Source: Macrostomum lignano (Eukaryota). Taken from it: 64,000 bases of DNA. The stretch is from the NCBI GenBank assembly GCA_002269645.1, contig NIVC01003077.1:1-64000 (forward strand). Reading direction: 5' to 3'. The position numbers and the translations under genes were made by a program. Positions within the stretch are counted from its first letter, which is position 1, and each line of letters begins with the position of its first letter. This document shows, in pieces, positions 1 to 64,000 of this stretch. The notes beneath the pieces were generated by a model, which saw nothing but the letters and a program-made list of their open reading frames with translations, had not been told where the DNA came from and did not search any database.

Positions 1-710
<710 letters not shown>

Positions 711-1554
711 AACTGAATTTCATTTGGAAAATCACGTCGCGTAAAAATTCTGAAAGCTATTCAATTTGACTAACATGTAGTGTGAGCATCTTTTGCGTGT
801 ATTTGTTAGTTAATTGATTGTATTAGTTTCTATATTGTTAATTATTATTTTGCTTCAATTTAGTCACGCGGTCTAATGTACTTTTTTTTTGTTAGTTAAA
901 ATCTAAATTTGTAAACAGGTTAGAAGTCAGACGCCAATTCTGTGACTCAGCGGAGGGTTGAGTTTTTCTGCGAACCCCAGCTTTGCGCGGCAAGCCAATC
1001 AGAACCGGCCTGGACCCTGGCACGCGGCAAAATCCAAGTCTACCCGGCGCCGCGGGCACAGTGCAAATCAGCTTAGCGGGCGGCCGGCCAGACGACCACA
1101 CCCGGCTTGAGGGGGGTGGTTTGAGGGTTTGACTCTGACTATATATGAAAGTGTGTTTGGCAATCGGATCTCACTTTTCCTTTTCCCTTTCTCGCTTCTG
1201 TTTTTCCGTCCCCGGTCTTGATTTTTGTCCCGGCTTTCCGGCCGCTTGCCCTTGTTTTGGTTCGCGCTTTGAGGCGTTTGAGTTCATCACCCCGTCCATA
1301 TTTTTGTCCCGCCCGACCGCTTCAGTCTTGTAGCGTAACGTCTACGGCAAACTTCTGTCTGAAGTCGTCGCTATCAAGCGCGGTTAGATAGAGACTGTCG
1401 GATTTGACCAAGTACGAGATCTCGGCGTCCTTGCTCTTGGTGGCCGCCGTCAACTTGTGAAGCAGCAGTTAGATTAATCTCCTAAGCTATGACATTCTTG
1501 TATTTCATACTGTCTGACAAGAGAATAAGTGTAAAAAGCAGAAAATAAGAATGC

Positions 1555-1660
1555 AATTTTCGCGCCCATGGTTCCACAAAATTTCGCGCCAGACCCCAGG
1601 ATTCGCGCATTCGCGCCATTTTCGCGCCTGGCGCGAATTCGCGCCTGAATCACACCACTG
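1555..1660. mobile_element. Probable terminus of a hAT-like DNA transposon with subterminal TTCGCGC(C) repeats
   Basis: Seven TTCGCGC(C) motifs (six forward, one inverted) end at CACACCACTG (reverse complement CAGTGGTGTG) and directly abut a truncated mariner ORF. No second end was found. Confidence 0.4.
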
Positions 1661-1918
1661 ATTGAGTCATCAAAGGCTGCTATGACAGAAAAGTGGAATG
1701 CTGTGTCACTAGCCTATATCCGCAACACTTGCAGAACTTTCCAAAGATGCCTTCAGAGAGCCATTGAAGCTTGAGGTGGCTACTTTGAGTAATATTAACT
1801 ACTGCAAGTCATGAACACATGCAAAAGGTTTTAGTAGCCAAAAATATACAAACTGAATAATAATACTTTTTATGTTGCTTCTAATTTACTGAAAAGACTT
1901 TTGCAACACCCACTCGTA
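1661..1918 (+). mobile_element. Tc1/mariner-type transposon 3' remnant
   Basis: 1661..1792 reads IESSKAAMTEKWNAVSLAYIRNTCRTFQRCLQRAIEA*GGYFE*, a typical transposase C-terminus. A TIR-like end ...CTTTTGCAACACCCACTCG is followed by TA at 1917-1918. Confidence 0.7.
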
Positions 1919-3304
1919 CGTGGCCTCGATCCTGAGGGCCTCAGTGTCACACTGAAGGGCAGTGCTGATAGAATTTAGTCAGTGCTCCGTTGAACGGTCA
2001 ATTCGGCAGGGCTCTCGTTGAGTGTAGGTTCTGGTTTAGGCCAGGGGTTAGGAGTCTTCTCCGTGGTCGTGTTCGGTTTTTCTTCTTCAAGCTGAGATCT
2101 GCTTGCCATTGCGTAACTAAGTTATTATTAATCGTTTGTCTCGTTATCATTTTCCGCTATTATCAGTTCGAAATTATCTGCGCCGCGAATTGCATTGAAG
2201 CTTGTAACTTGAAGTAATCAAATTAAATCGTCTAGCCAATTATCAGTCTGTATCATATAGGATTATCACTCTCTAAATCTATTCGGTTCGTGTTCATCTG
2301 CGTTCTTCCTTTCCTTGTGCCGTACTGTGACTGTTGGAGAAAGACTGGTAGGACTCGCCGACCGGCGATAGGCAATTAGGGCCAATAGCTTTAAAATCTC
2401 CGAACGCTCCAAGTAGGTTTGTCTAGGGCCTAAATAATTGCTTATCGTGCATGCTATATACATTTATTGTATCTATCACAAACAGTAGACTAGAGCAAAA
2501 ATATCATGCGAGCGTAGTTTTTCTAACATTTAAAACCGGGAGATTGTGCACAATCATTATGCATGGAAATTTGGTTTGTAATTTTTTATTTTTTTCTGCG
2601 GGAGATTTTGCTGTCACGTCAATGATCGCATCAGCAATCCCATTTGGCAGATTTTAAAAGTGCGGGTTCTTTTAGGTCTCAGGGCCCGAAATCTATCTGA
2701 AAATCTGCCGTAGATACCAACAGTAGAACAACAGTTTTTGTTCTCAAGAAATAAAAAAATGCATCGAATGTGCATTATTCTTAAAACGATTTGTGTACAT
2801 TATTTTAGTACATGTTTATTGTAAACATCCTTAAATTTAAAAATGAAATATTGCGTATTTGACTAAGTTAAAACGTTTGAATCATTGTTATAATAATCGT
2901 AAATACCTCTGACTTACACAGTATAACCCTAATCTGTGTAACTATTGCTACTCGCACAATTCAAACTATGCGTGCTATTTGTCCATATACTAAAATGGTT
3001 TGTCGGCATCTATGACTGTCGGTATGTGATCGATTTCAGAAAGAACGACTCAACCGATATTCTTCGAACTTGCACCATTCGGTCAAACATTTTCCCGTGC
3101 CGGTACATGTGTCTTGGCTATTTGTTTGAACAAAAGATTCTCCTCAAAGAAATTGTGCGGAGGCAGTTCAGAGGCAGTCACAACATTCCAACTGACTGCG
3201 AAATCACTAGAACGCATATACACGAGTGAATTAATTGTGAGTAGGAGTAAATAAATAAGCGTATATTTCAGTCAAAAACAGCTCAGTCACGAAATCATGG
3301 AAAT

Positions 3305-5578
3305 CTAGCTGCTGTTCTCCAGCCACTCCAGAACCTTCACCAGCAGATCCCTGGCAATGCCAGAAGCCTCCTGCACCAGCCTCTTGGCCAGCTCGATAGC
3401 AGCCTGCTTGCCGTGCTCAGCCAGCTCCCTCAGGATAGCCTTGACCTGCTCCATGTCGATACCGATGATGTCCAGGATGTAGGCATTGCGGTTCTCCAGC
3501 CACTGAAGGACCTTGATGAGGACGTCCCTCAGTTCTCCTTCGGCATCCTGCAGGAGCTTTTTAGTCAGCCTGATGGCGGCCTCCTTTCCGGCGTTAGCCA
3601 GCTCCCTCAGGATAGCCTTGACCTCATCAATGTCAATATCGATGTTGTCCAGGATGTAGGCGTCGTCGTTGCGGTTCTCCAGCCACTCGAGGACACGGAT
3701 GAGGATGTCCTTCAGAGCTCCCTGGGCCTCCTGCAGCAGTCTCTTGGCCAGCTCGATAGCGGCCTGCTTGCCGTGCTCAGCCAGCTCCCTCAGGATGGCC
3801 TTGACCTGCTCGATGTCGATACCGATGATGTCCAGGATATAGGCAGACCTCTGACGCTCCAGGATCTCGAGCACCTTGATGAGGATGTCCTTAAGAGCTC
3901 CTTGGGCTTCCTCCAGCATCCTCTTGGCCAGCTCGATAGCGGCCTGCTTGCCGTGCTGAGCGAGCTCCCTCAGGATAGCCTTGACCTCCTCCACGTCGAT
4001 GCCGATCAGGTCCAGGATGAAAGCGTCGTCGTTGCGGTTCTCCAGCCACTCCAGAACCTTCACCAGTAGATCCTTGGCAATGCCAGAAGCCTCCTGCACC
4101 AGCCTCTTGGCCAGCTCGATAGCGGCCTGCTTGCCGTGCTCAGCCAGCTCCCTCAGGATAGCCTTGACCTGCTCGAGGTCGATACCGATGATGTCCAGGA
4201 TGTAGGCGTCGTCGTTGCGGTTCTCCAGCCACTCCAGAACCTTCACCAGCAGATCCTTGGCGATGCCAGAAGCTTCCTGCAGCAGTCTCTTGGCCAGCTC
4301 GATAGCGGCCTGCTTGCCGTGCTCAGCCAGCTCTCTCAGGATAGCCTTGACCTGCTCCATGTCGATGCCAATGATGTCCAGGATGTAGGCGGACCTCTGA
4401 CGCTCCAGGATCTCGAGCACCTTGATGAGGATGTCCTTCAGAGCTCCTTGAGCGTGCTCCAACATCCTCTTGGCCAGCTGGATAGCGGCGTCCATACCGT
4501 TCTGAGCGAGCTCCCTCAGGATGGCCTTGACCTCCTCGACGTCAATGCCGATCAGGTCGAGAATGAACGCGTCGTCATTGCGGTTCTCCAGCCACTCGAG
4601 GACACGGATGAGGATGTCCTTCAGAGCTCCCTGGGCCTCCTGCAGCAGTCTCTTGGCCAGCTCGATAGCGGCCTGCTTGCCGTGCTCAGCCAGCTCCCTC
4701 AGGATGGCCTTGACCTGCTCGATGTCGATACCGATGATGTCCAGGATATAGGCAGACCTCTGACGCTCCAGGATCTCGAGCACCTTGATGAGGATGTCCT
4801 TAAGAGCTCCTTGGGCTTCCTCCAGCATCCTCTTGGCCAGCTCGATAGCGGCCTGCTTGCCGTGCTGAGCGAGCTCCCTCAGGATAGCCTTGACCTCCTC
4901 CACGTCGATGCCGATCAGGTCCAGGATGAAAGCGTCGTCGTTGCGGTTCTCCAGCCACTCCAGAACCTTCACCAGTAGATCCTTGGCAATGCCAGAAGCC
5001 TCCTGCACCAGCCTCTTGGCCAGCTCGATAGCGGCCTGCTTGCCGTGCTCAGCCAGCTCCCTCAGGATAGCCTTGACCTGCTCGAGGTCGATACCGATGA
5101 TGTCCAGGATGTAGGCGTCGTCGTTGCGGTTCTCCAGCCACTCCAGAACCTTTACCAGCAGATCCTTGGCGATGCCAGAAGCCTCCTGCACCAGCCTCTT
5201 GGCCAGCTCGATAGCGGCCTGCTTGCCGTGCTCAGCCAGCTCCCTCAGGATGGCCTTGACCTGCTCCATGTCGATACCGATGATGTCCAGGATGTAGGCG
5301 GACTTCTGACGCTCCAGAATTTCGAGGACCTTGATGAGGATGTCCTTCAGGGCTCCTTGAGCGTGTTCCAACATCCTCTTGGCCAGCTCGATAGCGGCGT
5401 CCATACCGTTCTGAGCGAGCTCCCTCAGGATAGCCTTGACCTCCTCCACGTCGATGCCGATCAGATCCAGGATGAAGGCGTCATCCTGCAGTTCACCCTT
5501 CGCTACCTCCTGCAGAGGAGCGGCCTGGGCAAAGGCGAATGCCAAAGAGGCGAGTCCTAGTAGAATCCAAAGCTTCAT
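3305..5578 (-). CDS. Secreted polyprotein precursor, 757 aa: signal peptide, short acidic pro-piece and 12 tandem 58-61 aa amphipathic helical units; function unknown
   Basis: ATG at 5578 in tcaaacATGA context; signal-like MKLWILLGLASLAFAFAQA; uninterrupted ORF to TAG at 3305; GC3-rich codons. Repeat consensus [YF]ILD[IL]IGIDxE[QE]VKAILRELAEHGKQAAIELAKRLxQEAxGxxKDxLxKVLEWLEN plus linker RNDDA / RQRSA. Confidence 0.92.
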   Translation of the reverse strand: MKLWILLGLASLAFAFAQAAPLQEVAKGELQDDAFILDLIGIDVEEVKAILRELAQNGMDAAIELAKRMLEHAQGALKDILIKVLEILERQKSAYILDIIGIDMEQVKAILRELAEHGKQAAIELAKRLVQEASGIAKDLLVKVLEWLENRNDDAYILDIIGIDLEQVKAILRELAEHGKQAAIELAKRLVQEASGIAKDLLVKVLEWLENRNDDAFILDLIGIDVEEVKAILRELAQHGKQAAIELAKRMLEEAQGALKDILIKVLEILERQRSAYILDIIGIDIEQVKAILRELAEHGKQAAIELAKRLLQEAQGALKDILIRVLEWLENRNDDAFILDLIGIDVEEVKAILRELAQNGMDAAIQLAKRMLEHAQGALKDILIKVLEILERQRSAYILDIIGIDMEQVKAILRELAEHGKQAAIELAKRLLQEASGIAKDLLVKVLEWLENRNDDAYILDIIGIDLEQVKAILRELAEHGKQAAIELAKRLVQEASGIAKDLLVKVLEWLENRNDDAFILDLIGIDVEEVKAILRELAQHGKQAAIELAKRMLEEAQGALKDILIKVLEILERQRSAYILDIIGIDIEQVKAILRELAEHGKQAAIELAKRLLQEAQGALKDILIRVLEWLENRNDDAYILDNIDIDIDEVKAILRELANAGKEAAIRLTKKLLQDAEGELRDVLIKVLQWLENRNAYILDIIGIDMEQVKAILRELAEHGKQAAIELAKRLVQEASGIARDLLVKVLEWLENSS

Positions 5579-5627
5579 GTTTGAAGTTTTCAAGTCGAGT
5601 GATGAGTCGTTTACGAAATTTGGTCCG

Positions 5628-5633
5628 TATATA
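5628..5633 (-). promoter_or_regulatory. Possible TATA box of the polyprotein gene
   Basis: TATATA lies about 28 nt upstream of an Inr-like TCATCA (5605-5600) and about 50 nt upstream of the ATG. Confidence 0.3.
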
Positions 5634-5955
5634 TGCATTTTCAAGTTGCTTTGCTAGTGATTTCTGACTTGTTTCGGCTGACGTTTTCTCATCGTTATCA
5701 GTTCACCGCTTTGTTTGCTGTCTTTCAAACGTGCGTATCATTGAGGGAAATATTTCACCGATTTTTCCTTCTGGACCATTTTTAACCTTTCCTTTGGAAT
5801 AATTCCAAAGTGGCTTAATGTTGCAGAAATTCCTGCACTCTGTTGATAGGAAATTGAAATTGGTTTGCTTTTTCAGAAAAAATTCTTCGGTGGCGTGATT
5901 TGATAGCGTCACGCGTTGACACATGCGATTCTGACACTTACCGCGTCAGGGCAAA

Positions 5956-5978
5956 TCTTATATGGTTTCTATTTTTAA
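5956..5978. promoter_or_regulatory. CArG-like box next to a MEF2 consensus site
   Basis: TCTTATATGG (5956-5965, one mismatch to CC[A/T]6GG) and CTATTTTTAA (5969-5978, fits YTA[A/T]4TAR), upstream of a sarcomeric gene. Confidence 0.3.
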
Positions 5979-6375
5979 CTTTTTAATACGTGCTCTACAG
6001 GTTTAGAGTTAGAAGTTACGTTGAAGACTGAGATGCGCATTAGTTTCATTGATGAATGATGATGGCTCTCAAGGCTCGTTTACGCTGCCATCAAAGACAA
6101 ATTTTTTGTTATCACAAATCTTGTATATGCACAAAAATTTTCGTAGCTGTGTACTATTAATTTTTTATTTGAAGGCTGTGAACAAGCCTTGAATTCTGAA
6201 CGGACTGGGCAGTATTTTTTGTGAGATAATTTCATCGCATCGCAGTCATAGTCGAAAAACTTCTTTACCCAATTCTGCCAAGGTTGTTCGGATCAGCTAG
6301 AAAGTATATGGCGCCCATATTGATGGCTTGCTATGCGGCTGGGGAAGGAAAGATTCGGTGGGTCTGGTCTATTTT

Positions 6376-6385
6376 CCAAATTAGG
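6376..6385. promoter_or_regulatory. CArG box (SRF consensus)
   Basis: CCAAATTAGG is a perfect CC[A/T]6GG, about 500 bp upstream of the titin-like ATG. Confidence 0.35.
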
Positions 6386-6890
6386 AAAGCCCCCTTTCAA
6401 ATCGATCCACGGCAAACCTTCCCGTTCTTTCGCTCCACTCTTCTTTCTCCCCTCAAACCTATCGTCATCTGCGCCGCCATCCCCGGCTCCACAGACAGTT
6501 TGCCTCTGGCATTTATGCCCGCGCTCGGCGCCCCGACCCGACAGACCGCGCTTGCACACGCTCGGCGAGGTCCAAATTTCGTCTAGAGCGCGGCGGCAGG
6601 CAGGCAAAGCTAGGGGCCATTCAGGCCGAGTTCTTCTTCTCGGCTGCGGACCTGCTGGCAGCAGACGGACGAGCAGAACCCTAGCAAAGCGCGAAGAGCA
6701 AATCTCGGATCGGCTTCCTCGAAGGAGAGGAAATCTTTTTTTCTTTATCGCTTCGAACTATTCACCTTTCTTTTCTCCTTTCCTTCATTAGTATTGTTAG
6801 TTACGCTTGCCCCTGTTTATTAGCCTAGAGCGACCACACAGCAATTCTGAGCAACCTAGAGACGCACACGATAACAAATACAAAAAGATC

Positions 6891-7007
6891 ATGTCGGACC
6901 ACAGTTCAGCTTCGTCGGACTTTTCGGAGACTCATCCTTCCACCACAACCATCAGCACCGTTGCTGTGCAGGCTGGTCCTGCCAGAATTGTGCTGGCTGT
7001 ATTGCGG
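6891..7007 (+). CDS. Titin-like exon 1 (CCDC141-type N-terminus)
   Basis: MSDHSS...[23 protein letters not shown] then gtaggt; matches the recalled CCDC141 start STTTVSSVAVQAGDSKIVIAVIK. Confidence 0.85.
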
Positions 7008-10000
7008 GTAGGTCTTTCCCACTGAAACATGCTTAGTTCTTTGCCCAGGAATCAACTGTGATTGTCGTGTATTAGCCTGTAGAACGAATTGGATACATAA
7101 GAGTTACACAGTTTCTACTAGAAAGACACCCAGGCTTATTGACAAGTTTGTCTTGCCGGCATTCTTATCAGGGTGCGCTTGTAGCTTCACACACTGGCTA
7201 GGGGGGGGGGGACGGACCTAGCGACACATGCGAGGGATTCGCGTTTGAAAAGGGGAGCTCAAAATAGAGTAGAATACCGGCTTGTACGAGTATTGGCATG
7301 GTTGTATGCGCATTTGAAAACTTCGAGAACAGATAACCAAATCGATGAAATTTGCAATGTATTTTATCTTAGTGCGGAGAATGGATCAGAGTTCGTATTC
7401 AGCAAATGGACCCGGACCTGTACGACATCGGCGCCAGTTTAGAGGAGGCCATGGAGATGCAGAGAGTTCACGAACAGCTGCGCAACAAACTGCAGGTAGT
7501 TAAAGTGTTCGATTATTCAAACAATTTTGCGAGTATTAGGACTCAGAACCAAGACTGCACAGACTACCTAGAAATTTTTCACAAATTTTAGGCAAAGCAG
7601 TCGCAAATCTCAGAGCTTCTGGCCCGAGCAGACGATCTCGTGGCTCAACAGCGCACCGCACGGAAGTTTACGAAGCCATGGCCCAGTCGCTGGGTAAAGC
7701 CTGGCAAGATCTTCAAAGCATCATGGAGCGACGCAGCGACTTGCTAGCCCATGCCGTGTTATTCTTCACGCACGTCAGCCAGTATTCGAATCAATTCGAC
7801 CTAATCACCGATCTATGTCGACACTTCGACGCACCGCACGACGGACAGACAGTGGAGCGTCTGCTCCATGAGCATCACGAAATGAAGCAGAAGCTGTTGG
7901 AGCAGTCCAAAGTTACACTGGAAGTTGGACACCAGCTGCTAGATCATTTGAGGAGGCTGAGCTGTGCCACCCAGTCTGAGCAGCGGCAATCTGTTCTGAC
8001 GGCCTGTAATCGCGTGGAGCGAATTCTCGAGAGCCTGACAGAGCGACGGCGTGGCCTTGACGAGCTGTGGCGCGGTCGAAAGCACCGGCTAGAAGAGGCC
8101 ACCAGGCTGACTTCTCTCGACGATGAACTTCAGCGGCTGCTGAGATCGCTTGCCAGAGGCGATTACCTGGTCTCAAATTGCGAGATCGGTCGGAGCCTTC
8201 AGGAGTCTGAGATGCTGATGAAAGAAGTTCTGGCGTTCGGCAACGAGGCGGGCGATGTTCAAGACGCTCTGCTCCGATTGTGCCGTTCCGCAACGTCTCT
8301 CATGGAGCCGGGAGGCTTTGCGGACACGGACTCAATCAGACGGAGGCTTGAGAAGGCCGACCGCGTAGCAGAAGAGTTCATCCAGCGTTTGGAGACGCGA
8401 AGGCGACTGCTAAATATGGCCGTAATTTTCTACAGCGAAGTTGAAGTGCTATTTCAGCGAGCCCGTCGACTTGACATTGCGCCAAATGAGTCACTTCACG
8501 AGGTTGAAGCCAGGCTGCCTGGGCTTCGCACTACCGGACAGGCATTGCTGGCCAAGCTTGAGCCGGACAGTCACTCTGCGCATGCGGTCAGGTCGAAGCT
8601 GAAGGAAGCTGAAGACTTCCTAGACAAGTGCTACCAGCTCGTGCGCCGTCATGAACAAGAAGATGAGAAGCGGACTTGCACTAGTCGGCTGGAGATTCTG
8701 AACACTTGGATGGTTGAGATTGTCTTCCGTCGGCTGCGCGAGGGCAACGATCCAGGAACTACGGTGGCCTCAGTGCAGAACTTCATCGATGCGCACCAGC
8801 ATCTGCTAGAGGAGCTATCAAGACGCGAGGGCGAATTTCATCAGGTTGAAATTCTAATTGAACCGCTACACGATAAGCGCGCATTCCTTCGGCGCCTGCA
8901 GGAGCTGCGCCAGAAACTGGGCCATGCTAAGACCATCTGCCACTTCCGCCTGGACGTTGGTCATCGCTTGCTGGCCCTACTCAGACAAGCGCAGCAGGAC
9001 GAGCTCAGTATCCAGGTGTTCCTGAGTGGCCTTGACGAGGCCAGAACCCGGGCTGACCTGCTGACAGACTACTGGTTTACGGACTCTGCGAGACAGCAGA
9101 ATATGCTTGTTAGCCAGCTGTACGATCAGCAAGCGAGCATCAGGGAGATTCTAAAGAAGGTATGACTGATTTGCGTAGATTTTTATCCAATAATCCAATG
9201 ATCAAGACTGTTAATAAGGAATTTATATGATTTTCCCGTCAGATTTCTGCCAGTCGCACGGCTGAAGACGACGACTTCTCGGCTGGGCCGCTCAGCCGCT
9301 ACCTGGAGTCGCAGCTGGCGCGCATCGATGCTCACCTATCGGCCCTGCACGAGCAGTGGAACTCGGCGCAGCGCCTACGCGAAGAGGTCGGCATCTATAA
9401 GCAGCAGCTGCGCGAGTTCAACAGCGACGCCCGACGAGCCGAGGATATGATGCGCGACGCTGAGGCTAAGTTTACGTCTACTGTGCACTTTCGGTGAGCA
9501 CATTTTTTGTTGCTGACATAAGTTTCTAACCCTACAAGGGAGAGACGTCTAGATACTTAAAGACTCGAGTTGAAATATATTGGGGATCAAAGCTCATTTG
9601 AAGCTAAAGAACCGTTGCATTCCATGCTCCATGCTCATTACATTTATTGAATAGTTCAAGCCCCAAAACGGGCCTGTCAAAAAAGGCCTTCTGCTACTGT
9701 TTATTTGTATGCTATTAACTTTATCATTAATTTTATTGCACTTCATATTAGTATTATGAAAATTTTGCTAGCCGCTTATCTCTGCAACAATTCTCAAGAA
9801 ATATCTTTCCACCCTCCAATGCAGTGACTTTCTCGACTTCGACCAGTTTCTAGCCGAGCACAATCGCTCTCGCGACGTAGTCAATCAATTCGTCAATTTG
9901 ACCCTGACCAAGGGTCGCGACCTGCTGCACATGCTGTCAACACGAAGCGAAGACAGCGGCGCAGCCAAGGAGACTCGCAGCGCTCTCAGCTCGCTTCAGG

Positions 10001-13000
10001 CGGCCAAAGAGCAATGGGATCGCGTGTGGCAGACGTCTCTAAGTCGAGCGCAGGATCAGCTGAGGTCCACGGAAGCGTTGGGGCAAATAGAAGTGAGTGC
10101 AGAAATGTGAACAACTGATGCTTCACTAAATATGCATTGATTTTAGTGCAATAATAATTTGTTTCGAAAGTCTCTGCTGAGCATCGACACACCAGAATGA
10201 ATAAAACCGTAGGCACAGAAGGATTGCTGCGTATCAGAGGGCTTCACATTGATGGGAGTTTTGCCTTTAGAATTCTTGGCACGGCTCCAGTTGCGTAAAC
10301 AGACAGTCAGATTTTCTTCTGCGTCAAACTGTTCCTAATCTTTTTTCTAGCTATTTCTGGCGCCAGTGACTGGTTGCTGCTGGTAAAGATGGCGCAAACC
10401 ACCGCACAAATTTGGACTCTCCCGTGACTGCATCGGGACATACGTATATTCAGCGGTTCAGCATTTTCCTCTCCCCGCACCTAGACAGGCAGCCCTCCAT
10501 CACAATCGTTAGTCACGCCGAGGCAGGCAGCAGCAGGGCATCCTTCCCCCCCTCTGCTAGAAGCCCTGCTGTCGGACTTCGATCGATAACCTCGAACCTT
10601 TGCTAAGCTGAACATCGCGGCATAGGCATTTTCCTAGTTCAAGGGATAGGGGCAGATAAGGCGATCGGGCTAGCAGGGGAGTGTAGTTCCGCATCTCCCA
10701 GTTTCCAGAAAATTCCATTCCACCAGCGCAAGGAATTTTCCTTGTACAAGCCAGTGCAAGCGAACCGACGCTATATTCGTCGAAGGCGGTTTTTTGCGTT
10801 TTAGTCAAAACAGAACTTAGCTGGAAGCGAATCGATGTAGACGGAGAGGAAGGAACAAATGGTGGCTCGGACCTTTCCACTGCTTCAAGCGATGGATCCA
10901 TTAATAATCCTTCCGGGGGGCCGCTTGGGCCTGGTCTATGCAGCTACACGAAGCGAGATATGCGCAAAAAAGCTGGCGTAATTTTCAATGCCATCCTATA
11001 GCCGATGTTTCGCTGAAATGCGGCATAGTCACGTTTTGTTCTATAAAGGTGCGATAGTCCAATGAAGCGGAAGCTGCAGTTCGGCTGACTAAAAGCTGCG
11101 AAAGAGTGGGGGGTACACAGGCACACAAGGGCTGGACACTGACTAAATTCTATTGGGACTACTGGTACGCGCTGGATGGGTCCGAGTTTAAATAGCATAG
11201 TAGACACCGCCGAAAAAAGAGAAATAGTATGGAATGGATGAATGACAATGGGCGGCGGAGGCGAGCACAATTAAGTGAGTTGTGCAGATAATTATTAACT
11301 CAGGACTGTGCTTGGCTGGTCAGTAGCGCACATTCTCTCTAGCTCATTCTCTTTCCATCTCTTTCCTCTGTTCTTCGAGTCTTCTTTAGTCAAAGTGTTT
11401 CAATGGACTAACATGTACAGTAAAGTGGCCATGCCTGAGCTGACCTGAGCACCTGCTCATGTGGTACTCATCGTACGAGTACTCAGCGTAGACAAGCAGT
11501 TATTTCGGCTTTTTAGAAAGCCGTAAGAATTTTTTTATAAAAAACGTCAAGTCAACATGCAATCGTCATCGGGGCCCAATTTTCAGTACGTTGAGCGAGA
11601 AGTCGATCAGGCAGTGCTGGAGCTTCGCCGAGCCCGCGACGCCATGCAGACGGAGCCATCGGAGAAAACACGAGACAGCCTGCAACTGCTAGAGAACCGA
11701 GTACCGGTACGGTTGCTGATCTACGCCTAGAGTTATGTAGAACAGAACAGAACAGAACAGAACAGAACAGAACAGAACAGAACAGAACAGAACAGAACAG
11801 AACAGAACAGAACAGAACAGAACAGAACAGAACAGAAAAGAACAGAACAGAACAGAACAGAACAGAACAGAACAGAACAGAACAGAACAGAACAGAACAG
11901 AACAGAACAGAACAGAACAGAACAGAACAGAACAGAACAGAACAGAACAGAACAGAACAGAACAGAACAGAACAGAGCAGAGCAGAACAGAACAGAGCAG
12001 AACAGAACACAACCGACCAGATCATGGTTTCAATGGTCTCAATTCCATGGTGTCAGTTGAATTTCTAATAAATTTTCGGACTTTTAGCAAAACTAACGAA
12101 AATTGTGAATTGCAGTATCTAAAAGATCAAGTCCGAGCATCCACTGAGCGTTCGGAGAGCCAGGTGACCATGGAGCGGGCCAATCAGTTAAAGAAAAAGT
12201 GGAGCCACTTTCTCATTGACTTGCAAGAGTTCCGCACCCAAGTCGATCTCAATCTCAGCTTCCGCGACTCGTCGAAAAAGGTTGAGACGCACATCAGTGA
12301 GCTTTGGTTCTTCCTGAAAAGTAAGCGTCAGCAGCTGGATCAGTCTCAAGATCCGATTGTTTTCGATCGTATTGAGAAGGAGCTGCAGGACCGGCTGAAT
12401 ACGGTGCCGCAGGAAATCGATCAGGAACTGAGAAACCTTAGCGAGTTGTCTTTCCAGCTGTATGGCTCCGCTGGACCGCAGCGGGTGCATCCGCTCACTG
12501 TGAAGGCCCAGGACTCTATCGGTGCGCTCAAGTCGCTGGATGACGAGTGCGTACAGAAGAACGAACACAGGCGCCAGTCGCAGGGTCCGCTTCAGGCGCC
12601 GGTCATCACTCAGCCGCTGCGCAACATCCAAGTAGAGGAGGGCTGCCCAGTTACACTCGAGGTGGCCTACAAGGAAGATTCTCGCTGCCAGACCGCCAGT
12701 CCGCAGTGGTTCAAAGATGGTATCACAGTTGACAGTCCTGACTACAAGACGCGCGCCTATCCGGGCCACGCCACCCTCACCATTGACGAGACATTTGCTG
12801 ATGACTCAGCCAAGTACACGTGCAAGGTGAGCAACCCCGCTGGCGCAGATGAAACTAGTGCCTACCTCAGCGTAGTCGAGACGCACCGAACTTTGGAACC
12901 GCCGGACTTTACCAAGCAACTTCGATCTGTGGATGTTCTTGAGGGAGAACCGCTAACGCTTGAGTGTCACGTGATTGGCGAGCCGTTTCCAAAGGTTCGC

Positions 13001-16000
13001 TGGTTTCGGAACGACATCAACCTGGACGCGTCGCCGGAGTACGTCATTACGCTAATTAACGGAGTATGCACGTTAAAGGCGCGCAGCATGCAGACAATAC
13101 ACGCGGGCCGGTATCTGTGCAAAGCAACGTCATCTGCTGGATCTGCATCTACAACTTGTCTAGTTGGCATCAAACAACTTCAACGCCCTGTCATCCTGCA
13201 GCAACTTCCGTCAACTGCCGTCGATGTTGGAGTTCCAGTGCGTTTGGAGACCAAGTTTGAGGCGATGCCGCCGCCTGAAGTATCTTGGCTGAAAGACGGT
13301 GTCCCAGTGTTTGACTCGCCGGGTCGCAAAATCAATATCGGAGCCAACGCAACCAGCCTATCGATAGACCGTGCCGAGCCCAGAGACCAGGGTCGCTATT
13401 CAGTGTCCGTGAGGAATCCGGCCGGACAGGCCCAAACTAGCGGCACTCTAAACGTCAGCGGACCCGAAGATCTCCACCGGCCAAGCCAGATGAAGAGACA
13501 GGCCCAGCCTCAGCTGGACGATTGGCAGCAGCCAAAGCTTGCGAAAAAGCAAAACTCTAAACCAGTATTTGTATCGCCTCTAAAGGATGTTACAGTGCCA
13601 GAAGGAGCGCCCGTGCGCCTTGATTGCTCCGTCACTGGTGTTCCTGATCCTTCTGTTGAGTGGTTTAAATCAGGCCGCTCTATAATGGAATCATCTGACT
13701 ATAAATTTTCTATTGAAGGCGACAAGGTGGTCTTGACAATACCGGAGGCCTTTTCAAATGACACGGCCGAGTACATGATCCGCGCGTTCAACGATTTCGG
13801 CTCCGCTGAGAGTCGCTGCAAAGTGAGGGTTCTGCCACCGATCACTAACGAATCAGCGCCCGTCGACGAATCTGTGGCGCCGACAAGAGCGAAAAAGCCG
13901 CAGCGAGAGCTCCGCATGCCACGAGATGAAGGCGCACCACCCGAATTTGTTCGCAAGCTGGCCGGTCAAAACTGCAGCGAGGGCGAGCCCTTAGAGATGT
14001 CAGTGCAAATCACGGGAAGTCCAGTGCCACAGGTGGTTTGGTTCAAGGATGGCAAGAAAATCGAACCATCGCCGGACTTCATTCTCGGAAACGACGGTGA
14101 GACAAGCTTCATGAAAATACCGGAAGTCTTTCAAGAGGACTCTGGTCGCTACGAAGTCGTCGCCACTAATCCGCACGGCACAGCTAAGTCTGGCGCAAAC
14201 CTGCGCGTCAGACCGTTGTCAACTGAGGGAATTAAGATCTCTCCGCAGATGTACGTGAATCAGTCGGCCCAGCAACCACCAGAATTTACTAAACTGTTCC
14301 GCGATCAGACGGCTAAAACATCAGAACCAATCACCATCTCATGCGAAGTAACCGGCATTCCGGAGCCCATTGTCCGCTGGACATTCAACGGTCAGCCAGT
14401 TAAGCCAAGCCAAGCACGCATAACAGTGCAGGGCAATAAGCATAGCCTGAGCATTCCCTCTATCGATAGCAGCCACGCCGGCAGGTACGCAGCCACAGCG
14501 GAAAATCCTCACGGTCGAGCCACCTGTGCCGCGCTGCTTGTAGTGGAGGATGCAAAGGAAAATCGTTACTTTCCAAGGACTACCTACGAGACTGCCACCC
14601 ACGTGATTAGCAAAAAGTATTCAGCTTCAGCGGAACACCTGCAGCAGATGCGAGTTGTGCCCGCGATTCCATGGCGACCGGCCAGTCCAAGGTAAATCAA
14701 AGGGTATTTTACAACTTTTACATTTAACTGCCCTTAAATGTTTAATTATTTTAACATTTTATTCACATACATCCGCTCGATTCCGCAGGTCGCATTCATC
14801 CTACTACAAGACAGAACTGACTGGAAGCACTTTTGCTCCCGTCGACCTGACATTCAGCATGCCGATTCCGCCTGAGTTTATCCAGCCAATCAAGTCTGTG
14901 ACTGCTAAAGAAGGGGCGAGGGTTGAATTCGACGGATTCCTAGTTGGCAAGCCGGAGCCCACTGTTCGATGGTTCCGCGGTGGCCGAGAGTTGCACGACA
15001 GTCCCGACTTTGAAATCAAGTTCAAGGACGGTCGGGTTACCCTATCAATACCAGAAGCATTCCCGGAAGATCAGGGAACCTACACCTGCGAGGCGTCGAA
15101 CAAGGGAGGGCAGACGTCTTCTTCGGCTGAACTAGTCATTCGCGCCAGGACTCTCGCTCCTGTTTTCCTAAAAGGACTCGAGAGCCAGCAGGTTTTCGAG
15201 GGCCAACCTGTTCACTTCGTTGTGAAGGTCGGGGGTGACGATTCAACACGAGTGTCTTGGTACCGAGACGGCAGCAAAATTGAGAGTTCACCAGACTTCA
15301 CAATCGAGCAGATAGGCGACCTTCACACGCTGAAGATTCCGGAGTGCTTCACTGAAGACAGCGGCCGTTACACAGTGACGGCAACTAATGAAAGCGGAGA
15401 GGTTGTGTCATCGGCCACTCTCACTGTTAAGGAAGTGACGGGAACTGCCGAGGGACCTCCCGTAACAAAGCGAAAGAAAACTACCGGACTAGAATACCAG
15501 TATCAAACCGACCATCCACAGTATCCTGTCGCACCAAAGGTGGCCGAGGAGTCTGTTTCGATAGCCACTATCCAACCAGCAGCTCAGCGACCCCAACAGC
15601 TGCCACCGAGATTCACGCAACGTCTTATGCCGGCCTATTCGGCTAATGAGGGTGACAAGCTTACCCTTAATGTTCAATTCGAGGGCAAGCCTGCACCATC
15701 TGTGAGTTGGTTCAAGAATGGAGCTGCAATTTTAGAATCATCTGACTACACCGTTGTTACCAGCGAGTTCGAATCTCGACTAACAATTCCGGAAGTCTTC
15801 CCCGAAGACTCGGGCAGCTATGCGTGCTCAGTTGAAAACCCTGCTGGCAGCGATGCTTGCGAGTCTAGCTTAGCTGTTCAGCCAAAGCCGCCTTCACAGG
15901 AGCCGCCGACTTTTGTGCGACCTCTTCGTCCAGCGCACCTGCATACTGGAGAGCGGGCAAATTTCCAGGTAGAATTTACTGGCAAGCCAAGACCAAGCGT

Positions 16001-19000
16001 CGAGTGGTACCTTAGCGGCCGTCAGTTACACAACTCCCCGGCCTGTCAAATTGGCGTTGTTGGACAGAAATCGACACTTGAGATACCCAGAATCGACGAG
16101 TCATTTGCTGGGTTGCTGGAGTGCATTTTGCATAATCCGGCGGGTTCACGGTCTACTGAAGCCCCAATCACCGTTGAGCCCTCAGAGATTCCAGCTAAGT
16201 TTACACAGCGCCTGGCTCCTGAATACAGCAAGCTAGAAGGTGACAGCCTGCGCATGACAGTTCGCTTTACTGGCGATCCAGCACCTTCGATTTCCTGGTT
16301 CAAGGATGGCCAGCCCCTGGAGAGCTCACCGGACATTCAGGTGCAAATTGGCCGGGGAGAGTCGAGCATTTTCATTCCCGAAGCTTTCGCCGAGGATTCT
16401 GGAGAGTTCTCCTGCACAGTGGAGAACTCCACTGGACGGGAGACTTGCGTGGCCGAGCTGAACGTGCTCGATGCGGCCAGGCCAGACGAGACTGCACCCG
16501 CTGAGGAGCAGCCCAGGTTCACTAAGAAGCTTTTCCCGATCAGTGTAGACGAAGGCCAAAGAGCTGTCTTCGAGGTTACAGTCGCGGGCAATCCGGCACC
16601 AACTGTCGCCTGGTACAAGGATGGAGTCCGCGTCAGCAGTTCAAGCGACGCCGATGGTCGACGCATTCAAGTTAGTCAAACAGGCGGCACTGCTACCCTA
16701 GTCATCAGCTCGGCTGTGGAGTCAGATAGCGGCGTAGTTGCCTGCGTAGCTGAGAATCCTCTTGGCCGGGAGACTACCGATGTATCGCTGCGTGTAAACC
16801 CTGCAATGCGCCCACCGAGATTCCTTGGCGGCCTCGAGCCTCAACTGTCCGCCAACACCGGCGAGGACGTTGTTCTTAGCGTTCGCTTCGACGGCCGGCC
16901 AGTGCCGCGCGTTACCTGGCTGCGAAATGGTGCACCGATTCCGGAAGGCCCACACGCTCGCATGGAGGAGTTCGGCAATCAAGCGACAATCATGCTGACT
17001 GCATGCCAGCCTGAGCAGAGCGGTCTCATTGCCTGCGTTCTGCACAATCCTGCCGGTACCGAACGCTGCGAGTCCCTTCTAACTGTTAAACCTAAGCAGG
17101 TGGTTCCGACTTTCAAGCGGCGTCTGCAGCCAGTCAGCGTCAAGGAGGGCGAAAAAGCCATTTTTATCGTAGAGGTCGCGGGCGAGCCAAAACCTGAAGT
17201 GCTTTGGAAGCGCGAGAACCTGCCGATAGAAAGCTCTACAGATTTTCAAATAGCCGCTGTTGGCACTGTGCACTCGCTGACTATACCGGAGTGCTTCCCA
17301 GAGGACGCTGGACTGTTTGCCTGCCAAATCAAGAATGCCGCGGGATCCGACTCCTGCACTGCGCATCTAACTGTCGAACCAAAACGTATGTATCAGATGT
17401 TTATTGTTTTTCTGTCATTCACTGTAACACTCTACAGTAATGCATCTAGTTTTTGCTATCTCTCAAATTACTTCAGCCGAGATGAAACAACAGAAGCCGC
17501 AACTGCTGAAGCCTCCGCGGAATGTCACTGTCGACGAAGGCCAACCGGCAGCTTTCGTTGCCGAGTTCAGCGGCACGCCAGAGCCGCAGGCCGTCTGGCT
17601 TCGAGAGGGCGCGCCAATTGAGGCGTCGCCAGATTTTTTTATTGAAGCGCCTCGACCCGGCTGCAGCGTGTTGCGCATCCCAGAGTGCTTCTCTGAAGAC
17701 GCCGGAGCCTTCCAGCTGGCCCTGCAGAATAGCGAGGGCCGAACAGTGTGCGATGTGACGCTTACCGTACTAGCCAAAGGTGAGACTTTAGCTGTCAAAG
17801 CGTGGAATTTTTCGGCTTTTGGGTGTCTTAAATAGTATCCTGAATATACCCCCGCTTCTCCTTGCCGTCCACGATTTGCAGCTCCAACACCACCGCCGGC
17901 GCCGCCTCCACCACCGCCACCGCCGCAGCAGCCGATTCTGCCAGCCGGCGCGGCTAAGCCGCAGTTCGAGCGACCCGCCCGCAATGCGTGCTTGATGGAA
18001 GGCCAGCCGACGCAGCTGGACGCCCGCGTCTTCGGCCGGCCGGCGCCGAGTGTGCGCTGGTTGAAGAACGGTCACCCGGTGCGTGACAGCTCCCGAGTTC
18101 AGAGCAGCTACAATGCTGACACTGGGGAAGCCGTAATCTACATCTCAATGTGCCTGCCGGAGGATGCTGGAACCTACGCCTGTCAGGCAATCAATCCCGC
18201 CGGCACTGAATCTTGCACCGCCCAGCTGCTGGAGCCCGCCTCCTATCATGCCTGGCTGCAGACCGAGCAGGCGCGACAGGCCAAGGAGGCGGAAGTGGCC
18301 CAGAAGAGGTCGCTAGTGAGTGAACTTGAGTCCAGGTTTACTGCGCCACCAGCGGCCAGGCGCCGCTCCAGCCAGGCGAGCGCTGACGAGCCCGACACAG
18401 GCGCCGTGTCTGCGCCGTTCAATCTGAGCAGCTTCGAGCGCTCCCTGCTGTCCGGGCCAGCTTGGACCGATGATCAAGATCAGCAACTGCGACCTTCGGC
18501 TCGAATGGTGAAGCCAACATTTGTTGAACGCTTGCTAGACCAGCGGCTGAAGGAGAACACTGAGACTGTGTTCTACTGCCGAGTTTGGGGCGACCCGATG
18601 CCCCGGGTCAAGTGGTTCTGGAACGGCAAGGTTGTCAAACGCAACGAGCACGTCTGGTTTGGCCTAGACGAATACGGTATTGCTCAGCTGCGCATCCAGA
18701 GCACAAGACATCAAGACCGCGGCTTCTACACCGCCTGCGCCTACAATCCCGTCGGCAGAGACGTCAGCTCCGCTCAATTGTCCGTCGAGACCACTGGCGA
18801 GATCGTTTTGGATAGCTATGTCAGCGAAGATACGCTGAAGGAACTGGCCCGCCTTCGCCGAGAAAAGAAGAAGGACTATGGAGAGTCTGGCATTGACGAA
18901 AAGCTCTACCGGCCGCACTTCAAGTCGGTCCCCTCCGACTGCGAAGCCCGAGAAGGCGCAGTTCTCCGTCTGGACTCAATCGTAAGCGGTCGGCCCATCC

Positions 19001-22000
19001 CGGAGATGCTCTGGTTCCGCGACTCTGTCAAGGTCAACGAGGATGACCTGCACAAAATAGTGATTAACGAAGAAGGCATTCACTCGCTGATATTCAACAG
19101 TCTGGTAGCGGCAGACTCCGGTGAGTACCTGTGCATCGCTCGCAACCGGGCTGGCGAGGACCGGTTCCAGGTATGCGTCAACGTCAAGCCGCGAGAGCAC
19201 GCCAGTGTGCCGCGATTTGTCCAGAAAATCTCTACGCTAACGGTTAACGAAGGCGAACCAGTTGAGTTCCACTGCGCTGTTGAAGGGGCGCCTCAGCCGT
19301 TGCTGTCCTGGCAAAAAGACGGCCGTATGATCAATCCGGAGCAGTGCGAGCGCTACCAGATCGCCGTGGTTGGCCTGACCACCTCATTGACTATTCCGAT
19401 TGTCGAGCTGTCCGACGCGGCCTGGTTCCAGTGCACCGCGGCCAACATCGCGGGTACAGCGTGCTCCCGGGCCAAGCTGAACGTGCTGCCGGTGCTGAAG
19501 GCGCCGGAGCCCGAGCGCAAACTGGTGATCACCAAGGCCAGCAGTACGCCCCGCCGCCCGGAGCCGGAGCAGCAGCCCGAATGGATCTCCACAAGGCGCA
19601 TTGACGCGTAAGTAGCTTGCATCCAGGTACTTCTGAGGGACAGAGTACCTCGGCATTGAAACGCCAACGGTATTAAATCCTCAAACTAATACATTTACAC
19701 AAACAACCAACAGTACAATGGAGTCGCAGCCGCCGGCGGAGACAGAGAACTACGCCCCGACATTCACGAAGAAGCCGGCCCAGATCAAGGTTGCTCAGGG
19801 CGGCACGGCGAAGTTCATGACCCGAGTGGCTGGCAACCCGATGCCCGAAGTCACCTGGATTCTGAATGGAAATCAAATTGAGACGGTGAGTGAGCTTGCA
19901 GAGTTTTTATTTGGAGATTCAAGTCGAAACTCATTAGCTACTTTGAGTAGCCATCGGAAAATTAAAGTAAATCGTGCAATTTTTTTTATCAAACCTTTCA
20001 AAAAATCTACCGGTGTCCCACATATAATGATAATAATAAACTCAGGAGGGCTTTGGGGCACCCTGGCGCTACGACTTCAGCGACATCGTACAACAGTCCC
20101 AGCGCTGAGGCAATTCTGCCCATTCCGCTGACTTCTGAGCACATTCAATAATGTACGCAGGCACGCACTCATACACAGGCTCATGCAGGGTTTACAGCAG
20201 CCCTTTGAATTTCTAATGTACACTCTCCGAGCCTTGGGGGTTGGCCCTTCGTGTGTATGAATCGCGAAAAATCCCCGCCCGACGCACGACGGAATCGAAC
20301 CAAGGGTCGTGGTGCAAGAGTCAGACGCGTTTTCCTCTGCTCTGCCCCCACTGGAGACCCCCACAAGTAGGAAGCGATGTTCCGGCGAAATTTCTTTCCT
20401 TGGATCCTACTGCGAAATCGGTTTCAAGAGAACAAAACAGTACATGTACATCGAGTGTCGCTGGTCTCCATCGATTGATAGATTCTAAATGAAATATGGT
20501 CGATTTGGAGCTTAAAATCACTATTTGCGGTTGCAATATCTTACCAATTTTGTCACCAAATCGCACTGCAGACAAGTCGATTCCGAGTGTGGTTCGACGG
20601 CATGATGCACAACCTGGAGGTGTCTCGAGCCGAGCCCGAAGATACGGGCGTTGTTGAAGTGGTCGCTATCAACGATCTAGGCGAAGTCAGGTGCTCGACC
20701 GCGCTCACGGTGGAGCCAGCAGCTGATTGGAGATCTCAGCTTAAGCCGCTGCAGGGTAAGCTGCTTGCAACTGGCTTTATTATGCTTCTCACGTCTCTCT
20801 CGCCATCTCAACTCTTCTCTCTCACTTCTCACCTTTCCCATCTCAAATCTAATATCTTATTTCTCCGATCTCACTTGTCCAATCTCGTTTTTCAACCTCA
20901 TTTCTCAAAAATTGGTCAGAGCAGAAAGCTACATTCACCCCCCCCCCCCGGGTATTAGGGGCGGTGGATTCGTTATCACCCAAAAAGGCAGATACTCTTC
21001 AACAGCCCTAAAAAGCAGTTTTACCAAAGAATGAGCAGTGGAAGAGGAAAATATTGTTTAGGGCTCAGTTTACTGCGGCCTTTTTGCTGCCACACCCAGT
21101 CGGCGCTTGTCTTTTCCTCGTCTCGGCACTGCACTGTCTCTGCGATATCGAGACACGAAGAGAGAGAGAGAGAGAGAGAGAGCCCTCAGCATCTCAATCT
21201 GCATCGCTCTGGCCAAGATATTGGGCGTGGTCTATGCGCCAGTGAGAGAGAGAGAGAGAGAGAGGTCAGGGTGGCATCTCTCTGCGATTGAGTCATTTAT
21301 CCTACCTATCAGTCTCTGATTTTCTGCCTCTAATGTTCTACCTGTCCACCTTCTTACTCTCCACCTCTCCACCTGTCCATCTTCTTACTCTCCACCTGTC
21401 CATCAATTCTTACTCTCCACCTGTCCATCAATTCTTACTCTCTACCTGTACATCTTCTTACTTTCTACCTGTCCATCAATTCTTACTTTCTACCTGTCCA
21501 TCTTCTTACTCTCTACCTGTCCACCTTCTTACTCTCCACCTGTCCATCAATTCTTACTCTCTACCTGTCCACCTTCTTACTCTCCACCTGTCCACCTGTC
21601 CATCTTCTTATTCTCTACCTGTCACCTTCTTACTCTCTACCTGTCACCTTCTTACTCTCCACCTCCACCTGTCCATCAATTTTTCTCTCTACCTGTCCAC
21701 CTTCTTACTCTCCACCTGTCCACCTGTCCATCTTCTTACTCTCCACCTGTCCAACTTCTTATTCTCTACCCGTCCGTCTTCTTTGTCCCTTTTTATGATT
21801 AACTTCCAACTTGTTGACATGCCCTAAATTTCTCCCCAGCTAAGCTGCAACATCCTCAAAGTTTATATTCCCAGTTCCAATTTCTGTTTTGTTTATCACC
21901 TCCACAGCTGTCCAGGCATGCTGGTCTTATTTCTTGAATATCCCACGCAGTCCAGACGGATAGCAATTAGCTATCCGTCTGGACTGCTTTACCTGCTGTT

Positions 22001-25000
22001 AGGCCCTCTCCCTTATCCCTTATCCTTCCATGGAAATCCTCGTGGGGATTTTACTCGCGCTAGCTATTACGAGGCGTTGGGAGTTAAATTTGACAGAATT
22101 GACAGTTTAGCAACATCACCATGCCCTTGTTTCTTATAAAATATTTATGCTTTTTGGAATACTGTAAGCTAAGATGAGCCCTCAGATTCGTTCTATAAGA
22201 TTCTTTGTACCATATAATAGATACACATAACTTTTTTTAACAGTCAGCAAAATTAACAGCATTGAGATGCAATACCCCACTGCAGTTAAGGAGGCATAAC
22301 TTTTGATAAGTTCGTGGTCAGAATTTTGAAAATTCCTTCACTGAGTCATTTTTAAGTAAAGCCGCTATGAAATAAATTGGCGGCTGTTACTCTTTCTGAC
22401 TATTAAAAAGAATCCCCTCGAGGGACACCCCTCGTATTTTGACAAGAAAACAGACATACAAACTGCACATACAGCTAGTTCTCTTCTCATAACTATTGGT
22501 CATCCTCGTTTTGTATTTGCGCTTGGCCAGTGTGGAGATAATGGCATTGTGTGGGCATTGATTATACGATTTCCAATTTATTTGTGTAAATAAAGTTGTT
22601 AGAATACTCGTACAAGTACCAGATGAATACCGCACAAAAACGCACAATATGTACCGCCAGACTACATCCGGGTAAGCCTTGTTCTGTGACACGCAGGGGT
22701 GCTAAAAAATCTGTTCTCCCAATACGGTGCAGTTGTGGTCATTTTTTGATAATGTCGGCCGCTGAACCTGGGGACCGGTGTTCAATCAAGCGACCGACGC
22801 ATTGACGCCTTCATCATCAGCAGCCTCCGGCGACGCCGCGGCAATCCCAGCGATGGTGTTTCTAGTGGCATCTTTCCTGACTCCGGCCTGCTGTCTGGGA
22901 TCTGCTGCTGCTGTCCAGAGGGCGTCGTGCCTGCCTCCGGCCAGGTGCAGCCTTTGGCAGGCCCGGTAGGCCAGGCTGCAGGCGGGGTAGCAGCACAGGC
23001 AGGGCACAAACAAGGCCAGCAGGCAAACGCAGCTCCAGGCCTTCAGCCGGTCCAGCAGACTCGACCGGGCGTCACCGTCGTTTTCGTCGTCTTCTTCGTC
23101 GTAGTCGTCGGCTTCGTTGCCGTTGACTTTCGCGTCGGCGGCGTGACCGACTTTGCCGTGGTTGTCATCCTCGCCGCAGCTGTTGGCCTCCGAGTCGCCT
23201 TGCCGGGCCGACCTGCCGCGACCAACCAGCAACTGGCAGGGGTTGATGTAGTCACCCTCGCTGTCCGCGCAGCAGTGGTAGGACACCCCGTCGGCCAGCG
23301 TCAGGCAGGTCAGGCGCTCGATGCAGACCCTGAGCCGGTCGGGCGCCTCCGGACAGGCGCCTTTCAGGTTGCGCCGATCGTCGTAGAGGCGCAGGCAGTA
23401 GCGACACACCTGCTGGTGAATGCGGCCAGCTCGGCTGGAGGAGCCTGCGGCGGCGGCAGCGGTGCTTGCTGACGCGCCGTTGCGCAGAGCGTCCTGGCGA
23501 ACCAGCGGCACGGTGTTTCGACGCATCGAAATCCTGTTGGAGTCGCCGCGCACGAGATTGCTGCTGTTGCTGCTTGGCTGCTCCTCCGGGTGCTGCTGCT
23601 GCTGTTGCTGGCCCAGAAGGTGCGGATCAATGTCTGCAGAGGTCAGCGAGGTCACAGACGTCAAAGCCGCCATTGCAGCCGCTTCCGGAGCAGTTGCCAT
23701 TATTGCTACTAGAAGGAGAAGCGTGGAATTGGGGTGTTGATCGGTTCTACAAAGATGCAATAAATTTGTTGGCATTGCTTATGAAGCTTCTGGTGGTGTT
23801 GAAAAAGCTTCCAACTCCCCTTAGCTCAATTCCATACTTTTACCGTAGTCTCAGCACCCCCTCGTCCCAAGTTTTCATCCGCAAATAACCGCAGCAGCTG
23901 AAGTCCTCTCGATAAGTCCTCTCGCGCCTTTACTTCAAAGTAACCTACCTATAGTTAGTCGCAAAGAGACCCACAAGCCGGAATATGAAAATTGAATAGT
24001 CCCAGTGGCCCCATAGCCCCCTTCCCGTTCACCTATTTCCCCTTTCTTGCTTGCTTTCTACGTGCCTCGCAACTGTTTCGCATAGCTTAGCTACTAGGCC
24101 TCTTTTGGAACTCGCTTATCTTGCCATTTCTTATCCCAAGTAGCTGGGCGAAGGAATTCCCTCTTTCACCTAACTGCTGGGACTTTTGACAGGTGCTGTT
24201 TATCGCTCACTCACCTTCTCACTCTCCCTGTCACTCGTTGCAAAAAAGACAACTTATAGTGCGCTTATTTCTACTTTGGTCCCCGACCCAGAGCCGCGAA
24301 CCCAACTCTGAACCAGTCCGACGACTGACGCTTTCCCGAACTAGTAGTACTTTTCACTGGGGCATGAGCTAAGCTAGACAACTTTTCTTCCATGGCCCGA
24401 ACAAAGTTCAATTGAAAACTGCTTACACGTGTACAAAATTGGAATTGGCTGTAGCTATTGATTTGATTCTTCTGTGTGCCTTTCTCCCGATTGTGTTTGC
24501 ACAGTTCAGCTTTCTTCTTCTTCTGTTCCTGTTTCTTCCGTTGCTGGTGGGATGATGCAACTGCTAGGGTTAACTTGCGCGATTCTGCTTCCCAGCACAT
24601 CGTCCGTCTTTTAATTCCTCTCGGCAAGCACTCCCTCCCTGTTTCCCCCCCCCCCCCTACTGGCACCCAATATTTTTCAGTCCCGTCTGCAACACTCGCA
24701 GTTTCTTCATTAACGAGTTCTCTTCTCTGGTTGGCTCGGGCTCCTTTAGCAACGTAGATGGCTGGGGAGAGAGAGAGAGAGAGAATGGGAGCGGGGAGGG
24801 CAGAACAGATGGGGCGAGGTCCGCCCGCCCTCTTCCCTATCAGGGCTCGGTGTACGCAGGCTGATGAGGAGGAGGAGCCTGTCCAGCTTCATCAAGCTGG
24901 GATGTATCGCCACCAACGCATTGTTCGACTGCTCATGCAATAGATACGACTCCTAGTTATAGATTTTTCAAAATTACATTACGAGACTAAGCCCAAATAA

Positions 25001-25454
25001 CCTGGTTTCGATTACGATACCGGCTACGTTAATTAATGACCGATTTGCACTGCAAACATTGTGAACTCATGACTGGTCCCCTGTACTCTGAGGACGGTGT
25101 CTGTGCAGTTGTTGCTTAATTTCTTCAGAGGAGCGATCGGCAAACTTTCTTACCTCAAGGGCCAGACAAAGAATCCAGTGCAAGGCTGAGGGCCAGAAGA
25201 GAGAGAGGAAAGAATGGGGAAAAGAAAATGAGAGATTAGAGAAAAGAGAGGTGAGGGATGGGATGAGAGAAAAGATAGAAGATATGAGGAAGAGAGGTGA
25301 GAGAAGAGAGAAGAGAAGAGAGAGGAGAGGGAGAAAGGATGGATGAGAAAGGAGTGAGGATAGGGAAGAAGAGGAGAGAGGAGAGAGGAGAGAGGAGAGA
25401 GGAGAGAGGAGAGAGGAGAGAGGAGAGAGGAGAGAGGAGTGAAGGGAGAAGAGA

Positions 25455-25514
<60 letters not shown>

Positions 25515-28500
25515 GAGAAGAGACACAAACCTTTAAGCGGGCCGGATTGCTATTGCGAAGTTCCAAAGGACCCGAGGGCCGGATAGAGAAACTTCGCTGG
25601 TCGCATTTTGCCCTCGGGCCGGAGTTTGCCGATCCCCGTGGTCTTGGTGTTTCTAATAACACATAGTTCGTAACAACTAAAGAAAAGTATTTTTACCTCA
25701 GTTCCGACACATTTTGACACGAAAACCGTCATTCACACGGCATCAAAACTGTTACGCTCGTAATTGCAGCGTTCAGACGGTCCGCCGCGGAGGAGCTTCT
25801 CCCGGAGGCCGAGCCGCGCGACGGTGCCGGTAGGGCGCCAATTTTCAGTCGGCTGCTTCAGCCGGTTCGGGTGCACGAGCTGCAGCCAGTCAGGTGAGCG
25901 GGGCAGCTGCCATCTGGTTTTGCCTTCTGCTGTGTATGCTGCTATTGATTTTTATTTAGCAAATGCGTCAAGTATAACTTTTGTAAGTTTATGCACTTTT
26001 GGTCTCTGTTTGGTTTCTTCTGCAAGTTTCTTCGGCAAGTTTCTTCGGCTTTCTCTTTCCAACTTTCAAATCCAATGTGAGATCGCGTCTTATCTCTGGT
26101 CTCTCAACTCTACTCTCTTATCTCTGGTCTGTCATCTCTACTGTCTTATCTCTGGTCTCTCATCTCTACTCTCTTATCTCTGGTCTCTCATCTCTACTCT
26201 CTTATCTCTGGTCTCTCATCTCTACTCTCTTATCTCTGGTCTCTCATCTCTACTCTCTTATCTCTGGTCTCTCATCTCTACTTTCTTATTTCTAATCTCT
26301 CATCTCTACTTTCTTATTTCTTTCTGGTCTGTCATCTCTACTGTCTTATCTCTGGTCTCTCATCTCTACTCTCTTATCTCTGGTCTCTCATCTCTACTCT
26401 CTTATCTCTGGTATCTCATCTCTACTTTCTTATTTCTAATCTCTCACCTCTACTCTCTTATTTCTTTCTGGTCTCTCATCTCTACTCTCTTATCTCTGGT
26501 CTCTCATCTCTACTTTCTTATTTTTAATCTCTCACCTCTACTCTCTTATTTCTTTCTGGTCTGTCATCTCTACTGTCTTATCTCTGGTCTCTCATCTCTA
26601 CTCTCTTATCTCTGGTCTCTCATCTCTACTCTCTTATCTCTGGTATCTCATCTCTACTCTCTTATTTCTAATCTCTCATCTCTACTGTCTTATCTCTGGT
26701 CTCTCATCTCTACTCTCTTATCTCTGGTCTCTCATCTCTACTCTCTTATCTCTGGTCTCTCATCTCTACTTTCTTATTTTTAATCTCTCACCTCTACTCT
26801 CTTATTTCTTTCTGGTCTGTCATCTCTACTGTCTTATCTCTGGTCTCTCATCTCTACTCTCTTATCTCTGGTCTCTCATCTCTACTTTCTTATTTTTAAT
26901 CTCTCACCTCTACTCTCTTATTTCTTTCTGGTCTGTCATCTCTACTGTCTTATCTCTGGTCTCTCATCTCTACTCTCTTATCTCTGGTCTCTCATCTCTA
27001 CTCTCTTATCTCTGGTATCTCATCTCTACTCTCTTATTTCTAATCTCTCATCTCTACTGTCTTATCTCTGGTCTCTCATCTCTACTCTCTTATCTCTGGT
27101 CTCTCATCTCTACTTTCTTATTTCTAATCTCTCACCTCTACTCTCTTATTTCTTTCTGGTCTGTCATCTCTACTGTCTTATCTCTTGTCTCTCATCTCTA
27201 CTCTCTTATCTCTGGTCTCTCATCTCTACTCTCTTATCTCTGGTATCTCATCTCTACTTTCTTATTTCTAATCTCTCACCTCTACTCTCTTATTTATTTC
27301 TGGTCTGTCATCTCTACTCTCTCATCTCTACTGTTTCGTCTCTACTCGCATCTCCACTCCCATCTCTAATCTCGAATCTATTTAGCCACTAGCTCTATTC
27401 TAGCTCTTCCCATCCGATGCCAGACTCCGAGTGGAGTATTTCGGCGATCCGAGTCCCCAGGTGGCTTGGCTAAAAGAAGGCGCACCAATCGAATCCTCAC
27501 CGGATGTGAGCATCACGTCGGCGCCGGCCTGGTCCGAGCTGTTCATCCCGTCGGTAGCTCAGTCAGACGCTGGCATGTACACCGCCACGGCGCAGAATCC
27601 GCTGGGCGTTGCCAACACAAAGGCTCGGCTGACTGTGCTGTCTCCCGAGTCTGGCGGCCCCACCCCGGTCAGGGAGGAGGCGCCGGAGTTCGCCACTTTG
27701 ATCCGGGATTTGGCTGTAAGTGGCCTACTTTACTCGCTTTCGATACATATCGGTAATGTTGGATTCGAGATTTCTAGAGTTCGTGAACTTTATTATCTCA
27801 GAGGAGCTTTTGCTGTTGAATACATTGGCTTTGACGTCTAATAAGGTGACATTCAGTGTCTAATAGGGTGACAAACAGTGTCTAATAGGGTGACATACAG
27901 TGTCTAATAGGGTGACATACAGTGTCTAATAGGGTGACATACAGTGTCTAACAGGGTGACATAATGGTGTCTAATAGGGTGACATGTAGAGTCTAATAGG
28001 GTGACATAATGTCTAATAGGCTGATATATAATGTTTAATAGGGTGACTTTAGTGTTTAAGAATGTGACCAAGTGCCAATCAATGCCCATGAATTCACGTA
28101 CAGAAAAATTGCATTTGCATTTGTTTATCAGGTCATAAATCTGTTTTCAGTTTTTTTCCTGAAAAGCTGCTTTTGCTCCAATCTTTTTCATTTGATAGTG
28201 TTCGCCAGTCTACAATTGTCTAATTGGTATTGAAATATCCTACACAGGGCTACACGGTTCGTTCCCAATGGGCTACCGAGTATCCATAATCTGATGCGCA
28301 TAATTAATCCTCCCCCGTAGGCAATCAGGTGAAATCAGGTCAGTCTCTCCCAAATCAAAGAGAACCAAAAGTATTTCAGTATAACTGGGACAGCTGGGAC
28401 AGGGAGAGAGAATTCCTAATTTTATTACAGCATTTCCCCAGGCTACTTCGCTATTATTAGCCGAATTAGCGAATTAGCGAATTAGCCGAATAAGCCTTTT

Positions 28501-31500
28501 GTTCCTTTTTTGTGCTTGCTATGAAAAAAGTGAATTGAGCTAATTCTCCTCGCAACCAAGTGTCTACTCAATGCAAGCGAAATACGCAATATACGCAAAA
28601 TCTTTCATGAGCCATTTTTACTTATTTTGAGCAGTTCATAATGACTCTACTGGCAGTAGTGCGCATCGAATCTTTCTCAAGATTCCGCGAAGCTGTTCAC
28701 CTAACTTTTAAGTACTCGCACAGTTCACATGTATTTAGATTCACAAGATCAATAATCTGTGCATGTCACTCTCAGCTCACTCTGCATGTCATGTCACTCT
28801 CAGCTCACTCAGCATCTCATGTCACTCTCAGCTCACTCTGCATCTCATGTCACTCTCAGCTCACTCTGCATGTCATGTCACTCTCAGCTCACTCTGCATC
28901 TCATGTCACTCTCAGCTCACTCTGCATCTCATGTCACTCTCAGCTCACTCAGCATCTCATGTCACTCTCAGCTCACTCAGATCACTCGGCGTCACTCTCA
29001 GCTCACTCAGCATCTCATGTCACTCTCAGCTCACTCTGCATCTCATGTCACTCTCAGCTCACTCTGCATCTCATGTCACTCTCAGCTCACTCTGCATCTC
29101 ATGTCACTCTCAGCTCACTCTGCATCTCATGTCACTCTCAGCTCACTCTGCATCTCATGTCACTCTCAGCTCACTCTGCATCTCATGTCACTCTCAGCTC
29201 ACTCTGCATCTCATGTCACTCTCAGCTCACTCTGCATCTCATGTCACTCTCAGCTCACTCTGCATCTCATGTCACTCTCAGCTCACTCAGATCACTCGGC
29301 GTCACTCTCAGCTCACTCAGCATCTCATGTCACTCTCAGCTCACTCAGCATCTCATGTCACTCTCAGCTCACTCAGATCACTCGGCGTCACTCTCAGCTC
29401 ACTCTGCATCTCATGTCACTCTCAGCTCACTCAGATCACTCGGCGTCACTCTCAGCTCACTCAGCATCTCATGTCACTCTCAGCTCACTCAGCATCTCAT
29501 GTCACTCTCAGCTCACTCTGCATCTCATGTCACTCTCAGCTCACTCAGATCACTCGGCGTCACTCTCAGGAAGTAGAAAAATTTTCAAATCACTCACAGT
29601 TGGTCACTCAGTTTTTTCGTGTCACTAAACTCTCGGGTCTCATGTCTGTCACTAAAGCCATTGGCCCCTTGCCCTCCCAGGTGTCCGCAGGCGAACCGGT
29701 GACCCTGTCATGCACCGTGACCGGCCAGCCAAGGCCCAGCATTCACTGGCGTCACGAGGGCCGCCCGGTGCCCGAGAATTCGCCCACCTGCCGCACCCTT
29801 GTGGAGGAGAGCCAAGCCATGCTCATCATTTTCGAGGCCCAACCGTCGGACGCCGGACGCTACGAGTGCGTGGCCGCCAACCCGTCCGGCCAGGCCGCCT
29901 GCTCTGCGCAGCTGACTGTGCACCCGGCCCTCACGGAGTCGGCCACCGCGCCAGTTTTCGCTAGGCCGCTGCAGAGCCAGACGGCAACAGAGAACCAACG
30001 AGTAGTGCTCACCTGCCAGGTTGAATCGCAGCCGCCGCCTGAGGTGTCCTGGTACTTCCAGACCAATCAGATTCGACCTTCGAAGTATTTCGAGATTCTT
30101 GAACAGCCAGAGGTCGGGGCTTACAGCCTGGTGGTGACTCGGGCGCACCCCGACGACTCCGGGACCTACACAGCAGTAGCCCGCACCGAGCTGGGAGAGT
30201 CGCGCTCCTCAGCTGTACTGCAGGTGCAGCCGCAGCAGCAACAGCAACAACCAGCCAGAATTGTCAGGCCAATGTCAGCAGAGGTCACCGTCCGCGAAGG
30301 CGACCGCGTCAGCCTGGAGGTTGAAGCGGTTGGCGAGCCCGAGCCGACAGCCGCCTGGTTTCGTGAGGGCACCGAATTGGACAGTTCGCCCGATTTTCAA
30401 GTGAGTCTGGCGACCATTTCTTTGCTACTAATAGTAATATATCTTTTTGCAGCCCATTTAGGCTTACGCGCATTGAATTTAATCAAAAATGCGTTTGCCA
30501 ATGTAACGAAGCTTTTGTCTATGGTAGCAAGGCTGGCACAGCGGCATTTCATTTGGTCCAACAAGCATCAATTTGGTCCATTTTTTTATTAGAGGCAGGG
30601 GGGTTGTGTGCACCCTGACGCACTTCAAGCGACATAGGCACAAAACCGGCGAGAGGCATTACTGCCCATTCCGCCGACTCCCCTGAGCAGGCATACAAGC
30701 GCGCGGATACGTATGCAGGCACACACTCACACAGGAGTGTACAGCAGCCCTAACTTTATTTTATCGTTAGGCATGTACACTTCACTGCGCCTTGGGGGTT
30801 GGCTCTCAAGGCCGTTAATTGCACGAGCAGAGCCAAGCCGAGATTCCAATTCAGCCCCAAATTAATGTGACTGCACTTGGAATCGAGCCTGGGTCGCTGG
30901 CACACCAGAGCCTGCGCTAGACCGCTGGGCTACGGCCCCCCTTCAATTTGGTTCATAGCTTCATTTGCAACTGCTGCGGAGGAGCAAGCTCAGCCCCAGA
31001 ATTGTAGACCATATGCTAGGCTGTCGAACGAATGCCATTGGCTTGTGATCGAAGCGCTCGACATAGGTGAACAACCAAAGGACATTGCAGACGGTTGCGA
31101 GAAGACAAGAGTTTGTCGAATGGCTTACGAGCATTTGGACCAAAGAGATGCTTGTTGGACCAAATTAAATGCGGCTGTGCCAGCCTTGCTACCATAGACA
31201 AAAGCTCCGTTACATTGGCAAACGTATAAAAAAGCAGATTTTGGTATTTTGGTTGCTAAATAGACTGTCCTCGAAGCATACGCTTGTAATTTAAGCTGAG
31301 TCATGGAGGGGCAAAAACTCTGAGTTGTGATAAAATACACAGGGTAGGACTTGAAACCCAAGAAACCGTTTCAGCATTGTAAAAGCTGGAATAGATGGCC
31401 TATACAGTATGCCGGGGTTGTTTCTACTTCGTATTTCATCCTGTCAGTCACGTATCGCCATAATCTTTCGCAGATTTCAAAGTCTGGCCGGCTGTACGCT

Positions 31501-34500
31501 CTGATCATTCCGGAGGCGTTTCCTGAGGACAGCGGCAAATTTCTAGTGCGAGTTGTTAATCCGTTCGGCAAGGACGAGAGCCAGTGCCAGCTAAGGGTGC
31601 TCGGTGAGTTTAAATAGCATGCCGGACATGAGCTGATGCTAGAGCAATAGAGCATGATTGCCGTGCCGTTTGCAAAGCACAGAGATAATTTAGCGTAATT
31701 TTTTAATCCGAGCTGGCTCCTGTACGAGTGTAATGTGATTTGCGATCAGACTAGACAAATAGGGGTTGCATTGTCCCACGCATTCAAGGCTACTAAAAAT
31801 ACATTCGTGAGACAATGTGCTTGTACAGATGGTTCTGTCATGAACAATGGATAAATAATCAACAGTCCAAGTGCGTGAGTGTTGTCAAGTACTGCGACCG
31901 CTGATTCTTTGCATTGTTATGCTGCTTGACGATCATTGTTTGTAGTAATGGATTGTTCTGCATAAAAATTTGAATAATTATAGTCAAATTGCTAAAAGTT
32001 GCTAGTCACTTGTTAAAAATTCAATCATTGTCTGTCTCTAAACCATAGACGCAGTTTACAATTGTATGCCTCTAAAACCATAGACACAACCGACCATTGT
32101 CTGCCTCTAAAACCACAGACACAACCGACCATTGTATGCCTCTAAAACCATAGACACAACCGACCATTGTCTGCCTCTAAACCATAGACGCAGTTTACAA
32201 TTGTATGCCTTTAAAACCATAGACACAACCGACCATTGTCTGCCTCTAAAACCACAGACACAACCGACCATTGTATGCCTCTAAAACCACAGACACAACC
32301 GACCATTGTCTGCCTCTAAAACCATAGACACAACCGACCATTGTATGCCTCTAAAACCATAGACACAACCGACCATTGTCTGCCTCTAAACCATAGACGC
32401 AGTTTACAATTGTATGCCTTTAAAACCATAGACACAACCGACCATTGTCTGCCTCTAAAACCACAGACACAACCGACCATTGTATGCCTCTAAAACCATA
32501 GACACAACCGACCATTGTCTGCCTCTAAAACCATAGACACAACCGACCATTGTCTGTCTCTAAAATCACAGACACAACCGACCATTGTCTGCCTCTAAAC
32601 CATAGACGCAGTTTACAATTGTATGCCTTTAAAACCATAGACACAACCGACCATTGTCTGCCTCTAAAACCACAGACACAACCGACCATTGTATGCCTCT
32701 AAAACCATAGACACAACCGACCATTGTCTGCCTCTAAAACCATAGACACAACGACCATTGTCTGCCTCTAAAATCACAGACACAACCGACCATTGTCTGC
32801 CTCTAAAACCATAGACACAACCGACCATTGTATGCCTCTAAAACCATAGGCACAACCGACCATTGTCTGCCTCTAAAACCACAGACACAACCGACCATTG
32901 TCTGCCTCTAAAACCACAGACACAATCTACCATTGTCTGCCTCTAAAACCACAGACACAATCTACCATTGTCTGCCTCTAAAACCATGGGCACAATCTAC
33001 CATTGTCTGCCTCTAAAACCATAGGCACAACCGACCATTGTCTGCCTCTAAAATCACAGACACAACCGACCATTGTCTGCCTCTAAAACCACAGACACAA
33101 TCTACCATTGTCTGCCTCTAAAACCATGGGCACAATCTACCATTGTCTGCCTCTAAAACCACAGACACAATCTACCATTGTCTGCCTCTAAAACCATAGA
33201 CACAATCTACCATTGTCTGCCTCTAAAACCACAGACACAATCTACCATTGTCTGCCTCTAAAACCATGGGCACAATCTACCATTGTCTGCCTCTAAAACA
33301 ATGGGCACAATCTACCATTGTCTGCCTCTAAAACCATAGACACAACCGACCATTGTCTGCCTCTAAAACCATAGACACAACCGACCATTGTCTGCCTCTA
33401 AAACCATAGACACAATCTACCATTGTCTGCCTCTAAAACCATAGACACAATCTACCATTGTCTGCCTCTAAAACCACAGACACAATCTACCATTGTCTGC
33501 CTCTAAAACCATGGGCACAATCTACCATTGTCTGCCTCTAAAACCACAGACACAATCTACCATTGTCTGCCTCTAAAACCATAGGCACAACCGACCATTG
33601 TCTGCCTCTAAAACCACAGACACAATCTACCATTGTCTGCCTCTAAAACCATAGACACAACCGACCATTGTCTGCCTCTAAAACCACAGACACAATCTAC
33701 CATTGTCTGCCTCTAAAACCATGGGCACAATCTACCATTGTCTGCCTCTAAAACCATAGACACAACCGACCATTGTCTGCCTCTAAAACCACAGACACAA
33801 TCTACCATTGTCTGCCTCTAAAACCATGGGCACAATCTACCAGATCACATCGCTAATATCAGTCACATGATTTGGTTCAAACGATTTAAACGAATCTTTG
33901 TTATCGAAAAACAAGTTAGCGAGCTTTTCGCCCAAGATTGCCACTCGAACGAACGTGAGCTTAAGTGACACTATAGTACGAGTAGTCCGTGAGTTTTGTA
34001 TGTTCCAAAGATTATTTTCAGTAAACTTGCATGTAGATTGCATGCTTTTTTAAAGTATGAGTGACTGGCTCCAATCTAGTAGGCAGTTTCTAGTAGAGGC
34101 ATACCTGCTAGGTAAAGCAGGTAAAGCACGAACTTGTATTTAAATTTATCACTCGTTGACGCTTGCACTTTTTCATCATGCAATCCACATATACTATATA
34201 TGTGCAACACGTACGGTACTAGCCAGGTTCAGCATGCCCCATTGCATGATTAGCTGTTTGATTCAGCAAGTTCATCTACTGTCTGTCTAAAGACGCTTTA
34301 TTGCTGTGCCATCTTCAATTCTGCATGGACTTTTAAATAACATTGGTGAGTTTTTGCACGCTGTTTTATATCCCTTAAATTTTAATGCAATGCCCATAGC
34401 GTTCTATAATACTTCGGAGCATCTGGAGGAAAGGGTCGATCACCGAAATTACAGTTCCAACCTTGCTAAGATTCTAATAAAAACTTTATCATTAGCAAGA

Positions 34501-37500
34501 CCACTAGTAGAGTCATTAGCAATATCGTTAGTAGGATCATTAGCAAAACCATTAGCAGGATCGTTAGCAAGACCATTAGTAGGATCATTAGCAAAACCAT
34601 TAGCAGGATCATTAGCACGACCATTAGTAGGATCATTAGCAAGACCATTAGTAGGATCGTTAGCACGACCATTAGTAGGATCATTAGCAAGACCATTAGT
34701 AGGATCGTTAGCAAGACCATTAGTAGGATCATTAGCAAAACCATTAGTAGGATCGTTAGCAAGACCATTAGTAGGATCATTAGCACGACCATTAGTAGGA
34801 TCATTAGCAAGACCATTAGTAGGATCGTTAGCAAAACCATTAGTAGGATCGTTAGCAAAACCATTAGCAGGATCATTAGCACGACCATTAGTAGGATCAT
34901 TAGCAAAACCATTAGCAGGATCATTAGCACGACCATTAGTAGGATCATTAGCAAGACCATTAGTAGGATCGTTAGCAAGACCATTAGTAGGATCATTAGC
35001 AAAACCATTAGTAGGATCGTTAGCAAGACCATTAGTAGGATCATTAGCACGACCATTAGTAGGATCATTAGCAAGACCATTAGTAGGATCGTTAGCAAAA
35101 CCATTAGTAGGATCGTTAGCAAAACCATTAGCAGGATCATTAGCACGACCATTAGTAGGATCATTAGCAAGACCATTAGTAGGATCGTTAGCAAGACCAT
35201 TAGTAGGATCATTAGCAAGACCATTAGTAGGATCATTAGCAAAACCATTAGTAGGATCATTAGCAAGACCATTAGTAGAATCGTTAGCAAGACCATTAGT
35301 AGGATCATTAGCAAGACTATTTGTAGAATCATTAGCAAGAACATTAGTAGGATCATTAGCAAGACCTTTAGTAGGATCATTAGCAAGACCATTAGTAGGA
35401 TCACTAGCAAGATCATTAGTAGGATCATTAGCAAGACTATTAGTAGGATCATTAGCAAGACTATTTGTAGAATCATTAGCAAGACCACTAGTAGGGCAAT
35501 CGGCCATTGAATAGTGAATAGTATTCAATTCTCGCTTACAGTCGTGAAGCTCAAACGTAAACTAACGCAAAAACATTTCAGAGGTCATCGCCGAGCCGGT
35601 GATCCCCGAGTCGCCGCCGCAGCTGGTGCAGAAGTTTCCGTCTCAGATCAAGTGCCCGCCAGGCGCCACAGCCAAGCTGGAGGTGCAAATTGGCGGCCAC
35701 CCGAAGCCGACTTTCGAATGGTACCTGAACGGCAGGGCCATTAAGACGTCGAAGAAGCACGAGATTGTTGAGAACCAGGGCAGCGTCACGCTGCTCATTT
35801 ACAATGTACAAGCCAACGATGCCGGGGCCTACATCCTGAAGGTGCAAAACGACCTGGGCGTGACCACCTGCAAGACTCACCTCACTGTCGATATGCACCA
35901 GGCGCATATTAACATTCCGTTCAGCGAACTCAAACAAAAACAGCAGTCAAAGATGACTTTTCACATCGATAAGGTGCCTCTGCAACAGCTTGTAAACCTA
36001 ATGTCGTCCGTTGAGTTCTCGCTGAAGTTCCTGCAACCGCTTGCTGAACAGTATCGCGTACCTGAGAACAAGACCACTTCCCTCTACTGTGAAGTGCAAT
36101 CCGAGCCCCCGGCTCAGTTCAAATGGTTCGTCAACGGCATCGAAATTATGCCGTCCAATCACGACTTCAAGGTGCACACGAAGCGCAACGTGTCGGAGCT
36201 GAAGATGCTCCAGCTGCGACAGCAGCCGCACGAAAAGACAGAGCTGGTGGTCGAGGCCGCCACACCCCGCGGAAAAATCACCAGCGTCGCTCAGGTAATC
36301 GTATCGAAGGAGGCCAGCGATCTTGAGACATTCACGTCGTCGGCGACAATCACGCCCACTTTCAAGATGCCGCTAAAGCCTGTGGTGGTGACGCAGCCCA
36401 AGAAGGCTACAGTGCTCGAAGTTGAGGTTGAGGCGCACCCGCCAGCGGACTTTCGTTGGTTTAAGAACGGCATCGAAATTACGCCGTCGCAGAAGTTCGA
36501 GATTCGCCGGCCATCGCAGCACCGGTCAGAACTGCACATCCGGTCGGCTGACCTGTCGGACATGGGCCAGTACACGGTCGAGGCTACGTCGGCCATCGGC
36601 CGGGCCACCTGCAACACCGTGCTGCAGGTTGGCGATGAGCTGGCCGAGCCGGCGCTGGTTACGGAAGAGGTCCGCCTACAGCAGGTGTCAGCCCTGCACA
36701 ATGTAATCCGCGCTCTGAAGCGATCCACCGCGTTGCTGTTCTGCAGCGTCACCGGTACCCAAGAGCCGGTCAGCTTCCGCTGGTTAGTGCAAGGCGAAGA
36801 GGTACAGCAATCCGACAAGTTCGCCATCAAATCGGATGGCCATCGATCCGAACTAGCAATAAGAAAGGTTGACGAATCAGATGTTGGTGATTATATATGC
36901 GAGGTGACCTCGTCGATCGGCCAGGTGCAAGCTGTTACCAAGCTCGAGGTAATTGAAGAGGAGACCACTGGAGAAACCGCATCCGTAGAGCCACAAACGG
37001 TTGTTGCTTCGCAAGAGTCGCCAGCCTTCGTGCAACCTCTGACAGATATGCAAGTGTACGACGGCGATGAAGTTGTACTGAAGTGCTCCGTCAGTGGGTC
37101 TAAACCCATCAAGGTTGCATGGTACCACGACGACAAAGACATCACCAACGCCGAGGACTTTGTCATCAGCTTTGACGAGGAGTCTGGAGTCGCGTCGCTG
37201 GTTATTGTCGAAGTGTTCCCAGAGGATCGTGGCGTGTACAAATGCGTGGTTGAAAACGTACACGGAAAGTCAGAGACTCAAGCTTTATTGCAAGTAGTAG
37301 CCCAAGAGCCCGCAGCTGAGGAATCAGCAGCGCCGATGGAGACAGCAGCTACGGAGGTTGAGGCAGCGATTGATCAGGTGGATTCAGCTCAGATGGAGAC
37401 TGCCGCCACTGAGGAAGCTGTGCAGGTGCATGAGGCGCCTGCAGAAGAAAAGCCAACTGTCCTGGCCGAATGGGAGACTTGGGAGAAGATTGAAGACAGC

Positions 37501-40500
37501 GCAGAGGCAACACTGGCGCCGAAAGAAAAGCGATTAGACCAGGCGGAGCTGCTGGCAGCATTCGACACCCCCTTTGAATTGCCAACTGAGACCGAGACTG
37601 AGACCGAGCCAGTTGAAGAGGATCAACTCGTGTCGGTCCAGGTGCCCCTCAAAGAAGCGGCTATTGACTTCGATCGCATTTTCGGTGCTCCAAAGGAGGA
37701 TGAAGAAGCGGCTCCCATGGAAACGGCGCCTGTGGTTGAAGAAGCGCCAAAGACAATGGAAGCCACGGTTGAAGCTGAAGCCGATGTCACAGCTGTGGCG
37801 CAAGAGGAGGCGCCCGTTCACATTGACACATCAGACGACATCAAGGAGGGAAAACTAGAAGAGGTGATCCCAATGGACACTCAAAGTGTAGACCTGTTCT
37901 TTGAAGAGCCACTGCCGAAAGAGATGCTTGCCGTCATTGGCGAGGATGTAACGTAAGTTTTATGTTGGATGAACGTACTCGTAGCTCGTATTTAGTGTAA
38001 AAGAAAGAATTCTAAAGTTCTTGACTGTACTCAAAAATAAACATTTTCTAGGTGCTGAATTTACGACTTTCACAATACCCACATCAATTTAAATATGCTT
38101 TGTTAATTCTTTTCAGTCTCCAGTGCCTTGTTCTTGGCACCCAGCCAATCGAGGTGTGCTGGCTATTCGAGAATCAGGTTGTTGCCCCCAGCAACAGGGT
38201 TCAAATTGAATACTCAGCCGACAGTGGCGTGTGCCTCTTGAAGATTCACCGAGTAACGCTGCAGGATAGCGGAGAGTACGTATGCGAAGCCACTAATATT
38301 GCCGGCACCGATGAAACGTTCTGCGTTCTGACTGTCACAAGTAATTCTATTTCATATTGTTTGCATTAAACGTATTCGCAAGTCCAGGTTTTAGGGGAGC
38401 TTGGGAGTTGGGTTACTCTACTAGTTGAATAGAAAATATGCTAAAACTAATTTCTAAACCCTAAAACTACGCAACCCTTTATTAGATACCGAAACCGGCC
38501 AGACTGAAGTTGTCGACTTCGAAGTATCCGAGGACGTTGCTGACGCAGAGCTGAAGGCGGCCAGCGTCGGTCAGGAGCAGCAGTCGGAAGCCCTAGCCAG
38601 CAGCGAGCAACCCGAGTCGCAAGCAGCTCCGCAACAGGCAACCTTGGCCGAAGAGAAGGCAGAAGACGTTCTGGAGGCCACCCAGGAGATGACCGAGTCG
38701 GAACTGGTGCCTCCCGTGTTTGAATGGGCTCTGCAGCCGCTGAAAGTGATGGATGGCGAGGAAGTGAAGTTGACATGCATTCTGCGCGCTAATCCGATGC
38801 CGCTAATGGTCATCTGGTACAAAGACGATGAAATCATTGAAGAAAGTAACGATATTGAAGTGTTTTATAGTCCAGAGACGGGTGAGTGCGAGCTATGGAT
38901 TAGCGAAGCATTTCCAGAGGATACCGGTACATACAAAGTGGTTGCCACAACACCGTACGGTAAGGCGATCACAGAAGCAAACCTCACAGTCGAGCAGTAC
39001 GAGTACGTCTCTTCTGCAGCACCTTCGTCGCATGGATCGCTAGGTGAGGAGCTTCAAGAAGGCCCCGTGCCGCTGCAAGAGGCCGTTGTGGAAGAGGCGC
39101 CAATGCAGGAGATTTCTCGAGTCGAAGAAGTCCGAATCGAGAGCTCGCCCGAAGCGGCTACCGCAGCTACCGCAGTTTCAGACACAGTCGAAGTGCTCGC
39201 GAGCTCCGCTGTGTCTGCAGCAGCGGAGGCAACCGAGGACGCGAGTGTCTTTGAAGCCGAAGTGACTGAATCGGCTACTCAGCAAGAAGAAGAGTTTACA
39301 CTCGACGCGACAGCTGAAACCACTGAAAAAGCAACTATGAAGGCTTCGGCGACCCTCAAAGAAGAAACCCAGCCTGAGGAGACAACATTCGAAGCCGATG
39401 CAGGTGTGGAAGAGTTTAGTGCAACTTCTACGGCAGAAGTGGAAGCTCCAAAAGCTGAACAGGAAGCACAGGCTTTTGTGACTCAGGAGTTAGAGGAGCA
39501 ACAACCACTGGATTCAACAGAAGCCGACATGGCACCAGTAGAGGAGATACAAGCAGAAGCCGAAGAAACCATGGATAGCAAAGCTACCCCAGTTGTTCAG
39601 GAGCCGCAGCAGTACGTCAGTCATGAAATTGTTGAGGAGCAACCGGTTGATGCAACTGCTGATGAAGTTGCACCTGTCGAAGAACTTCAAGCGGAACCTG
39701 AAGAGACCCTTGACAGCAAAGCCGCACCAGCTGTTCAGGAGCCGCAGCAGTACGTCAGTCATGAAATTGTTGAGGAGCAACCGGTTGATGCAACTGCTGC
39801 TGAAGTTGCACCTATCGAGGAGCTACAAGCAGAGGCCGAAGAAACCATGGATAGCAAGGCTACCCCAGTTGTTCAGGAGCCGCAGCAGTACGTCAGCCAC
39901 GAAGTTGTTGAGGAGCAACCGGTTGATGCCACCAGCAACCAAATAAATAATCCGCCGCCGGCGAACCAACCTGTTAACCTGCACATTATTCAGATCAACC
40001 TGCACCACGCCCTTGCAGCATCTAGCAACCTTTCAGGCACCTTTGCCAACAAGGAAGTTGACATCTACCTTATTCAGGAACCGTATACCCGCAAGGGGAA
40101 GCCGACCTGCCTGCCGCCAGGCTATCAGGTTCTGTACCTCTGCGCGAACGACACCCCCAGAGCTATCGCCCTCGTCAAAAACGACCTCCCGGCCACTATT
40201 ATGCCAATGTTTTGCTCTAAAGACATGTGTACTTTCTCAGTCTTTGACTTGACCTTCGTTTCCGCTTACCTGGACATTCAGGAGGACGTCCCTCCCCCCC
40301 TCCTGCAGGAGCTGGCGGACTTCTGTAATCTCCAGGATCGGAAGCTTATCGTTAGCTGCGATGCTAACGCCCACAACACTGCCTGGTCTAGTAGCGATAC
40401 TAACAGGCGCGGTGACTTACTAATTGATTTCATTAACTCCTCCTCGTTACACATTTGCAACAGAGGCAGCAAACCCACATTTATTGTCTCTAATCGGCGT

Positions 40501-43500
40501 GAGGTTATCGACCTCACTCTCGTCTCCAACAACGCCCTCAATCAGGTCCACAGCTGGCTGGTTAGGGATGACCTCCCATCGCTTTCCGACCACTCGTACA
40601 TTCAGTACAGCATCAGCTCCGTCGGAGCCCGTCATGAGAACCGGGACCGCCTTAATTTGAAAAAGGCCGACTGGACAGGTTTTCGAAGAGACCTGCTAAA
40701 ACTCCTGACCGAAGCCAACTTACCGGACTCCAGCGAGGATCTCCCTGGCATTGAGCATCGGTGCAACTCCCTCGTTGAGATCCTAAACACCGCCATACGC
40801 GCTAACGCCCCTAAGCTGTTTTGCAGGAAGAAATACTCTCCTTGGTGGAGTCAAGAGCTCACTCGCATGAAGAAAAACACCCGCCGACTGCAACGCCTCG
40901 CAAACGGCTCGAATACCCCAGAGGATTGGGAGAACTACCACTCTGCTCTGAGGATGTACAAAAGTGCTATCCGAAGGGCTAAGAAGACCACCTGGAAAGC
41001 CTACTGCGCCGGCCTGGAAGGGCAACACCCCACAGCCCGGCTGGTCAGGACTCTCAGGCACGACACGCTAGCTCAGTGTAACTCCCTTCTGCACCTGGAT
41101 GGTAACTACACTACCAGTGCCGAAGGTTCGCTAAATCTTCTTTTCTCCACCTGCTTTCCGCAGGTTGACGAACCGGAGTACGTGGTCGATGACCACAGGC
41201 CTTGTGATCACAAGCTTTTCCAGCAGTGCGCCACCCCCAGCTACTCCAGCTGGCAGCAAATTCTTTTAAACCGTATAAATCGTCTGGCCCTGACAATATC
41301 GCCCCCTGTATCCTGCAGGAGGCGCTAAAGCTGCAAAACTTTGCTGATTCTTTCTCTAAATTGCTTGTTGACTGTTATACCACAGGTTACATTCCCACAA
41401 TCTGGAGAATGTCCAGAGTCGTGTTCATCCCGAAACCTGCTAAGGGTGACTACACCAACGTGAAATCCTTCCGGCCCATCAGCCTCACTTCCTTTTGTGT
41501 TAAGCTGATGGAGAGGCTCATCCTGTGGAGGCTTCGAGAGTGCGACCTGCGCTCCGACCCTGTCAGTAAGTACCAGTACGCCTTCCAGCCTGGGAGGACG
41601 ACTGAGCATGCTCTCCACGCCATTACCTCCAAAATTGAGAGTGCCATCCTTAGCAAACAACTCGCTTGCGGGTTGTTCGTTGACTTCGAAGGAGCATTTG
41701 ACAATGTCCTCTTCCGCTCCTTCAGAAATTCTCTTTCCCGCAGGAATGTAAGACACAGCATTGTTCGCTGGATTTATTTTATGATCCGCAAAAGGTTTGT
41801 GACATCCACACTTATGGGCGTTACCCTCACCCGGGCGGTGATGAAAGGCGGCCCGCAAGGTGGCGTGCTAACTCCACTTCTCTGGAATCTCGTCATGGAC
41901 GAACTTCTAACCGCTGACATTCCCAGCAGTATCACCAGGGCGGGCTACGCCGATGACGTTGCCGCGGTCGTCAGCGGACCCGACCCCGCCACTCTGCGCA
42001 ACCTGATGCAGCAATTCGCCGACAAGGCGGCCGACTGGGCTACACAGCATGGCCTAAAAATCAGCGTCACTAAGACTGTCGCTGTCGTTTTCACCAAGCG
42101 CCGTAAATGGGAGATGAAAAACCTCACTGTCTATGGCAGAAACATCCCCTTCAAGAAGGAGGTCAAATACCTCGGTGTGACGCTAACGCATGACCTGCGC
42201 TGGACGAAGCACCTTGATAACGTCATCGGTCGGGCAAAACGCTGCTTTGCCCAGCTGCGCAGAGCCATCGGGCCGACTTGGGGCCTCTCGCCTAGAACGG
42301 TCCGTTGGATTTATACCGGCATCATCCGGCCCAGTATCACATACGCGAGTCTCATCTGGACTAGCGTGCTGGAGCAGAAGGCCGCCCGTCAGCGGCTGTA
42401 CCAGCTTCAGGGCAGCATTTGCCGTGCCATCACAGGTGCGTACCCGTCCACCCCTTACGAGGGGCTGAACACTATCCTTAACCTACCTCCGCTTCACCTA
42501 TTTATTAGGGCGGAGGCTATGAAGTCTGCCTCCCGGCTTATCAGAGATAAAACGTTAAATAACGCGCCCTCTGGCTTTATGCCAATGAAAACATTAATCC
42601 CGCATATGGACTTTGTCCGCCGCGACCTTAACAACATCCACATGGACCTGGGCAATGTGGATAGTCGACCTCCCGCCCTCAACATCAGGAGGGGCTTCAA
42701 GACCGCCATCCCTGGCCGAGACAACATTCCGCTGGATGTCGGTGTGAACCGGCGCAGCCAGGGCATTCACTGCTTCACCGACGGCTCGCTGTTCAACGGC
42801 CGCGCTGGAGCGGGTATTGCCATTTTCCACGAGGGTAAGATGCTTCTCCAGGAAAGTCTGCACCTCGGTGAGAACACCTCAGTTTTCCAAGCTGAAATTT
42901 GCGCCATTGAGCAGTGTGCCCAGCAACTGTTTCAGGCGAACATTAATAATTTTGACATTAATTTCTACACTGATAGCCAAGCTGCTATTAAGGCCTTAAC
43001 CACTGAGAATATCTCCGCTGCTACAGTATCTCAATGCCACCGCAGTGTGCAATCTCTCTCAGTCCTTAACAGGATTAGAATTATCTGGACACCTGGTCAC
43101 AGCAACATCCTGGGCAACGAGCTCGCGGACTCTCTCGCCAAGGAGGGCAGCAACCCAGACGGCAACCACCGTCTGATGAGGCTACCCACCCCCAGGTCGC
43201 AAGTCACCCGCCATATCAACAGGTGGCTCCATCAGCAGCACCAGCTCCACTGGAACAGCTGCACCGAGTACAGGCAGAGCCGCTCTGCCATGCCTAACCT
43301 GAACAGGAAAGTCTCTGATTATCTGATTTCGCTTAACAGAACCGACCTCAGGGAGATGTGCATGGTCCTAACCGGCCACGGATTCTTCCAGAGACATATA
43401 TCGTTGCAAACCGGTTGCCCTCCCACCTGTCCCTTCTGTGGCATAGGAGAGGAGACCGCGGAGCATCACGTCACCTTCTGCCCTTACTTCAACAAGGCGC

Positions 43501-46500
43501 GGCACAAATACCTCGGCCACCCCCAGCGGATGGACGAGCTGACCACCGCGGACAATATCCGAGACCTCCGCGCCTTCGTCCGGGACTCCGGCCGGATGAG
43601 GGTCGCCGATGCCTCCACTGCGGACCTGCCGACTACTGGCGGGGACTGGGCGCACCCCCAAGGCTAATCCTTGTGCTCTTTTACCTTGGGGTTGCGATAG
43701 GGGCCTCGCGGCCTATTCGCGGCGCCTGCGCCCCCCGTCAGTAGTAAGCAGTAGTAAGTAACCGGTTGATGCAACTGCTGCTGAAGTTGCACCTATCGAG
43801 GAGCTACAAGCAGAGGCCGAAGAAACCATGGATAGCAAGGCTACCCCAGTTGTTCAGGAGCCGCAGCAGTACGTCAGCCACGAAGTTGTTGAGGAGCAAC
43901 CGGTTGATGCAACTTCTGATGAAGTTGCACCTGTCGAAGAACTTCAAGCGGAACCTGAAGAGACCCTTGACAGCAAAGCCACACCAACTGTTCAGGAGCC
44001 GCAGCAGTACGTCAGTCATGAAATTGTTGAGGAGCAACCGATTGATGCAACTGCTGCTGAAGTTGCACCTGTCGAAGAACTTCAAGCGGAACCTGAAGAG
44101 ACCCTTGACAGCAAAGCCGCACCAGCTGTTCAGGAGCCGCAGCAGTACGTCAGTCATGAAATTGTTGAGGAGCAACCGGTTGATGCAACTGCTGATGAAG
44201 TTGCACCTGTCGAAGAACTTCAAGCGGAACCTGAAGAGACCCTTGACAGCAAAGCCGCACCAGCTGTTCAGGAGCCGCAGCAGTACGTCAGTCATGAAAT
44301 TGTTGAGGAGCAACCGGTTGATGCAACTGCTGATGAAGTTGCACCTGTCGAAGAACTTCAAGCGGAACCTGAAGAGACCCTTGACAGCAAAGCCGCACCA
44401 GCTGTTCAGGAGCCGCAGCAGTACGTCAGTCATGAAATTGTTGAGGAGCAACCGGTTGATGCAACTGCTGCTGAAGTTGCACCTATCGAGGAGCTACAAG
44501 CAGAGGCCGAAGAAACCATGGATAGCAAGGCTACCCCAGTTGTTCAGGAGCCGCAGCAGTACGTCAGTCATGAAATTGTTGAGGAGCAACCGGTTGATGC
44601 AACTGCTGCTGAAGTTGCACCTGTCGAAGAACTTCAAGCGAAACCTGAAGAGACCCTTGACAGCAAAGCCGCACCAACTGTTCAGGAGCCGCAGCTCTAC
44701 ATCACGCAGGAAGTTGCCGAAGAGGCTGCAGTTGATGCGACTGCCACTGAGGTCGCGCCGATCGAAGAACAGACTGTCCAATCCGATGATACACTTGATA
44801 CCAAAACAAATATCACTGCACAAGAGGCACAGCACTACGTCACTCAGGAAGTGGCGGAAGAACAGCCTGAAGAGTCCTTTTCAGAAGGCATACAAGAGAA
44901 ACAGTCGACTACCGCTGCCATTCAAGAAGAGATGCCTGCCGACCAAAGTGCTGCCGAGGTGCAAGAGGCCCAACAATACGTCACTCAAGAGGTAGCTGAT
45001 GAAACTCCAGTGGACGTTGCTTCAGTAGAACTTGCACCAGTTGAAGAGCAAAAGGCTGAAGGTGAAGAAACTCTCGCTGCCCCAGCTAAGCCAGAAGTTC
45101 AAGAAGCTCAGCAGTATGTAACTCAAGAGGTAGCTGAGGAGCAATCTGAAGACACTGTCACGCAGGACCTTCAAGAGAAGACTCCAGCTGTTGCTGCTGT
45201 ACAAGAGGAACTACCAGCCGATGCTACAACAACTGAAGTTTCTGCCGTCGAAGAGATTCAATTAGAATCTGAGGAGACTACCGATGCGCAAGCGACTTCT
45301 ACGATGCAACAAGCTCAGCAGTACCAAACTCAAGAGGTCGCTGAAGACTTCTCACTGGAAGAAGCTTCGACAGAAACCGAACAGAAGCACGAAGAGCCCG
45401 TTGCCGCTGAGCCAGTAGAAGTAGAAGAAGTCAAAGGCGATAAGAGCGTCCAGCTTCAGCCGACCAGTACAACCGAGCAAGAAGAGGCTCTCCCGATAGA
45501 GGAAGTCGGAGACATGGAGGCGAAGAAGCCGCTGCTTGTAAAAGAAGACAAAGAAGAAGTTCCAGAAGAGTCTCTGGTAGAGCAGCAGCTTCAGGAGATG
45601 CAACTCAAACCTGCAGAAGAAACTTCGAAAATGGAAGCTGCATCAGCAGCAACTGAAAGCGAAAAGGCAGAAGTTCTTACTGCTGAAAGCTCTGAGGAAA
45701 CTGCGGCTGATGCCAGCATTCAGCTAGAGTCAGAAGCTACAGTTGAAGAGGAATTTTCTGCTGAAATTACTGCCACAGAAGTTGCTCCAGTAAAAGAGAT
45801 GCATGTAGAAGCTGAGCAAACTCTCGAAAGTGAAGCGACCTCCACGGTCCAGGAGGCTGCAAATTTTGAAAGCCAAGAAGCGACTGAAGAACTAAAAATG
45901 GATGTTGCATCTGCTGAGATGGCTCCCATTGAGGAGAAGCAAGCTGTTTCTGAAGAAACTGTAGAAAACAAAGCCGCTTCTACTGTTCAAAAGCCGCAAG
46001 AGTATGTTACTCAAGAAGTTACTGAAGAAGCTTCTGTGGATACCCTGGAAGCCAAAGTTGCACCAATCGAAGAGCTGCAGGCTGAGTCACAAGAAACTGC
46101 CCAAGCAGAAGCGGCATCAACCAAAGAGGTTGCGCAACAATACGTGACTCATGAGGTTGCAGAGGAAGCCCCAGTAGATGTCACAGCTGATGTTGCGCCA
46201 GTTGAAGAAAAACAAGCTGAGACCAAGGAGACGCTTGATGCCAAGGCTGAGTCAACTGTTCAAAAAGTTCAGGAATACGTCACTCATGAAGTAACCGAAG
46301 AAGCACCTGTAGATGTCGCAACTGACGAACTGTCACTGGTTGAGGAGCAGAAGGCAGAAGCTGAAGAAACACTCGCTACCCCAGCTAAGCCAGAAGTTCA
46401 AGAAGCTCAGCAGTATGTAACTCAAGAGGTAGCTGAGGAGCAACCTGAAGACACTGTCACGCAGGGCCTTCAAGAGAAGACTCCAGCTGTTGCTGCTGTA

Positions 46501-49500
46501 CAAGAGGAACTACCAGCCGATGCTACAACAACTGAAGTTTCTGCCGTCGAAGAGATTCAATTAGAATCTGAGGAGACTACCGATGCGCAAGCGACTTCTA
46601 CGATGCAACAAGCTCAGCAGTACCAAACTCAAGAGGTCGCTGAAGACTTCTCACTAGAAGATGCTTCGACAGAAACCGAACAGAAGCACGAAGAGCCCGT
46701 TGCCGCTGAGCCAGTAGAAGTGGAAGAAGTCAAAGGCGATAAGAGCGTCCAGCTTCAGCCGACCAGTACAACCGAGCAAGAAGAGGCTCTCCCGATAGAG
46801 GAAGTCGGAGACATGGAGGCGAAGAAGCCGCTGCTTGTAAAAGAAGACAAAGAAGAAGTTCCAGAGGAGTCTCTGGTAGAGCAGCAGCTGCAGGAGATGC
46901 AGGTAAAACCCGCTGAAACAGGTGCATCTGCCGACACAGCTCCAAAAGCAAAAGCTCAAGAGGTCCGAGCGGCTAGCCTCCAAGAGCCGATGGAACAAGA
47001 AATGGCTCAGGACATCACTGTGTCTGACGACTCCGACTTTATTGACTCAGACTTTGAAGAGGTAAAGGTTGAGTCAGACATGGGCCAGGAGTCAGTGACC
47101 AAGATGCTTCTGGAGCAGCAGAGCCTGCTGCAAATAGCTTGCGTCGACGATTCCGAACGGCTTCAATCTCTGCCAGAAGCATCCAGCGATCAGCCAGAGG
47201 TGGCTGCTGTCGATGAGATCGCCATGACTGAGAAGCCGGAAGTCAGTGCGCAGCAGCCGGATGTCTTGGAGGCGCCAAAACCAAAACTGTTTGTCACACA
47301 AGAGCTCAAATCTGTTGAGGTGTTTGAGACAATGGACATCCTACTCGAGTGCGCGGTGACCGACCTACCGCAGCTGAGCGTGGCCTGGTTTCAGGTAAGC
47401 AATATCTAAAGCCGAACTGTTTTCTAACTAGTTTCTTTGACCTAGAACGTTTTTAATAAAGCAGCGTCAAACTTGCACTCCAATAATGCAGAATGAAATG
47501 CCAGTGAAAGCGGATAGCCGTCACTCCGCTTTTTACACTGCGGGCGTGTGCTCGCTGCAGATTGTATCAGCCACCGCTGACGACTCTGGTGTGTACAAGG
47601 TTAAAGTGTCCGCCGAAACGGGAGAGAGTGTGTCCACCAGTGCCGAAGTTCAAGTTATGAGTGAGTACTTTGCTGTTTTTACAAACTCCGGTCAAGGTCT
47701 TCTAGGCGTATTAGTTTCTACAGCAATAGGGTACTATCTAGAAAATTTCGTATGCTCGTAAAGAATTAGCTGAATTTCCTTGAAGGTCTACGCGACTGCG
47801 AATTGCACGAGGACATTGTCATCACGGAGCGTCGAATTTACTACTATTGGGACGCCAGGCATCATCGCACAGAGTGTCATAACTAATAGCTATTAACTAG
47901 CAATGCTGCTCATTTATTGTATTCTCGTGCACATTGGCAATGCTATTTGGCAGCTCGGCACTGTTTATTCTGTACTTTTGTCACATCGCACATTAGATGG
48001 AAAATTTATCGATTTTCTGTACCGCGAATATTTAGACTTTCGTTTATTAGTTGCACTTGTTGCTCTCAGCTCAGTGAGAAGCTCAAGCCCCAAAAACTGA
48101 TGGCTGGCGGCATCGCGCTTTCGCCAATAGTTCTCAGAATCGTTGATCAACCCTCTGCCAACAAATTCATTGCAGCGAAAGAGAAGCCAAAGGAGGCGCC
48201 AGAAAAGGCTCAAGGTAGGACTCCAATAAAAATTCTCGCGCACACGCCTGCATGCAAACCCGAAAGCCAGTGTATAGCAATAAATCACGGGTCGCTTTGT
48301 TTTTTCTTAGACTTCCGCCTCGAGACACAGCCAACCTGCATGCCTGCCTGGCCATCAGTTTCTTTGGCTTTTTGTAAATTAACCCCCATACTGACAAACA
48401 AACTAAGGTGTTTTAAAACACTAGCTTAGTCGCATGTACGAAACCGAAATTATTGTGCGTCCTATTATTGATTAATAAGGTAACTATGCATTGTTTGACG
48501 TGCTTTTTAAGTGTTTCGCTATCGTAAATATAGCTCGTAGTAACACTATGATAATAAAGTACCCGAATTTTCCTCAGTATCAGAGTCTTGCATGCGGCTC
48601 TATTCTTGACTCGCTATGTACGTTTTTCTCCAACCATTGTTTATCGGAGTTACTCTGGGATATAACCAGATTTTGTTTAAATTGCGCGCTCCGCATGCTC
48701 AACAAGTGTTTTAAGTAAAAAGTCGGAAAACTACTGTCAACTGAACGCCAATCAGTCATTTGGCAATCGCACATCATTTTTACGCGCAACTCAACCGACA
48801 GCATCGTTTCTGATTTGTGCGATTATTTCAATAATAACTAGGCTTTTAGTTGGTCCTCTACTGTCGTCACTGGAGCCAGTCACGGGGTGGTTAATTGCAA
48901 AGCATAGTAACAGAAAATTTGCAATCCAACTGACAGTGCTACCAGCCGAAGCCAAAGCATCCAGGCTCAAACTGCTAATTAGCGACATCGACGAAGATAC
49001 GGACTCGCTAGTGCCGAGTCCGCTGTCCTGGCGCAGTCCCGTGCCCCTCAGCTCCCTCAGCGTGACCATCAGCGATGATTTCGATCCGTTGGAGCCCGGC
49101 TTCACACAACTGCCGCCAACATATGTCAGCGTATCCTCCGGTAGCCCCGTGCAGCTGCGCTACGCCTTCCGACCAGCCAATTGTAGCGTTGTCTGGACGT
49201 TCGGCGAATCCACGCTGCCAGTAGATGTGCATATTCACACCTATCGGAGCGAAAGGTTAGATGCAGAGTCTGAGACGGTGCTGCAAGTGCAAGTTGCTCG
49301 AGCTGGAATTCACGCTGGTATCTATTGTTGCGAAATCTCGAACGACCACGGGTTCGAGTGTGCCCGCGTACAGCTGTCTGTTGCCGATCCCGGCTGGGGT
49401 GGCAACGGCAGTCTTGACTGGGAGGGTGAGGAAGTGGCCTCAATGGATTGCAGCGCGGTCACTCAAATCAGCTAACTCTTCTCGGTATAGCGTTGCATAA

Positions 49501-52500
49501 CTTATAATTGATAAAAACGTGCTTTAGTTGCCTAGAATTGCTTTTAATTAAATCAACCATTACTGATATGCGCATTAACGAGATAAATGATTGTTATTAA
49601 AAGTTGCTCGTAACAAGCTGTAGTCAATAACAACTGCGATAACTCACTTGAGTAGAAGGTATTAACTTTTTAATCTGTTTCAAAATTAGAAGTCTTCCGC
49701 GTGCGTACACGTGACGGCTTAAATAAAAAGTCTTTCTAATCCTTAATCCCCGCAGAAGAGACAATCGACGTCTCCGTTGACACGTCAGCCAAGGAGGTGC
49801 CCCAGGAGGCAGCAAAACTGTCCTTCGACGTTGACGCTGACAGCAAAGAGGCGCCAGATGAACTCGACTTCAGCGTGGACGCAGACATCCAGGCTGAGGA
49901 GCCGGAAGTTGAAGAGGAGCCAATGGCGCCGGTCAAGCAACCGGAAGTTGAAAAACGTAAGTTATTTGGATTTCGTTTCAAAGCTACTTAAAGTTTTTTT
50001 CTTGAAAGTTTTTCTTCACTTTTAAGTCTTTCATTCAAAACGGTAATAGTACTCATTAGTCCTTTTACCCGTACAATTTCTTGCTCACCATTCACAGCCC
50101 GCACGGACTTCGACGCCTCCGTGGACACCGAGGCTCGCGCCGCGCCTAAAGAATCTGCAAAGTTTACAGCCGACGTTGACGCTTCGACCACGGAGGCCAC
50201 CGAAGCCGATTTCGAAATCAGCGGCAGTGGCGAAGTCGAGGAACAGCCGCTGGCTCACGAGCAGGTCACTCTGGCCGAGGCTGAACCTGAGGAAGCCGCC
50301 GCAGATTTCTCCGCCGAGCTGGAGCCGGAACAGAGCACCGAGTCAGCTACAGCTCAGCTCAGCCAAGCGGTCGCCAAGCCCGCCCCGGTCATCCTGCAGG
50401 GCCTACAGCCGCAGACGGTTATCGAAGGTCAAACTGTTGAATTCCACGTCGGATTTGAGGCCCACGAAGAGCAAGCGGTGGTCACATGGCTCAAGGACGG
50501 CGTCAAACTCGCTCCTAGCGAGCGAATCAGCATCGAGACCCGGCCGAAGTCAACCAGCCTGCGCATTCAGGAAGCAACAAAAGAGGACATTGCGGAGTAC
50601 TCTGTGTCATTGTCGGTGGATGAGGATACGGAACCAGTTGTCTCAGAAGCACGGCTGACTGTTGAGAAGAAGGGTGAGTCATGATGAAGTTTTTCCCAGT
50701 CTGAGTTCGTACTTTAACTTCAATTCAAAAATTTGAGTTGATTATAAGCACTGATCACAAATTTACAAATTTCCTCATTTTAGACAAGCCAGCAAAGTTC
50801 ACTGACCAGTTGGTCTCAAAGACAGTCAAACTGAACGAGAAAGTGATTCTGGAGGTCAACTACGAAGGCTACCCGCAGCCGGACGTTGTCTGGACCTTCG
50901 ACGGCAAAGTAGACTGTCAGACTGACGAAAGGTATTTTTCGAAATTGAAATTTCCGATCATATAAGCAATTATTTCCTTGTTTCGAGAGTATTATTCGTT
51001 AATTGATATTTAATCGACGCTTTATGCGCAGATTCACAGTCACCGTTGACAACAACGAGCAACACGAGGACGCTTACGTGACCTACCTGAGCATAGAAAA
51101 AGCCACCGAAGAGGTCACCGGCAACTTCACTGCCACTGCGACCAACAAGGCCGGCAATGACTCCGTCAGTTGCAGCGTCAACCTCGAGGAGCTAGCGCCC
51201 AGCTTCATCAAGCCGCTGAAGAAGCCGTCTGACGGTGCCAAAGTAGACGCAGATTTCACTCTGACTTGCGAATTCGACGGTCGTCCAACGCCAAGCATCA
51301 ACTGGTACGTGAACGGTGAACTAGTAGAGACAACCAGTAAGCGCTACCGGGTGACCGTTGAGCACAGTGTCACCACGCTGACCATCTTGGGCGTATCCGA
51401 GGCCGACAATAATGTTCCAATCACCTGCGTTGCAAGAAATCGCAAAGGCGAAGCGCAGACGGATACCACGCTGCAGGTCGAGGGTGAGTTCAAGCTCGAT
51501 GATTTTTCATCAACATACGAAAGCTTTGCTTTCTATTCGAAGCGCGCGATTTATGCATGGCATGCTGCCTCCTTTGACACTCCTACTAAATTATAACTCT
51601 TATTAGGTAGTTGACACTTTTCTGATAATAACAGCATGCATCTAAATAGAGCCAACTCAATTAACTACGTAAATAAAATTAAGTGCTCATCTTTCAGTTC
51701 TCTCTGCTTGCTAATTTCTAGACCGCACAAGAATAGTTTGCATGCTGCTCCTACTGTCCTTCGCATGCCTGCTCGCTCTCCTGCTCGACCTGCTCCTGGC
51801 CTGAACGACATACCGCTGATAACGCAACTCAAACTACGATTAAAATATTCAAATTAGAATTCAAATGCCTCTGCGATAGGGCACAGAACTCGTCATATGC
51901 AATTATTTAAAGAAAAGGTATTAAATTTGTTTGAACTCTTAAATTTAGTTCAAACTTTTTTAATCAGCTAATATTTATTAAAAAGTTCAAAGTCGTTTGT
52001 TTATTAATAATAAAGTTGATGACAAACAAAAAATTCCTAAATGTTTACCTAATTTCCTTTTATTTTTTGTTTTCTAGTCCTTTCCTATTGTTTTGAATTT
52101 TATCAATAATAATTTCTTTACCTTAATAATCATCATTCAATACTACTAATCCACTTGATGAGAATTCCGATATACTTTTTTATATTTTTATTTCGCTAAA
52201 ATTAGTTTATCAAAATTAGTTAATTTATTACTTGATACCAGTAAAACATCTAAAAAATTATTATAATGGTGCTACTGACGAGTAGATCATGCCAATTGAA
52301 ACAAAACACTCGAACTGTTAACTTTGCGCGCGTCCACAATTTAGAGATTAGCTGTTTGTTTGTTCATATCGCATTGCTTGATAGTCCTCACGTTTCAGAT
52401 CTGTTTAACTGTTTCTAAAAGAATCTGTGATATTCGGCACTGAATTTTTACTGTATTCTGTCTGCTGCTCTTGTTTGACACTTTTTCAATTACTTTGTTA

Positions 52501-55500
52501 TAATATTCTGTGCATTGTATTGCACAGATCAATTGTATTTTGCTTGAGTTACGGGATAAAATATATATATCCAAATTAAATACGCATATCCCTATAGTGT
52601 GTGCCTACTATACAAAATCGCAGCTAATATTTCCTGTTTAATATTAGTTACTCGTAGACGCACATGCAGTGACATCGTGTCGTGTGCATTATGAAATTTT
52701 TTGCATATTATTGCACGCTATGTTAAATAGTGCTTTAGTAGCCCTTTGCTCGCAGATCCCAAAAGCCTCTGAATTTAAGCTTTCTGAATGAAATTCATCG
52801 ACTGTATATCGTTGAGTAGATTTTGTAGCTGGTGTTGCACTTCTAAGAAAGCGCGCTGTTCTAATTCTGCTTCTGCAGACGCTATGCGATCGTTGTAAAT
52901 ATTATAGCGCTATTCCACCTGTTCTAATAAATTAGGACGACTTTAAACTGCCACTATTAATCCGGACATCTAAGCGGCTTTAGAAGTTATGAGACACCCG
53001 GCTATTTAGCTAGTCGCAGTCTTTGGGCCCTGCAGCAAATCTGCTGATGGGTGACCCGCAGCCAGTGACGAGGCAGTTGTACTTTCCGTTGCTCATTGCC
53101 GGTTAGCCCAAGTGAATGGTACGAATACTACTCAATCCCTGGGTAATTTTCGTTCACGATGAGACTGCACGCGGAATCAAGTTCGGGGAAAGTGCATTTC
53201 GCTTGAGAGTCGGTTCCGCTCCGCTACTCAATCCCTTGTTTCAACCGTGACTACTACATGTACTATTGAGGGCTAGATGGTTTTGCTCCCCGGTACTGTT
53301 AGCGCAGTATTTTGATGTCGGAAAGCAAAATAGATTAGAGTGGTGTAGAATTTTTTTACTTTTCTGTTAAAAATCTATTGTAGTTGCCCTGCAAGATGCA
53401 ACTGGTGAGCTGCACGAATCAACTGAGCCGCAGCAGCTTGAGATGCCGCAGGAAGGCTGCACCGAGTTGGAGGACAGTGAGCCGACTCTGAGCACTATTC
53501 AACCAACCACAACGGCAGACGATTTGAACAAGGCCGAGACTAAAGTTAGTAGCTTTGAGGTCATGGGTATTGAAGAGCAGTCCGTGGAAGAAGAGCTGCT
53601 ATCTTCCGAACAGGCAGTGGGGTACCTCCGTCCGAGCAACTCGAAGTGGCTTTAACTCCTGCTGTACCTGATGCAGCTATGGCTGAATCTATGGAAGAGG
53701 CCACGACTGCGCTACCACGTCAGGACAGCACCGAAGAGGCTGCCCCGAGCGAAGGTTCCGTTTCCAGTGACGATCAGTTCTACGAGACTTCGGCAGGGTT
53801 CACAAAGTTCGAAGACGAAGTTCGCCCTGAAACTTTGTCGCAGCTGGCTGACAAAGAGTACGACTCGATAGAACAGCAAACAGTCAAGAGCAGCGAGGTA
53901 GTTGCCAAGAAAACAGCAGAACAGCTGCATTTGCTAGCGGATGAGCTCAACATCGAGCCTCACAGTCTGGACGTTATCGAATCATACGAGGAATTCACTG
54001 CGAAGAAAGAAAACAGCGAACAAACATGGTGCTATGCGACTTCCGTGATTGTCACAAAGCGCTCCAGTGTTTGCACAGAGCAGGTTGAACTTACTGGCAC
54101 TGAGGAAATTTCTGTTCGGGAAACTGAGGCTGACACTAAAAATATAGCTTCGGAATTTCTTGACGCCAAAGTGAAACAACAACCGGAAGTCAAAGAGCTG
54201 AAGGAGCACTTAGAGGAGAAAAAAATAGCAAATCAGCAGCAAGAACCACTGGAAGCAGATGAAGTGAGTGTGCCGCAGTCCTCCACAGAAGACTTCCAGA
54301 GCGAGACAACAACTGAATCGGCAGCGCAGTCTACTGAAAAAGCACATCTATTCGAAGCAAAGGCTGAGGAGCTTCCGTCGTCGGTAGCTCAAGTGCCTGC
54401 TGCGCCGGAGGAACTCGAGGCTGAAGTAACAATCGAACAAGACTTGAAACCTTCGGATCAGGCAGAAACTGCTCTTTTAGAGTCTGGTGAACCACAGCGA
54501 GGCGAGGTTACTTCTCAAGAGTCTGCCCAGGATCTTTCCGTTCCAAAAGAAGACGTAGCAAAATCAAACAAGCAAGACGAACTTGAGAGTCAAGTGCAAG
54601 ATATCAAGAAGCAACAAGCCCATGTCTCGGTCACTGCAACCGATGAAAAACTGGAGTCATCTGAGCCCCTCGAAGAGATCAAAGTTGATTCAATTGAGAA
54701 GGCAAGCTCAGAAATAGATCAAAATCTTTTGGCTGAGAAAAATTATGTGACACCTTCTAGTCAAGAAATGACATCGAGCACTGCCGAAGAAGTTGCCCAC
54801 GCTTTTGATCAGGAAGAACAAAATCTTTTGGCACCAAAAGAAGAGCAGACAGTACTGGATCAAACACGTGCCTCCCAGCCTGATTATCGTGCCGTATCGC
54901 AAGATACTTCAGATGTCGCTGAGAGTCAAGCCCAATTATTGCAAGAAGTTCAAGAACAATTGGCCACGGCTGATAGCGTTGGCGACAGTTTTATGGCTGC
55001 CGAAGTGGCCGAGAAACCATCCACCGTAACCGTAGATGCTTCAGCACTCGACGAGCACATCACTGACTCTCGGCCAGAGGTAGAGCTGCATTCTGATATC
55101 GAACAATCCCAAAAAGATGAGCAGCTTATGGCAGGCAAAGTTGAAACTGAAACTCAACTAGAAGAGACTGAGACAAGAGAGCTTGAGTTTGACATGGATG
55201 CTAGTGTCATTGAAGATAAGAAGGATAAGCTGGAGACCTCCGTGCCAACCGACATAGAAGAAACTGAAACAGCTTTACAACCGTCGAGTCCAGTTTTGAA
55301 ATTCTCAGACCAAGTTGACTCAGAAGCTAATGCCGAGTCGTTGAAAGAATTCCTTCGGAAACTGAGCTAACAGAAGAAGCTCAGGCAACCGATGTTGCTG
55401 ATGTTACTCAGAAACCGAAGCTGGAATCAGCGACTGTGCCTACTTTGACCGATTCTAGACCCGCCGCTCATAGCTTATGCGAGGTTACGGAAGAAATTTC

Positions 55501-58500
55501 TTCTCCAACTTTTGAAACCAGCGCCAGTGAAACTTGTCCAGAGCTCAAGCAAAAGAATGTAGAAGTATCCTCAGCCAAGTCTGTGGCAGAAGAAGCAGAT
55601 ACAAGTATGCTGCCAATAACGCAAAAAGAACAGCCGATTGGCGAAATTGCGTCACTAGCAAAAAGCTCCGCACAAACAGAAGTAGTCGCATCTGCTGACC
55701 AAACAGTCAAGAGAGGTCAAACCGAGCCAAGGATAGAATCCGTTGCATTCGAAAACGCTCCAATTTCTGAGCAGGATGACTTTGAGTTCAACGCTGAAAT
55801 TGAGGCTCAAACTAACGAGAGACAAACAGTCCAAGACACGGGTAAGAAGCATGCATACTCGTATAATAACTCGCTATGAGAAAGGATAAGATAGTTTAAT
55901 CATAGACTTTTATTCTTCTTTTCCTAATTGTAGCTAAAGTTTTCCTACTCGAAGATTTGAAAAAGCAAGTAGTAGCGGCCACTAATGAGGCGAAATTTGT
56001 CGCTAAAGCGAGTGGATCAGTTCAAAGTCATCACTGGCTCAAGGATGAGCATACATTGCTACCAGATGGAAGCAAGTACTTAACATCATCAACAGAAGAC
56101 AACATCTTTTCTCTGACAATATCGGATGTGCAGCCAGACGATGCTGCTGAATACACCTTAATGATAAATGATTCTGTAAAGGTATCTGCAGCATTAGAAG
56201 TACAAGGTAAACAATTTTTTATTCAAAAATTTGAATAAAGTAAAGAAAACTTGTACTTTTTATATGTGAAACTATTTATTGTACTTTTAATTATAAATTT
56301 TATCGGAATTCTACTTCCCAATCTGCTTTTATACTAACACTAACGATCTGAACTAAAATCATGCATGCAATTCAAATACAAGTCATAATTGATGAATAAG
56401 TATTTAACCAAGCATTTAAATAAAGTATAAGAAACACACTTCATTTCAGTGCCTCCCGAGTTAACCCTGCCCGAGAACTTCCGACAGGACATCACACTGC
56501 GCGCTCACACTTCACACGTTGTCGAAATTCCGTTCAAAGCGATGCCAAAGCCGACTGTAACTTGGACTTGGAAAAATGGTGAACTTCCTGACAAAAAGCG
56601 ATTTACTGTCGACTTGATTCATGGAATGACTTCTTTGAGCATGTCGAAGATTCAAAAGTCTGAAGAGGGTCCCTTCCAAGTAACCATCGAAAACGCTTGT
56701 GGGAAGGTGACTTTTACTATAAACGTTCGCGTGCTCGACAAGCCTAGTCCGCCAGTAAATCCTCGAATTGGTGACAACAATGGTGACCAGATCCTGATAG
56801 TGTGGGACAAGCCACTGGACAACGGAGGCTGTGAACCACTCACCTATACAGTGGAGAAAAAAGAAACAACAAAGATGGCTTTCATAGAAATAGGAAAGCC
56901 TGAAGAGCCTATGGAGAAGTCAGTAACGGGACTAATTATTGGAAAGTCCTACGTCTTCAGAATCGCAGCAATCAACGAAGTTGGACAGTCAGAATTCGTT
57001 CAGTTTGGACCGTTCAAGGCGACACCACCCGCTGGAATCCCATCAATCATTGACGCCCCTGTTGCAAGTGCAACGGGACAGACCACTGTCACCGTCAACT
57101 GGAAAGAGCCTACGGACCTAAAGCATCCTATAACAAACTATGTCCTTGAAATGAAGCCTGAAGCGTCTAATGACTGGGTGACTGTCAATGCCGACTTCAT
57201 CATCGACGAGCCTGCCTACGAAGTCACAAACGTCAAGGAGGATGTAGCAATTCATTTTAGAGTTGCAGCAGAAAACAAGGCAGGAAAAAGTGAGCCTTCC
57301 AGACCCAGTAACACTGTAACATGTGGAACTCCGCTGGAGTTCATCAAGCCTCTAGAAAATATGGTCGTTCGAGAGATGCCTGAGAAACTTGAGCTACAGG
57401 CTCAAACTAACAAGGACGGTAAAGACATTACCTGGACTAAGGATGGCAAGCCTTTTATTCCGGGAAAGAAGGATTCGGTTTCCACTACTGGATCTACCTA
57501 CACGCTGACATTCAACGACGTTCGCGAAGAGATCGAAGGTGTCTACACTCTGAAAGTCGACAACAAGACGACAGAGTGCAAAGTAACGTTTGAGATCAAG
57601 CCAGAGTTGAGACTGTCTGACAACTTTGTCGAACGACTGACTCTGAAAGCTGGAGCGTCCTCGGTCGTCGAGATTCCATTTGTCGCCTTGCCGAAGCCGA
57701 CTGTAACATGGAAATGGAATGGAAAGCCGTTGCCAGATTCGAAGCGATTCAAAGTCGATGTGATTCACGGAATGACGTCTCTGACGATGGCAAAAGTTCA
57801 GAAGCCAGATGAGGGACCGTTTCAGTTGGAGATCGAGAATCCGTTTGGCAAGACTTCAGTCACAGTGCACCTTGTAGTGCTCGACAAGCCAGGACCGCCT
57901 GAGAACCTCAAGATCACCGACGACATGGGAGACGTCGTAACTTTGAATTGGACTGAGCCCAAGGACAAAGGGGATACGAGAAGTCAGCTACATCGTCGAA
58001 AAGCGCGAAGCTACGAAGAAGGCGTTCACCGAGGTTGAACTGTTGATGAGCTGAAGTGTCCGATTCGGGTCTCACTATCGGTAAAAAGTACGTCATGCAC
58101 GTGTGCACCGTAAATGAGGTCGGAAAGTCCGAGTTCGTCGAAATCGGACCTCACGAAGCTACATATAAGTTCAAGCCGCCTACTGCACTGGAAGCGCCAG
58201 TTGCCAAGGTCACTGGACCAGCCGATGTGCAGGTTACGTGGAATCCTCCAAACAGCGATGGAGGCAACCCAGTGACTAACTATTTCTTGGAGATGAAGCC
58301 CGAACAGAGCTCTCAATGGGTAGCAGTCAATGCTGACTTTGTTATTCCCAAAGAGAGCCATACAGTCTCGAACGTACCGGAAGACACTGAAATCGTTTTC
58401 CGAGTGAGCGCCGAGAACAAAGCTGGTAGAAGTGAGCCTTCTCCACCTAGTAATCCAGTTGTGTGTGGAACGGCTCTTGAGTTCATCAAGCCTCTAGAAA

Positions 58501-64000: not shown

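Follow-up and report, generated by a model that had tools for sequence, protein, structure and literature searches.

The window, by which we mean the whole 64,000-nucleotide stretch analysed here (positions 1 to 64,000 of Macrostomum lignano contig NIVC01003077.1), carries on its minus strand a real, protein-coding gene without prior characterisation, the product of which, on balance, seems somewhat more likely to act as one intact, secreted, multi-module chain than as twelve released peptides. The gene is a single unbroken open reading frame that runs from an ATG at 5578 to a TAG stop at 3305–3307 and encodes 757 aa. GenBank annotates a hypothetical protein there with a gene model that starts at 5608, and a TATA-like box (TATATA, 5628–5633, minus strand), read from the sequence, lies 25 nt upstream of that start and 50–55 nt before the ATG. 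The gene has a strong codon bias (GC3 of 0.82 versus 0.53–0.73 in neighbouring coding ORFs) and is probably highly expressed, yielding an abundant product. Long antisense ORFs are also present at the locus. In the literature searched on Macrostomum polyproteins and on its secreted and gland products, and in the supplements of a seminal-fluid screen, the gene is not mentioned.

The encoded protein consists, in order, of a signal peptide, a 15-aa acidic piece and twelve tandem units of 59–61 aa, all read from the minus strand. The signal peptide (aa 1–19, MKLWILLGLASLAFAFAQA; 5522–5578) was recognised by the von Heijne −3/−1 rule from its n-region, h-region and AXA motif, with a predicted cut after AQA, and the acidic piece (APLQEVAKGELQDDA; 5477–5521) resembles a degenerate unit end plus linker. 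The 60-aa F-type units are units 1 (5297–5476, ending RQKSA), 4 (4751–4930, ending RQRSA), 6 (4388–4567) and 9 (3842–4021), and the 61-aa Y-type units are units 2 (5114–5296, ending NRNDDA), 3 (4931–5113), 5 (4568–4750), 7 (4205–4387), 8 (4022–4204) and 10 (3659–3841). Unit 11 is divergent (59 aa, 3482–3658, ending NRNA), and unit 12 (Y-type, 3305–3481) ends with EWLENSS and the TAG stop. Every unit (12/12) begins with [YF]ILD, and the 11 junctions (six NRNDDA, four RQ[KR]SA and one NRNA) all have Arg in the linker and Ala directly before [YF]. The two junction classes alternate, as they do in relatives, and Y-Y neighbours also occur in the array. Across the units 29 columns are invariant, including I2, L3, D4, G24, K33 and G41, and R34 is nearly so, the exception being unit 11, where KK replaces KR. 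The mature protein (82.9 kDa, pI 4.86) has no Cys and a single Pro, located in the 15-aa piece; its aliphatic residues (L+A+I+V) make up 47%, its GRAVY is +0.05, and its sole N-glycosylation sequon is the NSS at the end of unit 12. This is the layout that an earlier note on this DNA had described, from the signal peptide, the 15-aa piece, the twelve [YF]ILD units and their junctions to the final ENSS, the Cys- and Pro-free units and the glycines at positions 24 and 41. The note's description of the units as neutral to slightly acidic (unit 2 about −2) was too mild, since their net charge is −3 to −5 (pI 4.7–5.0). Junction-spanning tryptic peptides of an uncut chain would include NDDAYILDIIGIDMEQVK and SAYILDIIGIDIEQVK.

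The repeat organisation is far beyond chance: Tandem Repeats Finder (TRF) reported a period of 183 with 11.7 copies and a score of 2400, and also a period of 363. Units 3 and 8, 4 and 9, and 5 and 10 share 100% nucleotide identity over the first 57 codons, which were those compared, and an exact 575-nt repeat at 3669–4243 has its second copy at 4578–5152, 909 nt (five units) away. This duplication reflects either a recent unequal crossover or an assembly collapse or expansion. More generally, the array would expand and contract by unequal recombination, with 12 units here and ~18 in one paralog. The ratio dN/dS between units is 0.02–0.45 (for units 1 and 6, for example, dS is 0.37 and dN 0.01), and the units are under purifying selection. 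The sense frame is also conserved as protein in relatives that differ in GC content.

Relatives comprise M. lignano paralogs of ~12–18 units and five fragments that are 40–50% identical, and these alone. A word-indexed search that used the whole protein as query was swamped and gave a single match, and the five true distant fragments came from an exhaustive HMM search (1.84 billion proteins) and two further searches; two scans of JGI metagenomes found no relatives. The fragments derive from one assembly (GCA_041443025.1) and from metagenomes, and are short, supplying seven junctions in total. Copies of the gene lie on at least four M. lignano contigs. Together, the window protein, the paralogs P0001, P0007 and P0008 and the fragments P0003, P0005, P0011, P0012 and P0013 form a YILD-unit family, with a signal peptide, an acidic piece ending D-A, tandem ~60-aa units and the unit signature Y-I-[IL]-D...EHGK...G-A-x-[KR]. 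The paralogs differ in unit number and tolerate one degenerate unit, and in every M. lignano protein the stop codon directly follows the end of a unit (ENSS or ENRN). One paralog locus has a frameshift in the assembly. A further candidate, P0010/L003, is a 506-nt metagenome contig in which the GC-rich 5′ end of a bacterial rho gene adjoins 132 nt with 87–89% identity to M. lignano units; we rejected it as a natural Rho_N fusion, as it is almost certainly an assembly chimera. The family appears restricted to a Macrostomum-type flatworm lineage, being represented so far only by Macrostomum-like sequences.

As the earlier note had anticipated, Pfam, PDB sequence, Foldseek and exhaustive HMM (1.84 billion proteins) searches assigned the protein to no named family. 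The full protein did give 42 Pfam matches, several of them above gathering scores (GDH_HM3, WSLR, Ribosomal_L10, PASTA and MarR among others), which we rejected because single units give nothing above the cut-off; the full-length scores are weak matches summed over twelve repeats. The only PDB sequence matches were designed helical repeat proteins (5cwm, E 1e-6; 5cwh), and homology to them was likewise rejected, as these matches reflect idealised helix composition. A Foldseek comparison with the PDB gave no matching fold (best E 0.22, TM ≤0.27).

The AlphaFold model of the full-length protein, made without an alignment (pLDDT 47, pTM 0.19), is usable for secondary structure alone, and a second run on three units with a 20-row alignment reached pLDDT 65 and pTM 0.48. 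In both models DSSP assigned to each unit three helices of 13–15 residues, interrupted at G24 and G41, so that each unit is predicted to be a three-helix module of ~60 aa, in agreement with the helical units proposed earlier. In the aligned model (pLDDT 65), helix 3 of the F-type unit runs through RQKSA into YILDII (H45–68), and at the NRNDDA junction the helix breaks, with low confidence. About two-thirds of the surface of helix 3 is hydrophobic, and YILDIIG, the segment just past the junction, is hydrophobic too. Given these two elements, the 47% aliphatic content and the GRAVY of +0.05, the modules must bury surface.

These features suggest the following picture of an intact chain. The 19-aa signal peptide would direct the protein into the endoplasmic reticulum and be removed after AQA, leaving a mature product of ~83 kDa that would be acidic (pI 4.9), Cys-free, almost Pro-free and built of twelve ~60-aa all-alpha modules. 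Each module would open with a strongly hydrophobic stretch ([YF]ILDxIGID), after which come three helices of 13–15 residues, and would be connected to the next by a polar linker of 4–9 residues that drifts freely in sequence and length. After export, the protein would act as one chain, or in no more than a few pieces of several units each, its modules burying surface in contacts with one another, with further copies of the chain or with lipid or another hydrophobic ligand. Secretion is thus probable, an intact functional form is the one we infer, and binding of a hydrophobic ligand (possibly lipid) or self-association may be the activity.

In the fragments from distant relatives the unit is retained with its Ala-Tyr boundary, as are the signal peptide and the acidic piece; conservation is seen at the hydrophobic core positions, at D4, D9 and K14, at the glycines of the turns and at the Ala that precedes Tyr. 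Their seven junctions all lack Arg; three are entirely free of basic residues (IIDEIGSDEA/Y, NQNQGNA/Y and IEEEIAGDA/Y), the other four have Lys at a variable distance from the boundary, and Ala stands at the boundary in six. Their linkers are 4–9 residues long, variable in length and rich in N, Q, G, S, D and E (for example NQNQGNA, GNKQGDA and NKNGQGST). In P0011 the signal peptide is followed by LPVEDASQTEVEVTSDA, the counterpart of the 15-aa piece and comparable with the internal linker EEEIAGDA, and the acidic piece ends D-A before [YF] in P0011 as in M. lignano. Introns in the relatives are phase-1 GT-AG and lie in unit codon 45, between helices 2 and 3, and the junction therefore sits mid-exon; one exon can contain exactly an A+B pair. 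The ORF of one relative ends 22 residues into a unit, and a stop exactly at a junction is accordingly not a property of the family.

Several observations count against the intact chain. The Ala-[YF] boundary is conserved, also directly after the acidic piece in two divergent lineages, and this boundary and the unit-end stops of the M. lignano proteins are explained equally well or better by processing. No M. lignano junction lacks Arg, and the sample of relatives' junctions is small (seven). Confidence in the structural models is low to moderate (pLDDT 47 and 65, pTM 0.19 and 0.48), and any packing between modules is tentative.

That the protein is instead a polyprotein cut at every junction into twelve three-helix mini-proteins of ~56 aa, two types of which would alternate, is possible, though we regard it as doubtful. 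The cuts could fall after the linker Arg, followed by trimming, as the earlier note had proposed, or between Ala and Tyr/Phe, by an endoprotease tolerant of hydrophobic residues at P1′. In favour of such processing, of all the features of the junctions the [small]-[YF]I[LI] boundary alone is conserved family-wide (Ala at 11/11 junctions here and 6/7 in relatives), the piece between signal peptide and unit 1 ends in the same D-A before [YF] in M. lignano and P0011, the M. lignano proteins finish with a complete unit and have Arg in all their linkers, and arrays of many copies that vary in number are a typical trait of dosage-driven precursors. Against it, no dibasic or furin-type motif (R-X-[KR]-R or R-X-X-R) occurs at any window junction (NRNDDA, RQ[KR]SA or NRNA), nor do the junctions follow monobasic rules, as LENR/N lacks a basic residue at P4, P6 and P8 and ERQR/S has Glu at P4. 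Together with the complete lack of Arg at the relatives' seven junctions, three of them without any basic residue, and the unconstrained length and sequence of the linkers, this argues against cleavage at Arg. Removal of X-Ala dipeptides by an exopeptidase, also part of the earlier proposal, would suit SA and NA but fails for NDDA, where the first dipeptide (N-D, then D-A) has Asp in place of Ala or Pro at position 2, and for the 15-residue piece, which is odd in length and, read as AP-LQ-EV-AK-GE-LQ-DD-A, mostly not X-Ala or X-Pro. Moreover, free units, being acidic and very hydrophobic, would expose much hydrophobic surface; one relative ends mid-unit; the F-to-Y junction is predicted, if weakly, to be a continuous helix; and the relatives' exons straddle the junction. 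The mid-unit dibasic KR, suggested earlier as a site at which units might be split, is the sole KR in the units, lies inside helix 2 and is EQ, QQ or KK in relatives, and, against the proposed membrane activity, the acidity of the units (net charge −3 to −5) sets them apart from cationic membrane-active peptides. Of the earlier interpretation, the gene, its signal peptide, the twelve helical units and the lack of a family stand, and the cleavage at Arg into twelve peptides is unsupported.

Multi-copy peptide precursors that are cut at dibasic sites and then trimmed of X-Ala/X-Pro dipeptides, such as those of yeast alpha-factor, melittin and apidaecin, resemble the window protein in having a signal peptide, an acidic pro-piece and repeated units, which are here preceded by D-A, S-A or N-A. 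They differ in that the junctions here have a single Arg or R-Q-R and no KR or RR, the junction Arg is not conserved in relatives, and the would-be products are acidic helical mini-proteins of ~56 aa rather than short peptides. The boundary between a small and an aromatic residue (A/Y, A/F) continues to favour processing. One specific form of processing, a cut at a non-canonical Ala-Tyr/Phe boundary that uses no basic site and releases acidic mini-proteins of ~6.5 kDa in two alternating types, seems to us unlikely; the products would make a stoichiometric cocktail and might pair or bind lipid.

Quite improbable is partial processing, in which only the flexible Asn/Gln/Gly-rich linkers (NRNDDA here; NQNQGNA, GNKQGDA and NKNGQGST in relatives) would be cut, for example by an asparaginyl endopeptidase, to give ~120-aa six-helix two-unit (or mixed) products, while RQRSA here and IIDEIGSDEA and IEEEIAGDA in relatives would stay helical and intact. 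The alternation of junction classes in both lineages, the 363-nt super-period, the exon with exactly an A+B pair, and the AlphaFold contrast between a continuous F-to-Y helix and a low-confidence break at NRNDDA are all consistent with it. However, the scheme is purely inferential, the confidence of the model is moderate, and Y-Y neighbours occur in M. lignano. Orthology of the F/Y unit types with the relatives' A/B types is unsupported as well, all cross-identities being 36–48%. Finally, the view that the locus is a coding-looking satellite or an assembly artefact, to which the exact 575-nt internal duplication, the frameshift in the paralog assembly and the long antisense ORFs might lend colour, is effectively refuted by the intact 757-aa sense ORF with signal peptide and stop, by dN/dS down to 0.02 at a dS of 0.37, by copies on at least four M. 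lignano contigs, by relatives with 40–50% protein identity, other GC content and spliceosomal introns, and by an annotated gene model that begins 25 nt past a TATA box.

An intact chain invites comparison with other secreted and helical repeat proteins. The nematode polyprotein allergens (NPA, ABA-1) are likewise secreted invertebrate proteins with a signal peptide and tandem, near-identical, Cys-poor helical units in variable copy number, and by analogy the hydrophobic character of the protein here would be compatible with lipid binding. However, units here have ~60 aa and three helices, as opposed to ~133 aa in NPA, and the tetrabasic R-X-K/R-R sites that define NPA processing, which releases units that bind fatty acids and retinoids, are absent; single units had no match to NPA in Pfam at E up to 1, and PDB sequence searches with a limit of E 10 did not return ABA-1. 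Tandem three-helix bundles, such as staphylococcal protein A domains and spectrin-type repeats, share units of ~58–60 aa with three short helices and short linkers and, like alpha-solenoids and designed repeats, consist of head-to-tail units that act uncleaved; this is a resemblance without homology, and the units here are much more hydrophobic than three-helix-bundle or designed repeats and carry an extra hydrophobic N-terminal segment. Cestode hydrophobic-ligand-binding proteins and antigen B are helical, secreted lipid carriers of flatworms, ~8 kDa in size, oligomeric and encoded by single-unit genes. They offer a functional analogy in being flatworm-restricted and secreted, with amphipathic helical units of ~60–70 aa, but differ from the 12-unit array here in their single-unit genes, and single units had no match to the Pfam Taeniidae antigen at E up to 1. 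Saposin-like proteins and prosaposin were rejected, as the protein has no Cys, versus six (three disulfides) per ~80-aa domain, and matches neither SapB_1 nor SapB_2. Exchangeable apolipoproteins (ApoA-I, A-IV, E and apolipophorin III) were also rejected, given no match to Pfam Apolipoprotein or ApoLp-III, a period of 60–61 aa versus 11/22-mers, and one Pro versus frequent Pro punctuation.

The flatworm M. lignano serves as a genetic model for work on regeneration, adhesion and sexual selection, and orphan proteins are numerous among its gland products. The family described here has no name, literature or recognisable fold, and its gene looks highly expressed and its product secreted. If the chain acts intact, it would be a natural protein that resembles an idealised designed helical repeat, and an attractive subject for structural biology and materials research. 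Cleavage at the conserved Ala-Tyr boundary, if it takes place, would reveal a new rule of precursor processing in animals, and processing at Ala-Tyr/Phe would make the family a new class of animal multi-copy mini-protein precursor with a new processing specificity.

The gene studied is a single unbroken minus-strand open reading frame (ATG at 5578, TAG at 3305-3307; 757 aa). By a rule-based reading, the protein starts with a signal peptide of textbook n-region/h-region/AXA form (MKLWILLGLASLAFAFAQA), followed by an acidic 15-mer (APLQEVAKGELQDDA) and 12 head-to-tail units of 59-61 aa, all starting [YF]ILD (F- or Y-type). The 11 junctions read NRNDDA (six), RQ[KR]SA (four) or NRNA (one), and unit 12 ends in EWLENSS at the stop codon. 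At the DNA level, TRF gives the array a period of 183, at 11.7 copies and a score of 2400, together with a 363 super-period, and 29 of the 61 columns of the unit alignment are invariant, among them I2, L3, D4, D9, G24, K33 and G41. The mature protein (82.9 kDa, pI 4.86, GRAVY +0.05) has no Cys and one Pro, is 47% L+A+I+V, and carries its sole N-glycosylation sequon in the C-terminal NSS. The earlier note described units, junctions, pro-piece and C-terminus correctly and erred only on charge: the units, said to be neutral to slightly acidic (unit 2 about -2), have computed net charges of -3 to -5 and pI values of 4.7-5.0.

The gene is real. Its units are far apart at synonymous sites and nearly alike in protein: dS is 0.37 and dN 0.01 between units 1 and 6, and 0.20 and 0.01 between units 2 and 7, with dN/dS of 0.15-0.67 across unit types. 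Its GC3 of 0.82, versus 0.53-0.73 in adjacent coding ORFs, suggests heavy expression, and a minus-strand TATATA box occupies 5633-5628, 25 nt before the GenBank gene model begins at 5608. The gene is not an artefact. Opposite it, three long plus-strand ORFs (3413-5560; 218, 280 and 171 aa) carry a LSQLPQDSLDLL... repeat; we rejected these as genes, regarding them as antisense by-products of a repeat that is codon-biased and poor in stops.

Searches bore out the earlier statement that the protein cannot be assigned to a named family, as Pfam, PDB, Foldseek and a search of 1.84 billion representative proteins name none. The full-length protein matches Pfam entries that single units lose, and these matches were rejected as summed-repeat artefacts. 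PDB sequence searches returned designed helical repeat proteins only (5cwm, E 1e-6), and Foldseek found no match in the PDB (the best E was 0.22, and TM did not exceed 0.27). A HMMER unit profile gave 5 matches at E up to 0.001 among the 1.84 billion proteins, 3 of them true relatives, and two more searches brought the total to five distant fragments, from NCBI assembly GCA_041443025.1 (P0011, P0012) and ENA metagenomes (P0003, P0005, P0013). These have 36-47% GC, are 36-48% identical to M. lignano units and keep the signature Y-I-[IL]-D, EHGK, G-A-x-[KR]. The units were not found in two JGI metagenome scans, nor was any mention found in the literature. Nematode polyprotein allergens and multi-copy peptide precursors share the layout, but their defining sequence and cleavage motifs are absent from this gene; tandem three-helix-bundle and helical-repeat proteins have a similar unit size and number of helices but are not homologous, and cestode antigen B/HLBP is analogous solely as a flatworm secreted helical hydrophobic protein. 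The units are best described as a new, lineage-restricted repeat family without an existing name.

The earlier note proposed cleavage at the linker Arg and X-Ala exopeptidase trimming into twelve ~56-aa peptides. Neither R-X-[KR]-R nor R-X-X-R occurs at any junction of the M. lignano gene, and LENR|N has no basic residue at P4, P6 or P8, the established rule for monobasic cleavage sites. In the relatives, the seven junctions after splicing (IIDEIGSDEA|Y, NQNQGNA|Y, GNKQGDA|Y, NKNGQGST|Y, IEEEIAGDA|Y, NKIQGAQDEA|Y and NQNKSEDA|Y) contain no Arg; three lack any linker basic residue and four have Lys at varying distance. Their linkers span 4 to 9 residues and keep only the Ala before Tyr (Thr once), and where M. 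lignano has its mid-unit KR the relatives have EQ, QQ or KK. An Arg-directed release of twelve peptides is not supported as a family property. Trimming fared unevenly: X-Ala removal is a DPP-IV/Ste13-type specificity, and SA and NA are in register for it, whereas N-D|D-A and the odd-length 15-mer are not. The 15-mer itself looks like a degenerate copy of a unit end plus linker (its counterpart EVEVTSDA is comparable with internal EEEIAGDA; P0011 retains a signal peptide, then an acidic piece ending S-D-A|YIID), which would explain its D-A ending without processing. Introns in the relatives are phase-1 GT-AG and fall in unit codon 45, separating helix 2 from helix 3. No junction carries an intron, so every junction is mid-exon; P0005, from two independent metagenomes, stops 22 residues into a unit. 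The observation was confirmed and the interpretation upheld only in part; the attractive polyprotein mechanism at present lacks comparative support.

Without an alignment, AlphaFold gave a poor model of the full-length protein (pLDDT 47), though one with three helices in each unit; three units with a 20-row alignment (pLDDT 64.8, pTM 0.48) again had three helices per unit, of 13-15 residues each. In that model, helix 3 of the F-type unit continues through RQKSA into YILDII as H45-68; at the NRNDDA junction there is a low-confidence break. On a helical wheel, ~240 degrees of helix 3 are hydrophobic, and together with YILDIIG across the junction this helix makes up the protein's most hydrophobic stretch. 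A free 56-aa unit would have great difficulty burying all of this surface, so modules probably pack mutually, self-associate or bind a hydrophobic ligand. What is conserved is precisely what one expects of a fold: aliphatic core residues, turns at Gly, Asp caps and a small residue ahead of the hydrophobic N-terminal segment. The linkers look like polar connectors under no constraint. On balance we lean towards a product that would be secreted as an intact, or largely intact, multi-module protein. Full processing into single units, with the retained Ala|Tyr as the most plausible site, is unlikely given the exposed surface it would leave and the variable linkers; partial processing confined to Asn/Gly-rich linkers, such as the one at the NRNDDA break, is improbable.

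GenBank labels the identical protein P0009 and paralogs PAA53513.1, PAA48434.1 and PAA79178.1 'hypothetical protein' only. A paralog locus on NIVC01003076.1 (9895-13178) holds ~18 units, a degenerate unit and an assembly frameshift, probably an indel error of the long-read assembly, that divides the array between two frames that overlap (9895-12687 and 12609-13178); hence the several differing GenBank 'partial' models (784, 1093 and 707 aa). Another partial copy lies 9.4 kb upstream of this locus, with a peroxiredoxin gene between. Within the window gene, units 3-5 and 8-10 are 100% identical in DNA (first 57 codons compared) and an exact 575-nt repeat recurs at an offset of 909 nt, so, barring an assembly effect, unequal recombination changes the array. 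A 506-nt metagenome contig (ENA ERZ27309203, k141_404803) has an ORF in which a bacterial Rho N-terminal domain runs into the final 44 residues of a Macrostomum-type unit and stops at ENRN*; its 3' 132 nt are 87-89% identical to M. lignano units. A natural fusion was rejected, since the two parts were most likely joined during assembly at a ...FAILKEL... stretch that they share. The contig also shows that this metagenome contains DNA of a Macrostomum relative.

Most of the window (7678-64000, plus strand) is one giant muscle-type gene (GenBank model 6790 aa), which its order of spectrin/DUF7799 repeats, dozens of Ig I-set domains and, from ~56 kb, Ig + Fn3 marks as titin-, twitchin- or obscurin-like. 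A plus-strand LINE-like element (38644-43667; ORFs with endonuclease/reverse-transcriptase, RVT_1 and RNase H domains) is flanked by two blocks of one 138-nt (46-codon) tandem repeat (39548-39929, 43760-44695), so the retroelement may have landed within a repetitive portion of this gene. A minus-strand 329-aa ORF with a Sprouty domain (22786-23775; E 1.6e-16), antisense within that span, is presumably nested in an intron. Mini- and microsatellite arrays at 11739-12021, 21365-21783, 26088-27347, 28762-29599, 32026-33842 and 34488-35495 (periods 5, 23, 28, 28, 35 and 24 nt; up to 52 copies) account for extreme GC and AT skew in their bins, and some carry spurious long ORFs (e.g. 28641-30592, 34306-35514).
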